Source: a virus
Strand: one strand, 5' to 3'
IMG/VR virus record: IMGVR_UViG_3300030040_000052
Coordinates: 1-42,123 of that record
Length of the DNA: 42,123 bases
Part shown: piece after piece, positions 1-42,123 of the stretch
Layout of the letters: every line of letters begins with the position of its first letter
Position numbering within the stretch: position 1 is the stretch's first letter
Notes under the pieces: generated by a model
Databases searched by the model: none
Told to the model about the DNA's origin: nothing
Seen by the model: the letters and a program-made list of their open reading frames with translations, nothing else
Program-made: the position numbers and the translations under genes

Positions 1-99
1 CACCGGGCTGTCGCGGTTTTCACAACGGTTCCTCCGCGAATCATCCTTGCCGTGGTTATGTTCCCGTCAAACCGGATGACCACTTTCAGGTCATAGTCT
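1..99. repeat. Terminal overlap copy 1 (identical to 42025-42123)
   Basis: Exact 99-nt identity read by eye (caccgggctgtcgcgg...caggtcatagtct). Confidence 0.95.
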
Positions 100-329
100 C
101 TGCGCCGCTCTGGCATCGGTTCGGCAAGACCGGCAATCATGCCATTTGTCCAATACCAGCCTTCGCAGCAATTTTCCTCTCTGTCCTCTACCATCAGGTA
201 TCCCAGGGGGAGTATCCGTCTAATGGTCATTGTTTTTCCAAGCCATTTGTCCATAACCCCGAAAATGCTCATACCGGCGGTTCGGTGCTTCACAATCCGC
301 ACCCGGTCTCCCACTTTGTACTTTGCCAT
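1..329 (-). CDS. Small phage protein, N-terminal 109 of 137 aa (ORF crosses the circular junction and ends at 41940); KOW/SH3-like KYKVGDRVRI N-terminus
   Basis: ATG at 329 preceded by GGGAGGA RBS; hand translation MAKYKVGDRVRIVKHRTAG...TATARC continues in frame into 42024->41940 (..SPKDQYSHAEGARVAMERLFAKKEEQP*). Confidence 0.7.
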   Translation of the reverse strand, partial: MAKYKVGDRVRIVKHRTAGMSIFGVMDKWLGKTMTIRRILPLGYLMVEDREENCCEGWYWTNGMIAGLAEPMPERRRDYDLKVVIRFDGNITTARMIRGGTVVKTATAR

Positions 330-332
330 TTT

Positions 333-509
333 TTATTCCTCCCTTTGTTTTTTCGTTCTGCTGGGCAGCTTCCGCAGCCCGCCGCTCAGCCGGTGGACGA
401 TAACAAACTCCTCGGGGGTGTCCTTCACCACCAGCCAGTTTGCGTCATTCAATCGGTAGTACCGGATGTGCATCCGCTGCGCCACCGTTGGCTTCTTGCC
501 GTTCTTCAT
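333..509 (-). CDS. 58-aa conserved small mobile-element protein (DUF6906-like, tentative)
   Basis: ATG 509 overlaps upstream stop (ATGA); MKNGKKPTVAQ..NWLVVKDTPEEFVIVHR resembles small proteins of Firmicutes phages/ICEs (from memory). Confidence 0.6.
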   Translation of the reverse strand: MKNGKKPTVAQRMHIRYYRLNDANWLVVKDTPEEFVIVHRLSGGLRKLPSRTKKQREE

Positions 510-718
510 CCTTCGTCCCCCAGGTAATCTTCCGCCCACTTTTCAAAGTCCCGGCGCAGAATCAAAAAAGTGCGCCGCCCGGCCTTCCCGGTGCTGATCA
601 CCTTCCCAAAGGGGAATGTGCCGTCCGCAATCCCATCAGAAAGGGTTCCCTGCCCAATGGGCATCCCCCGTTTCCGCATCTCCGCCAGCACATCATTCAC
701 TGACATTCTCGGTTTCAT
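506..718 (-). CDS. Excisionase-like / MerR-type HTH DNA-binding protein (70 aa)
   Basis: ATG 718 with AAGGAGGAGG RBS 6 nt upstream; MSVNDVLAEMRKRGMPIGQGTL...FLILRRDFEKWAEDY resembles Xis-type HTH proteins. Confidence 0.6.
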   Translation of the reverse strand: MKPRMSVNDVLAEMRKRGMPIGQGTLSDGIADGTFPFGKVISTGKAGRRTFLILRRDFEKWAEDYLGDEG

Positions 719-869
719 GATTGTCCTCCTCCTTGTAAATTTCACTCCCGACACTGATTCCCGAGGCAAAAGCCTCCATCACCTTGCTTGCCAGCTCTCG
801 CTTGTCCACGGGAATGTTCTTCATGCAAGCCGCAGCCTCCGCTGCCAGCGCCTTAATTTTCTCCGGCAT
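693..869 (-). CDS. Hypothetical 58-aa early protein
   Basis: ORF-track start 878 is GTG; ATG at 869 lies 8 nt after AAGGAGG, so 869 preferred; GC3-rich codons. Confidence 0.55.
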   Translation of the reverse strand: MPEKIKALAAEAAACMKNIPVDKRELASKVMEAFASGISVGSEIYKEEDNHETENVSE

Positions 870-1164
870 CTTCTTCACCTCCTTGTTTGGTTTTTGTCGC
901 CTTGCTCGTCACCATGCTGCAATAACCGCCACCAATGCCCGTAGTACGGTAAACACCGCAACCAGCTGTAACCACCAATCTTACCCTGCGCAGCTCCCAG
1001 GCCAAAAGCCGGTTGTCCAGCGCCCTTGTAACGTCCTTCATATCCTGGATGGATTCTTCATCCCTTCCCAGCGCCCGGTATACCCGCTCCATGTCGCTTT
1101 CATCCAGCCCCAGAACCTCCAGAATCCTCTTTCGCTCCCGGTATGCCTTCAACTCTCGGTTCAT
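853..1164 (-). CDS. Hypothetical 103-aa early protein
   Basis: ATG 1164 preceded by AAGGAGGTGAAGGAA; upstream part of the 171-aa track ORF overlaps the plus-strand gene and lacks an RBS. Confidence 0.6.
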   Translation of the reverse strand: MNRELKAYRERKRILEVLGLDESDMERVYRALGRDEESIQDMKDVTRALDNRLLAWELRRVRLVVTAGCGVYRTTGIGGGYCSMVTSKATKTKQGGEEDAGEN

Positions 1165-1237
1165 TTCCTTCACCTCCTTGTTGATTTTTCCGCTCCAGTC
1201 TGGTACTCTGGAAAGAAAACCAGAAAGGATTTTTCTT

Positions 1238-1714
1238 ATGGATGATTTGAAGTTCTCCGTCCTCTCCCGCATCCACCAGGCCACTCGCCTTGCCCCCGTC
1301 CGCCGTACCGAGCTCCTTTCCGGGGCGCAGGACGTTCCCAGAACCAGCCGTGCCATAAAGGAACTCATTTCCTCCGGCTTTGTCCGGGAGGAGCTTGGCT
1401 CCGATGCGCTCTATATCCAGCCGTCCGGTACTGCCGCTCTGGAAGCCGAGATTGAGAGGCGCTCCGCCGCACAGGTGGGGTCTTCTCAGTTCGCCCAGCA
1501 GCTGGCCGCACTTCAGCAAATCGCCGATGCCGCAAAGGAAGAGGCCGCCGCTGCAAAGCTCTTGTCGGAAACCGCGCAAAAGAAAGCCGGGAAAGCAGAT
1601 ATAAAAGGCGGAATTGCTGTCCTCATTTCCATCCTCGGCTTTCTGGTTGAGCTCGCCGCGAATTGGGATAAAGTTCTGGAGCTTCTTAAAAATATTGCCA
1701 GTGCCCTTAAGTAA
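1238..1714 (+). CDS. Winged-helix (MarR-like) N-terminal domain protein with C-terminal hydrophobic helix (158 aa)
   Basis: ATG 1238 after GAAAGGA; GC3-rich codons; SVLSRIHQATRLAPVRRTELL..TSRAIKELISSGFV wHTH-like, C-terminal GGIAVLISILGFLVELAANW; competing minus ORF 1100-1744 is Gly-rich low complexity. Confidence 0.6.
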   Translation: MDDLKFSVLSRIHQATRLAPVRRTELLSGAQDVPRTSRAIKELISSGFVREELGSDALYIQPSGTAALEAEIERRSAAQVGSSQFAQQLAALQQIADAAKEEAAAAKLLSETAQKKAGKADIKGGIAVLISILGFLVELAANWDKVLELLKNIASALK

Positions 1715-1805
1715 CCCTTGGGAGAATGAACTCGCAAAAAACAATCCACAGCAGATTTACAATTGCAAGCACCAGTGCAATATCTGAGATGGTTGGTTTC
1801 CTCAT
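1707..1805 (-). CDS. 32-aa hydrophobic peptide MRKPTISDIALVLAIVNLLWIVFCEFILPRVT (type-I-toxin-like or leader peptide)
   Basis: Below ORF-track cutoff; ATG 1805 with AAGGAGGTGAGAGGG RBS, directly downstream of leftward promoter; one predicted TM helix; 3' end overlaps 1238-1714 by 8 nt convergently. Confidence 0.35.
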   Translation of the reverse strand: MRKPTISDIALVLAIVNLLWIVFCEFILPRVT

Positions 1806-1861
1806 CCCTCTCACCTCCTTTTGTTTGCTTTGCACAAGCTATTAACTAACTTGTTGTATGT

Positions 1862-1890
1862 ATAATAACACCTAGGTTGTTAATTGTCAA
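1862..1890 (-). promoter_or_regulatory. Leftward (early/lytic) sigma-A-type promoter TTGACA-17-TATTAT with TGn
   Basis: Minus strand: TTGACA = comp(1885-1890), 17-nt spacer, TGtTATTAT = comp(1862-1870). Confidence 0.55.
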
Positions 1891-1910
1891 TGGTAAATTT
1901 ATATTTTTTA

Positions 1911-1939
1911 TTGACTTGTGAGATATTGTGTGGTAATAT
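1911..1939 (+). promoter_or_regulatory. Rightward repressor promoter TTGACT-17-TAATAT with extended TGg
   Basis: TTGACT 1911-1916, 17-nt spacer, TGgTAATAT 1931-1939, 25 nt upstream of repressor ATG. Confidence 0.6.
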
Positions 1940-1964
1940 GCTCTTGAAAGGTGGTGATACTAAT

Positions 1965-2339
1965 ATGACAACTTTAGCAGAAAGAATATTCCAAATCCGA
2001 AGCGAAGAAAAACTGTCGCAGGCAGCCTTTGCGCAGAAAATAAACTTATCTCAAAACTTTGTGTGGATGGTTGAAAACGGCAAACGTGAACCCAGTGACC
2101 GCACCATAAGGGACATCTGCAACATTTTCAAGGTAGATGAGGTATGGCTTCGCACCGGCATTGGTAGCCCGAATATCAAGAAGTCCCGCAAGGAGGAGCT
2201 GAATGCTATTTTCAGCGATGCCCTGGAAGGCGTTTCCGACAAGGATAAGTTTCTCCGCGCCGTGGCATCCGTCCCCGATTCCGCCTTCCCCGCGCTGGTA
2301 GAGTTTATCCGAACACTGTCCGCCGAACTGGGAGAATAA
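1965..2339 (+). CDS. XRE-family HTH repressor (cI-like), 124 aa
   Basis: ATG 1965 after AAAGGTGGTGA; LSQAAFAQKINLSQNFVWMVENGKREPS is a classic XRE HTH; divergent from early genes. Confidence 0.85.
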   Translation: MTTLAERIFQIRSEEKLSQAAFAQKINLSQNFVWMVENGKREPSDRTIRDICNIFKVDEVWLRTGIGSPNIKKSRKEELNAIFSDALEGVSDKDKFLRAVASVPDSAFPALVEFIRTLSAELGE

Positions 2340-2343
2340 AAAA

Positions 2344-2373
2344 CCCCGCTGCCCAAAAAGCAGTGGGGTTTTC
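2344..2373 (+). terminator. Rho-independent terminator after repressor gene
   Basis: CCCCGCTGC-ccaaaaa-GCAGTGGGG followed by TTTTCC. Confidence 0.75.
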
Positions 2374-2400
2374 CTGTGCGTAAAAAATCTTAAAATTCAG

Positions 2401-2421
2401 CGCTCCCGCAATCGGAGCGCC
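2401..2421. terminator. Bidirectional hairpin terminator
   Basis: GCGCTCC-cgcaatc-GGAGCGC; T-rich tracts follow on both strands (CCTTTTTATTT on plus, CTGAATTTTAAGATTTTTT on minus). Confidence 0.5.
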
Positions 2422-2426
2422 CTTTT

Positions 2427-2540
2427 TATTTCTTCATCAGCCGCAGCACCAGGATGTATGCCATCCGCAGCTGCTCCATGTTCAGCTCCTTCAGCAGCGC
2501 CGCCACAATGGCTTCCAGTTTCTTCTTTCCGTCCTCCACG
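2427..2540 (-). CDS. 37-aa small protein (V)EDGKKKLEAIVAALLKELNMEQLRMAYILVLRLMKK
   Basis: Below track cutoff; GTG 2540 preceded by AAAAGGAGGAACGGAAC; strongly GC3-biased codons; terminator directly downstream. Confidence 0.5.
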
Positions 2541-2635
2541 TTCCGTTCCTCCTTTTAAGAAAAAATTATGGTTTTCTCCGCCGTCCGTTCGACATTTCTG
2601 TCTGTTTTTCGGCTGAAATCGCGGAAGAATGCCCC

Positions 2636-2664
2636 TTGCATTATATTAGATTATATCGTAAAAT
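2636..2664 (+). promoter_or_regulatory. Promoter of secreted-protein moron TTGCAT-17-TAAAAT
   Basis: TTGCAT 2636-2641, 17-nt spacer, TAAAAT 2659-2664. Confidence 0.5.
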
Positions 2665-2679
2665 ATTAACGTAAATCAA
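2650..2679 (-). promoter_or_regulatory. Possible divergent overlapping promoter TTGATT-18-TATAAT for the 37-aa gene
   Basis: Minus strand TTGATT = comp(2674-2679), TATAAT = comp(2650-2655); AT-rich intergenic region so chance match possible. Confidence 0.35.
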
Positions 2680-2694
2680 AAAGGAGGAAACATC

Positions 2695-3279
2695 ATGAAA
2701 AAACTATGTTCAGCAGCCCTTGCCGCTGCAATGCTTCTGACCGTGCCGCTTACCGCCAGCGCCAGCAGCAAGGATTATACCGAAGGCTACCAGGCCGGTT
2801 ACCAGGATGGGTTCCGGCAGGGCTATCAGGCCGCGTTGTTCGGTTTTTCGGAGACGGCTCCCGCAAGCATCCCCGCCGAGACAGAGGCAGCGGTGGAGGT
2901 TGAGCCGAAAAGCGGAACCATTTTGTTTGGCGAGAAGCTGAAATCAAACTGCAAGATGGTTATCAACGCCAGTAAAGAAAGCGCCGTGGTTGTCTGCCTG
3001 AAAACCGCCGCAGGCGTAACCCACTATGCCTTTTATGTCCAGGCCGGTGATTCCGTAACCGTCAACGTGCCGGCTGAAGTGCTCTATGCTTTCTTCGCCT
3101 CCGGTGACGGCTCTCAGTGGCGCGGCTATGGAAAAGGGAAGCTGTTTGGAGATAGCACCGTTTACACAAAGGACATCCACACGCTCTACCTGAAGCGGTA
3201 CACCTACACCTACACCCTTTTCCCGGTGACGGACGGCAACTTTAAAGAAACCCCTTCCGATGAATCCGAGTTCTTTTGA
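2695..3279 (+). CDS. Secreted protein with signal peptide and GYQ-repeat N-terminus (194 aa), moron
   Basis: AAAAAGGAGGAAACATC-ATG; MKKLCSAALAAAMLLTVPLTASA/SS signal peptide (AxA site, no lipobox Cys); own promoter and downstream hairpin. Confidence 0.8.
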   Translation: MKKLCSAALAAAMLLTVPLTASASSKDYTEGYQAGYQDGFRQGYQAALFGFSETAPASIPAETEAAVEVEPKSGTILFGEKLKSNCKMVINASKESAVVVCLKTAAGVTHYAFYVQAGDSVTVNVPAEVLYAFFASGDGSQWRGYGKGKLFGDSTVYTKDIHTLYLKRYTYTYTLFPVTDGNFKETPSDESEFF

Positions 3280-3283
3280 TGTG

Positions 3284-3313
3284 CCCCCACCGCCGTGCCA
3301 CAAGCGGTGGGGG
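3284..3313 (+). terminator. GC-rich hairpin after moron gene (no U-tract)
   Basis: CCCCCACCGC-cgtgccacaa-GCGGTGGGGG; followed by ctatgcc, so weak as an intrinsic terminator. Confidence 0.35.
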
Positions 3314-3456
3314 CTATGCCGCCGGATGAACCCGCTCCCTTGCCGGCTGCAAGACCAGCCTAGCAGGGAAGCGCCGTTTCGTAAATAGCCAGATGTGGAA
3401 TATCGTTTCTTAGGTGAACCATTTTGTTTCAGCTTGTTTCCAAGGAGATGTTTTTT

Positions 3457-3900
3457 GTGGAAATTTCGGATTTATTGTCAGAGCTGGATGCCCTTCGCGT
3501 TCAGCGCGGGATGTCCTATCAGGCCGTTGCGGATGCCTGCGGCGTGTCCAAAGCAACCATTTACCGCACCCTGACCGGGGCAACGGAACCGACCGTTCAG
3601 CTGGTCAAGCGGATTGAGGCCGCCGTACAGTATGTTCCGCCCTCTGCCCAGCAGCCGCCACCTGCAAGCTGCTCCAAAGAAGAATATGCCGAATTTCTAC
3701 GGGAAACCATCATTCGCCAGGACGAAGAATATTCCCGCCATGTCACCCAGCTGCAAACCCACTATAGCCTTTTGCGCCGCCAGGACAGAAGGTCAATCGC
3801 GGTGCTTGCCGCAGCTGTCACCGTCCTGGTGATATTCCTGGTCGTCTGGCTTGTGCTGGACATCCTTCACCCCGGGGCTGGCTGGATTGCCACCCCATAG
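3457..3900 (+). CDS. Membrane-anchored HTH (XRE-like) regulator, about 147 aa
   Basis: GTG 3457 lies 9 nt after AAGGAG (track ATGs 3424/3448 lack spacing); MSYQAVADACGVSKATIYRTLTG HTH; C-terminal TM IAVLAAAVTVLVIFLVVWLVLDIL. Confidence 0.75.
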   Translation: MEISDLLSELDALRVQRGMSYQAVADACGVSKATIYRTLTGATEPTVQLVKRIEAAVQYVPPSAQQPPPASCSKEEYAEFLRETIIRQDEEYSRHVTQLQTHYSLLRRQDRRSIAVLAAAVTVLVIFLVVWLVLDILHPGAGWIATP

Positions 3901-3909
3901 GAGGCCGCC

Positions 3910-5040
3910 ATGAATTGTGTAAAATGTAAAAAAGCCATCCCGGAGGATGGCATCTTCTGCCCCTACTGCGGCAAAAAGCAGCAGCCGGAGAAAAAAAAGA
4001 AAAAGAAGCGCGCCAACGGTTCCGGCACTGTGATACGCAAACCAGGAAACCGCTCCAAGCCCTGGGAGGCGCAGAAATCGGGAATCTATGTCGGTGCCTA
4101 TGCAACAAAATACGAGGCAGAGCAAGCCCTCCTGCGGCTGGCAGACCTTCCGATTTCGGAAACGCTGAATTTAACTTTCGAGCAGGTCTATCAGAAGTGG
4201 CTGCCCGTCCACGCCCGTTCACTGACGCAGTCCGGCATCTCTGGATATGAATTTGCCTACGCCCATTGCCAGCCACTGTACGACAGGGTGTTTCGCCGAT
4301 TGCGTGCAAGTGACTTTCAGCAGGTCATTATGGACATGGAGGGGCAAGGCTTGTCAAAATCAAGTTGCGAAAAGGCCGTGCAGCTTTTTGGTCAGTTGTC
4401 AAAGTGGGCGATTCAGGAGGAGATTTGCCACACGAATTACGCAAAGTTTGTCACCGTCTCTGCCCAGCAGAAAAGCACAAAGCAGCCGTTCACCGCCGGC
4501 CAGATTGAATCAATCCTAAAATCCCCAGAGCCAGCCGCCCAGATTGCCGCAATCCTGCTTGCCACCGGCTGCCGCCCCAACGAGCTTTTCGCCGCCGCCA
4601 CCGCAGATGCCCAGGAAAGCTATTTCATCTCCGGCTCAAAAACAGAGGCAGGCAAAAACCGCATTATCCCGGTTGCCTCCTTTGGCCTGCCCGCCTACCA
4701 ATCCCTCCGAGCCGCAGCCATTGCCAGCAGCTGCACCAGGCTGATTGACGCATATGGCGGTAATAAAACCTACCGCAACTTTTATAAACGAGACTGGCAA
4801 AAGCTGATGGAAAGTCTCGGCATAGAAAACATGGCACCCTATCATTGCCGCCACACCTATGCCACTCTAGCTGTCCAGTCCGGCATAAAGCCTGAAATTT
4901 TGCAAAAAATTTTGGGTCACGCCGACTATAATACTACCGTGGGAGTATACACCCACCTGGATAAATCTGAAATACTCCAGGAGGCAGCAAAGCTCACGGT
5001 TACAGACACGTTACAGACACGAAAAAATCACCCGGTATAA
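3910..5040 (+). CDS. int: Tyrosine integrase with N-terminal zinc ribbon
   Basis: CVKC..CPYC ribbon, Lys-rich linker, GSGTV..KPW arm-binding-like segment, C-terminal HCRHTYAT...LGHADYNTTVGVYTHL (R-H-R-Y catalytic signature). Confidence 0.95.
   Translation: MNCVKCKKAIPEDGIFCPYCGKKQQPEKKKKKKRANGSGTVIRKPGNRSKPWEAQKSGIYVGAYATKYEAEQALLRLADLPISETLNLTFEQVYQKWLPVHARSLTQSGISGYEFAYAHCQPLYDRVFRRLRASDFQQVIMDMEGQGLSKSSCEKAVQLFGQLSKWAIQEEICHTNYAKFVTVSAQQKSTKQPFTAGQIESILKSPEPAAQIAAILLATGCRPNELFAAATADAQESYFISGSKTEAGKNRIIPVASFGLPAYQSLRAAAIASSCTRLIDAYGGNKTYRNFYKRDWQKLMESLGIENMAPYHCRHTYATLAVQSGIKPEILQKILGHADYNTTVGVYTHLDKSEILQEAAKLTVTDTLQTRKNHPV
4999..5020 (+). repeat. Two tandem GTTACAGACAC copies (putative P-arm integrase sites) inside int 3' end
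   Basis: 4999-5009 and 5010-5020; same 11-mer recurs twice at 5263-5285. Confidence 0.5.
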
Positions 5041-5073
5041 TTGCATCAAAAAAGTTCAGAAAATAAAGAAAAA

Positions 5074-5107
5074 AGCCACGAAACACGAAGTTCCGTGGCT
5101 TCTCTTT
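5074..5107 (+). terminator. Hairpin terminator after int
   Basis: AGCCACG-13 nt loop-CGTGGCT followed by TCTCTTT. Confidence 0.5.
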
Positions 5108-5153
5108 GGTGACCCGCCGGGGACTCGAACCCCGGGCCCACTGCTTAAAAGGC
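5107..5153 (-). other. attP core: 3' half of tRNA-Lys(UUU) (anticodon loop to CCA), not a complete tRNA
   Basis: Minus strand reads ..CTTTTAA GCAGT GGGCC CGGGG TTCGAGT CCCCG GCGGGTC A CCA: anticodon loop, 3' anticodon stem, variable loop, T-arm, acceptor 3' strand; no D-arm or 5' acceptor upstream. Confidence 0.75.
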
Positions 5154-5262
5154 AAAATCGGTGGAATTTATGCGGTATAAAATAGGATTATTTCGCTATC
5201 ACAAGGAATAACAGCATATTTATATCGCAGAAAATTGCAAAGTGCCAGTATGTATTGTCTCA

Positions 5263-5285
5263 GTTACAGACACGGTTACAGACAC
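5263..5285 (+). repeat. Two GTTACAGACAC copies (putative P'-arm integrase sites)
   Basis: 5263-5273 and 5275-5285, same orientation as 4999-5020. Confidence 0.5.
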
Positions 5286-5286
5286 T

Positions 5287-5658
5287 TTAGCCGCCCATTT
5301 TGTTCAGAAGCCGCTTCAGTTCTCTCTTGGTTTCCTCGTTCAGTCCAGAACTGTCAATCGCTCGTTCCAGCTCGCCGCCGTGGTAGGAGTAGCCTCCATC
5401 ACTGGCATACCGTCCCATGCTGTCTCGGCGCTGGCTATAGGCTGGCATACCGATACCTCCCATACCGTCATTATAGCGGTAGTCCGGGTAGTCCCTCCGG
5501 CTGTACTGGCTGTAATCCCCCTGCTCGATGCAGTCGATTTTGCAAATAAGCGATGCCAGGTTTTTAGCTGTTCCAACAGTCTGCGTAGACAGCCCACGGT
5601 CTGCAAAGTTCTCTAGCTCCTCCATGGCAAGTCGTTTCAATTCCTTCAGTTTTTCCAT
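5287..5658 (-). CDS. Hypothetical 123-aa protein, helical ends with Tyr/Gly/Arg/Asp-rich centre
   Basis: ATG 5658 after AAGGAGGAAAAGAGAAT; centre DYSQYSRRDYPDYRYNDGMGGIGMPAYSQRRDSMGRYASDGGYSYHGG. Confidence 0.75.
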   Translation of the reverse strand: MEKLKELKRLAMEELENFADRGLSTQTVGTAKNLASLICKIDCIEQGDYSQYSRRDYPDYRYNDGMGGIGMPAYSQRRDSMGRYASDGGYSYHGGELERAIDSSGLNEETKRELKRLLNKMGG

Positions 5659-5676
5659 ATTCTCTTTTCCTCCTTG

Positions 5677-6024
5677 CTATATGCTTTCTTGAATGTATCT
5701 ATACAGTGTGTCCAGTTCCTTTTTGCCAACCTTCATGGTCATTTTCACCACCGGGATTTTGATGGGCATCGGGTCAGCGCCGATATAAGGCTTTGCAGCG
5801 TTGTACAGAGCATCCACGTCAACCGTTCCATGCTCCTTGTCATACACACCAAGAGCCTTGAGCATAGGGTGGTCTGCGTACTGGGTGATAATGTCCGGGA
5901 TTCTGGCAGTCAGGAGCCCGCCAGCTCCGGCAATCAGAACCTTGTCCCAGCCGGACAGACTGGGGGCAATCTCACGGTCAATGAACTTCGCAATTCCAGC
6001 CTGAATATTTTCCATCGAAATCAT
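5677..6024 (-). CDS. Hypothetical 115-aa protein
   Basis: ATG 6024 lies 7 nt after GGAGGT (track start 6039 lacks an RBS). Confidence 0.75.
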   Translation of the reverse strand: MISMENIQAGIAKFIDREIAPSLSGWDKVLIAGAGGLLTARIPDIITQYADHPMLKALGVYDKEHGTVDVDALYNAAKPYIGADPMPIKIPVVKMTMKVGKKELDTLYRYIQESI

Positions 6025-6076
6025 GGAAAGTACCTCCATTTAAGATATGGGGCGGTAAAAACCGCCCCACGCATGG

Positions 6077-6724
6077 TTAGTTACCGTTGCAGCAGCCACC
6101 GCCGCACTTGGGCAGGGGGTTGTACAGGGTCTGAGCGGTAGTGCCGGTACCGGTAGTCAAATCAGCCACCATCTTGGGATAGAAGGTCGCATTTGCGTAG
6201 GTCACAATGGCGTTGTCACCACAGCAGCGCCGCTCTACCTCCATCTTGATATCCTTGGACAGCTCGGAACGCACAGCTTCCACGTCTTGGCGAACGAGAG
6301 TAAAGCTATCCTCTGTCCGCTGGTTGTGCACCGCCTGATTGCACAGGGACTGGCGAATGTCCTTTAACTGACCGTCAACATAGGCGTACAACTCCAGCGT
6401 TTTCTGGTCGTTATAGATGTTGGCTTTCAGAAGAGAAATTTCCGCATCCTTGGCGGCAATGTCACGTTCTTTGTCCATGTCGTACCGGGTGACAGGCATG
6501 TTGTCGCTGCAACAGCCGCCAAAACCATTCCAGCCACCCAAGCCAAAGCCACCGTAGGGAACAGCGGGAATCACTGGAGCAGCGGCCTGATTCCGATTGC
6601 CCATAGCCAGTGCGCCAAGACCGCCAAGGGAGTTCAGCACGCCCAGAGACAGCCCGGCAATACCGGTGCCGAGACCAGCACCAGCTACACCCTTGCTTGC
6701 ATAGTCCTTTTCAACTTCAACCAT
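6077..6724 (-). CDS. Hypothetical 215-aa protein: glycine-zipper hydrophobic N-terminus, coiled coil, three CC-x-x-N motifs
   Basis: ATG 6724 after AAGGAGGACTTCTGT; GVAGAGLGTGIAGLSLGVLNSLGGLGALAMG; CCSDN, CCGDN, CCNGN. Confidence 0.8.
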   Translation of the reverse strand: MVEVEKDYASKGVAGAGLGTGIAGLSLGVLNSLGGLGALAMGNRNQAAAPVIPAVPYGGFGLGGWNGFGGCCSDNMPVTRYDMDKERDIAAKDAEISLLKANIYNDQKTLELYAYVDGQLKDIRQSLCNQAVHNQRTEDSFTLVRQDVEAVRSELSKDIKMEVERRCCGDNAIVTYANATFYPKMVADLTTGTGTTAQTLYNPLPKCGGGCCNGN

Positions 6725-6742
6725 ACAGAAGTCCTCCTTAAA

Positions 6743-6771
6743 ATATTAGAGGTGGCCACCTTCTGTGATAA
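6743..6771 (-). promoter_or_regulatory. Cassette promoter TTATCA-17-TAATAT with GGTGGCCACC palindrome in spacer
   Basis: Minus strand TTATCA = comp(6766-6771), TAATAT = comp(6743-6748); perfect 10-bp palindrome at 6751-6760. Confidence 0.45.
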
Positions 6772-6778
6772 TAATAGC

Positions 6779-6817
6779 AAAAAACCCGGCAAGCAGATTC
6801 TCACCTACTTGTCGGGT
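6779..6817 (-). terminator. Rho-independent terminator ending the lysis operon
   Basis: Minus strand ACCCGACAAG-loop-CTTGCCGGGT followed by TTTTTT. Confidence 0.7.
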
Positions 6818-6843
6818 TCCCGTCATAAAATTGTCAGGCGTGT

Positions 6844-7080
6844 TCAAAAATCAATGTTTTCTGGAAGTATATCGCTGTACTTCTGCACGCTCATATACTT
6901 CCTTTTCATTTCTTTGATTCTCCTGTTCAGCGTTGCAAGGGAGATGCTGCAAGCGTGGCACTGCTTGACTTGGCTCCATCCGGCAACTCGGGTTCTCAAG
7001 ATTCTTTCGTCTTCCGGCGTAAGGCACGCCAGCCGAACAAATTCTTCCAGAAAAACCCGGTTCCATGGAACCGCATCCAC
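6844..7080 (-). CDS. Small HTH regulator (sigma-70 region-4/LuxR-like), 78 aa
   Basis: GTG 7080, 8 nt after AAGGAGG; LTPEDERILRTRVAGWSQVKQCHACSISLATLNRRIKEMKRKY. Confidence 0.7.
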   Translation of the reverse strand: MDAVPWNRVFLEEFVRLACLTPEDERILRTRVAGWSQVKQCHACSISLATLNRRIKEMKRKYMSVQKYSDILPENIDF

Positions 7081-7083
7081 TCG

Positions 7084-7287
7084 CTATGCCTCCTTGTTGT
7101 AATTCGCGCTGGAAATACCCAGCAGCGTTCCGAGAAGGGTATCAACAGCGGTAATGGTTCCCACCACCTGTTCGGAGCAGGGCAAACCCCACACCGCCGC
7201 AATGGCGGCGTAGAACGTAGCCGCAGCAGGAAGCAGCACCAGTGCTACCCACTTCAGAATGTCGTACATTTTGTTGCTCATTTTCAT
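7084..7287 (-). CDS. Holin (Dp-1-type), 67 aa
   Basis: AAGGAGGAAAAACC-ATG; MYDILKWVALVLLPAAATFYAAIAAVWGLP..ITAVDTLLGTLLGISS, adjacent to endolysin. Confidence 0.8.
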   Translation of the reverse strand: MKMSNKMYDILKWVALVLLPAAATFYAAIAAVWGLPCSEQVVGTITAVDTLLGTLLGISSANYNKEA

Positions 7288-7299
7288 GGTTTTTCCTCC

Positions 7300-7653
7300 T
7301 TAATTTCCATGTAGCGGCAATTTTCTGACTTCTTCCATGACACGCTTTGCTGAACCGTTTCCGCCAGCGGCGGCGTATGGCTCGTAAAGATAGTCATTTA
7401 GATTTTCGTATTCATCCCTGGTGATGAATCCGCGCTCCACATATTTCATGCCGAGAAAAATAATGCGGTCGTGAGCCATGCCAACCAGCAGCCGCGTGTT
7501 GGCGTTCTTCTTATCATCCTTTTTTTCTCTCCTCACTCTGCGGGCATCCAGATACCCCCAAAAGCCGGCAGAGCCGATAAGCGCCAGCAGAATTGTTACC
7601 AGCGTTTGCGCAAAATTGCTCAAATTTTTTCCTTCTTTCTTTAGCCGTTCCAC
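7300..7653 (-). CDS. Membrane protein of lysis module (N-terminal TM), 107-117 aa
   Basis: Track start 7653 is GTG without RBS and overlaps endolysin; TTG at 7623 after GAAGGA is an alternative; TM LVTILLALIGSAGFWGYL. Confidence 0.6.
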   Translation of the reverse strand: MERLKKEGKNLSNFAQTLVTILLALIGSAGFWGYLDARRVRREKKDDKKNANTRLLVGMAHDRIIFLGMKYVERGFITRDEYENLNDYLYEPYAAAGGNGSAKRVMEEVRKLPLHGN

Positions 7654-8264
7654 CGGCTGTATTTGCCGTTGTCGATGTGCACGCCCCAGTCGTAGCGGCC
7701 TAGACCGCCCCGGTTGGGCATTTTCTCCGCCTGTACCTGTTCGGCAATTTCTTGCAACCGGGTGGTCGAAATGTTCCCGCCGATGGGGGCAAGGTCAATT
7801 GCCTGTCCGGTCAGGTGCAGGGAGTTCCACACGCCGTCCACATCGGCATTGTGCTGCTTGCAGCGTACACCGGAGTTGACGTTCAGGGGCACACCAGCAC
7901 GGCGGCGTATCTCATCCGCCATGCGGACGGTTTCCTCTGCGGGTTCTGCGGGGAAGCCGTTGCAGTATTTCCCGCCGCACCGGCACCGGAACTCCTCCCG
8001 GGTGAAGTACTTAATGTCGTCCCAAAACGTCCAGGTTTTCGGTTCGCCGCTGCTCTCCGGCTTCTTCACCTTCACCGCCGTACCTGCCACCGCTCCAATC
8101 AACATCTTCTGCGTGGCTGCCCCGGCGATGCCGTCCGGGGTCAATCCATAGTCCGCCTGAAAGCGGCGGACGGCGGCGATGGTGTTTTTACCGTTTGCCC
8201 CGTCAATGTTACCCGGGTCATAGCCTAAGTAAACCAAAAGGCACTGGATTTGTTTAATGGTCAT
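7641..8264 (-). CDS. Endolysin: PG_binding_1 + peptidase M15A-like
   Basis: ATG 8264 (track start 8273 is TTG); LGYDPGNIDGANGKNTIAAVRRFQADYGLTPDG; FRCRCGGKYCNG..SGVRC..HN..SLHLTGQAID. Confidence 0.9.
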   Translation of the reverse strand: MTIKQIQCLLVYLGYDPGNIDGANGKNTIAAVRRFQADYGLTPDGIAGAATQKMLIGAVAGTAVKVKKPESSGEPKTWTFWDDIKYFTREEFRCRCGGKYCNGFPAEPAEETVRMADEIRRRAGVPLNVNSGVRCKQHNADVDGVWNSLHLTGQAIDLAPIGGNISTTRLQEIAEQVQAEKMPNRGGLGRYDWGVHIDNGKYSRWNG

Positions 8265-8320
8265 GTTCACCAATCCTTCTTCGTTATCTATGGATTTTAA
8301 CTAAAGCCCTCTTCAGCTGC

Positions 8321-8476
8321 TTAGCCACCCAGAATCTCTTCCAGCTTTTCTCGGCTTATTTTTCCGGCCTTAAAACGTTTTTCAAGTTCTGTTTTTACAG
8401 CTTCCTTGCGTTCTTCCGGGACTTGAACCCACATTTTGTCCCCAGCAATCAGCCGATTCGCCCAAATTTTCACCAT
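8321..8476 (-). CDS. XkdX-like small protein (51 aa)
   Basis: Below track cutoff; GGAGGTGTAAAATA-ATG at 8476; MVKIWANRLIAGDKMWVQVPEERKEAVKTELEKRFKAGKISREKLEEILGG. Confidence 0.6.
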   Translation of the reverse strand: MVKIWANRLIAGDKMWVQVPEERKEAVKTELEKRFKAGKISREKLEEILGG

Positions 8477-8652
8477 TATTTTACACCTCCATCAATGTCG
8501 CACAATGCGTTCTCAATATCTGCCAGCCGGGCAGTACAGTTTTCTTCCAGTTCGCAAAGTGCCGCCTCTAACTCTGCGTTGGTACAAACGGTCTGAGGTT
8601 GCAAGTCGTCCAGTTCCAAACCATTGGCAGTTAGTAATTTATCAAGCAACAT
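8476..8652 (-). CDS. Hypothetical acidic 58-aa protein
   Basis: ATG 8652 after TAAGGAGTG; the upstream part of the 96-aa track ORF overlaps the fibre gene. Confidence 0.5.
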   Translation of the reverse strand: MLLDKLLTANGLELDDLQPQTVCTNAELEAALCELEENCTARLADIENALCDIDGGVK

Positions 8653-8659
8653 ATTCTCT

Positions 8660-10033
8660 TCACTCCTTAATAACTTTTGCAATGTCAATAAGAAACACGA
8701 TTTCAGTGGGTAGCGCCACTTCAAATTCATCATCCAGTTGCGGGTAGTGCATTTGCACCGTGCCACCAGATGCTACCGTGAGCAATTCCAGATCGTCCGG
8801 CCAAGCAGCAGACAGGTTGATGATTTCCGGGGTATCAAGGGCTGCCCATACGCCGTTCTGGGTCATACTGCCTACATGGTGGTATGACTTAGCCTCAAAG
8901 TCGATGTAATTGTAGGATTCGTCCGTTCCCTGGCCGTAGTCTGGGCACAACGCCAGCATTTCCGGCGGCAGGGCAGTGGTGTGGATAACCTCTCCACCCC
9001 CTCTTTTGCTCACCACACTATCAACAGTTGCTGTAATCAAATCGGCAGTATAGGGCTCAAAACGATGAGCCGTATTGCCAGGCTCAAGCATAATGCTTGA
9101 TATAGTGGTGACGCTGCCGATAGGAATGATGTTGGAATTATTTCCTATGAATACAAGCGAAATGGCTGCAAAATCATTAGGAACACTGAACGTTGTTTTT
9201 TGCACATCAGATGTTACGGTAGCCTCAGCTATTTTTCTCCCTTGTTCTCCATCTGCCAAAAATCGCACAATCATCCCGCCCGCGCCAACAACTTTAGCGT
9301 GTAGTGTATACATCCCGGCAAGGCCACTTACAGATTGATTGAAACCGCTTTGTTGGTATCCCCCTTCCATCAGTGTAGTTAAAGTATAATTATAATTCCC
9401 ATTTTTCGTTACACTTAATTGTGAAGATGACACAGGAAAAGCATCTTGAAGCAGCTGATACCCTTTACGGCTCATACCACCGATTTTACGAAGCCCTGCA
9501 TAATCTTTTGCCCCAACGGGAACATTAATTTCAGATCCACTGCCTACAACAGTTTTACATTCGTAGGTGTACCCCTGCTGTATCTTGATAGCATACTGCG
9601 CTGTTGCTTCTGCACGCTCAGCTCGTTTTTCGTTTTTTTCAAGCTTGCTGGATAGCGCAGCAGTATCTTCCTTTAGCTGATTAACATCCGCCCCAACTTT
9701 CTCCTGTGTCTTCTCCACCACAACTTCTAGTTGCGCATCCGTCAACTCCGGCAGGTCAACGTCAACATACTTTTTAACACCTGCGCTGTCCACACGGTAA
9801 ACGCCGCCCGCGTCTGCGCCGATGGTAAACGGCGCGTTGCTTTTGGGGTCTTGGGTTACTTTCACATCTGGCACCCAATATGCTGGTTCTTCAATTTTCT
9901 TGTTGTACGCTTCCACCAGCGCTGCCACCTGGTCAGGAACCTGCATTGTCGCGCCGGATGGGTAAGTGTATTTAACCCCATCAATAATACACGTCCACGG
10001 TGACGCGGATTCTGGAATCTTCACTGTTTTCAT
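8660..10033 (-). CDS. Tail fibre / receptor-binding protein (457 aa)
   Basis: ATG 10033 lies 8 nt after GAAAGGA; N-terminal conserved part, coiled coil (NQLKEDTAALSSKLEKNEKRAERAE), beta-rich AT-richer distal domain. Confidence 0.8.
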   Translation of the reverse strand: MKTVKIPESASPWTCIIDGVKYTYPSGATMQVPDQVAALVEAYNKKIEEPAYWVPDVKVTQDPKSNAPFTIGADAGGVYRVDSAGVKKYVDVDLPELTDAQLEVVVEKTQEKVGADVNQLKEDTAALSSKLEKNEKRAERAEATAQYAIKIQQGYTYECKTVVGSGSEINVPVGAKDYAGLRKIGGMSRKGYQLLQDAFPVSSSQLSVTKNGNYNYTLTTLMEGGYQQSGFNQSVSGLAGMYTLHAKVVGAGGMIVRFLADGEQGRKIAEATVTSDVQKTTFSVPNDFAAISLVFIGNNSNIIPIGSVTTISSIMLEPGNTAHRFEPYTADLITATVDSVVSKRGGGEVIHTTALPPEMLALCPDYGQGTDESYNYIDFEAKSYHHVGSMTQNGVWAALDTPEIINLSAAWPDDLELLTVASGGTVQMHYPQLDDEFEVALPTEIVFLIDIAKVIKE

Positions 10034-10048
10034 TGTTTTCATCCTTTC

Positions 10049-10756
10049 TTACAGGGGTGTCCACCCGTCCGGCATACCAATATACGGCACATACCGCACA
10101 TACTGTGCCCCAGGCTTGATTGCTTTTGCGCTGATAGCCACGTTACCGTTTACTGTCAGCGTTGCGCCGCTTGTGATTGTTTCGTCATTCGCTTTTAATA
10201 GCAGGATGTACCCGCTTTTGGCGGTTCCGCTGATTGTCAGAACATCTCCTTCTGCAAGTCCAGCCCCGCTGGAAATTGCTTCTCCGTTTCTTGTGACAGT
10301 TGCACTGGCATTTTCGTCAGTAGTGATAGTTAATGTATAAATCTGTTTTTCGCCCAGGGATGCCGTTCCATTCGCCGCTTCCCAGCTGCAACCGAGGGAG
10401 CTGTAGCTGGTGTTGTACCAGCTCGCTCCATCCACATGGATTGGAACTTCAATAGCCCCGCTATGCTCAACACGAACGGTTTTTGCAGCAATGATTGAAG
10501 TGCCGCCATATGTAGGCACATTCAGGCTGGTGCTGTCTGCCGACCACGCCCAGACAGTCACCCCGTTCACCGTAATCCGTCCGCTCCCGCCAGTGTACCA
10601 TGTTCCGCCCATTTCGCCGCCGTCCCTGCTGAACTTAACCGTCACCGCCAGTTCGGAATATCCAGAGCCGATTGTTTCCGACCATTCCACGCTCAACGTG
10701 GCTGAAAAGCCTCCGCCAACATAAACATTGAGCACTCCGCTTTTTCCGGTTGCCAT
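10049..10756 (-). CDS. Tail/baseplate-associated beta-rich protein (235 aa)
   Basis: GAGGGAGGTGTAGTT-ATG; Ig-like repetitive Thr/Gly/Ser-rich segments. Confidence 0.75.
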   Translation of the reverse strand: MATGKSGVLNVYVGGGFSATLSVEWSETIGSGYSELAVTVKFSRDGGEMGGTWYTGGSGRITVNGVTVWAWSADSTSLNVPTYGGTSIIAAKTVRVEHSGAIEVPIHVDGASWYNTSYSSLGCSWEAANGTASLGEKQIYTLTITTDENASATVTRNGEAISSGAGLAEGDVLTISGTAKSGYILLLKANDETITSGATLTVNGNVAISAKAIKPGAQYVRYVPYIGMPDGWTPL

Positions 10757-10758
10757 AA

Positions 10759-11058
10759 CTACACCTCCCTCAAAAAGAAAAGCTTGCCAGGAATCACCGT
10801 TTCAGGGAGCGTATCGCCATAGTCAACGCCTTCCTTTAACACAATTCCGCTGAACGTCACCGCGCCGGTCATTGCTCCTCCTGCTTTTGGCAGCGAATTT
10901 TCAGCGGTTTTTTGCGCATTCTCCGATGCTTTCCGCAGCTCGTCAATGTGGTTGTTCAGCGTGTCCCGCCCCATCAAATAATCCGGGCTATTGGCATCTG
11001 CTTGATTGTAGTCCGTCTTTGGGATAATCATTCCGATAGAAGCACCGATGATTTTCAT
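10759..11058 (-). CDS. Tail-fibre-like small protein with LPKAGGAMTG motif (99 aa)
   Basis: ATG 11058 in ATGA overlap with upstream stop, GGAGGTGA RBS; the GG-x-MTG motif is typical of phage fibre N-termini. Confidence 0.65.
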   Translation of the reverse strand: MKIIGASIGMIIPKTDYNQADANSPDYLMGRDTLNNHIDELRKASENAQKTAENSLPKAGGAMTGAVTFSGIVLKEGVDYGDTLPETVIPGKLFFLREV

Positions 11059-11393
11059 GCGCTTGTCACCTCCGTGATAAAGGCAGTAAGCGTAAAATCC
11101 TCCGCCGGTTTTTGGCCGATTGCCCACGCCGTTGCAGCGCCATCGTCATTTTCAATATAGATGATGGTCTGCATTAGCTTTTCCATTTGACCGCTGTCAG
11201 CTGTCAAGTCAACCTTGCTGTTGGTAGAAATCCCCTCGACGGTTACGGATTGGCTGAACGGGCTTTCGGCTCCCTTCCACTCGGAGGCAGGGAGATGAAT
11301 AACCGCTCTTTTGGCAGTGGTGCCGACCATTGACGAAAAAGGGCCAGCAAACTCAGCGGTATAGTTTGCCGTTTTTCCATATTGTAAAGCCAT
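11055..11393 (-). CDS. Hypothetical virion protein (112 aa)
   Basis: AAGGAGGTTCTTTGAG-ATG. Confidence 0.7.
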   Translation of the reverse strand: MALQYGKTANYTAEFAGPFSSMVGTTAKRAVIHLPASEWKGAESPFSQSVTVEGISTNSKVDLTADSGQMEKLMQTIIYIENDDGAATAWAIGQKPAEDFTLTAFITEVTSA

Positions 11394-11394
11394 C

Positions 11395-11700
11395 TCAAAG
11401 AACCTCCTTGCTGCTGCTCTCCTGCACGCGGATTCCGGTCAGCTCCTGCCCTTCAATCACGCCGCCGTTCCATTTTACCCGTACCTGAGCATTTGCTTTC
11501 ATCGGTCGGAACTCAAAGCTTTCCGCTTGGGTTACTGGGTAAAACCATAGGCCATCCTCAAAGAGAATTTTCCCGCTCCTGTAGCTTTTCGTCCTTCTCC
11601 CGATGGTAACTTCCACATCCTCCACATCTAGCGGAGTGATCGGCTGCCCTGCATTGTTTTTCAGCCGGATTGACAAATAATAACTGTCCCCCTGCATCAT
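11395..11700 (-). CDS. Hypothetical virion protein (101 aa)
   Basis: AAAGGAGGTAGCGGCGT-ATG. Confidence 0.7.
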   Translation of the reverse strand: MMQGDSYYLSIRLKNNAGQPITPLDVEDVEVTIGRRTKSYRSGKILFEDGLWFYPVTQAESFEFRPMKANAQVRVKWNGGVIEGQELTGIRVQESSSKEVL

Positions 11701-11732
11701 ACGCCGCTACCTCCTTTTTTTACAGAATACCA

Positions 11733-11766
11733 AAGTCCGCCGAGTAATTCTAAACCCGGCGGACTT
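11733..11766 (-). terminator. Hairpin 6 nt after giant ORF stop (partial terminator or RNA stabiliser)
   Basis: AAGTCCGCCG-14 nt-CGGCGGACTT; downstream on minus strand only moderately U-rich. Confidence 0.35.
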
Positions 11767-11771
11767 TATTT

Positions 11772-14700
11772 TTACCGTTTATGCCACGGCGCTTTTTTCA
11801 GGCCGCTTGCTGCATATCCGTTGTCATAGTACAGCGCATCCTTTTGGCTGTCGGAAATCGGAAGGCTGTTAATAAGGGAAAGAATTTCCTTCTTCTTGCT
11901 GCCGCTGTCCGTCTTGCCGTCTCCGTCTGCATCCACGCCGGTGCATTCCGTTCTTCTGCTTCTGTAGTCAGCAAACACATTCGGCTGAATCCCGGTTTCT
12001 TCAATGCTTTTGCCCAGCTCGTCAAGCTCTTTCGTGTACGCAAGAACCTGCTCGCTGCTCAAATCGGAATCCGGGTGCTGCTTTTGCCAGCGGTAGGCGT
12101 TCACAGTTTCTTCTGCTTCCTCCGCGTCCTTGCCGCCATAGCGCACAAGCGCATTTTTGAGCTGCTGTTCCGTGATTTCGCCGTCAATAAACGCTTCCTT
12201 CACTTCGCTGTAGTTTACGTCAAGGTCTTTCTTGCAGCCCCATTCTCGCACGGTTTTTTTTGCGGCATCTTCACTTTTTCCGCCGTACCGGACAAGCATT
12301 TGCGCCGCCTTACTCTCCGTCAGGCTGTTGTTCAGATAAGAATCTCGGATTTCATCGTATTCAATGCCGGTGTCTCGGACGCTGTTCCACTGCGTTACCT
12401 GTTCTTCTGCGTCCTTTTTTCGCATCCCAAGCACCCCGTTCAGCTGTTTGATGGCTGCTGTCCGGTCGATTTCGCCATTCAAATACTGTTCCTTTACCGA
12501 TTCCTTGCTGCCGCCGGGAACCTTCTTCAGCTGCTTTTCAAAGGCGCTTTGAATTTGCTTCCGGTTGAAATTCCCCTCGGCTTCAATTTCGGCAAGAATG
12601 CGTTCCGCCTCTTTCGCATTTCCAGCGGCCTTTTCCTTTGCCGCCTGCCGAATCCGGCTGTCCTGGTCTGCCAGCGCGGTCACAATGGCGCTTTCAAACT
12701 TCTGTTCCGTGGAATAAGTGGTTTTCAACCGTTCCTGTTCTGCCTGACTTCCATTCACAATGGCGTGGTAAAGACGCTCTGTTTTTCCGTTGCTCCCTCG
12801 GAAAATAGCGGGAATGTTTTCCTGAATCCCGTCCCAGATAGCCTTTCCTCTGGTGTAGGAATCGCTTGCTCTGGGTGTGGATACCGTTTCATAGGTGTTC
12901 TTTACCCCTCGCAATTCACGCAGAACATTCTTTAGCGGGATGCCGCCCATGTTCAGCAAACCGGCTGCCGCGTCCAGTGAAGCAATGCCGAATTTCCCCA
13001 GGTTCTCTTTCTTGGCTTCCTCGTCCTCCGGGTCTGTTTCCAGGAATTTCTTCCAGCTGTCAGTTGCTTTTTGGGTTGCGTTGTACATATCCGACACTAG
13101 ACTCATGTCGTTCCGCTCCACGTCATAGCCCTGGACGATGCTCCAAACATCCTTAAAGCCGGGGTAATAGGTGATTGGGTTTACCCCGTCCACCAGTTCC
13201 GAAGCAAGGCTGCTCAGATATTTTTCCAGATATGTCTTTTCTTCATCGTCATCCCGCGCAGCGTATACAAGGCTTGCCAACAGCGAGTTCAGAATCAGTG
13301 CCGCCGCAACCGAAGAGATTTTCTTTCCGGCGGTTTTGAAGTTCTTCCCGCGGATGTCCTGCACCGCACTGCCCATCATATTGATGGTGGTGGTAGGTTC
13401 CGCCATGAAACTTGTCAACATTTTCATGTAAACGCTCTTGCTTCTCATGTTGCCGCTTCTGGAAAACACGCTGTCATACACCTGGGTTTGGGTGATGCAC
13501 CTGGTAAAGAGCTTTCCTGCTTCCGTTTTCAGTGCCTCGCCGTTAAGCCCCGGGTGCTCTGCCTTGGTCTGCCGCTTGGCAGCTTCCCACATGGCAACCC
13601 ATGTGATTTTGTCCATCTGTTCCGGCATCCAACCGCCGAATTTGTCCACGGCGGCCATAAAGCTTTTTCCATTTTCCCCGGAAAGTAGCTCTTGGGTGCT
13701 TCTGCCCATGTCCGTGTCAAACCGCCCGATTTCCTTCAGGCCAACCACCGGCGCATATTTTTTCATTTCCTCCCAGGTTGCGGAAATTCCGCCCGCGCTG
13801 TCCACCTTGGAGCCTACGAAATACTTTGCATCGATGATGGAAAACGCCCGCCCTACCGCGCTTGGCTGCTGAATAGCCACGCTCAGGCTTGCAGATACCG
13901 CCGCCTTCTTGAATCCGCTCAAGAACATATTGTAAACGGTCTCCCGGTTATCTGCCCTTACGCCGCCGTTCACGTCCTTTAGGAAGGTGTCTACATAGTC
14001 CACCGATGCTTCCCCGTGTTTCCGCAGCATCTGCTGCCGGATGCCGTCACCGGAAGTGTTGTAGTTGTACACCCTGTAGAAGTCCTCCATGGGCAGCGCG
14101 AAGTTGTGATACATGGCTGTGTCGTTCACATGGTTTGCCCAGGTTTCCATAAAACCGCGCAGCTCCACAGCGTTGCTGGCGTTCTTGTCCGTGGGCTTCA
14201 TGTGTCCGGCATTTTTCTGGCGGTTGCCGGGGGATTCCTGACTGTCTCGCACCCGCTCAGACCGGATGGCGGAGGATTTAATCGGCCAGTAATCCTTTTC
14301 TTTTGCTTTGCTCACGCCATACAGTGCCCGGCTCACCTCGTTGTTCTGCTCGGCGCACACGGTGGAAAGATATTCCTGCATTTCGTTTGCAAAGGCAATC
14401 TGTTCCGCCGTCAGCCCAAGAACCTGACCGTTTCGGATTTGGATAACCGTTTCCAGCGCCAGAACGTGAGAGGAATAATCCGTGTAATCCTTGCCGTTCC
14501 GCTTGCTCCCGGTGAGAATAAAGCCTCCTTTCGTCAAGTGTTTGAGATACTGCTCCCGCTTCGATGCCGCATACAGGTTCATCCGCTCCTGCAAATCCAG
14601 CGCCACCTTTTCGCCGTCTGCCATTTCCACTTCCACCAGATTGTTTTCCCACTGGTCGAAGTGGTATTTGTCCATACACCCCAGCATAATGGCTCTTGCC

Positions 14701-17700
14701 TTTGCAAAGTCCCGATACCAGCCGTCCTCACCGTTGCGCAGGTTTTCATAGAGCTGCATCATAACGTTGCTTCCCATGCGCTCAAAGGCATAATAGGGCT
14801 TTTCGTTGTTCCAGCTCAGTTTTTCCATTGTTTTCTTTAGCTTTCCCAGCGCCGGTGTCTTGTCCGGCTGTTTTTGGAACTCTGCCATTGCTTGCTTGGC
14901 TGTCTCTGCCCACCCCTGCTTTAAATTTTCGCCGTGGAGCTTGTTTGCATTTCGGATGGTATTCAGGATAGCCGTATAAGCATTGCGAACTGCCTGTAGC
15001 TGCTGGATGTTCAGTTTACCATAGAAACTATCTCCAATGGCTTCTTTGGCATCGGAAATAAACTCAAGAATTTTGTCATTATATTCCTGGGTAAACACCC
15101 CCTTATTGACTTCCGCCAAATCGGTGTATGCCTGTTGCAGCCGCTCCAGGGCATTCTGAACCGTGGCATTTCGCCGTTCCAGCACATTTTGCAGCTTTGC
15201 TTCCGTCTCCGCAATGGCCTGGGCGTTCTTCACCGGGTCTTTCCCCAGCCGTTCCAGCTGTGCGCCGTACCGGGCGATCACTCGGCTGGCGGTCTCCTGT
15301 GCGTCCTGCTGCTTGATTGTAGCAATGGACTGCATTGCCATGGTCACCGCAGGCTGCAAGCTATCCGGCACATACAGCGTCTTTGTGGGGTTCAGCAGCC
15401 GCCGGTTGAGGTCAGTAAGCACCCGCTCCAGCTTAAAACGCTCCTCTGTCTTTCTGGCACTTTCCACCTTGGCCTTTGCCGCTTCCTGCTGCGCCTGCAC
15501 TTTCTTTTCCAGCCTGTCAATATTCCGCCCACTGGTGTCATACTCCCGCAACAGCCGCTTAAATTCCCGTTGCCAGATTGCAGCATCTTCCTCGGTTTTG
15601 GAAAGTTCTTCTTTGATTTTTTCAAGGCCGTTATCCTGTTCCCCGTATTTCCGCAGCAGACGAATAATTTCTTTGCTCATTGCCGCAATCTTTTCGGTGT
15701 AGCTGTCTTCTAGCTTATTCATTTCACGCTGGTGTGCGGTAGCAATCTGCTCCCGTTCGGCTTCATAAACTGCCTTCATAGCCTTCGCTTCCGCATCGCG
15801 CTGATAGCGGTAGTCAGAAAGCGCTTGTTCCACGGCTTTCTTTCCGTCCCTCCGTGCCTGTGCGGCCTCCTGAAGCGCCGCATTGCGCTCCTTTTTCAGC
15901 TTTGCGATTTCCTCTTTCAGCTTGTCAGAAACGCTCTCAACCGGCTTTGCATCCCAGGCCATTGCAACGATTTTTTCAATCAGGTCTTTTCTTTCCGCAT
16001 TTTGATAATATGCCGCTTCCATGTCAGATGTGCTCCTGCTGTCCTTTAGCTTCTGCACCAGTTCCGCAAGTGCTCCAGGCATATTCATATCGGAAAGCCC
16101 AGAATCAAACTGGTCTGCAAACTGCGCCGCTGCCTCCTGCCAGAACTGGTCAAGGATGGTGTTGGCATTCTGGTCAATAATAATGCTCCCGCGAATTGCC
16201 TTCTGAAAATCCTTTACGCTTCCATAGCTGTATTCAATTTCACCAATCTGTCCCTCACTCAGCCGCACACGCCGCTTTGCCATCCAGTCCAGCACTTCCT
16301 GGGCGTATTCATCCCGCTGTTCCTTCCGGTGCTCCTCCAACCAGTCAGCGGCTTTCCCGGCTCGTTCCTCAATCCCATCCCAGGACACATCTGCATCCCT
16401 GGAAATGTAGTTGTAGGTGTCTTCCAGCAGTGCTGCCAGTTCAGTGGTTCTGCCATTGGCGTTCCCCTCGCGGATAAGCCGCGCCGCCAGCTGGTTTAGG
16501 CTGTTTCTATCAAGGGTATAGTCTTTGTTGCCCCGCTTCTGAATCTGGACCAGCTTTTTCAAGTATTGGATTTCCGTCTCCATCCGCTCCATTTGCTCCT
16601 CGGCACTAACCCGCCGGGAGAAGCGAATGTTATCCATTTGATTTATTAGTTGCTGCCGTTGGGCTTCGTTCCCCTCCTCATAGAGCTGGTAGGGGATGCC
16701 AAGTTTACTTAGCTCCTCTAGTAGCCTCTGGCTTGCAGTATCAGGGGCGATTACATTCTTAATTTCATCAAATCCAACCGCCCGGGCAGGTTTCGCTTCA
16801 AAAATGTTCACAGGCATTTGAGAGATGTCGGAAAGAAGCTGTGCAACTTCTTGTGCCGTTTGGGAGTTTACTTCCATGTTGTACTTTGCAAATATACGCT
16901 GTACATTTTCCGGCGTATATCCTCTGCTCTCTCCAATTTCAGAAACGATTTCACCAATGCTATCCATGCGAATAAGCTCGTTGTCTGACCATCTGGATTT
17001 TGCGTTTGCTTCATCAATGGTGCTCATTAGCTTGTACAAACGGTTGCCAAGGTCATCCTGAATATTGCTTATTTGCTCATCGGTCAGATTTTGCAGCCGC
17101 CCTTCCAACTTGTGCATATCCGCAATGCTTTTGAACCGTTCTGATGTGGCAGCACGCAAAGTTTTTACACCGAAAAAACCGGATACATTTTTGGTGTTCC
17201 TGCCATTTTCAGACCGCATAGCCTTTACAATGCCTTCTAGCGTTGCAGCAATGTGTGTCTCCTTAAAAGACCGCCGTCCTCCAGATGGAGTATACCGTTC
17301 TTTCCCATTGTACACACCCTTACTTTTTTCTACGCCGCTGAAAAGCTCTTTTACCCATTCTGCAAATGCGTCCTTGTCAATAGCGGAGTCAACATTCTTT
17401 TTCATAGTTTCGGCATCAACAGTGGTGTATGTTTCTGTCGTATTAGCCGTACCATTTAAATAGCTGCTTAGCCTTCTGAGCACACCACTCATGCGAACTG
17501 TGTTTTTTGTCATTCCGGGGTATGCCCTTTCAAGTTCAGCTCCATGCTCCTCAAGCAGCGTTTTCAGAGGAATATGTTCAAATACTTCCGGCTTTACATT
17601 TCCCAGAACATTCCACACGTTCAGCAGCTTATCTTCTGTCTCGTTGTTAATTGCATTTACAATTCTTTCTTCCTGCCTGGTTTCTTGCTCGATGTGCTTC

Positions 17701-20700
17701 CCTTGTTCCTCCAAGAAAGCAGCTTTCAGCGCATAATTGTTCAGTAGACTGTCAACAACGCCTTTTTCACCGCTCTCACGGTTTAGTCTGTCCTCAATAT
17801 CGTACCGCACCACGTCAAGGTCATGCTGGAAGTATTCGGCAACTTTCCCTTTTAGTTCACCCAGCCGGTTATACACTTTATCAGTTGCCTTTCTGTCTGC
17901 TTCATATTCAATTTTTGGAACCACAGGTGTCCACGCATCAGCAGAATATACCGCATTATAACGGCTCACTTTCGGGTCAATGGTTTCTTTGCCGAATACA
18001 ACAGTAATGTCTCCGAAATTGGTGTGAGGAATCCCCGCCTTGGTGATTGCAATACTCGGCATCGGAAAGCCGCCTAATTTCAGTGTTTTCAGGAACTTTT
18101 CTTCCGTCAAGTTATGAAGCGCAACAAGGGTTTTCTCCTTTTGACCGTTGCGGGAAGATTTTAAAGTGCCCTCCGGGGCGTTATTTTTTCGCCCATCCTG
18201 CAACTGGTAGTTCACCACCGCATCACTGGCGGCATCGGCAAAGGCGTTCAGCGCTTCTTCACTGCTTCGGATGGTGTCTCTTGCCAGCTGGGCAATGCTG
18301 CTGTCCGGGTTCAGCCCCCGGTAGGCTTCCTTCAGCCGTTCCACCAGCCCTTGCAGGAATTTCTTAATCTTCTCCCAAAGGCTCATGTCAGTCTGCTGCA
18401 ACCGTGCAGAAATCCGTTCCATTACGTCCGTGTCCGTCAGCGCCGTTTCCATCATCTCCGCCACAACCTCGCTGTATGCCAGGTCATTCAGTTCCTCGGC
18501 ACTCAGCTCCTTGTAGCCCTGCCGTTTCAGCGCTGCCGCCTTGGCGGCAATCAGCTCATTGACATTCACATCGGTTCCCACGGCTTCAAACAGGATTTCC
18601 GTAAACCGGTGGAATTTTTCAGGACTGAACTCCTCCACAAAATGGGTAAACTCATGGCTCAGGGCAAAGGCCATCACACCCTGACCGTCTGCACCGGCAT
18701 TCAGGTCAACCCAAATGCTTCCGTCCTCCAGGTAAATGCTGCCGTTTTCCATTCCGGCATTCCGTTCTTTTTCGGTGCTGGCATAAACGGTAATGTTCAC
18801 TCCCATTTCCGAAAGCAGCCGTGCCGCATCCATGCCGCTCTTTTGCTGCTCATTCAGCGATTCAATATTTTTGGCGCTGTCCTTCACCGTCAGGCTGCCT
18901 TTCTGTGCCGCGTGCTCTCCCCGGTCAATTGTCTGCTGCTTCTGCCGGTTTTTTGCCCTCTCGCTGTCTCTGCCAGCCTCCCAGGCAGTTTGCCGGGTAG
19001 CTTCATCCAGCCGCATTGCGTTGCTGTCCCGTCCTATGGCGTTCATGGCAACGCCGTTTCTGCCCGCGTTGTAGGCATCCAGTACTGCCACCGCGAAATT
19101 GGAATTGCTCAGTTGACTGTTTTTGGATGCTTCCAGAATGGTGTTTCCGGTCTGGGCATCAACCCCGATGGTTTCAATGGCCTTAAAAAGCCGCGCTGTC
19201 CCATAGCTGCCGAATTTCACATCCTTGGCGTTTACCTGTTTGCCCTCGTCCGTCAGCAGCACCATACCGCCGCCACCGGCGGAAGCAATTTCCGAGATGT
19301 TTACCGGGCTGCTGTCGCTGATAAGATAGCTCTGCCCTTCGGCTTCTTCGTCATAGTCAAAGCTGCTCCCATCCACGGATTGTTTACCCAGATTATACGC
19401 CAAATCCACCTGTCCAACAGTAAGAGAGCTAATCCCTTCAATGTCAGCAATGTCGATTCCTTCCTGCCCGGCCTTATAGGCTTTTGCCATCTCCTCCACA
19501 TATCTGCCTCGGCTCTGCCCTGGGTAATACATCTGCTCGATTGCAAAAGCGTGTTCCTTCCCAAAGATGCTTTCCGCCGCTTCACTCAGCTGGTCATGAA
19601 CCGCCGCTTTGGCGCTCTTTTCCGTTTCCGTCTCCCGCGTGCCGAAAATTTCCGGTGCCAGGGTATAGGTTCCGATATTGCGCACCCAGTTGCTTCCGCC
19701 GCTCTTCGAGCCAGCACGGCTGATGTCGTTCAGCAGCGTGTCTGTAATCTCCTGGTTTTGCGCCATAGCATACCGTTCCGACATGGTGAGTTTTTCACCC
19801 GTCAACTTTTTCACAATGCCGCTGGCAATCAGCCCCGGATTTTTCTCTGCACCCAGCTGCTCTGCTTGTGCTGCAATCGCTTCTGTTACATTGGAGACAT
19901 CCTGCTTTGTCAGCGCCGCAATGTTTTCCTGATAGATGTTGGTTAGCTTGGCGTAGTCGCTGCCCCGCTTGCCTAAATTCCCTTTTTCTGCTTTTGACTG
20001 TAATTTTGGAACGTCCTTATTTTTGGAGCCCAGCTCCACCGCATTTTTCAGAATTTCGTCATAGCTGCCGCTGTCCACCATATCTTTGCCGATTTTTCTT
20101 GCATCACTGGTGGTAGCATTCACAATGCCGCCAGTGCCGCCCATCAAGCCGCCGGAAACAGCGCCGCCGTAGAACGACCAGAACGTGTCAATGGCCTGGT
20201 TAATAAATGCCTGTTTTTGGGCTTCCTCCCGGCTCATCCCCCCCTGCTCAACAAGCGCCTGGATGTTGTTCCGATAGTCGCTGTTCTTTCCTTCCAGCAG
20301 GGCATCCGTAATCAGGTTTGCAATGTCCGAGGCCACTTCTTCGCTGCCTTCGTTCAGCGCCTGGATAAGCGTTTTCTTTGCCCAGTCGCGGAAACCGGTT
20401 ACGTTGCCCTCCAAAAACTGGCTTGTGAAGTATTCAATGGAATATTTCTCCGTGGCCGCTTCAATCAGGCCGGAGGCAATTGCGCCCAAGCCAATCTGTG
20501 TGCCGGAAGCGCCTTTTTCGTATAGCTCCTGCGCCCGCTGGCTTGCCGCAGAACTACCCATAATCCAGGTGTACCCATTTCCAAACAGCGTAGCACCCAA
20601 TGCGCTGTCAGCGCCGGACATAACCGCCTGATAGGTGTTTGCCGCCACCGCGCCCCAGAATGGAGAATCAATACTGTCCACAATCTCCTGCGCCGTAATG

Positions 20701-22358
20701 CCGCGCACGGTGTTTGCATAATCAGAAAGTTCATGCCCGGCGGAGTAGGGATTGAATTTTCCGGTAATGGCGCTGCCCACATCCGCCACAGCGGAGGAAA
20801 CGCCGCCAAAAATATTGGCAGGGACAGTAGCCGCATTCATAACCGCCTTGCCAATCGCACCGGATGTGCCGTAGGTAATCTCTGTGTTGTAATTTTTGAA
20901 ATCGCTGATTCTCTTGTCAAGGGTCACTTCCAAATCGCTCAGATATTGTTTGGCTTCGCCCAGTCCGTAACGATTCAGAAGGAAATAGTACATTTTCAGC
21001 TCGTTGTCGGCAAGCCAGTTGTACCGGCTGATTGAAGTACCGCTCAAAGCAGCCTGTGCGTCATATTCGGTTTTATTCGCAAGGTATCGGCTGACCGGGT
21101 CATTCCGCTCAACCAGCCCTTTTTCCATGCCTGCCTCAGCATCTTCCTGAAAACCGTCCATATACCGGTATGTTTCATACCGCTGTACCTTGTCTTCCTG
21201 CGCTGCAATCAGCCCGTTGCGTTCGCTGGCATCGGCATCATTTTTAAGATTGTAATAAGCTGCTTTTGCCGCATCATAGTTTTTCTTGGCGCGGTTATAT
21301 GCCGCCGAATATTGCGTAATATCTTCTCCGGTAGAATTTGCCATATTGTTTTGCGCATCTTCAAGCTGCTGCTGCGCCTGGGTAAACGCAAGATAGGCTT
21401 CTTCAATCTTCTGCTGTTTTTCTTCCTCCGCCGCGTTTTGTTCTTCTCCTGTGCTGTCAGCCTTTGTTGCCTCTTTTTTCGTCTGCTTCGCGGCATCGTC
21501 CAGCTGCTTTTTCGCTGCCTCAAGGTTTTTCTCGGCTTCCAGATACCGCGCCTCTACGCCGTCAAAGTCACCGTCTGGCACATTGTAGTAGTCGTTTTCC
21601 GCAGCCTTAAAGGCATCTTCCGCAGCAGCATATGAAGCTTTCGCCCGTGCAAGCGGGCTGCTGTAGTCAGTGGCACTGATTTCCGGTACACCACCCGGCA
21701 GCTGTGAACCAAGTGCCTGATACTGTTCAGTGAAGCGTTCCCACCGGGCTTTTGCGTCCGCATAGTCGCGGCTGTCCGGCTGATAGCGTTTCTGGGCATC
21801 CTCCCAGTATTTCCGCTCTTTTTCGCTCTGTTGCAGCAGTTTTGCCGCGTCAGTACGCAGTTTGATGGTTTCTGAACTTTCCTTTGTGCCGGTCACATCC
21901 TGGTTGGCATATTTCTTCGGCTCAAGCAGCGGACGTTTCGGCTTTTCTGCCTGTGAGCCTTTCAGAAGTGTGTCGATTTTGGAAATCCGTGTGCTGTTTT
22001 GCTGCCAAAGCGGGTCTTTGGAAGATAGCCATTTGTTTTCATTTTCCAGCTGGCTTTTCTCGTCTTGAAGAAGCAAAGCATCCTTATAGCTTTTCAGCTG
22101 CCCCAGGTAGTCGTTAATCCGCTGGTTCACCTGGGGTGTGCTTCCGGCTGAAAACTGTGTAGCGGTAGAAGGGCGGCTTCTTGCACGCAGCTGCTCTGCG
22201 TAGGCATCGTCCATGGATTTCAGTTTGGAAACAGCCGCCCGATCCAGTGTATTTGCAACAAACTGTTTTGCTTGGTTATATCGTTCTGAACCGCCGCTTG
22301 TCGTTGGCTTCGCCAATTGCTGTGCAACAAATTCTTCTGCGTTTTTCTTCCTGGACAT
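11772..22358 (-). CDS. Giant 3,528-aa internal-virion / ejection 'polyvalent'-type protein
   Basis: Uninterrupted ORF; ATG 22358 7 nt after GTGAGGG (track start 22364 is TTG); position between nozzle-like and fibre genes; Gly-rich hydrophobic block, HEFTH site, coiled coils, C-terminal repeats. Confidence 0.9.
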   Translation of the reverse strand: MSRKKNAEEFVAQQLAKPTTSGGSERYNQAKQFVANTLDRAAVSKLKSMDDAYAEQLRARSRPSTATQFSAGSTPQVNQRINDYLGQLKSYKDALLLQDEKSQLENENKWLSSKDPLWQQNSTRISKIDTLLKGSQAEKPKRPLLEPKKYANQDVTGTKESSETIKLRTDAAKLLQQSEKERKYWEDAQKRYQPDSRDYADAKARWERFTEQYQALGSQLPGGVPEISATDYSSPLARAKASYAAAEDAFKAAENDYYNVPDGDFDGVEARYLEAEKNLEAAKKQLDDAAKQTKKEATKADSTGEEQNAAEEEKQQKIEEAYLAFTQAQQQLEDAQNNMANSTGEDITQYSAAYNRAKKNYDAAKAAYYNLKNDADASERNGLIAAQEDKVQRYETYRYMDGFQEDAEAGMEKGLVERNDPVSRYLANKTEYDAQAALSGTSISRYNWLADNELKMYYFLLNRYGLGEAKQYLSDLEVTLDKRISDFKNYNTEITYGTSGAIGKAVMNAATVPANIFGGVSSAVADVGSAITGKFNPYSAGHELSDYANTVRGITAQEIVDSIDSPFWGAVAANTYQAVMSGADSALGATLFGNGYTWIMGSSAASQRAQELYEKGASGTQIGLGAIASGLIEAATEKYSIEYFTSQFLEGNVTGFRDWAKKTLIQALNEGSEEVASDIANLITDALLEGKNSDYRNNIQALVEQGGMSREEAQKQAFINQAIDTFWSFYGGAVSGGLMGGTGGIVNATTSDARKIGKDMVDSGSYDEILKNAVELGSKNKDVPKLQSKAEKGNLGKRGSDYAKLTNIYQENIAALTKQDVSNVTEAIAAQAEQLGAEKNPGLIASGIVKKLTGEKLTMSERYAMAQNQEITDTLLNDISRAGSKSGGSNWVRNIGTYTLAPEIFGTRETETEKSAKAAVHDQLSEAAESIFGKEHAFAIEQMYYPGQSRGRYVEEMAKAYKAGQEGIDIADIEGISSLTVGQVDLAYNLGKQSVDGSSFDYDEEAEGQSYLISDSSPVNISEIASAGGGGMVLLTDEGKQVNAKDVKFGSYGTARLFKAIETIGVDAQTGNTILEASKNSQLSNSNFAVAVLDAYNAGRNGVAMNAIGRDSNAMRLDEATRQTAWEAGRDSERAKNRQKQQTIDRGEHAAQKGSLTVKDSAKNIESLNEQQKSGMDAARLLSEMGVNITVYASTEKERNAGMENGSIYLEDGSIWVDLNAGADGQGVMAFALSHEFTHFVEEFSPEKFHRFTEILFEAVGTDVNVNELIAAKAAALKRQGYKELSAEELNDLAYSEVVAEMMETALTDTDVMERISARLQQTDMSLWEKIKKFLQGLVERLKEAYRGLNPDSSIAQLARDTIRSSEEALNAFADAASDAVVNYQLQDGRKNNAPEGTLKSSRNGQKEKTLVALHNLTEEKFLKTLKLGGFPMPSIAITKAGIPHTNFGDITVVFGKETIDPKVSRYNAVYSADAWTPVVPKIEYEADRKATDKVYNRLGELKGKVAEYFQHDLDVVRYDIEDRLNRESGEKGVVDSLLNNYALKAAFLEEQGKHIEQETRQEERIVNAINNETEDKLLNVWNVLGNVKPEVFEHIPLKTLLEEHGAELERAYPGMTKNTVRMSGVLRRLSSYLNGTANTTETYTTVDAETMKKNVDSAIDKDAFAEWVKELFSGVEKSKGVYNGKERYTPSGGRRSFKETHIAATLEGIVKAMRSENGRNTKNVSGFFGVKTLRAATSERFKSIADMHKLEGRLQNLTDEQISNIQDDLGNRLYKLMSTIDEANAKSRWSDNELIRMDSIGEIVSEIGESRGYTPENVQRIFAKYNMEVNSQTAQEVAQLLSDISQMPVNIFEAKPARAVGFDEIKNVIAPDTASQRLLEELSKLGIPYQLYEEGNEAQRQQLINQMDNIRFSRRVSAEEQMERMETEIQYLKKLVQIQKRGNKDYTLDRNSLNQLAARLIREGNANGRTTELAALLEDTYNYISRDADVSWDGIEERAGKAADWLEEHRKEQRDEYAQEVLDWMAKRRVRLSEGQIGEIEYSYGSVKDFQKAIRGSIIIDQNANTILDQFWQEAAAQFADQFDSGLSDMNMPGALAELVQKLKDSRSTSDMEAAYYQNAERKDLIEKIVAMAWDAKPVESVSDKLKEEIAKLKKERNAALQEAAQARRDGKKAVEQALSDYRYQRDAEAKAMKAVYEAEREQIATAHQREMNKLEDSYTEKIAAMSKEIIRLLRKYGEQDNGLEKIKEELSKTEEDAAIWQREFKRLLREYDTSGRNIDRLEKKVQAQQEAAKAKVESARKTEERFKLERVLTDLNRRLLNPTKTLYVPDSLQPAVTMAMQSIATIKQQDAQETASRVIARYGAQLERLGKDPVKNAQAIAETEAKLQNVLERRNATVQNALERLQQAYTDLAEVNKGVFTQEYNDKILEFISDAKEAIGDSFYGKLNIQQLQAVRNAYTAILNTIRNANKLHGENLKQGWAETAKQAMAEFQKQPDKTPALGKLKKTMEKLSWNNEKPYYAFERMGSNVMMQLYENLRNGEDGWYRDFAKARAIMLGCMDKYHFDQWENNLVEVEMADGEKVALDLQERMNLYAASKREQYLKHLTKGGFILTGSKRNGKDYTDYSSHVLALETVIQIRNGQVLGLTAEQIAFANEMQEYLSTVCAEQNNEVSRALYGVSKAKEKDYWPIKSSAIRSERVRDSQESPGNRQKNAGHMKPTDKNASNAVELRGFMETWANHVNDTAMYHNFALPMEDFYRVYNYNTSGDGIRQQMLRKHGEASVDYVDTFLKDVNGGVRADNRETVYNMFLSGFKKAAVSASLSVAIQQPSAVGRAFSIIDAKYFVGSKVDSAGGISATWEEMKKYAPVVGLKEIGRFDTDMGRSTQELLSGENGKSFMAAVDKFGGWMPEQMDKITWVAMWEAAKRQTKAEHPGLNGEALKTEAGKLFTRCITQTQVYDSVFSRSGNMRSKSVYMKMLTSFMAEPTTTINMMGSAVQDIRGKNFKTAGKKISSVAAALILNSLLASLVYAARDDDEEKTYLEKYLSSLASELVDGVNPITYYPGFKDVWSIVQGYDVERNDMSLVSDMYNATQKATDSWKKFLETDPEDEEAKKENLGKFGIASLDAAAGLLNMGGIPLKNVLRELRGVKNTYETVSTPRASDSYTRGKAIWDGIQENIPAIFRGSNGKTERLYHAIVNGSQAEQERLKTTYSTEQKFESAIVTALADQDSRIRQAAKEKAAGNAKEAERILAEIEAEGNFNRKQIQSAFEKQLKKVPGGSKESVKEQYLNGEIDRTAAIKQLNGVLGMRKKDAEEQVTQWNSVRDTGIEYDEIRDSYLNNSLTESKAAQMLVRYGGKSEDAAKKTVREWGCKKDLDVNYSEVKEAFIDGEITEQQLKNALVRYGGKDAEEAEETVNAYRWQKQHPDSDLSSEQVLAYTKELDELGKSIEETGIQPNVFADYRSRRTECTGVDADGDGKTDSGSKKKEILSLINSLPISDSQKDALYYDNGYAASGLKKAPWHKR
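11907..11939 (-). other. DxDxDG calcium-binding-like motif GVDADGDGKTD near giant ORF C-terminus
   Basis: Hand translation of comp(11907-11939). Confidence 0.5.
12075..12497 (-). repeat. Three tandem ~46-aa protein repeats in giant ORF
   Basis: VKEQYLNGEIDRTAAIKQLNGVLGMRKKDAEEQVTQW / IRDSYLNNSLTESKAAQMLVRYGGKSEDAAKKTVREW / VKEAFIDGEITEQQLKNALVRYGGKDAEEAEETVNAYRW. Confidence 0.7.
18642..18656 (-). other. Zincin-type HExxH (HEFTH) codons in giant ORF
   Basis: comp(18642-18656) = CAT GAG TTT ACC CAT, context AFALSHEFTHFVEEF. Confidence 0.6.
20085..20867 (-). other. Gly/Ala/Ser-rich hydrophobic block of giant ORF (about aa 500-760)
   Basis: e.g. VPANIFGGVSSAVADVGSAITG, GAIASGLIEAA, FYGGAVSGGLMGGTGGIV. 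Confidence 0.55.
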
Positions 22359-22368
22359 ATCCAAACCC

Positions 22369-23349
22369 TCACTTCAATTTTTTAAAGTAATCTTCCAAAA
22401 TCTGCGCCTGTTTCACCGCGGTATGTGCTCTGCCGGAGGAAATGCCGTTCTTTTTCAGCGCATCGTAAACCTCAGAAGGTGTATAGCCAGCTTTCATCGT
22501 TTCTTTTGCTGTCTCAACCACGGAACCGGTTTTCACCAGTTCCACATTTTTCTGCTCCTTCGGCTGGCTCACGGTTCCTCCGCCGCCGGAATAGCCGCCG
22601 GTCTGTGGTTTTGTCCGCGCAAGAATCTCATTGATATACTGGCTGTTATACCCGGCAGTCTTTAGCAGCTCCTCGTTGGGGGTTACTCCGATGCTCAGCA
22701 GGTAATCCACCTGCCCCTGTGCAAGCTTCTGCTCGTTTTGGCTGACAGTGTATTGATAGTTCCGCTCGTTGGCAAACTGGTTATAATCCCTGTCATCCTG
22801 GTTGCCAATCAGGTTATATTGGTTGTACAAGTCCTGCCCTTCCTGGGAATACTGGTCATAAGCCGCCTGGTATAGCTCTGGGATTTTCGCGGTCAACTGC
22901 TGCAAATATCCCTCATACGCTTGCTGACCCGCATTTTGAGCGTAGCTGTTGCCATAGCCGCCGGTCATGGTTGCCGCCTGCCCCATGGTGTCCTGCATTG
23001 CCATTCGCCCCTGACGCACATATTGGTCTTTGTACATCTGGTAAAGCGCATCCGCATTCACGTCATACTGAAATGGCTGCCGGTTGGTGATTTTGTCCAG
23101 AAGTCCATTCAGCTTTTCCGTCCACTTGGACTGGTAAGAGCCGCCGGTGCTTTCAAGTCCCTGCTGCAAAAGCTGCTGGGCATTTGCAACATTGGCGTTT
23201 GCCTGTTGGCTTTGGGGCTGCTGAACATACTGCGTTCCCTGGTTCTGCTGCACCGGCTGGCTTTGCTGGTTCTGCTGTACCGGCTGCTGGTTTTGCACAG
23301 GCTGTTCCAGCATCTTTTTCTTGTCGTCAACGGTTTTAAACGTTCCCAT
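22369..23349 (-). CDS. Gln-rich internal virion protein (326 aa)
   Basis: ATG 23349 after GAAGGGAGA; QPVQNQQPVQQNQQSQPVQQNQGTQYVQQPQSQQ N-terminus. Confidence 0.75.
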   Translation of the reverse strand: MGTFKTVDDKKKMLEQPVQNQQPVQQNQQSQPVQQNQGTQYVQQPQSQQANANVANAQQLLQQGLESTGGSYQSKWTEKLNGLLDKITNRQPFQYDVNADALYQMYKDQYVRQGRMAMQDTMGQAATMTGGYGNSYAQNAGQQAYEGYLQQLTAKIPELYQAAYDQYSQEGQDLYNQYNLIGNQDDRDYNQFANERNYQYTVSQNEQKLAQGQVDYLLSIGVTPNEELLKTAGYNSQYINEILARTKPQTGGYSGGGGTVSQPKEQKNVELVKTGSVVETAKETMKAGYTPSEVYDALKKNGISSGRAHTAVKQAQILEDYFKKLK

Positions 23350-23494
23350 TGTTATCTCCCTTCTGCTGGTTCTGCCCCTTTTCAAGCTGTTCAAGCGCAT
23401 AATTCAAATCCTGCACCAGCGCGTAAAGGTATTTCGTCAGCTGCTCCACCTGCTGTTGTGTGCTTCCCTGCACATTCGGGAATCTGAGCTTCAT
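23336..23494 (-). CDS. 52-aa small virion-module protein
   Basis: Below track cutoff; ATG 23494 overlaps upstream TGA (TGATG); MKLRFPNVQGSTQQQVEQLTKYLYALVQDLNYALEQLEKGQNQQKGDNNGNV. Confidence 0.5.
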   Translation of the reverse strand: MKLRFPNVQGSTQQQVEQLTKYLYALVQDLNYALEQLEKGQNQQKGDNNGNV

Positions 23495-25239
23495 CAAAAT
23501 CTGTCGCTTCCTTCCATGATTGTTTTGACAATAGAATAAATCTTTGCGTCACCGTCACCAACCAAACGGAGCCGAAGCGTGTCGCACCGGCGTGGCCTGA
23601 TTGGAACGCTGAAGCTTTTCAGCCCCATGCCAAAAGCCGTGCAAAGCTTCACCCATTCTTCATCCTGGTCATATTGTGCGAAAAATTCAATGCGGGTCTG
23701 TTCTCCTGCCCGCATCCGAACGGAAATTTGAGAAAGATACTTTCTGTCAGGGCTGGATAGCCCCAGGTCTCCCGTTTCCGCCATCCATTGAACGCTTGTT
23801 TCCCCTGTATCGCCGCTTCCCAAAAGCGTGATAATGTTCCTGTCAACCGCGTCAACCGCGTATAGCTCGCCCTCCAGGCTGGCAAAGGCGCTTGCGTGAA
23901 GCGCATCTTCCCGATGCCACATTCCTTTTGCCGTGTCGTAAACGAATAGCGCCCACTTGCCGCCGCTTTCCATGCTAATGTAGTACTTGTTCCCGTGTCC
24001 TGCCGCCACTGCATTCCCATAGGGTTCTGTTCCCAGTGCTGCCGACACTTCTACCGGGAAAGAGCCGTCAAAGGCACACACGCCGTTCCTGGATTTATAA
24101 AAAAGCGTCTCATTGACAATTGCAAGGCTGTTCCCGCACCCCGCCTGAACGCCTCTCAGCGCCGTTGTCTGAATCTGGTATTGGCTTGGCATACTGCCAT
24201 AAATTTTATGCACGCAATTTTCTTTGAAAAACAGCGGGTAACCCAGGTGGGCAGCAGCGCCGGTAAACGCGCCGTCCGTGCCGCAGCTGGCGGCATAGCT
24301 GTCCGTGCTTAGTCCCCTGAAATCATTCCAGTTTCGGAAATCACCCAGCTTACAGGCATAGATTTCGTTCACCGTCTGTCCGTTTGCTGCCACGCCGTAC
24401 CGGCATCCCCAAAGCCTGTTTTCTGATTCAATTACGAAATCCATATTGGGGATTTTCCGGCTCACGGTAATAGTGCCCGCTTGAATCGCCGTCTCGCCCA
24501 AAAGCCCCACAACGGTAATCCAGTCGTTTCCTTTCGACCAGATTGTGTGGTTTCCATTCAAGTTTTCTAATCCAGGCACGGTTACGCCGGTGATGGAAAC
24601 GCCGTCATACTGTGAAAATCCAGCCCCGATTCCGTCCGCACTGATTTTGACGTAGGTGCTGCTGATTGTGACCCATGTTTTCGTAGAAGCGGTGTACCGT
24701 TTCAGGGCATTCGGCTTGCCGGAGGTGTCCAGCCAATATTGCAAATCCTTTGGTTCTGCCGGTGCTGTCTCAGACACGCTCACACCGCTGATTTCTCCGC
24801 CGTCAATACTGCACAGGGAAAAATGGACATTCCCGCTGCTGGTAAAGCTGGCTTCTATCTCGCCGTATTGGCTCAAGTCCTCGGTGTTCAGCCATTTTTT
24901 GTCCGGGAAAATAATCACATAAGCGCCCATGGATACAAGCCGCTTTGGGTTGTCCTCCGCCGCCGTACTCAAACCCATGGGAACCGTGCTTTCGCCGTAT
25001 ATAAAATTTCTCCCGTCCACATATCCCAGCTTTTCTTTGGCAATCAGGCCGTTGGGACTTGCGGGCTTTGCATACACGCCCCTTGCTTTCCGGGGAGACA
25101 GCACCGGGTAGCTGTCCGATGTCAAGTTTTTCATGTCATAAAATTCGCCGTTTCCAATCCGCAGGTTGTGGTTGTACCCCCGGAACTCCTCCACCACCTC
25201 CCGGCTGGAAGCCGCCGCCGCCACCGTAGGATAAATCAT
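23494..25239 (-). CDS. Tail nozzle/tubular-like protein (581 aa), function by position
   Basis: TTAGGAGGACGGT-ATG; beta-rich; follows adaptor-like gene as gp12 follows gp11 in T7. Confidence 0.7.
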   Translation of the reverse strand: MIYPTVAAAASSREVVEEFRGYNHNLRIGNGEFYDMKNLTSDSYPVLSPRKARGVYAKPASPNGLIAKEKLGYVDGRNFIYGESTVPMGLSTAAEDNPKRLVSMGAYVIIFPDKKWLNTEDLSQYGEIEASFTSSGNVHFSLCSIDGGEISGVSVSETAPAEPKDLQYWLDTSGKPNALKRYTASTKTWVTISSTYVKISADGIGAGFSQYDGVSITGVTVPGLENLNGNHTIWSKGNDWITVVGLLGETAIQAGTITVSRKIPNMDFVIESENRLWGCRYGVAANGQTVNEIYACKLGDFRNWNDFRGLSTDSYAASCGTDGAFTGAAAHLGYPLFFKENCVHKIYGSMPSQYQIQTTALRGVQAGCGNSLAIVNETLFYKSRNGVCAFDGSFPVEVSAALGTEPYGNAVAAGHGNKYYISMESGGKWALFVYDTAKGMWHREDALHASAFASLEGELYAVDAVDRNIITLLGSGDTGETSVQWMAETGDLGLSSPDRKYLSQISVRMRAGEQTRIEFFAQYDQDEEWVKLCTAFGMGLKSFSVPIRPRRCDTLRLRLVGDGDAKIYSIVKTIMEGSDRF

Positions 25240-25248
25240 ACCGTCCTC

Positions 25249-25623
25249 CTAAAAAAGCATCCGTCTTACCGCCGTTACTGGCATATGCTCCCGGTTATAG
25301 GCCGCCGCATAAGCTGTATACAAAGTGTTGTACATGGTAATTTCTGCGTTATATTTGTCAAATTCACCGTTTGCAAAGTCAATCTGTGCCGCAAGGTAGT
25401 GAATATATGCTTCGTCATAGGGGGCGGGAATCAGCAGCGTTGTGTCAATCGCCGTGCCCGCCGTGTATCCGTCAAAACCGGGGATTGCTGCCCCTTCATG
25501 GGTGTCAATCACCTGCGCTTTAACCGTCCTGTCCAGCCTGTCAAGCCATGCAATTTTCTCAGCATCCGTATAAGTGTTGTATTTGAGGCTGTCCAGCCGT
25601 TCCAATGCTTCCTGAATGGTCAT
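25249..25623 (-). CDS. Head-tail adaptor-like protein (124 aa), function by position
   Basis: ATG 25623 7 nt after GGAGGG (track start 25644 is TTG). Confidence 0.65.
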   Translation of the reverse strand: MTIQEALERLDSLKYNTYTDAEKIAWLDRLDRTVKAQVIDTHEGAAIPGFDGYTAGTAIDTTLLIPAPYDEAYIHYLAAQIDFANGEFDKYNAEITMYNTLYTAYAAAYNREHMPVTAVRRMLF

Positions 25624-25676
25624 GTCGTTTCCCTCCAATTCCAAAAAAGGGGAGCATAAAGCCCCCCAATTTTGTG

Positions 25677-25946
25677 TTAACCGCCGATTCTTGCTCTGGC
25701 GGAGGCGTTTACCGCCTGTTCTTCTCCTTGAATGTTGTTGATTTTGGCGCTGTAGCTGTCCACCGCCTCTACACTGCGGTGGTACTCCTCCGCCACATAC
25801 TCAGGCACCTTGCTGGTCTCCCCCTTGGGCAGCAGCCAGTTCTTCCCGTTTACGCCAATCATAAGGCAGGGTTCTTCATTGCTTCTGCCCCGGGGAATCC
25901 GAAGCTCCACCAGCTTCTCCCAGGTGGTTTTCTTTTCGTCAGCCAT
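25677..25946 (-). CDS. Hypothetical head-module protein (89 aa)
   Basis: GGAAGGAGACAAAAA-ATG directly after capsid gene. Confidence 0.7.
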   Translation of the reverse strand: MADEKKTTWEKLVELRIPRGRSNEEPCLMIGVNGKNWLLPKGETSKVPEYVAEEYHRSVEAVDSYSAKINNIQGEEQAVNASARARIGG

Positions 25947-25961
25947 TTTTTGTCTCCTTCC

Positions 25962-27053
25962 TTAATTCAGCTCATCGGTTGCGGAGAAGGTGGAGCAGCT
26001 CATAATGCGCAGCACTCGTTCGGTGTACAGCACCGTTGTGCCAAACTCGAACTTGTAGCCCACGGTGCTGAACTGGTTCAGGGGGCCTCCCACTTCTTCC
26101 CGGCTCTTGATGATGGTTTCCAGGTTCCCGCCCTCCGGGTCAATGATGCCAAACGCATCCTTACCGAACATATAGCTGGCATAGGTAGCGCCGTTGGCCT
26201 TGTTCTTGTAGGTTTCTCCACCCAGCACCGGGGCAAACACGTTTTCGATAAACCGCACGCCGTGCAGCTCACCGATTTCGCCGTTGAAAATTTCACTGGT
26301 GGCAGCGTACTTGTGCGCCTCGATCCAGTCCTTGCAGTTCCGCAGGTCGTAAGCCACAGAGGGGGACACCACGCAGTAGTATTTTCCGTTGATGGTGGGC
26401 ACGCGGTTCATCTTCATAATGCGCACCGCCTTGGCAACCATCAACGGAGTGAACATGCTCATCACCGTGGCGCTGGCCTCCATGGTGGCGCAGCTGGTAG
26501 GGGTAGATGCAACAGCGTTGGTTGCAAGGGTGATGTTGTCGCAGTACAGCACGTTGGTATTGGTCAACAGGCTGTCTCGGATAAGCGTCTCCTGGGTCTT
26601 GCTGGCAGATGCACCCATTTCTTCCGTTGCGCCCAGGATGGTGTTGTCGTATGCGTGGAACTCCAGGATGTCAGAGATGGCGGCAAAGGTGCCAAACTGG
26701 TCAATGGTCGCCACCTTGCTGCTCATGCCGAACTTCTGGCCGGTGGGGATCACGCCTTCCTGAAGCTTGGAGGCGTTGGCAAAGGTGTTCCACTTTCTCC
26801 ACTCCATGGTAGTGCCGTGGTTTCTGGGTAGGTTCTGCTTCTTGGCGAATTGGCCGTAATAAGCTTCAATTCTGGCATTTTCCAGCAGTTCCGTGTCGTA
26901 GAACGTCTTCATTTCGCCAGACATGGTGTTCTTGGTGTCGAAGTTCGTCTTCTCCCCGGTATAGGCGTTGACATAGGTGGTGCTTGCGTTCACCAGCGTA
27001 CCGGCTTCCGCAAACAGCTGAAGATTCAGGGTAATCATTTTGATTTCAAACAT
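25962..27053 (-). CDS. Major capsid protein (HK97-fold, N4-gp56-like from memory) with L27-type leader
   Basis: GGAGGAGAATAAAAA-ATG; N-terminus MFEIKMITLNLQLFA/EAG; FYDTELLENAR..EWRKW..LQEGVIPTG pattern. Confidence 0.9.
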   Translation of the reverse strand: MFEIKMITLNLQLFAEAGTLVNASTTYVNAYTGEKTNFDTKNTMSGEMKTFYDTELLENARIEAYYGQFAKKQNLPRNHGTTMEWRKWNTFANASKLQEGVIPTGQKFGMSSKVATIDQFGTFAAISDILEFHAYDNTILGATEEMGASASKTQETLIRDSLLTNTNVLYCDNITLATNAVASTPTSCATMEASATVMSMFTPLMVAKAVRIMKMNRVPTINGKYYCVVSPSVAYDLRNCKDWIEAHKYAATSEIFNGEIGELHGVRFIENVFAPVLGGETYKNKANGATYASYMFGKDAFGIIDPEGGNLETIIKSREEVGGPLNQFSTVGYKFEFGTTVLYTERVLRIMSCSTFSATDELN

Positions 27054-27096
27054 TTTTTATTCTCCTCCATTTTGTTTTTCGGAAGAGAAACCCCCG

Positions 27097-28134
27097 CTAC
27101 ATTCCGGGATAAATTTTCTCTCCCCTGGCAGCAGCGGCACGGATTCTGGCTTTCAGCGCCTCCCGCTCCTGCCGCGTTGCCTTTGCGTAATCGAATGTGG
27201 TCACAGAGGAAGCTTGGCGGTCAACTCCCGCCTCGTCCGGTCTTCTGGCGTTGGCCTGGACAGATGCCGTCAGCTTTTGGGATGCCTCCTGCAAAGCCTT
27301 TTGCACCGCCGTCTGCACCAGCTCGTTGTGATGGGCGGCGAAATAGGCCGTCTGCAAGGGAACCGGATTGTCCGGGTTGTCCACCATGCGGCGGAACACC
27401 TCGTTGCTCTCCCGCTCGGCCATCAGGTCGAAGTTCGGAAACAGCTTTTTCATTTCCTCCGCTTCAGAAATCACCCTGGCGGCGTGCTCTCGCAGCCGCT
27501 TGTCCTGAATGCTTTCTTGCTCTGCTTGCTGGCTCTGCCGAATCTGCCGGATGGTGTCGGCGCTTACGCCAAAGGCGCTGGCCTCCTGTTCCTCCCGCTG
27601 GTGGTCTGCTGCATCTCCAACCGCCTTTGCAATGGCGTTCAGGTCGATGTTTTCGGCATCCAGGCCGTATTGCTGCGCCAGAAGGGGGGCAATCATGCTG
27701 GTGAATCCCTCCGCCTGGCTTGCCTTGGCAACCCTGGCTTTCATGGTTTCCTGCATGGCCTTGTTGTAGTCCGGGTCTTTCATCAGCTCGTCCCAGCTGG
27801 GCTTTTCCGGCTTTCCTGCCTGTTCTTCGGCCTGTTCCGGTTCTTCCTCTTTTTTCTGTTCGGTGGTCTGCGTCTGTGCCGTGGCGTCCGGCTGTGGCTG
27901 GGCTGCCGCCGGAGGAACGGTCTGGCCGCTTCTCTTGGCTCTGGCATCTCGCCGTTTCGCCCATCGCTCCACTTTGTCCTTTGGAACATTCAGTTCCAGT
28001 AGTCTTTGCTGTTCGGCGTCAACAGCATTTTCGCCCGTTTCCGCTGCCGCGGCTGCCCCACCGTCTGGCCCTGCGCCGTCTCCGGCACCATCGGCAAACA
28101 GCTGCAAGTCCAGCAGCGCTTTGAAAAATTCCAT
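27097..28134 (-). CDS. Scaffolding protein (345 aa) with L27-type leader
   Basis: ATG 28134 after CGGAGGG; MEFFKALLDLQLFA/DGAG; Ala/Glu/Gln-rich helical; precedes capsid gene. Confidence 0.8.
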   Translation of the reverse strand: MEFFKALLDLQLFADGAGDGAGPDGGAAAAAETGENAVDAEQQRLLELNVPKDKVERWAKRRDARAKRSGQTVPPAAAQPQPDATAQTQTTEQKKEEEPEQAEEQAGKPEKPSWDELMKDPDYNKAMQETMKARVAKASQAEGFTSMIAPLLAQQYGLDAENIDLNAIAKAVGDAADHQREEQEASAFGVSADTIRQIRQSQQAEQESIQDKRLREHAARVISEAEEMKKLFPNFDLMAERESNEVFRRMVDNPDNPVPLQTAYFAAHHNELVQTAVQKALQEASQKLTASVQANARRPDEAGVDRQASSVTTFDYAKATRQEREALKARIRAAAARGEKIYPGM

Positions 28135-28235
28135 GAGTAAACCCTCCGGTATTTTATCTGCCGCTTTTGGGGCGGCGAATCCCACGGTTATATGATACGT
28201 TCCTTTTTTTTTGATTTCTAAACCCACAGCGGGCA

Positions 28236-28264
28236 TAAAAAAATAAGGCTGGCAAATGCCAGCC
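28236..28264 (-). terminator. Rho-independent terminator between prp and scaffold genes
   Basis: Minus strand GGCTGGC-ATTT-GCCAGCC followed by TTATTTTTTT, 8 nt after prp stop. Confidence 0.65.
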
Positions 28265-28271
28265 CCATTTC

Positions 28272-28595
28272 TCAGCCGTGTACGTGATAGCTTATCACGT
28301 CCGGGTATTTTTCTTCCAACAGTGCAAAGCCGATGCACACCGCTTCAAAAAAAGCCCTTACAATGTTTTTGTACGCTCCCGATGGGGTACAGGAAATCTC
28401 CGCATCCCCGTTTTCCAGCCGGATTTCCGGTTCTGCCACCTTTCCCAGCCGGTGCAGCTGCGCCACATTCTCCGCCAGCGTGTAGGTCAGTGTCGATACC
28501 GCCGCGCATACCAGGTCTTGCCCCGCCGGTGCTGTCCCTGCATGGCCTTTTACCGTCACCCGAGGGAATTGTCGGTTGTAATCAATAACCACCAT
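28272..28595 (-). CDS. prp: Prp-family (DUF464) cysteine protease
   Basis: KGHAGTAPAGQDLVCAAVSTLTY matches the GHA..D.VCAAVS His/Cys signature of ribosomal-processing protease Prp. Confidence 0.85.
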   Translation of the reverse strand: MVVIDYNRQFPRVTVKGHAGTAPAGQDLVCAAVSTLTYTLAENVAQLHRLGKVAEPEIRLENGDAEISCTPSGAYKNIVRAFFEAVCIGFALLEEKYPDVISYHVHG

Positions 28596-28597
28596 CT

Positions 28598-30532
28598 CTA
28601 TGCCTCCCCGCCGGTGCTGGCCGCTCCCGCCGCCCGCTTTCTGGCATTTTGCACAATGGTTGGCTCCTGCTTCTGGATGCCGCCGATGTTGTCACCCTGA
28701 TAGATGCTGGTCGTTCCAACCGTGCCCCCGGTGCCCCCGGCCATGGTGATGTTTACATCCTGGGCAATGGTCTGGGCGGCCTCCGGTTCATATCGTTCTG
28801 CCAGCGTCAGCGCCAGCTGCATATATTGCAGCAGCTTTTGATACATAGTGCCCTGCTGGCTGATTTTCTGCATCAGTTGCGCCTTGCCCTCGAAGTCCAT
28901 CATGTCCATGCACTGCAGCGCCTGGTCTGCCATCTGGGGATTAAAAAAGCCAAGATTGAAAAATTGCAGTGCCAATTCGTTCTGGGTGACCTTGGTGTAC
29001 ACATTGTGTTTTTGGGCGGAGATTTTAATATCAAAGGCAGGAACCCGGTACCCCATGTCCATGCCGAAATCATTGCCCTGATACTGCGGCTGGATGCCGC
29101 TGTTGTCGTAACTGACAAACTCCTGTGCCCCATACTCGCCAACAATTCTGAACTGCCGGGGAGCATCATAAAACTGCCGGATAAGCTCAATGCAAAATTC
29201 CACAATCTGCGAGTACGCCCGATAGCTGGCCTGGGTGCTGTCCCGGCTCCCCTTGCCGCTGGCCTCCTGCAAGGCTGCAATGGCACTGGCTGCCGTCACC
29301 CCGCTTTGGATATTGCCGGTGCTGGTCTCCGTGTTGCCGCTGGTCTCCCGCAGCTCTTGGATGGTGGCCTGCATCACGTTGATGTAGTTGCCGTCCAGAG
29401 GGTTATGCGCAATGGGCTTTAAGTATCTCTCGTCCACATTGGGCACATGCACAAAGGGCTTGCTTGTGTCGGCCATTTCGTTTTCGTTTACGCCGCCATC
29501 ACCCCGGACGAAATACCGGGGCGTTGCCCCAACCATGGCATTCTTCACGAAGGCGGTTTTCAGCAGGTCAATTTCTGTCTGCGGCGACTTGCAAATGTCG
29601 ATGTAGCCATATCCGCAGGGGCTTCCCTCGATGGGGTACAGGGCATCAAACACATAGGGGTATTTGCCGTGGTCGTATAGCCCTCTTTCCGCCATCTCCG
29701 GTTCATTCTCTGTGGCATAAAGCACGGTGTCACCGATGTATTTGCAGTATTGCAGCGTGTTTTTCCCGTTGACCCGCTTCCGGTAATACACCTCAATCAC
29801 GGTAAACTTATCTTCCGTGCTTACCGTGTCATCGTATAGGAATTTAGCCGACACAAACCCATTGCTTTTCAGCTTGCTTTCCAGCTCGGGGTATTGCTCC
29901 ACCAGCACCTCCTTGTCCCGCAGTTCCGTGTGGAATAGGAATCGGCTTTGCTGGATGTCCGTCACCCCAGGCTCCCAGTAGATGTTCAGCAAATTCACAT
30001 TCTCAACAGAAATGTCACCCAGGCCGTTCAGCTTGTTCTTCGACCACACGATTTTGTAAACCCCGGTGCCGGTTTTCAGCTTTTGCCACATGGCATCGGA
30101 ATAGGTTCGTTCAAATTGATTCTGTTCCAGCACGCAGGGGATGATGTGGCTCAACATCTGCGCTTCCTGCCGGTCTCCCCGCTCCCGTGGGAGGATGTTC
30201 GGTTCCGGGTAGCTTTCCATGGCATCTGCGTGTTTTGCCACGATAACGTTGTGCAGCCAGCCAGAGGAGGACACCCATCCGCCATCCTTCCCGATTCTGG
30301 TTTTCTCCAGCTCCTCGGCGCTGTTCCGCAGCTTCCACCATTGTTCACTTGCCTGGATTCTGGCGGTGGTTCTGGCCTTGCCGCCGTTATATTTTTTCAG
30401 GATGTCTGTAAATTTAAAAAGCTGCTCCTGCCCGATGGGCTTTGCCGCCATTCCCTCCGACATCGTCCCCTCGGCGGGGAGAAGCCCGCCCTTCCCGGCA
30501 GCCGCCAGCCCCAGAATACCGCCATTTTCCAT
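28598..30532 (-). CDS. Portal protein (644 aa)
   Basis: CGGAGGTAAAAAAAC-ATG; directly after terL; size and LKKYNGGKA..ASEQWWKLRN N-terminal pattern typical of portal proteins. Confidence 0.9.
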   Translation of the reverse strand: MENGGILGLAAAGKGGLLPAEGTMSEGMAAKPIGQEQLFKFTDILKKYNGGKARTTARIQASEQWWKLRNSAEELEKTRIGKDGGWVSSSGWLHNVIVAKHADAMESYPEPNILPRERGDRQEAQMLSHIIPCVLEQNQFERTYSDAMWQKLKTGTGVYKIVWSKNKLNGLGDISVENVNLLNIYWEPGVTDIQQSRFLFHTELRDKEVLVEQYPELESKLKSNGFVSAKFLYDDTVSTEDKFTVIEVYYRKRVNGKNTLQYCKYIGDTVLYATENEPEMAERGLYDHGKYPYVFDALYPIEGSPCGYGYIDICKSPQTEIDLLKTAFVKNAMVGATPRYFVRGDGGVNENEMADTSKPFVHVPNVDERYLKPIAHNPLDGNYINVMQATIQELRETSGNTETSTGNIQSGVTAASAIAALQEASGKGSRDSTQASYRAYSQIVEFCIELIRQFYDAPRQFRIVGEYGAQEFVSYDNSGIQPQYQGNDFGMDMGYRVPAFDIKISAQKHNVYTKVTQNELALQFFNLGFFNPQMADQALQCMDMMDFEGKAQLMQKISQQGTMYQKLLQYMQLALTLAERYEPEAAQTIAQDVNITMAGGTGGTVGTTSIYQGDNIGGIQKQEPTIVQNARKRAAGAASTGGEA

Positions 30533-30538
30533 GTTTTT

Positions 30539-31963
30539 TTACCTCCGATTTTTATCAAAATTGAACTGGTTCAGGGGGTCACCATACACCAGTTCTTCCT
30601 TTTTCGCCGCCACCGGCTTAATTGGCCGTGACATACACATATACCGCACTTCATCCGCCACATGGTCTTCCATGTCGGTATCCAGGTCTTCCGGCTTTGT
30701 CTGGCTGTACATCATCAGCGGAATTGTGCGGGTAAACGCATTGCATCCTTCAAAAACATACATTCGCGCATAGCCGTTGTCGTCAAATTGCAGCCGGTAG
30801 TGTACCTGCATCCACCCCGGAATCCGTGCATTGTCACCTGGGGAGAAGTAAATCCCATACCGTTCCGCCGTTTCTGCAATTCTTTCTCCCCGGCTGGCGT
30901 CCCAGATAGCCGGGTCTGCAACACTGTCCACAATCTTCCTGCCCTTCAGCCATGGGTGTTCATTTTCAAACTCCCGAAAGCGCCGGAATTGTTCATCCGG
31001 CGACCATTTCACGCCCTCGTTCGGTTCTTTTGTGCAGCCGTATATCTCTAAAATCCGGTATAATACCCCATCGTAATCCACCGCCCAGTACCCCAGGGAG
31101 AAGGGCTTCCCATAGCCAAAATCATACGACCGCATGATATTCCACCCTCGCCGTTCACCGCTGTTCAGGTCAAAGGGCTTGATGACGTGTGTCCAGCGCC
31201 CCTGCTCCCGGGCTTCCTCCACCGTGATTCCGGCATCATGGCATTTAACGGCATCCGGTTCTGCCCTGAAATCCTCAAAAAACTGCCCTTCGTACACATC
31301 CCATTTCCCGTAAAGCCACGCCTCCCGCAGCTTCGGGGGCAAGGCTTCCAGCTGCGCGATGTATTCCGGCTGGCTTTCCATCAGCGCCCGGTTGTCCTGC
31401 ACCAGAGCCTGGGTAAAGCTGTAGTCCTCCGGCTTCTCAGCCTCCTCAAATCGCCGGTCGATGAACAGCCGCTTGATATAGCCGTGGGAAGCGCCGCCGG
31501 GGTTGCAGGTGTAATAGGTGCGCTTCGGAAAACTATTCACGCCACGCACACAGGCGTTGATTTCTTTTATCCATGCCTCCTGCAATTGGGTCGCTTCGTC
31601 CAGAAAAATCACATCATATTCCGCACCCTGGTACTGCCCCAAGTCCCCATCGCAGTCGCAATAGCCGAAATTTATCGTGCTTCCGTTTGGAAAAGTGAAC
31701 ACTTTTTCGCTTTTGTTGAACTTTGCCAGACCGTGCAATTCTTTCCGCAGTGGATTGATGTGATTGTTGTACAGCTCCCGGTAGGTGCGCCGGACAATCA
31801 GCACCTTGATTCCGGCATAGACAGCCGCCAGAATCTTGGCCTTGGTTCTGACCGCCCAGCTCTTGCCGCCGCCCCGTGCCCCACCGTAGCCAACATGACG
31901 ATGGCCGTCCGTCAAAAAGCGGTACTGCTTGTCGCTGATTTTTGATAAGTCAATTGCACTCAC
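30539..31963 (-). CDS. terL: Terminase large subunit
   Basis: GTG 31963 in GTGA overlap with terS; Walker A GGARGGGKSW, Walker B VIFLDEAT, C-terminal nuclease-like region. Confidence 0.95.
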   Translation of the reverse strand: MSAIDLSKISDKQYRFLTDGHRHVGYGGARGGGKSWAVRTKAKILAAVYAGIKVLIVRRTYRELYNNHINPLRKELHGLAKFNKSEKVFTFPNGSTINFGYCDCDGDLGQYQGAEYDVIFLDEATQLQEAWIKEINACVRGVNSFPKRTYYTCNPGGASHGYIKRLFIDRRFEEAEKPEDYSFTQALVQDNRALMESQPEYIAQLEALPPKLREAWLYGKWDVYEGQFFEDFRAEPDAVKCHDAGITVEEAREQGRWTHVIKPFDLNSGERRGWNIMRSYDFGYGKPFSLGYWAVDYDGVLYRILEIYGCTKEPNEGVKWSPDEQFRRFREFENEHPWLKGRKIVDSVADPAIWDASRGERIAETAERYGIYFSPGDNARIPGWMQVHYRLQFDDNGYARMYVFEGCNAFTRTIPLMMYSQTKPEDLDTDMEDHVADEVRYMCMSRPIKPVAAKKEELVYGDPLNQFNFDKNRR

Positions 31964-32421
31964 ACTTCAAACCCCTCTGGCAAGCCGCTGATAACCAGCT
32001 GCGCGGCGTTTTTACCATCATCGTCTCTGTCTGCCTTGCTACGCAATGCGGCAATGCGGGCTTCCTGCTCCGCCTGGTCACCTGCGCTTTTAATCCCCAC
32101 AATCTCGCGGATGTCCTTGACCGCCGCCGTCAGCGCACGGATCTCCTTGGGGGTGATGTCATCCTTCAAGGCATCCAGCACCTTGTCCAGCATCAGACCG
32201 GCGGAATCGTATATCCGGGTCGCCATGTCCGCCTTGGCCTGTGCGGCGGCATCAGCTGCCAGCGTGGCCGATTTGTCTACCACCTGTTGGCGCAGCCCCA
32301 CCCAGTCTTCCGCCTTTGCCCGCTTCCCTAGTGTCCGCAGCGGCACACCATATTTTGCAGCCAGCTGCCTATATGTCACGCCGCCTTGGATGTATTCATC
32401 TCTCGCCGCCGTCCAATCCAC
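31960..32421 (-). CDS. terS: Terminase small subunit (HTH)
   Basis: GTG 32421 after GGGGGTGA; YRQLAAKYGVPLRTLGKRAKAEDW HTH; immediately upstream of terL. Confidence 0.75.
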   Translation of the reverse strand: MDWTAARDEYIQGGVTYRQLAAKYGVPLRTLGKRAKAEDWVGLRQQVVDKSATLAADAAAQAKADMATRIYDSAGLMLDKVLDALKDDITPKEIRALTAAVKDIREIVGIKSAGDQAEQEARIAALRSKADRDDDGKNAAQLVISGLPEGFEV

Positions 32422-32501
32422 GCTCCGTCACCCCCTTTTTCCCCATTGTATCAAATCACCATAGCGGGCGCTAAACCCCGCCGGTGTTCGCATTTTGTGA
32501 T

Positions 32502-32539
32502 ATTGCCTATATTTTGCCGTTTTTTATTGTCTATATTTT
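32502..32539 (+). repeat. Two 14-bp direct repeats ATTGyCTATATTTT, 24-bp period
   Basis: 32502-32515 ATTGCCTATATTTT and 32526-32539 ATTGTCTATATTTT in the terS/accessory-operon intergenic region. Confidence 0.4.
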
Positions 32540-32553
32540 CATCTTGCTTTGTC

Positions 32554-32588
32554 TTGCATTGTATCACAATGTATGCTATAATCTAGAT
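32554..32588 (+). promoter_or_regulatory. Accessory-operon promoter TTGCAT-17-TGcTATAAT with palindromic operators
   Basis: TTGCAT 32554-32559, TATAAT 32577-32582 with TGc; palindrome CATTGTATCACAATG 32557-32571 spans the -35/spacer; ATCTAGAT 32581-32588 at the predicted start site. Confidence 0.6.
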
Positions 32589-32622
32589 GTAAATCAAAGG
32601 GGCGCGAAGCCCAGAAAGGGAA

Positions 32623-33192
32623 ATGAAAATGGGCACTTACAACGATTTTTATAACTCTGATTTGTACGATTACAACGAATTAAAAGAGAAGGCATTGGCC
32701 TTCAACGCCACCCAGGAAGACATCAATGCTTTGGGTGAATGGTTCAGCCGTCACGGCATGAGTTATTGGAACGGAGAATGCTTCCACGTGGATGCAGACC
32801 ACAACTTGTACCCCATCCACAAGGAAATCGGCTACGACGAATATGAATTAGTCGGTTATACCTTTTCCAGCTGGGACGAGCGCATTATTCCGCTTCCCAT
32901 GACCCCAGAAGAACGAGCGAAGTGGGAAGCGGAGGAAGAAGAAAGAATCCACCGTGAAAACATCGAATACATGACGGAAAAGAAAAGAAAAGAAGATTTT
33001 TTCATGAAAATGCCTGTGGGGGAGCTGGTCGAAAGATATTCCATCGGTTTTAAGCGGTTCCACAGCTCAAACGAATCGTCAATCAGCATTGGCAAACGGC
33101 AGCAGGCGCAGGAGGACGGCGCAGAAAACGCCATTTGGCGGCGTAGAAAGTCGATTAAAAAGTTTCTTCGGGAGAAAAATGCAGCAGAGTGA
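32623..33192 (+). CDS. Hypothetical protein A of accessory operon (187-189 aa)
   Basis: ATG 32623 or 32629 after GAAAGGG; AT-richer than backbone; acidic N-half, Lys/Arg/Glu-rich C-half; no motif recognised. Confidence 0.75.
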   Translation: MKMGTYNDFYNSDLYDYNELKEKALAFNATQEDINALGEWFSRHGMSYWNGECFHVDADHNLYPIHKEIGYDEYELVGYTFSSWDERIIPLPMTPEERAKWEAEEEERIHRENIEYMTEKKRKEDFFMKMPVGELVERYSIGFKRFHSSNESSISIGKRQQAQEDGAENAIWRRRKSIKKFLREKNAAE

Positions 33193-33236
33193 CTGCAATA
33201 ATGCTATCCCTATATTCAAAATCAGGAGGATTCTTC

Positions 33237-33674
33237 ATGGCAGAAAGAAAAATCAGCGGTACATTCACCGCCGTTCCGGGTGGATATTCTCGGAAACTCA
33301 GCGGCGAAACAACATTGTTTGTCCCATCGTTCTGCGCTTCCAGTTTCAACTCAGAAACCGGTGAGCTTTTCGGGTACGCGCCCGATTATGACGCGCTGGA
33401 GGCCGCAAAAACTCCCGCAGTCCAAGCAACCACCCCGGGCGTTTATTCCTACTGTTACGAGATGGAGCACGCCCCCATCGGCTGCGACTTTTCCGCCACA
33501 TTGTCATATTATGGGAAGCATTATTTTCTAACGCCTCTCAGTTGCAATCTTCCGCGGCTTCGCGGGCAAGGCATCACTTTTGACGAGCAACAAGGCGACT
33601 ATATGGTAACGCGAAAGGCGTTTGAGAAACTGAAAACGCAGTACCGCATCACGATGGAACATTGCCTTGACTAG
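33237..33674 (+). CDS. Hypothetical protein B of accessory operon (145 aa)
   Basis: ATG 33237 7 nt after AGGAGG (track ORF start 33189 lacks an RBS). Confidence 0.75.
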   Translation: MAERKISGTFTAVPGGYSRKLSGETTLFVPSFCASSFNSETGELFGYAPDYDALEAAKTPAVQATTPGVYSYCYEMEHAPIGCDFSATLSYYGKHYFLTPLSCNLPRLRGQGITFDEQQGDYMVTRKAFEKLKTQYRITMEHCLD

Positions 33675-33763
33675 TGGGACACTTTAAGGGGCTGCACCGT
33701 AAAGCAACCCCATTCCAGCGGCAACGCCGCCGCAATATTTCAAAATCAAGGAGGTTGAGATGT

Positions 33764-34645
33764 ATGGACGTAACAATTCACGGAGAGCAGGTTCGCATCA
33801 TCATTCCAAACGGCGCAGAGGCGTATATGGATTTAATTTTTGAATACGATGGGAAGATTTATCGCCGCGCCATCAGCAAAACGGATGGAAATGCGAAAAG
33901 TGGCTTCATGTTTTCCTGCAATGGCGGCAAGGCATGGAATTTCATTCGGACACAGGCAGCCCCAAAGCCGGTGTATATCGCCTATTTTCAAACACGGGAT
34001 TCCCTTCCAAACGACGATTTCCCCGGAATCGCAGGGCGGAAGCGGAAGCCGAAAAAAATTCACGTTCCTGCGCCGGAATGTGCTGTCATCAAGCCTGACG
34101 GCCAGAGAAAAGAATACACAAAAGACGAGCTTCTGGACTACATTGATTCCATCATAGACGATGACCTTTTCCATTTCAGGAAATACGGATATGCCGACAC
34201 CTATCAAGAACGCTACCGCAAAGCAGCGGCGGAATATAAGGATTCAATCGCAGCGGCGTTTACACCAGAATCTTTCCCGGAATTTCAGTGGGATTCAGAA
34301 ACAGGTCTGCCAGCTTCTCCGGCATTCAGCTGGGACGAGTACCAAAAGCAGGAGAAGGCAGCGCCGGAAGAAAAGCGTATGGTGCTCCATGGAACCGCCG
34401 GAACAGTGGTCAGGTTTAAACGTGTCATGTATACCTTGACCTGTGACATCAGCTTCCCGCCAAATCCGTCTATCTGCTACGCCTACCCCACAGCGAAGGC
34501 ATACCGCACCCATAAGCCAGATGAATTTTTTAATATCGTGTGGTGGAAAATGGATAAAAAAGAGCTATATCAGTGGGTCGAAAACGGAGATTTAAACGCA
34601 GATATATACATGGTCATCCCGGACGATGGTAGGGCACTTTGGTGA
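33764..34645 (+). CDS. Hypothetical protein C of accessory operon (293 aa)
   Basis: ATG 33764 9 nt after AAGGAGG; no motif recognised. Confidence 0.8.
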   Translation: MDVTIHGEQVRIIIPNGAEAYMDLIFEYDGKIYRRAISKTDGNAKSGFMFSCNGGKAWNFIRTQAAPKPVYIAYFQTRDSLPNDDFPGIAGRKRKPKKIHVPAPECAVIKPDGQRKEYTKDELLDYIDSIIDDDLFHFRKYGYADTYQERYRKAAAEYKDSIAAAFTPESFPEFQWDSETGLPASPAFSWDEYQKQEKAAPEEKRMVLHGTAGTVVRFKRVMYTLTCDISFPPNPSICYAYPTAKAYRTHKPDEFFNIVWWKMDKKELYQWVENGDLNADIYMVIPDDGRALW

Positions 34646-34665
34646 AATTAAAAGGAGGAATAAAA

Positions 34666-34806
34666 ATGCCTGATAAAAAATCAACATGCCTGACAATCCG
34701 CATCAGCGAAGAATTAAAAGAGCAGCTACGCCAGGCAGCAGAAGCGGAGAACCGGAGCATTTCAAATTTTCTGGAAATCATCGTCCGGCAAGCGCTGAAA
34801 AAATGA
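34666..34806 (+). CDS. Ribbon-helix-helix (CopG/Arc-type) DNA-binding protein, 46 aa
   Basis: Below track cutoff; AAAGGAGGAATAAAA-ATG; MPDKKSTCLTIRISEELKEQLRQAAEAENRSISNFLEIIVRQALKK fits the beta-strand/helix/helix RHH pattern. Confidence 0.7.
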   Translation: MPDKKSTCLTIRISEELKEQLRQAAEAENRSISNFLEIIVRQALKK

Positions 34807-34811
34807 CAAAA

Positions 34812-34845
34812 GGGAGGAGGCCAAAGCCCCCTCCCGATTTTTATT
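34812..34845. terminator. Bidirectional Rho-independent terminator
   Basis: GGGAGGAGGC-caaa-GCCCCCTCCC (one mismatch) followed by GATTTTTATTT; A-tract upstream gives a U-tract for the minus strand. Confidence 0.75.
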
Positions 34846-34930
34846 TGTCTCTGTCCTCCCGGCTGCCCGCCACCAGGCAGCACACCAGCAGGAACACCAC
34901 CCCGGCCAGCACCACACCCGCCACAACCAT
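34841..34930 (-). CDS. Possible 29-aa hydrophobic peptide MVVAGVVLAGVVFLLVCCLVAGSREDRDK
   Basis: ATG 34930 in TAATG overlap with preceding tiny ORF; GGGGGTGGA RBS-like. Confidence 0.3.
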   Translation of the reverse strand: MVVAGVVLAGVVFLLVCCLVAGSREDRDK

Positions 34931-35085
34931 TATTTCCACCCCCATATCAGTGCTTGCAGCCAGCCCGGCAGCGGTAAATTTATCGTTGACCGGATGATAG
35001 CCAGCCGGAAAAAGCCCCAGCTGTACCACATCGCCACTGCCAAAGTTAGCGCTATTAAAATGATTAAGATTATTTTTCTCCGCAT
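34930..35085 (-). CDS. Possible 51-aa membrane peptide MRRKIILIILIALTLAVAMWYSW...
   Basis: ATG 35085 after AAAGGGGAAG; N-terminal TM. Confidence 0.3.
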   Translation of the reverse strand: MRRKIILIILIALTLAVAMWYSWGFFRLAIIRSTINLPLPGWLQALIWGWK

Positions 35086-35219
35086 TTCTTCCCCTTTTCC
35101 GTTGCCACCCGCTGCTTTTCTGCTTCTCGCAGGGCTAGGAATACCATCGTGTAAACCATTTGAGACGTTTTGTCATCCGACACGGGAATCAGCGGCGCTA
35201 TGAAATTCCAGCAGTCCAT
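35070..35219 (-). CDS. Possible 49-aa peptide MDCWNFIAPLIPVSDDK...
   Basis: ATG 35219, no clear RBS. Confidence 0.2.
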   Translation of the reverse strand: MDCWNFIAPLIPVSDDKTSQMVYTMVFLALREAEKQRVATEKGKKCGEK

Positions 35220-35229
35220 GTAGGTCAAA

Positions 35230-35601
35230 TCATGGTTCATTTTGTTCCTCCAAATCCATTTTAGCGCCGCAGGTGCAATATCTAGGCTTTCCCATCCGCA
35301 TTAGCTCAAACGTTTTGCCACACTCTGAGCAGGTAATCAAAGCAAACATTAGCCTGAGCGCTGCGCCCTCGTAAATCGTACCATCTGGGTAGTCTACCAC
35401 CCACCGCCCATGCCGCACCGGCTCCACATCGGCGGCGGGGACAATATCGAAAACTGATGCAACCGCCTTTAACAGCTCCTGCCTCTTATACACCAAGTTG
35501 ATTTGCCTTGCACCATCAGCAGCAGCCATAGCAAGATTCCATTCGCCGTATGCGTGTTCCGCTGCCTTTAGTGCCGCCTCCCGGCTTATGTAATCAGCCA
35601 T
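35230..35601 (-). CDS. Hypothetical protein with C-terminal zinc ribbon (123 aa)
   Basis: GGGAAGGAGAAAATA-ATG; CSECGKTF..YCTCGAKM. Confidence 0.75.
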   Translation of the reverse strand: MADYISREAALKAAEHAYGEWNLAMAAADGARQINLVYKRQELLKAVASVFDIVPAADVEPVRHGRWVVDYPDGTIYEGAALRLMFALITCSECGKTFELMRMGKPRYCTCGAKMDLEEQNEP

Positions 35602-35641
35602 TATTTTCTCCTTCCCGCCCGGGTTGCCCCGGGCTTATCTG

Positions 35642-36076
35642 CTATCTAAAAATCACTACCATAGACGGAAACGGTGCTGGGTTTATTGCCACCCCGTTTT
35701 CATCTTCAAATTTTAACAGTCCACGCAGAAACCGAATTTCCGCTTTTCCGTATATGTAATCGTGGAAATATCTTGTGTCCGTCCGTGCCGGAATCAACAT
35801 GACGATTGTCACCCCCCCACGGACATATTCAGAATATGCCTTTTGAACCCATTTCCCGATCTCCCGGCCATATGGCGGGTTACAAAACACAGTTCCATAC
35901 CCACCCCACGGCATGGACAAGCCATCCATTTCTTGAGTGAAATAGCGTTCACACTTGGCGTTCTCCAGGGAGGCGGCAGCATCTAAACCAAAATGAAATT
36001 CCTGGTCCAGCTCTCGGAAAAAGTCTTTTGGTGTTCGCCAGTCCATTTTTACGCTAGATAATAACGATTTGTTCAT
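35642..36076 (-). CDS. dam: Phage-type DNA N6-adenine methyltransferase
   Basis: ATG 36076; DWRTPKDFFRELDQEFHFGLDAAAS..VFCNPPYGREIGKWV (NPPY motif, phage Dam family layout). Confidence 0.9.
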   Translation of the reverse strand: MNKSLLSSVKMDWRTPKDFFRELDQEFHFGLDAAASLENAKCERYFTQEMDGLSMPWGGYGTVFCNPPYGREIGKWVQKAYSEYVRGGVTIVMLIPARTDTRYFHDYIYGKAEIRFLRGLLKFEDENGVAINPAPFPSMVVIFR

Positions 36077-36083
36077 TAGAGGT

Positions 36084-36983
36084 TCATTCGTCCTCCGCTT
36101 CCATGAAATCTTCCATCCCCATCTGTCCCGGCAGCACATCGTACTCCATCCACCAGCGGAACACATCTTCTGCGGTAGTCCAATCTGTGGTTTCCCTGCT
36201 CGATTCCTTGTTCCGCCGCTTGCGTTCCTTCAACATTCTGTCGAACGCCAATAGGTATAGGTTTTTGTACTTCGGCCACCGGAGAAAATCAAATTCCCGG
36301 TTTTTCCTTCTAGCAAGCGGACAGCCGATACACCCCACCCGGCATTGCCCCTCGGCGTATAGCGGGTTCATGTGGCATTTGGCATCCTCCAAAAAGCTGT
36401 ACACATCCTTGTCTGTCCAGTCGATAATCGGGTTTACAACCCGTTTTGCTTTCAGACGGCAGTTTTCAAAAAGTATCCGCTTTTCGTCATTGTCGTTGAC
36501 AAGGATGATTTTTTTATCCTTGGTTGCGCCAATTTTTTCGTAGATTCCACGATAGTTTTTTCTGGACACAGATTCAGCCCACCGAACGCCGGTACAGATG
36601 AACCGTCCTGCGCCCCCTGTTTCTTTCAGTATGGAGCAGCAGTAGCGAACTAGCCGGGTAGGCGGCATGAGCTTTTGCGGAATCAGGCTCCACATGGACA
36701 CCCTCTGCCCCTTGTAAACCGGCATGTTCACGGTGCATTTGTAGCCCTTTTCCTCCAACCGTTTGAACTCAGTTCTGACAAACCGCACCGTTTCTGGGGC
36801 ATCGGCTGTGGTGTGGTTGTGCTGGAACTCACAGGGGATACTAGAGCGTACCGCAAGCTCGGTGATAACCCCGGAATCTTTACCGCCGGAAATGCAGATA
36901 ACCAGGGGCTGCTGATATGCCTTTAGCGACATCTCGGATGCAGCTTTCAGGCGTTCAATTGCCACTTGTTCCAAATCGCTCAT
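36084..36983 (-). CDS. PAPS-reductase-family (PP-loop ATP pyrophosphatase) protein
   Basis: PP-loop VICISGGKDSGV; C-terminal Cys cluster CRVGCIGCPLA. Confidence 0.9.
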   Translation of the reverse strand: MSDLEQVAIERLKAASEMSLKAYQQPLVICISGGKDSGVITELAVRSSIPCEFQHNHTTADAPETVRFVRTEFKRLEEKGYKCTVNMPVYKGQRVSMWSLIPQKLMPPTRLVRYCCSILKETGGAGRFICTGVRWAESVSRKNYRGIYEKIGATKDKKIILVNDNDEKRILFENCRLKAKRVVNPIIDWTDKDVYSFLEDAKCHMNPLYAEGQCRVGCIGCPLARRKNREFDFLRWPKYKNLYLLAFDRMLKERKRRNKESSRETTDWTTAEDVFRWWMEYDVLPGQMGMEDFMEAEDE

Positions 36984-36984
36984 T

Positions 36985-37227
36985 TTAACCAGCCTCCAGC
37001 ATCCGGCACCGCTTTTTTATGGCATCGTTTTTTTCTGCCAACTCCACGCTGCCATATTTTTCCAGCCCAGTCGTCGGTGCGTCCTTCACCGTGTTCTCAA
37101 CGGCTTCCAGAACCCGGAGCACCGTGTCAAAATCACAAATCGTGGTATCCCAATTTCGTCTGCGTTTCATGTCCGACAGCGTCGTCAGAAGCCACCACTT
37201 GTTGATATATCTGTCATTCAACATCAT
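36985..37227 (-). CDS. Hypothetical 80-aa protein
   Basis: ATG 37227 overlaps upstream TGA; GAGGAGG just upstream. Confidence 0.65.
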   Translation of the reverse strand: MMLNDRYINKWWLLTTLSDMKRRRNWDTTICDFDTVLRVLEAVENTVKDAPTTGLEKYGSVELAEKNDAIKKRCRMLEAG

Positions 37228-37454
37228 TCCTCCTCAAACGTCTCATTCAGCATCCTGTACACCTCGCACCGCTCGAATTTGTCGCAGCAGAATGTCCTTT
37301 GCTGTATTTCAAAATCCTGCTTCCGCCGGAACCGCCACCGCAAAATACTGGCATCCGTTACACCTTGGCAATCAATCACCCAGCCTTCTTTCACGCGGCA
37401 GCAGCGCAGGTAGAACGGGCATTTTGCATAGTGGTCACGCCAGTTGGTCGCCAC
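37224..37454 (-). CDS. Cys-rich small protein (76 aa)
   Basis: GTG 37454 right after organizer stop with GGAGGGGGG RBS; CPFYLRCC..C..FCC..C pattern. Confidence 0.6.
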   Translation of the reverse strand: MATNWRDHYAKCPFYLRCCRVKEGWVIDCQGVTDASILRWRFRRKQDFEIQQRTFCCDKFERCEVYRMLNETFEEE

Positions 37455-37455
37455 A

Positions 37456-38298
37456 CTAGCCGCCCCCCTCCTGGTCATCCATCGGCTCTGCCAGCACCCG
37501 CCGTATGGCCTCCAGCTCCGCCTCCCCCAGCTCGCCGGACGCGCCTTTTGGAATCGCTGTCTTGTCTGGTTTCGTCTGCCAGATGCCACGGGAAATCCAG
37601 TTGACCAACATCGGGATATATACGCCGCCGTCCTTGTTCCATTGCTCGCTTTGCTTCCAAACGCCTAGGCTTGTATACATGGATGATTCATCATTCAGTC
37701 CGCATTGCCTGTATGCCTCCATGGCAGCCTTCTTGTTCCCTCGGCGCTCCTCTGGGTATCCATTCCAAATGATTTCAAAACCATGCTCACCCCCCGCCCC
37801 GGCGCTTAAGTTAGGTTTAGTTAAGTTAGGTTTAGTTAAGTTAGGTTTAGTTAGGATTCCATTTGGATTCCCGTTGGATTCCGGTTGGATTCCATTTGGA
37901 TTCCCGCAAGGCTTCATTCCCGTCCGGGATTCATATAGGGTGATGCACCCGTCAACGGGGCGATCAGTGTACGCCTTGTTTTGCTTGATGTAAACATTTT
38001 TTGAGATTTCTTCATACAATAGCGGACGGATACGGTCGTTTTTCAAACTATTGGAAATCCGCCAGTGCTTCACCACATACACGCTCCCGAACTGCAAAAG
38101 GAAGCGTTTCTCCACCAGCAGCCCCAGCATTTTTTTGCCGTTTTTAATCCGTGCCGTGACGCTCTCCGCAGCGTTGATAAAGCCATCGTCATCAGAAATC
38201 ATGTTTAAATGCACATAAAGTGCCTGTGCACCGTCAGGAAGACGATAAAAATCATCACTCTCCACGATGTTTCCGCTCAGACATCTGCGCTTTGCCAC
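37456..38298 (-). CDS. Phage replisome organizer (N-terminal rep_org domain) containing ori iterons
   Basis: GTG 38298 after AAGGTGA; SDDFYRLPDGAQALYVHLNMISDDDGFINAAE pattern; internal KPNLTKPNLTKPNL / GNPNG repeats reflect DNA iterons. Confidence 0.85.
   Translation of the reverse strand: MAKRRCLSGNIVESDDFYRLPDGAQALYVHLNMISDDDGFINAAESVTARIKNGKKMLGLLVEKRFLLQFGSVYVVKHWRISNSLKNDRIRPLLYEEISKNVYIKQNKAYTDRPVDGCITLYESRTGMKPCGNPNGIQPESNGNPNGILTKPNLTKPNLTKPNLSAGAGGEHGFEIIWNGYPEERRGNKKAAMEAYRQCGLNDESSMYTSLGVWKQSEQWNKDGGVYIPMLVNWISRGIWQTKPDKTAIPKGASGELGEAELEAIRRVLAEPMDDQEGGG
37808..37852. repeat. Origin iterons A: 3 x 15-bp AAGTTAGGTTTAGTT
   Basis: Exact tandem copies at 37808, 37823, 37838. Confidence 0.85.
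37854..37908. repeat. Origin iterons B: 5 x 11-bp GGATTCCnnTT
   Basis: GGATTCC at 37854, 37865, 37876, 37887, 37898 (exact 11-bp phasing). Confidence 0.85.
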
Positions 38299-38304
38299 TC
38301 AAAA

Positions 38305-39027
38305 TCACCTTGCCTTCCCGCCTCTGCAAGCCGCTGTCACCGCCACATTCGGCGGCACAATCCGGCGCACCTTATTGATAAAATGCCCCTCGTGACTGGT
38401 GGCGCTGCTGAGGTGCAGCAGGTAAATTTCTCTGCATTTTGATAAGTCCAGCGTGCATAAATATTCACACAGCACATTGATGTCCATATGTGTGTTTGCA
38501 ATTCTGTGCCTTGTTTTTTCCGGCATCTTCTCGCACCGGCTCAGAATTTCCGGGTCAAAGTTCGCCTCGATGGCAAGGATGTTCACCCCCGGGAATTTGT
38601 ACCGCAGGTTCACCGTGTCAGTGGCAAACACCAGCTTGTCCCCGTCCACCCGGCTTTGAATCAGAAAGCCCAGAGGTTCAGCGCAGTCGTGAAAAACCGC
38701 AAAGGGAACCACTTCCATGCTCCCGATTGAAAACTGCTCCATGGAGGCACACACAGCCGCCCCAGTGGCGTTTAATGCCTCTTTCGTGCCCTCACTCATA
38801 TAAACCGGAATGCCGTCCTTGATGACCTCCAGCGCCGCCTTGGCGTGGTCTTTGTGTTCGTGTGAAATCAGGCATCCGTCCAGCTCCGCAATCCTGAACC
38901 CCAGCAGCGTTTGCAGCGTTTTGTGGGCAAGCCCGGCCTCAATCAGGAGCCGGGTCTTGCTGTCACTGACGATGTAGGCGTTGCCGGCGGAGGACGATGC
39001 CAACGCCGTGAATGTCATATGGGACAT
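38305..39027 (-). CDS. MBL-fold metallo-hydrolase (putative recombination nuclease)
   Basis: HxHxDH motif ISHEHKDHAK; alternative start ATG 39018 in ATGA overlap with upstream stop. Confidence 0.85.
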   Translation of the reverse strand: MSHMTFTALASSSAGNAYIVSDSKTRLLIEAGLAHKTLQTLLGFRIAELDGCLISHEHKDHAKAALEVIKDGIPVYMSEGTKEALNATGAAVCASMEQFSIGSMEVVPFAVFHDCAEPLGFLIQSRVDGDKLVFATDTVNLRYKFPGVNILAIEANFDPEILSRCEKMPEKTRHRIANTHMDINVLCEYLCTLDLSKCREIYLLHLSSATSHEGHFINKVRRIVPPNVAVTAACRGGKAR

Positions 39028-39626
39028 TCCTCCGTTTCTGTCTTCTCCGGCTCCTGCTGCACGTCAACCACCGTTTCCGGCGCGTGCTGCTTCTGCCATT
39101 GGGTGCTGTCCTTCACCCGGTTCTGCGCCCATTCCGGCAGCTTGTCAAATGCCTCCTGATTCCATGGCTCCATGTCAAACCGGATCAGCTCGCTCACCGG
39201 TTTCCCGGCGCTCATGCCCTTGGGCAAGCCCATGATGGTATCAATGTTGGCGTATTCGCCCGTGTCGTTCAGCACCACACCCAGCATGGCTTCCTTTCCC
39301 ACCATGTCATTTGTGTCGAAGTCCCCGAACTCCTCATTCGTAAATTTCCGGCCTTGCCAGCTCTCCACAAATTTGCGAAGGCCGCTTTTCTCGCTTTTGC
39401 TGAAGGTGAATTTCCGGCTCAACAGCCGCGGCTCCTGCTTGCCGTCCACCTCGATGAACTCACCCACCAGTTCAAAGGTGTACATCATCATGTTGACATA
39501 ATTGGACTTGTCCTTGAATTTGTGCAGCTGCTCCCCAATATCAATGCTCGCCACACAGATGGCAGAGTACGTACCGGGTGCTACCGGGGGGATGGTAGGC
39601 TTTGCCTTGTCTTTAATCTTAGCCAT
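39015..39626 (-). CDS. DUF669-like phage protein (possible ssDNA-binding/recombination partner), tentative
   Basis: Synteny between ATPase and MBL genes; LP-x-G-x-Y style N-terminus (VAPGTYSAICV); family call from memory. Confidence 0.7.
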   Translation of the reverse strand: MAKIKDKAKPTIPPVAPGTYSAICVASIDIGEQLHKFKDKSNYVNMMMYTFELVGEFIEVDGKQEPRLLSRKFTFSKSEKSGLRKFVESWQGRKFTNEEFGDFDTNDMVGKEAMLGVVLNDTGEYANIDTIMGLPKGMSAGKPVSELIRFDMEPWNQEAFDKLPEWAQNRVKDSTQWQKQHAPETVVDVQQEPEKTETEECPI

Positions 39627-41553
39627 GGTTAATTCTCAGCTCCTTGTCGTTTTCACTGACTACCAGGCGGATAGTCTGGCAGCCGCAGTGGTTCAGGTTG
39701 GTAACGCTTTCGGCATTGTCGATGAACAGGGGAACGCTCACGCCATAGGCGGCGCTCAGGGTGTCGATGATGTCAATGCCCACGTTGATTTTCATGCCGT
39801 TGTTCAGCCCGGTGTAGGGCACACCGTCATAGGTAACGTCGCACCGCTCCTCCACGCCGCCGTTGGCTTGCTCACGGAACAGCCGGAAGTTTGCCAGCTT
39901 GAAGTGGTGGTTGATGCCATCTTCCAGCGCCCCGGCCTTGAACCGGCTGAACTCGTCGGCCAGGTACAGCAGCTTTTCGACTTCACTCAGCGCCGCCGCC
40001 GCATCCTTGGCGTTCTTCCGCAGCTCCTGAATACGCCCCTGGGCATATTCCAGGGCGCTCTTTTTGCCCAGGATGGCAGTCTGCTTTTCAATTTCCCAGT
40101 CAATTTCCCGCTGCCGCGTCCGCAGCCCAGCGGTGGTGCTGTCTGCCTGTTTTTCAAGAGCTTCCAGCTCCGCTTCCTTCTGGGTAATCTTTTCCTTTGC
40201 CGCCGCTCTCCGCTCCTGGTAGCCATCAATGTCCTTAACCGCTGCCGCCTGGGATTGTGCCGCCACAATCCGGTCTTCCAGTGCCGCAATCTTCTCCTGG
40301 TAGCCCTGGATGTCCGCCAGCAACTTTTTTTCTTCCTGCTGATATTGACTCAGGTTCTCCTTCTGCCGCTTGCTGTCCGCCACCAGGCCGTCCATGGCCG
40401 CCTTCTGCCGGTCTGCCCAGGCGCTCACCGCCGCGTTCACCGCGCTTTCCGGGAGCCGCTGGCCGCAAGTGGGACAAGTCTCCGTTCCCTCGTACCGTTC
40501 GGCGCGCTTCTTTTTCCATTGCTCGCGGGATGCTTCAATGGCCTTTTCGCACCGGCTCTTTTCCAGCCCCAGCCGTTCCAGCTGCCGCTTGGCAGAGGAA
40601 AGATACCCCTCATTTTGCCGCAGTTCCCGTTCCAGTGCCGCCACATTTGGCTTTTGCGCCTCCTGCTCCATTCGGTAACGCCGGTTTTCCCCTTCCAGGC
40701 TGTCCAGCGCCATCTGGCTCTCCCGCACTTCCAGCCGCTTGGACTGCACCGCCGTGTTCTGTCGGATAGCCAACAGCTCTGCCATAATGGCATTCTTCCT
40801 CTCGGTCAACGCCTCCAGCTGCTCTGCCGCCCCCTCAAAGTCCAGCCCTTCCAGGTCTGCAATGGTTTTCTCACATTCGGAAATCCGGGCGGGGAGTTCA
40901 TTCCGGTCGGCCATCAGTCCCTTTTTCTTCTGGGTCAGCACTTTCCGCAGGTCGCCCAGCTCCATCCGCCCCAGGGCATCCAGCAGCGGGCAGAACTTCG
41001 CGCTCTTTTCCATAATCTCCCGGTCGCTCTCCGCGCCAAACAGGCTGAAAAGGGTCTCCCGCCGCTTCGCCCAGGGCATCACCTCCGGGAAGTAGTTCAC
41101 CGTGGTCAGCAGCCGGAAGGTGTCCTCGTCCACCAGTTCCGCCACAGCCGCCTTGTAGGCGTTCTGCTTGCAGGGCACGCCGTCCACATAGTAGTCGCTG
41201 GTGTTGCCGTCATAGCTGGCTTCGCTTGACCCCCGCTTGGTGCTCCAGATTTCGCGGTACGTCCGCTTCAAACTCCGCTCCTCGCCGTCCGCCAGCAGCA
41301 CCGCTTCCACTTCTGTTACGGCCTCATGGTCTGCTACCTCGCCGTTTTCGTTCAGGGGCTTGATGTCGATGTTCTTTTCTCCGTTTCCGGCGCTGTCCTT
41401 GCCGAACAGCAGCCAGCAGAAGGCATCATAGATGCTGGTCTTGCCCGTTGCATTGTCACCGTAGATGCTGGTGTCCTCCCCGCCGAAATCTACCGTCAGG
41501 CTTTTGTGGCACTTGAAATTTTCCATGTGGATAGAAATAAGCTTGATATTCAT
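39619..41553 (-). CDS. Rad50/SbcC-like ABC ATPase with CxxC zinc hook (644 aa)
   Basis: Walker A GDNATGKTS, long coiled coils flanking CPTCGQ, Walker B/D-loop PLFIDNAES. Confidence 0.9.
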   Translation of the reverse strand: MNIKLISIHMENFKCHKSLTVDFGGEDTSIYGDNATGKTSIYDAFCWLLFGKDSAGNGEKNIDIKPLNENGEVADHEAVTEVEAVLLADGEERSLKRTYREIWSTKRGSSEASYDGNTSDYYVDGVPCKQNAYKAAVAELVDEDTFRLLTTVNYFPEVMPWAKRRETLFSLFGAESDREIMEKSAKFCPLLDALGRMELGDLRKVLTQKKKGLMADRNELPARISECEKTIADLEGLDFEGAAEQLEALTERKNAIMAELLAIRQNTAVQSKRLEVRESQMALDSLEGENRRYRMEQEAQKPNVAALERELRQNEGYLSSAKRQLERLGLEKSRCEKAIEASREQWKKKRAERYEGTETCPTCGQRLPESAVNAAVSAWADRQKAAMDGLVADSKRQKENLSQYQQEEKKLLADIQGYQEKIAALEDRIVAAQSQAAAVKDIDGYQERRAAAKEKITQKEAELEALEKQADSTTAGLRTRQREIDWEIEKQTAILGKKSALEYAQGRIQELRKNAKDAAAALSEVEKLLYLADEFSRFKAGALEDGINHHFKLANFRLFREQANGGVEERCDVTYDGVPYTGLNNGMKINVGIDIIDTLSAAYGVSVPLFIDNAESVTNLNHCGCQTIRLVVSENDKELRINHG

Positions 41554-41554
41554 C

Positions 41555-41583
41555 TTGACATTTCCCTTTCCGTCATATACAAT
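41555..41583 (+). promoter_or_regulatory. Plus-strand promoter-like TTGACA-17-TACAAT antisense to early operon
   Basis: TTGACA 41555-41560 (abuts ATPase start codon), TACAAT 41578-41583. Confidence 0.4.
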
Positions 41584-41589
41584 GACACT

Positions 41590-41642
41590 GTAAATTTTTC
41601 CCCTTGCCGCTTTCCGGTCTCTCCCCGGGAGCGGCTTTTTTT
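41590..41642 (+). ncRNA. Candidate ~50-nt antisense RNA (promoter plus intrinsic terminator unit)
   Basis: Predicted start about 7 nt after the -10; ends at the 41606-41642 terminator; no ORF. Confidence 0.3.
41606..41642 (+). terminator. Plus-strand Rho-independent terminator
   Basis: GCCGCTTTCCGG-tctctc-CCGGGAGCGGC followed by TTTTTTT; on the minus strand the trailing sequence is AAGGGGAAAAA (poor terminator). Confidence 0.6.
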
Positions 41643-41943
41643 ATGCAATTGCCGCCGCCGTGAACACCGTCAGGCTCAACGCAAGCAAAAACAGCCAATT
41701 ATCGGTGAACGCTCTGGCCAGCAGGAACGCCACCGCCGCAGCGCTGAACGCCCTTCCAGCCGGAATCACGCGGCTCACATATTCCCGCTTTTCTAGCTCG
41801 GTCATGCGTTCCTCCACCACCAATGGCTGCCGGTGGTGAACCATTCGGATTGCTTCATTCGCGTCCCGGTCAAACCGCCGCTCCTCCTGCCGCTTCGCCA
41901 GCCGCGCTTTCATGGCATCAATTTCAGCGGGTGTTGCATTCAT
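41641..41943 (-). CDS. Small membrane protein (100 aa)
   Basis: ATG 41943 in ATGA overlap with upstream gene; C-terminal hydrophobic AAAVAFLLARAF..WLFLLALSLTVFTAAAIA. Confidence 0.65.
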   Translation of the reverse strand: MNATPAEIDAMKARLAKRQEERRFDRDANEAIRMVHHRQPLVVEERMTELEKREYVSRVIPAGRAFSAAAVAFLLARAFTDNWLFLLALSLTVFTAAAIA

Positions 41944-42123
41944 GGCTGTTCCTCCTTTTTGGCGAAAAGCCGCTCCATTGCAACCCTTGCGCCTTCTGCA
42001 TGGCTGTATTGGTCTTTTGGGCTGCACCGGGCTGTCGCGGTTTTCACAACGGTTCCTCCGCGAATCATCCTTGCCGTGGTTATGTTCCCGTCAAACCGGA
42101 TGACCACTTTCAGGTCATAGTCT
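41940..42123 (-). CDS. C-terminal part of the junction-spanning 137-aa protein (same gene as 1-329)
   Basis: Frame continues from nt 1 (= 42025) to TGA at 41940-41942. Confidence 0.7.
   Translation of the reverse strand, partial: DYDLKVVIRFDGNITTARMIRGGTVVKTATARCSPKDQYSHAEGARVAMERLFAKKEEQP
42025..42123. repeat. Terminal overlap copy 2 (identical to 1-99)
   Basis: Exact identity read by eye. Confidence 0.95.

Follow-up and report, generated by a model that had tools for sequence, protein, structure and literature searches.

The window, by which we mean the whole 42,123-nt stretch of viral DNA analysed here, belongs to a temperate human-gut phage of Oscillospiraceae with a P22-like portal, and the slot next to its attP holds what is best read as a cargo (accessory) operon of putative function. 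Three minus-strand genes, in the order A, B, C, form a separately controlled unit between the lysis operon and the attachment site, and the features of the region are as follows.

3910..5040, plus strand: tyrosine integrase, convergent with the cassette, with two GTTACAGACAC repeats (4999-5020) in its 3' end
5069..5105, minus strand: terminator-like hairpin just past the tRNA-like CCA
5108..5155 (about), minus strand: attP core resembling a tRNA 3' end, with an anticodon-loop-like CTTTTAA, a T-arm (GGGGTTCGAGTCCCC) and CCA, as read from the sequence
5263..5285, plus strand: two further GTTACAGACAC repeats, beginning 2 nt past the C stop codon
5287..5658, minus strand: gene C (C123), 123 aa, helical ends around a Tyr/Gly/Arg/Asp/Ser-rich centre
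5677..6024, minus strand: gene B, 115 aa, AlphaFold pLDDT 85.5
6049..6068, minus strand: GC-rich stem-loop between A and B (GGGGCGG-loop-CCGCCCC), without a U-run
6077..6724, minus strand: gene A, 215 aa, characterised from relatives, composition and AlphaFold
6733..6739, minus strand: Shine-Dalgarno sequence of gene A, AAGGAGG, a strong ribosome-binding site as read from the sequence, conserved in relatives
6750..6761, minus strand: palindrome AGGTGGCCACCT, at about +3 to +14, downstream of the extended -10
6771..6779, minus strand: putative extended -10 promoter element TGCTATTAT, from conservation among relatives
6780..6821, minus strand: intrinsic terminator closing the lysis operon, -23.5 kcal/mol, z = -5.19, followed by a U-run
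6844..7080, minus strand: p78, a 78-aa helix-turn-helix protein resembling sigma-70 region 4, with weak HTH matches only
7084-7287: Dp-1-type holin, by Pfam/PHROGs match

Boundaries and control signals of the cassette

The first-pass annotation had described three minus-strand reading frames here, and these are real genes, with relatives for all three and a dN/dS of 0.07-0.16 for C against its close kin. Upstream of them the lysis operon ends in p78, which starts 4 nt past the holin stop and forms the conserved left border of the cargo slot: it is kept in group 1 (the p78-type phages, including that of the window) both with A-B-C and with an alternative array, and is missing from group 2 (L065-L098). 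The strong terminator that had been placed behind the lysis operon is borne out by its folding energy, since none of 200 shuffles equalled its stability, and group-1 relatives carry an equivalent hairpin and T-run. A separate promoter had been proposed as well, and a conserved promoter region does exist, but the hexamers given for it (TTATCA-17-TAATAT) are probably wrong, as no more than 4 nt separate their -10 from the Shine-Dalgarno sequence and relatives do not conserve it; conservation points instead to the extended -10 element at 6771-6779. Across 18 diverged upstream regions (T)GnTAnnnT keeps its G, TA and T without exception, with an A 6 nt downstream, and transcription likely starts at the corresponding A at 6764. 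This -10-like element is conserved without a recognisable -35 hexamer. In group 2 the genes immediately upstream of A are divergently transcribed, so that A there needs a promoter of its own.

The palindrome just inside the presumptive transcript is replaced in relatives by AGCTGGCCAGCT, AAACCGGCCGGTTT or ATCAG-GAAA-CTGAT at the same site, with all five base pairs altered on both sides and a covariation score reached by none of 500 shuffles. It would serve either as an operator or as a hairpin in the 5' RNA, the RNA fold being weak for the window's own copy. A repeated phage-repressor operator was considered and rejected for the window, where the palindrome occurs as a single copy. An Rfam search of 4900-7200 gave no match. 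Further downstream, an open frame for B extends to 6039, and the ATG at 6024 is favoured because GGAGG at 6033-6037 fits it and gene callers agree. Of 64 distinct relatives, about 60 have a stem-loop 3' of gene A comparable to that between A and B, the distant ones differing in sequence.

At its other end the cassette stops close to the attachment site, as had been claimed, with the tRNA-like core about 130 nt from the C stop codon; ARAGORN reported no whole tRNA there. Four exact copies of GTTACAGACAC flank the tRNA-like segment (4999-5020 and 5263-5285) where 0.26 would be expected by chance, and the pair at 5263..5285 likely represents arm-type integrase binding sites of the P' arm. In the circular form the hairpin at 5069..5105 is the sole terminator downstream of the cassette. 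In most loci with room a convergent tyrosine or serine integrase lies 20-450 nt beyond the cassette, the cassette remains attP-proximal in phages with different integrases, and in integrated copies it sits at the edge of the prophage with host genes directly after the third gene.

A fixed pair and an exchangeable third gene

The cassette is common in Oscillospiraceae phages and consists of a fixed pair of novel proteins with a swappable third gene. Relatives of A fall into 3723 protein clusters (90% identity) at E<=1e-3, with 623 representatives at 50% identity, and occur on 363 viral contigs; prophage copies of the cassette are found in Oscillospiraceae/Clostridia genomes, among them MAGs of Gemmiger, Oscillibacter and Dysosmobacter. 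Within INPHARED, A or the commonest third gene (C1) occurs only in unannotated faecal contigs, and C in none. No family had been recognised for the three products on first reading, and our searches agree. Neither A, B nor C matches Pfam, NCBIfam or PADLOC, nor do A and C match PDB; nothing in PHROGs is significant for A or B, and the match of C to phrog_28802 (function unknown, 4e-6) is the sole PHROGs family found for the cassette. Profile searches of PDB with A (a close and a diverse set), B and C returned generic coiled-coil noise only.

In the product of gene A, a hydrophobic glycine-zipper N-terminus is followed by a variable Pro/Gly/aromatic linker and then by a long helix; the conserved C-terminal domain contains Cys (E..R.C.DN.IV.Y.N.TFY.K...YNPLP) and has a Cys cluster as its tail. 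The zipper is the most conserved part of the protein; it reaches a maximum 19-residue Kyte-Doolittle score of 1.57, borderline for a membrane helix. A basic residue always follows the hydrophobic segment, and some of the A-like proteins (160-245 aa) carry Thr-rich C-terminal tails that look extracellular. The eight cysteines are paired (71/72, 167/168 and 211/212 among them), and C168 is the only one near-invariant across the family. Of the earlier description of A, the Gly-rich hydrophobic N-terminus and paired cysteines thus stand, while the coiled coil is plausible only, the heptad pattern being weak. AlphaFold places a long helix at about residues 80-167 with low confidence (pLDDT 45, too poor for a structure search).

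The product of gene B is a soluble alpha/beta protein with no cysteine, export signal or membrane segment, and we found 69 relatives. Its confident model has no fold match in PDB by Foldseek (best E 0.67), and its matches in BFVD are uncharacterised gut-phage proteins only. Among 125 related loci, B directly follows A in every one with room, and the two stay together as an obligate pair even where relatives are only about 32% identical. In group 2, B has diverged faster than A (28% vs 61% identity), and its divergence appears to track the N-terminal half of A, a trend confounded by shared ancestry. For example, loci L100 and L115 are 76% identical in B and 72% in the N-terminal part of A, while the C-terminal part of A is only 25% identical, and no pair combines B identity above 60% with less than 40% in the N-terminal part of A.

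The first-pass annotation had treated all three genes as a unit. The adjacency of A and B upholds part of this, but the third gene is swapped among at least four unrelated types: mostly a half-ferritin (C1), otherwise a DUF7841 protein, a His-rich peptide or the Tyr/Arg/Asp/Gly-rich type of the window. The composition reported for the centre of C agrees with residue counts (10 G, 9 Y, 6 D, 6 S and 6 R in 49 residues), the conserved blocks of the protein are AKNLASLICKLDCI and RRDSMGRY, and it has 14 relatives. We do not retain the suggestion of a spore-coat or condensate-forming protein, which was drawn from composition. C has no signal peptide or lipobox. In the window a recombination joint separates B from C, and the window's type of C stands behind the alternative array, not A-B, in most relatives; C has been joined to A-B by recent recombination and has a history separate from theirs. 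C1 proteins are 60-116 aa with one helix pair and an invariant E-x6-Y...ExxH, in which E14, Y21, E46 and H49 are unchanged across 18 diverse copies, a ferritin-type di-iron half-site. Their profile matches bacterioferritin, rubrerythrin and sulerythrin (best 4.8e-7), and one copy scores above the Pfam Rubrerythrin cut-off. Other third-gene variants have His/Glu-rich tails. C123 of the window has no E...ExxH di-iron or other metal-site motif and no PDB or Pfam ferritin match, and literature searches on DUF7841 gave nothing relevant. An N-terminal docking helix common to the third-gene types was considered and was not significant (hhalign probability 7%; HMM E about 1).

A slot that is always filled

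Slot contents were scored in loci chosen by p78 alone, with an alignment of p78 relatives as query; a single p78 protein as query found none. Among the 68 p78-selected loci with room, 16 hold A-B-C1, 50 hold the alternative array, two are hybrids (x237 then C1) and none is empty. The variation is replacement, not presence or absence. The alternative array comprises x237, a 237-aa protein with an A-like layout, and the 144-aa x144, and usually ends in the window's C type. Homology between A and x237 went undetected (hhalign probability 0.7%), and a suspected likeness of x144 to the BclA C-terminal domain was unconfirmed by Pfam.

Temperate phages are known to carry morons and lysogenic-conversion cassettes, such as those described by Juhala and Hendrix in HK97/HK022 and lambda bor and lom. 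Similar to these, the cassette is an additional transcription unit, preceded by a terminator and by what conservation suggests is a promoter of its own. It is placed between late genes and attP, at the prophage edge in integrated copies, and its contents differ between otherwise similar phages. Unlike morons, A-B is kept across very diverged phages, and the slot is never empty in the p78 group, which is easier to square with a function that the phage needs than with an optional moron. Base composition is also not atypical for the phage, with a GC of 0.533 against 0.524 +/- 0.027 in same-size windows, and we counted this against a moron or prophage-expressed reading. The lysogenic-conversion interpretation first put forward for this locus is partly supported.

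In layout only, the cassette also resembles gtrABC, the O-antigen conversion cassettes of P22 and Shigella Sf phages, with three genes beside attP and opposite int, two of them conserved and the third phage-specific; P22, a gtrABC carrier, shares its portal type with the source phage. The likeness does not extend to homology, as A and B match neither the GtrA family nor glycosyltransferases in Pfam or NCBIfam, where C is unmatched too. Moreover, A has no more than one membrane segment, B none, and the host is a monoderm relative of Clostridium without O-antigen.

Putative activity at the host envelope

We tentatively favour, as a predicted function, a prophage-expressed accessory operon in which an abundant, membrane-anchored, Cys-rich A acts at the host envelope. 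The operon would be transcribed independently, most likely from the prophage, and A may be produced in excess over B and C because a stem-loop follows A in nearly all relatives. A would insert into or onto the cytoplasmic membrane by its glycine-zipper N-terminus, oligomerise through the long helix and then display the conserved Cys-containing C-terminal domain, with B as its cytoplasmic partner or chaperone and C as an add-on from a shared pool. The likeliest effect would be an altered envelope or physiology of the lysogen, as phage exclusion or as protection against stress or metals, and a role in virion assembly would be unlikely. Half-ferritin and His-rich third genes look like host physiology, not lysis or virion functions, and so support the accessory reading. 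Counting against it are the borderline hydrophobicity of the A N-terminus, the poor AlphaFold model of A and the shared ancestry that confounds the tracking of A by B. In addition, the cassette shares a strand with the lysis genes that precede it, and anti-terminated late transcription could pass the terminator.

That arrangement is the starting point of the main rival to the prophage-expressed reading, a late egress or lysis accessory in which A (or x237) carries out a third lysis step suited to this host's envelope, comparable to the role of spanins or LysB in other systems, with expression at the end of infection and possibly activated by p78. We consider this unlikely overall. In its favour, the cassette lies directly after endolysin, holin and p78; the sigma-region-4-like p78 weakly matches a PHROG late activator; and the promoter just downstream of the p78 gene shows no recognisable -35 hexamer. 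Lysis genes typically come as non-homologous alternatives at a given site, holins of several types (Dp-1, holin_1, holin_5_2) occur among these phages, and the p78-selected slot is always filled. As in two-component spanins such as lambda Rz/Rz1, A may combine an N-terminal hydrophobic anchor (of borderline score), a long helical region (in a low-confidence model) and conserved Cys, its gene lies just after those for holin and endolysin, and x237 has this possible i-spanin layout too. However, an outer-membrane lipoprotein partner was not found embedded in, overlapping or adjacent to A. B and C have neither lipobox nor signal peptide, and an Rz1-like candidate within A (41 aa, 6427-6552, 'ATTC' motif) was rejected, embedded frames being unconserved among 20 relatives. 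Oscillospiraceae/Clostridia hosts are monoderm, and spanins belong to diderm hosts. The strong terminator and separate promoter intervene between p78 and A, divergently transcribed genes separate the cassette from the lysin in group 2, and there is no sequence match to spanins, nor of A, B or C to holin families in Pfam and PHROGs. Ferritin-like and His-rich third genes are ill-suited to lysis.

These third genes instead invite a reading as a metal or redox-stress module at the cytoplasmic face of the membrane, in which the Cys clusters of a cytoplasmic A C-terminus bind metal or buffer oxidants while B and the third gene help to protect a strictly anaerobic host. The commonest third gene retains a di-iron half-site with profile and Pfam Rubrerythrin matches, other variants have His/Glu-rich tails, A has eight paired cysteines, the basic residue always follows its hydrophobic segment, and a cytoplasmic complex is simplest where B and C have no export signals. 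We nevertheless regard this module as decidedly improbable, for a metal-site motif is missing from the window's third gene, DUF7841 variants are not known to be linked to metals, C168 alone is near-invariant in the A family, the Thr-rich tails of some A variants look extracellular, and A and B gave no match to a metal-binding family. The third gene of most relatives, not C of the window, resembles half-size ferritin-like proteins such as the encapsulated ferritin EncFtn, but in contrast to that system no encapsulin shell gene or targeting peptide was seen.

A toxin-immunity, abortive-infection or bacteriocin-like pair, with A as a glycine-zipper pore-former and B as its antidote, has a slim chance in our estimate. 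It would account for the strong conservation of the zipper, the faster divergence of B in group 2 and the hot-spot-like attP-proximal slot with its alternative contents. But the PADLOC-DB defence models gave no match for A, B or C at E<=1, A is longer than small pore toxins and has a conserved non-membrane domain, and the stem-loop after A predicts more toxin than antidote, the wrong stoichiometry. It is more improbable still, to the point of near-dismissal, that the cassette codes for part of the virion, for instance a fibre or decoration protein whose gene lies away from the main structural block. The long helix and small conserved C-terminal domain of A are fibre-like, high-expression signals are present, and in P22 the tailspike gene lies near attP; against this, the hydrophobic Gly-rich N-terminus ill suits a fibre, PHROG structural families are unmatched, and the terminator, separate promoter and ferritin-like or His-rich neighbours all speak otherwise.

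Oscillospiraceae are abundant and hard to culture in the human gut and, to our knowledge, their temperate phages are almost unstudied. The cassette occupies an always-filled slot beside the integration site with proteins of no known domain, one of which (B) has an unmatched fold. If expressed in the lysogen, it could be a common way for prophages to give major gut bacteria an altered surface, stress tolerance or susceptibility to phages; if late-acting, it could represent an unrecognised step in phage exit from these cells. The two-plus-one layout and the half-ferritin as usual third gene offer concrete experimental handles.

It is conceivable, if a long shot, that A-B and the non-homologous x237-x144 are two versions of one undescribed function that these gut phages cannot do without, a new kind of membrane-active entry or exit machine for monoderm hosts. 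This idea draws on the layout of A, which is like that of a class-I fusion protein or a spanin in that a fusion-peptide-like, glycine-rich N-terminus is combined with a long helix and a C-terminal domain knotted by Cys. It draws further on the dedicated partner, on an exchangeable and often predicted iron-binding third subunit, and on possible control via a shared TGGCCA palindrome.

The cassette and its attachment site

The three minus-strand genes between the lysis genes and attP (A, B and C) are a fixed pair followed by a swappable third gene, in a slot that also carries alternative arrays; a familiar genomic architecture here houses undescribed protein families. At about 42 kb, the window is the genome of a gut phage. 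Most of its genes are on the minus strand, and they include those for a P22-like portal, a large terminase and a capsid. The features around the cassette are these:

Features flanking and including the cassette
Lysis block: M15 endolysin with a PG_binding_1 domain; p117, a small protein; holin of the Dp-1 type
6844-7080, minus: p78, a 78-aa helix-turn-helix protein, directly after the holin
6780-6821, minus: terminator, -23.5 kcal/mol, z = -5.2, with U-run
6077-6724, minus: gene A, 215 aa
5677-6024, minus: gene B, 115 aa
5287-5658, minus: gene C, 123 aa
about 5108-5155, minus: tRNA 3'-end-like segment (attP core)
5069-5105, minus: terminator of the tRNA-like segment
3910-5040, plus: tyrosine integrase, convergent with the cassette

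The strong terminator that the first-pass annotation saw closing the lysis operon is thus borne out, as is its placement of the cassette beside attP. ARAGORN finds no complete tRNA at the tRNA-like segment, as expected for an attP core, and around this core GTTACAGACAC occurs in four exact copies (chance expectation, 0.26), two at 4999-5020 within the 3' end of the integrase gene and two at 5263-5285. These repeats are probably the arm-type sites of the integrase. The right-hand pair starts 2 nt beyond the C stop codon, and the cassette thus directly adjoins attP.

The same position recurs among relatives. We gathered 125 loci through A (4 from an encoding-contig look-up, 80 on viral contigs and 41 on genome contigs) and scanned them with HMMs. 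Most loci with room have a convergent integrase within 20-450 nt, tyrosine in some and serine in others, and in the integrated copies L002 and L106 host genes directly follow the cassette. Genome records place the hosts in Oscillospiraceae and other Clostridia (Gemmiger, Oscillibacter, Dysosmobacter, CAG:110), which are monoderm. Four integrated relatives with a serine integrase (L002, L046, L126, L130) keep a fragment of about 60 aa from the integrase C-terminus beside the cargo at the prophage-host junction. The attP crossover thus seems to fall within the 3'-terminal part of the serine integrase gene, in which case integration would change the integrase C-terminus.

A fixed pair and a swappable third gene

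On sequence evidence, A, B and C are real genes. A 90%-clustered collection yields 3723 relatives of A at E ≤ 1e-3 (623 representatives at 50% identity); B has 69 relatives and C has 14, with C differing from its close relatives at dS 0.13-0.40 and dN/dS 0.07-0.16. None of the three matches Pfam, NCBIfam or PADLOC, their sequence profiles match nothing in the PDB, and the sole PHROGs match, that of C, is to a family without an assigned function; the earlier failure to recognize a family therefore stands. Among annotated phage records only unannotated faecal contigs were recovered. The earlier compositional remarks were also right. Residues 12-42 of A are hydrophobic and Gly-rich, with a maximal 19-residue Kyte-Doolittle score (1.57) that is borderline for a membrane helix; a Pro/Gly/aromatic linker of differing length among relatives follows, and AlphaFold predicts a long helix at about residues 80-167 with low confidence (mean pLDDT 45). 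The cysteines of A are residues 71/72, 128, 167/168, 207 and 211/212. Across 34 diverse members, the best-conserved parts of A are the N-terminal motif (A/S)S.G.A.AGL.TGI.G..LG.LN, the most conserved of all, the C-terminal signature E162..R166.C168.D170 N171..V174.Y176.N178.T180 F181 Y182...Y201 N202 P203, and the terminal Cys cluster. The model of B is confident (pLDDT 85.5), has no fold match in the PDB (best E 0.67), and in BFVD matches unnamed gut-phage proteins only. C has helical ends around a centre of 49 residues (10 G, 9 Y, 6 D, 6 S, 6 R), with AKNLASLICKLDCI and RRDSMGRY as conserved blocks.

The earlier picture of a self-contained three-gene cassette holds for A and B but not for the third gene. 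Among the 125 loci, B lies directly after A in every one that has room, even where A is at 32-40% identity. When L100 is compared with L115, identity is 76% for B, 72% for the N-terminal part of A and 25% for its C-terminal part, and no pair combines B above 60% with an A N-terminal part below 40%; this is suggestive, and only that, of B divergence tracking the N-terminal half of A more than its C-terminal domain. The third gene in most loci is C1, a helical protein of 60-116 aa. Its E14, Y21, E46 and H49 do not vary across 18 diverse copies, one copy scores above the Pfam cut-off for Rubrerythrin, and in the PDB its profile matches bacterioferritin, BfrB, sulerythrin, symerythrin and rubrerythrin (best 4.8e-7); C1 is therefore a half-ferritin. 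Elsewhere the place is taken by C2, a DUF7841 protein, or by a short protein with a His/Glu-rich tail, while C3, the type found in the window, follows A-B in close relatives only. No significant homology was found among these types. A ferritin-like label fits the third genes of relatives but not C. The half-ferritin, the His-rich variants and the Cys pairs of A would suit a cytoplasmic metal or redox module, a reading we consider quite unlikely. That the cassette is a toxin-immunity pair is graded weaker, as improbable, and that its product is a virion component weaker again, as highly improbable.

The slot and its signals

Surveying the slot without selecting on A, through an alignment of relatives of p78, its left border, gave 80 viral loci, 68 of them with at least 2.5 kb downstream. 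The slot holds A-B-C1 in 16 of the 68 and x126-x114-x69-x237-x144-C3 (x237 and x144 have 237 and 144 aa) in 50, a count that takes in two variants, one with a different integrase and one with an internal deletion; in two hybrids x237 is directly followed by C1, and no slot is empty. C3 is thus typically the last gene of the alternative array, whose members all fall in PHROG families of unknown function. Since the window and its close relatives differ by at most 1% of DNA in A and B but at the dS noted above in C, a recombination joint lies between B and C. The layout of x237 is that of A (hydrophobic N-terminal segment, Gly/Trp-rich stretch, helical region with a CCC motif, Cys-rich C-terminal end), with no detectable homology between them.

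Upstream of A, 18 diverged relatives share an invariant G-n-TA-nnn-T, which is TGnTAnnnT in the window's group of p78-type phages (TGCTATTAT at 6771-6779), and an adenine six nt downstream of this -10-like element (6764 in the window), followed by a palindrome, an A/T-rich spacer and a strong Shine-Dalgarno. No -35 hexamer is recognizable by eye. The -10 first assigned (TAATAT, 6744-6749) is 4 nt away from the Shine-Dalgarno and lacks conservation among the relatives without p78, the second group; we take it to be mis-assigned. The alternative array has the same terminator-plus-TGTTATTAT module in front of it, and the putative promoter is therefore a property of the slot rather than of its contents.

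The palindrome reads AGGTGGCCACCT in the window (6750-6761) and AGCTGGCCAGCT, AAACCGGCCGGTTT or ATCAG-GAAA-CTGAT in relatives. All five pairs vary on both sides, and the covariation score was reached by none of 500 shuffles, with slid controls much lower, a pattern that could come from a hairpin in the 5' RNA or from an operator bound by a dimeric protein. The RNA form is weak in the window, where the element has a single copy, and the self-complementary GGCC centre favors recognition at the DNA level. The similar ATCTGGCCAGAT lies upstream of x237, and this TGGCCA-centred theme hints at a shared regulator of A and x237. p78 resembles sigma-70 region 4 or LuxR, starts 4 nt past the holin stop, sits immediately upstream of the promoter and is conserved whichever array follows; it could be an activator or repressor of the slot. 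In about 60 of 64 distinct relatives, A is followed by a GC-rich stem-loop that lacks a U-run (6049-6068 in the window) and that has unrelated sequences in distant ones; a stem-loop after the first gene is the usual layout where the first product is made in excess over the rest.

Two further observations concern these upstream regions. x237 is preceded by ATCTGGCCAGAT or GGTGCGCAAC (L127 4786-4829; L137-L216), and GGTGCGCAAC is also found upstream of A in L112. In the relatives without p78 (L065-L098; for example L070 5773-5997), the A promoter has in front of it two or three tandem copies of the 11-nt repeat CAnAnATGTCC, spaced by about one helical turn. The copies lie beside a divergent gene whose product, judged by eye, may be a ribbon-helix-helix protein, and they may be a regulator-binding array.

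Proposed function and neighboring genes

From the insulation of the cassette, its own signals, its position, the A-B pairing, the swappable third gene, the alternative arrays and the stem-loop, we tentatively propose an operon that would be transcribed independently and is probably active in the prophage. A would be its abundant component, with the glycine-zipper N-terminus as an anchor in or on the membrane and the helix as the means of oligomerization, and with B as a soluble partner and the third gene as an exchangeable add-on, to the effect of altering the envelope or physiology of the lysogen. The main rival, a late role in egress, draws on the adjoining lysis genes, on a layout of A and x237 that recalls spanins and on the slot never being empty, but a terminator and separate promoter intervene, genes upstream of A in the phages without p78 are divergently transcribed, the hosts are monoderm and a lipoprotein partner is lacking; we regard it as unlikely, and on the last two counts the cassette does not class as a spanin. 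Among known systems, its layout is nearest to morons, or lysogenic-conversion cassettes, and more narrowly to gtrABC of P22-like phages, which also adjoins attP with two conserved genes and one variable. A-B-C has no homology to gtrABC, and the host has no O-antigen.

The lysis block itself shows fine-scale mosaicism, as close relatives combine three holin families (Dp-1, Phage_holin_1, Phage_holin_5_2) with nearly the same endolysin (window 7084-7287; L001, L126, L136). A quarter of the genome is a single 3530-aa ORF (11772-22364, minus), residues 1402-1582 of which match the PBECR5 nuclease domain, replaced by ART-PolyVal in the relative L126; it looks like a polyvalent protein, a class proposed to be delivered into the host by some phages and conjugative elements. 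Adjoining the integrase gene, a repressor-like HTH_3/HTH_31 protein (3424-3900, plus) ends in a hydrophobic segment, LAAAVTVLVIFLVVWLVLDIL, and so may be membrane-anchored, which is unusual in CI-type repressors.

Follow-up and report, generated by a model that had tools for sequence, protein, structure and literature searches.

A giant phage polyvalent protein with an exchangeable central cassette occupies a quarter of a 42-kb temperate phage genome

Iyer et al. 2017 (J Bacteriol) have described the polyvalent proteins of phages and proposed a model in which they are packaged and process themselves (PMC5512222). For N4 gp50, the paper reports an MPTase domain as well as packaging and injection (PMC5512222). 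In the Stx2 podophage phi24B, the 2,811-aa polyvalent protein gp47 is abundant in virions by proteomics and absent from the cryo-EM map (bioRxiv 10.64898/2026.04.10.717836). The Clostridium clostridioforme LM41 prophages phi1 and phi4 carry 8-kb ORFs that take about 20% of the genome, show similarity to LPD3 and were read in the light of Iyer et al. (PMC11318856).

Here, we analysed a window of 42,123 nt (positions 1 to 42,123 of IMG/VR record IMGVR_UViG_3300030040_000052), for which an earlier note had been made by eye. A giant gene in it encodes a phage polyvalent protein sensu Iyer et al. 2017 and thus adds one more member to a known class: the protein has at least two distinct conflict-related domains (PBECR5 and a zincin) and is phage-encoded beside packaging and virion genes. 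Like the proteins of PMC5512222, the family joins many conflict domains in one giant polypeptide with a zincin MPTase as the hub, includes PBECR, ART-PolyVal, MuF_C and LPD domains, and has its gene near portal, terminase and virion genes; the mode of action proposed for both is packaging and injection, possibly with autoprocessing. Unlike them, about 85% of the giant protein (N-block, C1 domain and C-module) has no Pfam model. The general phenomenon is not new: Iyer et al. have described the class, NCBI nr already contains the protein (DAI84780.1, named "nuclease"), and the literature records the same kind of finding for other prophages.

The gene is a single minus-strand ORF (11772..22364) that shows no internal stop on translation, and the product from ATG 22358 has 3,528 aa. 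The sequence GTGAGGG lies 6 nt upstream of this ATG, and the stop codon of the upstream 343-aa gene lies 10 nt before it. The terminal 99 nt are identical at both ends of the window, so the assembly is circular and has 42,024 unique bp. The giant ORF takes 25.2% of this complete genome, which bears out the claim of one uninterrupted ORF filling a quarter of it. Ten independent contigs, 20-50 kb long and of varied origin (one source is a Hadza gut assembly), encode the identical protein, and uninterrupted homologous ORFs of 2,777-4,629 aa were found in more than 20 IMG/VR contigs of about 40-45 kb. Chimeric assembly, against which a check had been advised, is thus excluded. The features of the locus are listed in Table 1.

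Table 1. Positions of the giant ORF, its parts and its neighbours in the window (all on the minus strand).
Feature	Residues (aa)	Window positions (nt)	Strand	Basis or remark
Upstream late genes		22369..25644	(-)	131-aa (phrog_12105), 581-aa (phrog_511), 52/53-aa and 343-aa proteins
Giant ORF, phage polyvalent protein		11772..22358	(-)	3,528 aa + stop codon; phrog_22978, E=4e-302
Charged N-terminal region, probably helical	1-440	21039..22358	(-)	Composition; kept only in close relatives
Conserved N-block	441-1139	18942..21038	(-)	Most widely conserved part of the family
Zincin-type metallopeptidase domain	1140-1400	18159..18941	(-)	HExxH conservation; MPTase-PolyVal matches of homologues
HEFTH site	1235-1239	18642-18656	(-)	Sequence
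Candidate third zinc ligand E1297	1297	18468-18470	(-)	Conserved in at least 90% of 39 homologues
Degenerate border motif TLKSSR, zincin/cassette border	1398-1403	18150..18167	(-)	Comparison with relatives
PBECR5 (PF18814) predicted RNase	1400-1580	17619-18161	(-)	Pfam, 171 bits, E=5e-50
Variable effector cassette	1401-1909	16632..18158	(-)	PBECR5 predicted RNase + ~330-aa extension without match
Canonical border motif NIRFSRR, cassette/C-module border	1910-1916	16611..16631	(-)	Motif match
Conserved domain opening the C-terminal part (C1)	1917-2170	15849..16610	(-)	No family match
K/E/A/Q-rich long-helix region, coiled-coil-like	2171-2480	14919..15848	(-)	Composition, AF2
Conserved C-module, mostly alpha-helical	2481-3270	12549..14918	(-)	AF2, BFVD matches
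TM-like helix	3014-3032	13263-13319	(-)	Kyte-Doolittle score 1.87
C-terminal tail	3271-3528	11775..12548	(-)	Sequence, family consensus
DADGDG site, Ca-loop-like	3476-3481	11916-11933	(-)	
15-bp stem-loop		11731..11768	(-)	4 nt past stop codon; T-tail weak

The protein matches phrog_22978, a family of unknown function, in four stretches (E=3.9e-302) that are collinear over the 3,513-position profile; in one alignment, aa 2246-3269 correspond to profile positions 2298-3276. Other whole-length searches gave little. Megablast with the giant ORF found no match among GenBank phages, and tblastn with aa 530-3528 returned only two unannotated human-faecal fragments and no detectable homologue in cultured GenBank phages. 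The whole protein had zero matches among NCBIfam and PDB sequences. Scans of the genome and viral contigs with a single-sequence N-block pattern found nothing, and a two-sequence alignment did no better; relatives were recovered by contig scan only with an eight-sequence alignment of the C-module.

Within a podovirus-type module, the giant gene belongs to the late structural operon, where the portal, MCP, 131-aa and 581-aa genes precede it. TerL, portal and MCP are upstream on the same strand, and an integrase and an endolysin are encoded within the same circular genome. The family of the 581-aa protein is annotated as 'internal virion protein', and the 343-aa protein immediately upstream of the giant gene is Gln-rich (15% Q). 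The same upstream gene order is kept in two relatives (L001 and L079), and in all syntenic relatives the giant gene holds its position between tail-adaptor-like and distal tail genes. Among the structural genes scanned, none matched a tail tube, sheath or chaperone family. The MCP has a distant likeness to N4 gp56 (BLASTP E=7e-9, 21% identity; phmmer 26.6 bits, the score of the PDB match 9e99_A), as had been suspected, and its nearest cultured relatives are capsid proteins of podophages (Bacillus phage Page and Paenibacillus phage API480). The host is probably a member of the gut Oscillospirales.

The gene order parallels the portal...MCP...vRNAP order of N4, and the placement of the gene among virion genes is upheld. 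The likeness to N4 gp50 lies in size (3,500 aa), in a slot that follows portal, MCP and four or five genes of small or medium size, and in the homologous capsid protein. However, no polymerase domain and no detectable sequence similarity to gp50 was found here, and the present phage is temperate with 42 kb while N4 is lytic with 70 kb. The internal proteins of T7 (gp14/15/16) and P22 (gp7/20/16) likewise sit in a podovirus late operon, but the giant protein has no sequence match in the PDB and its C-module no fold match. In Page and API480, as here, a single very large gene ends the structural module (Page_20, 1,679 aa; API480 gp16, 1,631 aa). Page_20, API480_16 and N4 gp50 were rejected as homologues on the basis of BLASTP and family HMMs, and are positional or functional analogues only. 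The carrier modules also showed no similarity to characterised ejection proteins, N4 gp50 or the large proteins of Page and API480.

At the N-terminus, D/E/K/R residues make up 26-37% across aa 1-400, in agreement with the charged N-terminus seen by eye, and the closest relative (L001) is 59% identical from aa 69. The N-block that follows has no Pfam match. In an exhaustive HMMER search it was found in 1,541 protein clusters (50% identity) at E<=1e-3 and in 1,037 at E<=1e-10. The best matches were proteins of 2.5-4.7 kaa, in which the match mostly begins at aa ~250-520 of the target. The Gly/Ala/Ser-rich, low-charge stretch of the earlier note is present at aa ~500-760 inside this block. Its interpretation as membrane-inserting is weak, with a maximum Kyte-Doolittle score of 1.13 in a 19-residue window and plentiful conserved acidic residues.

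The zincin domain is strongly conserved at its active site. HExxH occurs in 44 of 45 homologues, down to about 20% identity, and is invariant across 12 diverse giants; G1206, H1235, E1236, H1239 and A1294 are invariant among 39 homologues at 19-70% identity. Nine of these 39 match PF18818 MPTase-PolyVal (best E=7.2e-5), six match DUF6782 and six match Peptidase_M78. The window protein itself gave no match to MPTase-PolyVal at E<=1, so membership of that family rests on transitive homology. The conservation supports the zincin-type HEFTH site proposed by eye. An AF2 model gave, at pLDDT 62-79, the order helix, three strands, HExxH helix (H31-45, E50-53, E68-70, E76-79, H87-103) that would be expected of a zincin fold. 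The homologue searches for AF2 returned only 4 proteins with N-block plus zincin and 18 with zincin alone, and the alignments were shallow as a result. Foldseek with the model of aa 1140-1920, which was poor (pLDDT 53), found nothing in the PDB below E=0.5 and did not recover the zincin, and the zincin family profile gave only spurious helical matches among PDB sequences.

A block map of the relatives placed the variable region at aa ~1400-1910. In the present protein, the HNLTEEKFLKTLKLGGFPMPSIAI block belongs to Pfam PBECR5, a signature domain of polyvalent proteins (E=5.2e-50; 171 bits, where the cut-off is 25; alignment to positions 5-182 of the 239-position profile), and the precomputed annotation agrees. 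The earlier note had linked this block with very large polyvalent proteins, and the Pfam match confirms it. The AF2 model over the PBECR5 part was unusable (pLDDT below 45). In relatives, the same slot holds ART-PolyVal, MuF_C, PBECR3, LPD3, LPD23 or a C5 DNA methylase, and the closest relative has no cassette. As one unit, the PBECR5 cassette is also found in P0026/P0031, at 71% and ~45% identity, and in L021, at 30%. For other temperate phages, Jamet et al. in 2017 (BMC Biol) reportedly described MuF-fused polymorphic toxins with a head-associated carrier and exchangeable toxin domains, presumed to be injected. These are small proteins of two parts in which the toxin domain is C-terminal. 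Here, unlike in the MuF-fused toxins, the payload is internal, between two large carrier parts plus a protease.

The cassettes are bracketed by a short motif, D-[IV]-[RK]-[YF]-S-x-R. In 124 giants, 121 copies were observed against 18.2 expected, and the density was 1.18 per kaa in the central region versus 0.021 per kaa elsewhere. The motif flanks the PBECR5 cassette on both sides in P0026/P0031. At the position of TLKSSR in our protein, relatives have EGVQYSQR, EGVRYSLR or NVRYSAR. The motif is encoded by many synonymous codons; selection therefore acts at the protein level, and the reading as a DNA recombination joint was rejected. We propose that the border motif is the cleavage site of the zincin. 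Because the upstream motif is degenerate here, release of the cassette at its upstream end is uncertain. In the text of PMC5512222 covered here, neither this motif nor a strictly collinear arrangement, with carrier parts on both sides of one variable slot, is described.

The C-terminal part, about 1,600 aa, is conserved, mostly helical and without a Pfam or PDB match. Its C1 domain aligns from residue 1910 of our protein in L002-L005 and over residues 1918-2164 in L015/L018. The long-helix region behind it has 40-43% charged residues and long helices (H2-250) in the AF2 model, and is common to shorter chromosomal polyvalent proteins, one of which (P0022) is 39% identical over aa 2176-2616. For the C-module, AF2 gave a model with pLDDT 67.6 and pTM 0.54 and a small beta domain at aa ~2575-2631. 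Foldseek found no fold match for it in the PDB (best E=0.047, TM below 0.1). In BFVD it had 53 matches (E<1e-3, TM 0.4-0.58), and all 53 are C-terminal fragments of large phage polyvalent proteins with PolyVal ART, MuF_C, LPD or nuclease annotations; the literature on one BFVD match, a Flavobacterium phage 'structural protein', offered nothing useful. The tail carries three ~38-aa helical repeats at aa ~3285-3425, and the family consensus of the protein's conserved terminal motif is I..L.L(T/S)..QKD.L....G(W/Y). The C-terminal features picked out by eye are thus all present: the K/E/A-rich stretch (aa ~2100-2300), the TM-like helix, the repeats and the DADGDG site.

Among the described proteins, phi24B gp47 is similar in being a giant polyvalent protein of a temperate podovirus with HExxH metallopeptidase domains and a large share of the genome. 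However, the family HMM found only the zincin core in gp47 (aa 1524-1608, E=2.8e-4, four-sequence search), by HMM comparison gp47 lacks the N-block and the C-module, and it has no border motif. phi24B also has a Gram-negative host, and its gp47 gene lies at the far end of the genome, not in an N4-like slot. The LM41 phi1 and phi4 ORFs, compared by description only, resemble the present one as single large ORFs in temperate gut-Clostridia phages, but are shorter at about 2,700 aa (PMC11318856).

The best explanation, to which we give a probability of about 0.68, is that the polyvalent protein consists of a conserved carrier and an exchangeable payload, is packed and injected with the DNA, and is processed by its zincin. 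The carrier comprises the N-block (aa 441-1139), the zincin (aa 1140-1400) and the mostly helical ~1,600-aa C-terminal part with its one TM-like helix, and the payload is the central cassette, here the PBECR5 predicted RNase. The gene would be transcribed late together with the head and tail genes, and a few copies of the protein may be packed into the capsid of this podovirus-type temperate phage of gut Oscillospirales and ejected with the DNA via portal and tail, as genomic context and precedent suggest. The zincin would then cleave the polypeptide at the D-[IV]-[RK]-[YF]-S-x-R linkers, and the freed ~58-kDa RNase cassette may attack host RNAs, or defences that rely on RNA, once inside the cytoplasm of the new host. 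The carrier parts may serve capsid incorporation and possibly envelope passage. The proposal of the earlier note, a mosaic and probably injected protein that delivers effectors and is akin to polyvalent proteins of Firmicutes phages, is supported by PBECR5, by the domains swapped among relatives and by HExxH, with injection suggested by genomic context and precedent. Against this explanation, a 390-kDa protein must share the capsid with 42 kb of DNA. The degenerate upstream motif, the failure of the window protein to match MPTase-PolyVal, the Foldseek search with the poor model, the carrier modules unlike characterised ejection proteins and the lack of a detectable homologue in cultured GenBank phages also count against it.

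An unlikely alternative, which overlaps the best explanation and is not exclusive of it, is that the main role of the protein is that of an ejectosome or tail extension, building a trans-envelope conduit for DNA, with the zincin digesting cell wall or acting on envelope proteins and the cassette as a dispensable passenger. Such a role would suit an invariant carrier of about 2,700 aa beside a payload of about 500 aa, the TM-like helix with several weakly hydrophobic Gly-rich segments, and a gene position as for the internal proteins of T7, P22 and N4. It is also the interpretation that the phi24B authors gave for gp47 (bioRxiv 10.64898/2026.04.10.717836), and the polyvalent protein of PTXU04 is essential (PMC11879866). 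However, all examined relatives with a resolvable central region hold an intracellular-type enzyme there (RNase, ADP-ribosyltransferase or DNA methylase), only one segment reaches a TM-like level of hydropathy, and no fold or sequence match to a known ejection protein, lysozyme or transglycosylase was found.

It is still less probable that the protein stays unpackaged and acts as a late cytoplasmic or lysis-released multi-enzyme in host shut-off, superinfection exclusion or killing of competitors. Shortened relatives of the P0022 type persist in bacterial chromosomes outside virion modules, which would fit such a role. The embedding of the gene between tail-adaptor-like and distal tail genes in all syntenic relatives argues against it, as do an N-terminus that is not signal peptide-like and the fact that the analogous proteins are virion components (phi24B gp47, and N4 gp50 according to the portion of PMC5512222 used here).

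A divergent virion RNA polymerase like N4 gp50 or crAss-like gp66 is suggested by the size and slot shared with gp50, by the N4-like capsid protein and by the DADGD string at aa 3476. This possibility is effectively refuted. In line with the earlier note, which saw no polymerase motifs, no polymerase match was obtained with Pfam, NCBIfam or PDB sequences; BLASTP and phmmer found no match to gp50, and the family HMMs miss it. The DxDGD string, 50 aa away from the C-terminal end, stands in helical-looking repetitive sequence and is not conserved across the wider family, and on these grounds an RNAP metal site was rejected; moreover, the phage is temperate and encodes an integrase, and such a phage can rely on the RNAP of its host. 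Finally, the protein could be a tape measure or a giant fibre, or the ORF an artefact of assembly or frameshift; this is suggested by the length, the Gly-rich hydrophobic stretches reminiscent of tape measures and the split of the gene over two overlapping ORFs in the closest relative (L001). The conservation data refute it (the same protein on 10 contigs, intact homologous ORFs in dozens of diverged loci), and it is also opposed by the lack of tail tube, sheath or chaperone genes among those scanned, by podophage-type capsid relatives, and by a protein that is helical and enzymatic, not a beta-rich fibre.

Within the carrier-and-payload explanation, a more speculative version seems possible but rather doubtful to us: N-block, zincin and C-module may form an undescribed self-processing delivery chassis of a very large and entirely uncultured clade of Oscillospirales podophages with ~42 kb (over 1,000 protein clusters at 50% identity), in which one motif-delimited slot would take an RNase, an ADP-ribosyltransferase or a DNA methylase and the zincin would cut the linkers in cis after injection. 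If this were true, viruses of bacteria would have their own equivalent of a polyprotein with a defined cleavage code, and the chassis could be adapted to carry proteins of choice into gut anaerobes.

The analysis indicates that gut Clostridia phages commonly devote a quarter of the genome to one multi-tool, presumably injected protein. Its anatomy is now concrete, with fixed carrier parts, a place for the exchangeable payload and a candidate cleavage code, and the processing model of Iyer et al. becomes directly testable. For about 2,700 residues of a widely conserved phage protein there is neither a family model nor a solved structure that matches. In practice, such knowledge may help to predict which anti-defence payloads gut viromes contain and, further ahead, to deliver proteins into anaerobes that are hard to transform. 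Of the terminator-like hairpins between 7 and 26 kb, the stem-loop just past the stop codon of the giant gene is the strongest.

The six-frame ORF list contained a single minus-strand ORF at 11772..22364, and translation from the ATG at 22358 gave 3,528 residues with zero internal stops, which bears out the giant ORF pointed out in the earlier note. The sequence GTGAGGG lies 6 nt upstream of this start, and the stop codon of the preceding gene 10 nt upstream. The ends of the window share a 99-nt exact direct repeat (1-99 = 42025-42123), most simply the assembler overlap of a circular contig, of which it is the usual signature. Thus, the window is a complete circular genome with 42,024 bp of unique sequence, and the giant ORF takes up 25.2% of it. 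The identical protein is already public (NCBI DAI84780.1, "MAG TPA: nuclease [Caudoviricetes sp.]"). Ten contigs (20-50 kb, several sources) encode it, among them a Hadza gut contig of 44.2 kb on which the gene has the neighbours that it has in the window. Uninterrupted homologues of 2,777-4,629 aa are the longest ORFs of over 20 IMG/VR contigs, each about 40-45 kb in size. A chimeric or frameshifted assembly is therefore ruled out.

Long antisense ORFs were found on the plus strand inside the giant gene, at 18351-19946 (531 aa), 11781-12935 (384 aa) and 14016-14840 (274 aa). The strong compositional skew of the gene (AT skew about -0.25) probably accounts for them. Such ORFs mislead gene callers. 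A case is L001, the locus of the closest relative, where the giant gene (5128-13831) consists of two overlapping ORFs of 1,607 and 1,354 aa that meet in the variable region; in the deposited gene calls the first of them is replaced by antisense products of 189 aa (plus strand) and 947 aa (minus strand). The split may reflect a true frameshift or an error of sequencing. In the window, a 15-bp hairpin begins 4 nt past the stop codon of the giant gene (11731-11768, minus strand).

The window is a temperate phage of podovirus type. Among the families matched by its structural genes, none was of a tail tube, sheath, chaperone or tape measure. Judged by the capsid protein, the nearest relatives are human-faecal phage fragments without annotation, and the nearest cultured phages are podophages (Paenibacillus API480, the Bacillus megaterium Page group and Streptomyces podophages). 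The capsid protein matched N4 gp56 (BLASTP, E = 7e-9, 21% identity; phmmer, 26.6 bits, the same score as its best PDB match, 9e99_A), and at the sequence level the two are distantly related. The N4 order (portal gp59, gp58, gp57, major capsid protein gp56, gp55, gp54, gp53, gp52, gp51, vRNAP gp50) runs parallel to that of the window, so the giant gene occupies the vRNAP slot. Its product has no detectable homology to N4 gp50, nor to Page_20 or API480_16 of the related podophages.

Features of the window and domains of the giant protein (aa, residues of the giant protein)
Feature	Position	Strand	Remarks
Small HTH protein		minus	First in this order
TerL	30539-31963	minus	
Portal	28598-30532	minus	
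413-aa protein	After portal	minus	Matches phrog_13908
Major capsid protein	25962-27053	minus	
89-aa protein	After capsid gene	minus	
131-aa protein	After 89-aa gene	minus	phrog_12105
581-aa protein	After 131-aa gene	minus	phrog_511, annotation "internal virion protein"
52/53-aa protein	After 581-aa gene	minus	
Gln-rich 343-aa protein	22369-23400	minus	Directly upstream of giant gene
Five genes without family match	Between giant gene and endolysin	minus	
Endolysin	7641-8273	minus	PG_binding + M15
Tyrosine integrase	3910-5040	plus	
Charged N-terminus	aa 1-440		
Conserved N-block	aa 441-1139		Gly/Ala/Ser-rich; charged residues only 10% over aa 501-600
Zincin domain	aa 1140-1400		HEFTH at 1235-1239
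Degenerate border-motif copy	aa 1398-1403 (nt 18150-18167)	minus	TLKSSR
Variable cassette	aa 1401-1909		PBECR5 at aa 1400-1580, 171 bits, E = 5e-50
Canonical border-motif copy	aa 1910-1916 (nt 16611-16631)	minus	NIRFSRR
Conserved domain without match	aa 1917-2170		
Long helices	aa 2171-2480		K/E/A-rich
C-module	aa 2481-3270		Mostly helical; small beta domain; one strong TM-like helix, aa 3014-3032 (Kyte-Doolittle 1.87)
C-terminal tail	aa 3271-3528		Three ~38-aa repeats; DADGDG at 3476; conserved terminal motif

The 343-aa protein contains 15% Gln, and its N-terminal half is of low complexity (QQPVQQNQQ-type); its position is kept in L001 and in L079, a further related locus. Possibly this is a further internal or ejection protein. 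A classic G+C-rich hairpin with a T-run (25649-25667, minus strand) lies just downstream of the 89-aa gene, and Page and API480 have an annotated terminator directly after the capsid gene. The integrase carries an N-terminal zinc-ribbon (weak matches to Zn_ribbon_3/DZR), which is unusual among phage integrases.

When one genome per prokaryotic species was scanned, 38 loci came up, and gut MAGs of Oscillospiraceae, Faecousia, Acutalibacteraceae and Ructibacterium account for nearly all of them. Thus, the host is most likely a member of Oscillospirales. For several of these loci the contig is 78-198 kb long, so that an integrated prophage is probable there.

The domain map combines scans against Pfam and PHROG, alignment of blocks to relatives, residue composition and two AF2 models. 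PBECR5 is the sole domain above any Pfam threshold, which leaves about 85% of the giant protein without a family model. The protein is collinear with phrog_22978, a 3,513-position profile of unknown function (E = 4e-302). Block alignment against 33 viral loci showed conservation over about residues 445-1400 and 1910-3526 and a centre that did not align. In L001 the flanks are 59-61% identical and aa ~1400-2170 are absent. The central segment of nine relatives contained ART-PolyVal (6/9), LPD3 (2/9), PBECR3 (1/9) and MuF_C (1/9). Searched exhaustively with HMMER, the N-block by itself gave 1,541 clusters (50% identity) at E ≤ 1e-3 and 1,037 at E ≤ 1e-10; the best 150 of the 1,541 were mostly 2.5-4.7 kaa long, with the match nearly always starting at about residue 250-520. 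Twelve diverse representatives had an invariant HExxH and carried ART-PolyVal (7), MuF_C (6), PBECR5, C5 DNA methylase, LPD23 and LPD3 (1 each). Among the payloads, the PBECR5 cassette of the window is thus in the minority. The same unit of ~510 aa was found at locus L021 (30% identity) and in the relatives P0026 (71%) and P0031 (~45%, over a longer alignment).

A truncated polyvalent protein of 1,441 aa, P0022, was found at L075 10001-16754, on a 121-kb Hadza gut contig. It spans from 40 aa before HExxH to the equivalent of aa 2616. Its gene directly abuts spoIIIAH, and after it come a 185-aa gene, an integrase, an HTH repressor and then radA. About 37 protein clusters with differing cassettes (ART, PBECR3, PBECR5, LPD3, MuF_C) share these boundaries. 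An integrative islet of small size is one possible reading of this locus, a domesticated remnant another.

Of 45 homologous segments, with identities down to ~20%, 44 have the HExxH motif; the one without it is truncated. In an alignment of 39 zincin sequences, only G1206, H1235, E1236, H1239 and A1294 were invariant, and E1297 was conserved in at least 90%; this HExxH...E arrangement is the gluzincin pattern. Pfam MPTase-PolyVal did not match the window protein itself; among the 39 homologues it matched 9 (best E = 7.2e-5), while two further metallopeptidase families matched 6 each. The AF2 model (pLDDT 62-79) gave a helix, three strands, the HExxH helix and more helices, in agreement with the core of Iyer et al.; Foldseek and profile-to-PDB searches with the zincin gave no informative match. 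We accept the zincin assignment, already proposed from the HEFTH site, on motif invariance and transitive homology, with the fold as putative.

The AF2 model of the C-module (aa 2246-3269, 8 sequences) was nearly all helical (pLDDT 67.6, pTM 0.54). Among solved structures it had no counterpart (best Foldseek match E = 0.047, TM below 0.1). Against BFVD it gave 53 matches at E < 1e-3, the top ones at E = 5e-36 to 1e-10 with TM 0.4-0.58, from gut and other uncultured viromes. Very large phage proteins, represented by C-terminal fragments, make up nearly all of the matches listed; their annotations include nuclease, PolyVal ADP-ribosyltransferase, MuF C-terminal domain, LPD-containing, type I restriction enzyme and N-acetyltransferase. 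Thus, the C-module is an uncharacterised module that is widespread at the C-terminal end of phage polyvalent proteins.

A short sequence recurring at the cassette edges was spotted during homologue trimming. Its core, [RQK][YF]S.R, occurred 121 times in 124 giants (very long homologues) against 18.2 expected from shuffles, a 6.6-fold enrichment, and the extended consensus is D-[IV]-[RK]-[YF]-S-x-R-[DEN]. It recurs 1-5 times per giant, almost only in the variable centre and at the cassette borders, as in many giants of loci L002-L072 and proteins P0069-P0218. Both anchors could be recognised in 22 giants; there, the stretch from HExxH to the start of the C-module contained 32 copies (1.18 per kaa) and the remaining sequence a single one (0.021 per kaa), and the median spacing was 338 aa. 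In P0026 and P0031 the PBECR5 cassette is exactly bracketed by two copies. The motif was absent from phi24B gp47, N4 gp50, Page_20 and API480_16. The many synonymous codons at its Ser and Arg positions indicate selection on the peptide rather than on a DNA joint. We tentatively regard it as a candidate site cut by the zincin in cis. The main text of Iyer et al. (PMC5512222) has neither "linker" nor "processing site", and its lone "cleavage site" stands in a reference title; thus, no cleavage motif is described there.

The window protein fits the definition of a phage-type polyvalent protein (PMC5512222) and so belongs to a described class, already deposited but annotated only as a nuclease. 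No detectable homologue was found among the deposited phage genomes searched. Iyer et al. proposed capsid packaging, injection and MPTase-mediated autoprocessing for polyvalent proteins, and noted an MPTase domain in N4 vRNAP itself (PMC5512222). The temperate podovirus phi24B encodes gp47 (2,811 aa), with LPD and metallopeptidase domains; it is abundant by virion proteomics and missing in the cryo-EM map, and the authors propose an encapsidated ejection protein (bioRxiv 10.64898/2026.04.10.717836). Its homology to the window protein is confined to the zincin core (family HMM match at aa 1524-1608 including HEIIH, E = 2.8e-4, four-sequence search). Phage PTXU04 needs a 2,198-aa putative polyvalent protein for infection (PMC11879866), and a like observation, an 8-kb ORF taking about 20% of the genome, was published for Clostridium clostridioforme prophages (PMC11318856). 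Our analysis adds the carrier-slot-carrier map, the family size, the N4-like synteny and the candidate cleavage motif.

The window gene is a late-operon gene in the N4 vRNAP slot and encodes an invariant protease and a predicted RNase payload in an exchangeable slot; its border motifs are conserved at the peptide level, and its conserved carrier is about 2,700 aa. The definition fit, PBECR5, the zincin and the gene position support the earlier view of a mosaic, probably injected polyvalent-type protein. From position and precedent, the giant protein would be packed in the capsid and leave with the DNA (probability about 0.7-0.8), and a 390-kDa protein alongside 42 kb of DNA is a puzzle for such packaging, although a T=9 shell like that of N4 would, with 42 kb inside, have space for protein cargo. 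The zincin would process the polypeptide with about an even chance, possibly by cutting at the border motif. Given packaging, the odds are roughly balanced that the freed PBECR5 cassette would cut host or defence RNAs early in infection. The producer cell may tolerate the RNase before packaging if the enzyme is inactive until cleaved or masked by the cassette's extension of ~330 aa. A doubtful hint that the carrier might help to cross the envelope comes from its one TM-like helix and from Gly-rich segments that are weakly hydrophobic.

Three other minus-strand regions were noted. The product of 38305-39027 has a metallo-beta-lactamase fold (Lactamase_B_2, E = 4.8e-10) with a sub-threshold match to the anti-Pycsar nuclease family Apyc1 (E = 0.009), and may be a cyclic-nucleotide-degrading anti-defence protein. 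At 35642-36983, a Dam-type N6-adenine methyltransferase gene overlaps the gene of a PAPS-reductase-domain protein, which may act in DNA modification. A 644-aa SMC/SbcC-like ATPase is encoded at 39619-41553, and an SbcC-like protein is also present in Bacillus phage Page, a capsid relative.

Follow-up and report, generated by a model that had tools for sequence, protein, structure and literature searches.

In the immI region of phage P22 (arc-ant-mnt) and in pMV158 with its CopG protein, a minimal ribbon-helix-helix (RHH) protein of 45-53 aa represses its own strong promoter, and the operator is a symmetric site that overlaps the core promoter. Reg_p576 is an RHH repressor of the establishment-gene operons of pLS20-family plasmids (PMC8708921), and Aca14 sets a precedent for an RHH regulator of an anti-defence operon, Aca1-13 having been described as HTH proteins (bioRxiv 10.64898/2026.07.27.740549). 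Phage gene arrays that carry twister, hammerhead and RAGATH RNAs were reported by Roth 2014 and Weinberg 2015, as summarised in a review (PMC6765202). The review treats the role of the bacterial twister, twister-sister, hammerhead and pistol ribozymes and of the RAGATH motifs as an open question, as it does the reason for their clustering with a particular set of phage genes, and we found no later paper on these points.

Here we compare a four-gene phage cassette with these systems. We favour, with about even confidence, the view that it is a moron-type accessory operon, autonomous and exchanged horizontally, which is autorepressed by its RHH protein and belongs to the ribozyme-associated class. 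Its setting is best explained as an insertion in a temperate phage of human-gut Clostridia, where it would run counter to the neighbouring genes at the junction of terS with the early/modification genes.

Organisation and setting of the cassette

The window, that is, the whole stretch of 42,123 nucleotides that was analysed, contains a plus-strand unit of four genes (ORF1, ORF2, ORF3 and an RHH gene) that extends from 32554 to approximately 34846 and has its own promoter and bidirectional terminator. It lies in a temperate phage between terS on one side and Dam/PAPS-reductase genes on the other, these neighbours being on the opposite strand. The following features were directly observed:

32554-32582, plus strand: promoter TTGCATTGTATCACAATGTATGCTATAAT, with -35 element TTGCAT (32554-32559), 17-nt spacer and extended -10 element TGcTATAAT (32574-32582)
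32557-32571, no strand: perfect 6-3-6 palindrome CATTGTATCACAATG of 15 bp in the promoter spacer, between -35 and -10
32600-32612, plus strand: small 5'-UTR hairpin GGGC-GCGAA-GCCC immediately before the ribosome-binding site, weak taken alone (z -0.36)
32623-33192, plus strand: ORF1, 189 aa, start possibly at 32629; acidic (pI 5.3) and soluble
33237-33674, plus strand: ORF2, 145 aa, all-beta, in two halves of roughly 70 aa
33675-33724, plus strand: RAGATH-5-type RNA hairpin in the ORF2-ORF3 spacer, directly 3' of the ORF2 stop
33764-34645, plus strand: ORF3, 293 aa, in three modules, N (33764-34048), M (34061-34372) and C (34373-34645)
34666-34806, plus strand: RHH gene, 46 aa, the last of the operon, with AGGAGG 7 nt upstream
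34812-34846, both strands: bidirectional intrinsic terminator, 34812-34835 with T-runs on each strand, common to the convergent minus-strand genes

Every part that a first-pass annotation had listed, including the three ORFs and the terminal 46-aa RHH gene, was recovered where it had been placed. The cassette had been called the only plus-strand block among the minus-strand lytic genes, and AT skew agrees with this; yet the lysogeny module, with HTH repressors at 1884-2339 and 3424-3900 and an integrase at 3910-5040, is likewise on the plus strand. ORF1 is indeed AT-richer than the backbone: its GC content is 46.3%, within the lowest 6.5% of equal-sized windows, against 47.9% for the cassette and 52.4% for the window. 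The cassette DNA matched none of 50,697 deposited phages, and a search with TerL returned only unannotated human-faecal phage contigs.

The cassette varies between sister phages

Phages with the same TerL/portal backbone, the portal being of the P22 type, carry different cargo at this site, with four genes in the window, seven in L017, six in L001, six in L133 and seven in L139. Single cassette genes share 80-90% DNA identity with unrelated phage lineages. A DNA-binding protein often occupies the 3' end of related cassettes, and its type is variable: among the sisters the terminal regulator is exchanged between the RHH protein, a 117-aa HTH protein and a fusion with a C-terminal RHH-like segment. 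L001 and L133 have the same backbone without ORF2 and ORF3, which are therefore dispensable for the phage cycle.

A moron or accessory cassette is recognised by a promoter and a terminator to itself, a composition that is atypical and a presence that varies between collinear relatives; all of these were found here. They would also suit a moron that is transcribed from the prophage, giving the lysogen superinfection exclusion or a new anti-phage defence, with the RHH protein holding expression low and constant. The cassette runs in the direction of the integrase and repressor genes, against that of every lytic gene, and this orientation also fits prophage expression, as do the atypical GC content and the variable presence among sisters. 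However, none of the four cassette proteins matched a PADLOC model at E<=1, so that the PADLOC screen proposed in the first-pass annotation produced no defence system; the proteins of this and related cassettes are acidic and soluble, with no transmembrane segments and no recognisable enzymatic domains in the window cassette; small acidic proteins are unlike most defence effectors; and arrays of up to 12 small genes, as seen in relatives, would be unusual for a defence system. We consider lysogen expression of this kind possible but rather unlikely.

Promoter, candidate operator and terminator

The sequence TTG-N17-TGnTATAAT occurs once in the 42 kb window and in 0 of 100 shuffles, and TGnTATAAT by itself also occurs only once in the window. 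The promoter had been described as near-consensus. However, the -35 element agrees with TTGACA at only three of six positions, for which reason a generic scan did not list it; on its sequence it falls short of near-consensus and we class it as an extended -10 promoter. The nine cassette promoters compared (the window and eight related loci) all have a 17-nt spacer, six of the nine have a TGn-extended -10 element, and eight of the nine have a palindrome in or around the core promoter.

In the window, the spacer of the promoter contains a perfect palindrome (CATTGT-ATC-ACAATG). It overlaps the core promoter in the way that inverted repeats do in acr-aca operons, and is a candidate operator for the RHH protein. 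Half-sites of the form (A/G)CAATG are also present in the promoters of L017 and L001, the two other cassettes with this RHH protein, and no copy of the motif was found in the immunity region, a point in favour of control specific to the cassette. However, the palindromes of sister cassettes with a different regulator have the CATTGTG core in common with the window site, so a backbone-encoded factor could be the true binder. A second copy of CATTGTATCA at 32444 was considered as another RHH site but discarded, since it is part of a backbone sequence that the RHH-less sister L136 conserves as well.

Downstream of the promoter, a GGGG/GGGC-loop-CCCC/GCCC hairpin occupies a place equivalent to that of the 5'-UTR hairpin in L017, L001, L003, L006, L133 and L139. 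The terminator at the far end is as strong and as bidirectional as had been proposed, with folding free energies of -20 kcal/mol on the plus strand and -24.9 kcal/mol on the minus strand (z -4.4 and -4.6, respectively; equalled by 0 of 200 shuffles).

The terminal gene encodes a minimal RHH protein

In Pfam, the 46-aa protein scored above the curated thresholds of RHH_5 (E 3.7e-8, 33.4 bits, cutoff 26), RHH_1 (29.9 bits, cutoff 20.5) and Arc (23.5 bits, cutoff 20.4), which places it in the Arc/MetJ/CopG superfamily. Judged by its sequence, it is a minimal repressor of the Arc/CopG/Mnt type that comprises the domain and nothing extra. It is 98% identical to its counterpart in L017 and 67% identical to that in L001. 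Its best PHROG matches are Arc-like repressors, its nearest solved structure is Mnt, by a weak match, and there are weak matches to the antitoxin families TacA1, ParD-like and RelB.

The matches to Arc and Mnt, together with the P22-type portal, could point to a switch like P22 immI, in which an Arc/Mnt-type protein controls an antirepressor among ORF1-3 and so the choice between lysis and lysogeny; in P22, too, the arc-ant unit sits apart from the main immunity region. In contrast, Pfam detected no Ant, Bro or KilA domain in ORF1-3, the RHH gene is last in the operon and not first, and the cargo differs completely among sisters, as would hardly be expected of a core decision circuit. On domain content, and given that there is no conserved pairing, we rejected this reading as very improbable. 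A type II toxin-antitoxin pair formed by ORF3 and the adjoining RHH gene, to which the weak antitoxin matches might be taken to point, is less probable still, and extremely so. The RHH protein has no toxin-binding tail that could serve as a neutralising extension, and no toxin domain was found. Nor is the pairing conserved: in L139 the ORF2 homologue precedes a 293-aa protein, which stands at the place of ORF3 in the window but has no RHH gene after it, and in L006 an ORF3 homologue is present without an RHH gene after it. This reading was rejected as well.

A RAGATH-5-type hairpin follows ORF2

The RNA hairpin between ORF2 and ORF3 matched the RAGATH-5 model (Rfam RF02685) over its full length with a score of 47 bits (E 5.7e-6 in a search of 2.6 kb). 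The Rfam gathering score is 50, 3 bits higher, and the hairpin was not reported when the whole window was run at that threshold. All seven pairs of its stem are intact in the window, four of the seven covary across 16 copies, and the hairpin is also kept in the sisters L017 and L139. The copy has the GCACCG..AAAGC loop hairpin, the compensatory changes and the ribozyme-gene context expected of the element. It had been absent from the first-pass annotation; to us it is the most informative feature of the cassette.

ORF2 belongs to an abundant and highly conserved family of gut phages, with a mean column identity of 76% across lineages. In 82 of 87 other loci (94%), a homologue of ORF2 has a RAGATH-5 or twister-sister element within 40 nt 3' of the gene; directly after the stop these are 51 RAGATH-5 and 31 twister-sister elements. 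The loci are same-strand arrays, of up to 12 small genes in relatives, in which hammerhead and pistol ribozymes are also present. With sequence profiles built from Rfam matches we found 139 twister-sister, 142 RAGATH-5 and 16 hammerhead copies, all of them on the gene strand. Members of the ORF2 family are almost invariably paired with one or the other element, an argument that RAGATH-5 performs the same function as a proven ribozyme. To our knowledge, self-cleavage of RAGATH-5 has never been demonstrated, and we regard the hairpin as a candidate RNA-processing site.

The cargo proteins are orphans

The first-pass annotation had recognised no motif in the three ORFs, and our searches of ORF1-3 against Pfam (including the Acr and Ard families), PHROGs, NCBIfam, PADLOC and the PDB were equally empty. 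ORF1 consists of a conserved N-terminal domain (aa 17-90) followed by a charged helix; its homologues form 40 clusters, some with a 120-aa C-terminal extension, and across 185,579 species genomes the family was found on two tiny contigs only. Foldseek found no informative PDB neighbour for its AF2 model (pLDDT 79), and a PDB sequence search gave none either. The model of ORF2, a confident one (pLDDT 94), had no significant match in the PDB by sequence or Foldseek, and in BFVD it resembled uncharacterised gut-virome proteins, with no neighbour of known function. Structure comparison, which had been suggested as a check, offered nothing towards an anti-defence identity for ORF1 (PDB) or ORF2 (PDB and BFVD).

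ORF3 is modular. Module M also exists as stand-alone proteins of 91-114 aa and N+M as a 183-aa protein, 201-aa versions lack module N, and homologues of module C occur as stand-alone acidic genes of ~95 aa in L001, L003, L006 and L017. An exhaustive HMMER search recovered only its own modules and one spurious cadherin/lectin protein. BLAST and hhalign (probability 0.09) led us to reject the idea that ORF3 is a diverged form of the 321-aa family usually found after ORF2. PDB searches with proteins or profiles of the 95-aa and 321-aa families gave nothing meaningful. Family scans of ~36 cargo proteins from related cassettes detected HNH/AP2-like and zinc-ribbon domains, one HTH, one sub-threshold ArdC-N match and otherwise almost nothing.

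A further reading is that the cargo works for the phage itself, in DNA or RNA transactions such as annealing, recombination or RNA handling, and is no weapon against host immunity; the ribozyme-type element would then simply tune the ratio of products. The conservation of ORF2 across lineages, unlike that of fast-evolving anti-defence genes, is consistent with this, as is its partnership with the conserved 321-aa family in 60 of 81 loci. The fold matches of ORF2 to HepA/HARP-like proteins in BFVD point the same way, but at E 0.03-0.5 they are not significant and we rejected the assignment. The existence of L001 and L133, which manage on the same backbone without ORF2 and ORF3, also stands against it. 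We judge such a role unlikely.

Discussion

Returning to the RHH-autorepressed accessory operon that we favour, we propose that the strong extended -10 promoter fires when repressor is absent, and that a dimer of the 46-aa RHH protein then binds the palindrome or the CAATG half-sites in the spacer and turns the operon off. The output would be an early pulse followed by a low steady state. The RAGATH-5 hairpin after ORF2, standing where a self-cleaving twister-sister ribozyme is found elsewhere, most likely marks a site of RNA processing; cleavage there would split an ORF1-ORF2 mRNA from an ORF3-RHH mRNA, and the bidirectional terminator would close the unit. The cargo, which is small, soluble, mostly acidic, modular and orphan, most likely acts on the host shortly after the DNA has entered the cell. 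A role in counter-defence or host takeover is plausible but unproven, and the dissimilarity of the cargo to any known anti-defence protein speaks against it. The recognisable anti-defence-type genes of relatives (Lar, AcrVA2-like and a weak Apyc1-like match) are on the other strand, outside the cassette, and no CRISPR link was found for the cassette.

A broader reading strikes us as rather unlikely, but worth stating. Genes associated with twister, hammerhead and RAGATH RNAs might generally form autonomous, opposite-strand, self-repressed entry operons by the packaging start of gut-Firmicute phages, the RNAs cutting the transcript, and the cassette studied here would be a minimal example of them. 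The self-cleaving RNAs, or RAGATH-5 as their equivalent, would then yield individually stable mRNAs for interchangeable counter-defence proteins, and the unit shuffled between phages would be a gene plus its 3' RNA element. If so, ORF1, ORF2 and the three modules of ORF3 would be new families of anti-defence or host-takeover proteins, and RAGATH-5 a functional stand-in for a ribozyme.

At 2.3 kb, with one promoter, a candidate operator, a repressor, RAGATH-5 and three cargo genes, the unit is small enough for direct testing, and the 3' RNA element that accompanies the ORF2 family provides a concrete handle. Should the cargo be counter-defence, gut phages would offer, in the cassette and its many relatives, a large and untapped supply of new anti-defence proteins; should it not be, the cassette would still be a clean example of RHH-autoregulated accessory genes.

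Among known systems, the cassette resembles the morons of Hendrix in its own promoter and terminator, its lower GC content and its presence or absence between collinear genomes, but it differs in being made up of several genes and in carrying a regulator of its own and an RNA element inside the unit. With P22 immI and CopG it has in common a minimal RHH protein and a symmetric site in the core promoter, whereas it carries no antirepressor or replication-control cargo and its RHH gene is last, not first. The Reg_p576 system, likened here by description, is also a mobile element of Firmicutes in which an RHH repressor makes the expression of entry genes transient; however, it is a plasmid system whose Reg is encoded separately and controls several promoters (PMC8708921).

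The first-pass annotation had compared the locus with acr-aca operons. As far as architecture goes the comparison is good: a strong promoter with an inverted repeat in its core, small orphan cargo, a small DNA-binding gene that closes the operon, a terminator and a hypervariable locus are found here as in acr-aca operons, including that of Aca14. It does not extend to membership. The cargo showed no homology to any Acr or other anti-defence protein in Pfam, PHROG, NCBIfam and PDB searches, so that the specific anti-defence or defence identity once suggested for ORF1-3 found no backing there, and the regulator is not in a named Aca family: it is an RHH protein, unlike Aca1-13 as described, BLAST gave no alignment with Aca14, and at 46 aa the window protein is without the N-terminal helix of Aca14 (67 aa).

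Compared with the ribozyme-associated gene arrays, the window has a single RNA element, scored just under the Rfam gathering score, only one of its four genes derives from the ribozyme-rich arrays, and the unit ends in an RHH gene and a terminator. What it does share with them is a gene of the ORF2 family, a RAGATH-5-type hairpin placed exactly as in the arrays, and the same phage setting near terminase, DUF1064, methylase and sigma-like genes. By this combination of gene family, RNA motif and context, we class the cassette as a compact member of the arrays of genes associated with twister and hammerhead ribozymes.

Results

The window represents a temperate phage. To the left of the four-gene cassette (about 32554-34846, + strand), and on the - strand, lie genes for TerL, a P22-type portal and a 153-aa terS-like protein; to its right are a 62-aa ORF that includes an extended hydrophobic segment and genes for a Dam methylase and a protein resembling PAPS reductase. 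The placement between terS and the modification genes in the first-pass annotation was correct. As proposed, and as judged by AT skew, the cassette is the only + strand block within the lytic genes; the lysogeny module, with its integrase and two HTH repressors, is also on the + strand. The nearest TerL sequences come from unannotated phage contigs of human faeces, and an ORF2 homologue is present in a Clostridiales metagenome-assembled genome. Elsewhere, in the structural region, a PBECR5 nuclease domain (E 5e-50) is the one annotated part of a single 3530-aa ORF (11772-22364, -); such domains typify the giant 'polyvalent proteins' that are believed to enter the host together with phage DNA. 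All parts of the proposed four-gene unit were found in place.

Features of the cassette and the integrase
3910-5040, +, integrase
32554-32582, +, promoter read from sequence: TTGCAT -35, 17-nt spacer, TGcTATAAT
32557-32571, perfect 6-3-6 palindrome CATTGTATCACAATG in the spacer between -35 and -10
32623-33192, +, ORF1, 189 aa, Shine-Dalgarno upstream
33237-33674, +, ORF2, 145 aa, Shine-Dalgarno upstream
33675-33724, +, RAGATH-5 RNA, full-length Rfam match at the start of the 89-nt ORF2-ORF3 spacer
33764-34645, +, ORF3, 293 aa, Shine-Dalgarno upstream
34666-34806, +, RHH (ribbon-helix-helix) gene, 46 aa, Shine-Dalgarno upstream
34812-34835, both strands, terminator, from folding energy

The promoter had been described as near-consensus. 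TTG-N17-TGnTATAAT, like TGnTATAAT by itself, occurs once in the 42-kb window, and none of 100 shuffles contained the former; however, the -35 matches TTGACA at only 3/6 positions, for which reason a generic scan skipped it, and the promoter is instead of the extended -10 type. The anticipated inverted repeat is present as the perfect palindrome, the bidirectional terminator is indeed strong (-20 and -24.9 kcal/mol for the + and - strand respectively, z-scores about -4.5), and ORF1 (46.3% GC; cassette 47.9%) is AT-richer than the window (52.4%). A search of the phage's own immunity region yielded no copy of the operator motif. The divergent terS/ORF1 intergenic region holds two copies of the decamer CATTGTATCA, at 32444-32453 and, 113 bp further on, at 32557-32566; on the - strand both read TGATACAATG, which is extended -10-like and oriented to terS. 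The copy at 32444 belongs to the backbone and is also conserved in L136, a sister phage (one with the same backbone) that lacks the RHH gene.

The terminal 46-aa protein is, as proposed, a bare RHH domain (RHH_5, 3.7e-8; also RHH_1, Arc and PHROG Arc-like repressors), with Mnt as its nearest, weakly matching, solved structure. The impression that the other three ORFs carry no recognisable motif was borne out by Pfam, PHROGs, PADLOC, NCBIfam and PDB sequence searches, none of which gave a match, and the cargo consists of orphan protein families, all mildly acidic and without membrane segments. ORF1 has 40 homologue clusters with an almost invariant N-terminal domain, and its model (pLDDT 79) has no PDB structural neighbour. 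The ORF2 family is very abundant and strongly conserved (>150 clusters, some with >1000 members; 76% column identity). ORF2 itself is modelled with confidence as an all-beta protein of two halves of about 70 aa each (pLDDT 94), and the matches of this model are limited to uncharacterised gut-virome proteins. ORF3 joins together three modules found elsewhere as separate small genes: M stands alone in 91-114-aa proteins, N+M forms a 183-aa protein, and C corresponds to acidic proteins, some 95 aa long, that related cassettes encode.

At this site the cargo varies among phages that have the TerL, portal and terS backbone in common. L017 comprises seven genes, ORF1-ORF2-ORF3-RHH being preceded by three additional ones, and differs from the window by a clean replacement at 32479-32664; L001 has six, including a long form of ORF1, a 96-aa C-module gene and, last, the RHH gene; L133 also has six, but none of ORF2, ORF3 and RHH; and in L139 the ORF2 homologue is followed by a 293-aa gene where the window has ORF3, and by genes for a zinc-ribbon protein and, in place of RHH, a 117-aa HTH protein. 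Single cassette genes are 80-90% DNA-identical to genes of L006 and L018, whose terminases and portals are unrelated. In this third lineage the cassette is located between the large terminase and a GP3-type terS, next to what looks like a truncated serine recombinase (upstream coordinates L006 5211-5981, -; L018 3478-4263, -), and its promoter is preceded by repeats of the TACGGTAAA motif and by a long stretch rich in G+C. The usual downstream partner of ORF2 is a 321-aa family (60/81 loci), in whose place the window has ORF3; the two showed no homology on comparison. This conserved partner family, whose members span 300-340 aa, lies 3' of ORF2 homologue plus ribozyme or RAGATH-5 (e.g. L009 8537-9502, L014 2228-3259), with a C-terminal GFRWSPR..AWQRQLT motif and no Pfam or PDB match.

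The RAGATH-5 element, absent from the first-pass annotation, scores 47 bits, 3 below the Rfam gathering score of 50 (E 5.7e-6), and retains all pairs, 4/7 of which covary across 16 copies; an equivalent hairpin follows ORF2 in the sister phages L017 and L139. We collected 88 ORF2-homologue loci, 87 of them evaluable for a 3' RNA element: within 40 nt of the stop codon, 51/87 have RAGATH-5 and 31/87 a twister-sister ribozyme, and two of the remaining five look hammerhead-like. In L052 and L056 the spacer 3' of the ORF2 homologue (3432-3530) has CUGACGA...GAAAC, a hammerhead-like core called neither by the Rfam gathering run nor by sequence profiles. The loci are long same-strand arrays with twister-sister, hammerhead II, pistol and RAGATH-5 at the Rfam gathering threshold; profiles built on those matches gave 139 twister-sister, 142 RAGATH-5 and 16 hammerhead copies, all on the gene strand. 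Where called genes were examined (L009-L014, a lambda-like lineage), the arrays occupy the opposite strand, between packaging genes (terS where identified) and sigma-like, DUF1064 and replication genes. Also near the arrays are DUF3800-VIII RNA adjoining terS, D12-methyl RNA, abiF RNA and pistol ribozyme (L009 2196-2262, L010 2457-2523, L049 163-225 and L029 1178-1214, all -; L031 1706-1772, +), and phage tRNAs occur in L029, L035 and L049. In the window, the spacer 3' of RAGATH-5 (33718-33765) is predicted to fold into a GC hairpin (GCGGC..GCCGC) and a second hairpin, the latter sequestering the ORF3 Shine-Dalgarno and start codon; the entire spacer has a z of -2.75.

Discussion

The RAGATH-5 or twister-sister that follows ORF2 homologues in these arrays shows the cassette to be related, in compact form, to the 'genes associated with twister and hammerhead ribozymes'. 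Since a proven ribozyme, twister-sister, replaces RAGATH-5 at one exact position after ORF2 homologues, RAGATH-5 probably marks an RNA-processing site, although we know of no demonstration of its self-cleavage. The reason for the twister/hammerhead-gene association was stated to be undetermined (PMC6765202), and our literature search found no later explanation. The cassette is valuable chiefly as a minimal, testable model for an unanswered question about ribozymes.

There is good support for how the unit is built, but not for what its cargo does. An early counter-defence or host-takeover role is what we infer from the predicted pulse-type regulatory logic, the hypervariable, modular, small, acidic and soluble cargo, and the position beside the packaging start. 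Against counter-defence, the cargo lacks homology to known anti-defence proteins, ORF2 is unusually conserved, and in relatives the recognisable genes of anti-defence type are encoded outside the cassette, on the opposite strand. These lytic-strand genes encode AcrVA2-like and Lar restriction alleviation proteins and a metallo-beta-lactamase-fold protein that has a weak Apyc1-like match (L018/L019 1366-2382, L006 14812-15081, L133 7946-8185, L001 14314-15027, all -); a 240-aa metallo-beta-lactamase-fold protein occupies the equivalent place in the window's gene order (38305-39027, -). Among all these cassettes, a known anti-defence fold is hinted at only by an array gene with a sub-threshold match to the N-terminal domain of ArdC, an anti-restriction factor (E 0.002, 18.7 bits, cutoff 22.6; L009 5436-5921, L013 6727-7806). 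The cassette also shares the orientation of the lysogeny module, which fits prophage expression equally well. A lysogen-expressed moron, though less likely, and a non-conflict nucleic-acid function of the cargo, slightly less likely still, are both kept under consideration. We reject toxin-antitoxin and immI-like readings because of the domain content and because the pairing is not conserved. An autorepressed, exchanged accessory operon serving counter-defence, the last step being inferred, is an explanation to which we would give an even chance.

Nine cassette promoters from five phage lineages all have a 17-nt spacer, and in most the -10 is TGn-extended and a palindrome lies within or near the core promoter. 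The three cassettes with the window-type RHH share (A/G)CAATG half-sites, inverted or tandem, at about 10-bp spacing; other cassettes have different palindromes and, in several cases, a different 3'-end DNA-binding gene. L103 encodes a 61% identical RHH, L003 a 143-aa protein with a fused RHH-like segment, and L133 and L139 an HTH protein. Such a pattern agrees with a terminal regulator that represses its own operon; a backbone-encoded protein could also bind the palindrome, because the HTH-type sister promoters have its CATTGTG core too.

The acr/aca-like reading proposed initially therefore stands for architecture and not for membership: the cargo has no anti-defence homology, and no sequence similarity was found between the window's RHH and Aca14, an RHH regulator of acr-aca type described in 2026 (bioRxiv 10.64898/2026.07.27.740549). 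The cassette is an accessory cassette with putative autoregulation and a RAGATH/ribozyme-associated phage gene array. It is like acr-aca operons in its putative negative autoregulation by a terminal regulator, and its regulatory pattern also resembles that of the RHH-repressed establishment operons of pLS20-family plasmids (PMC8708921).
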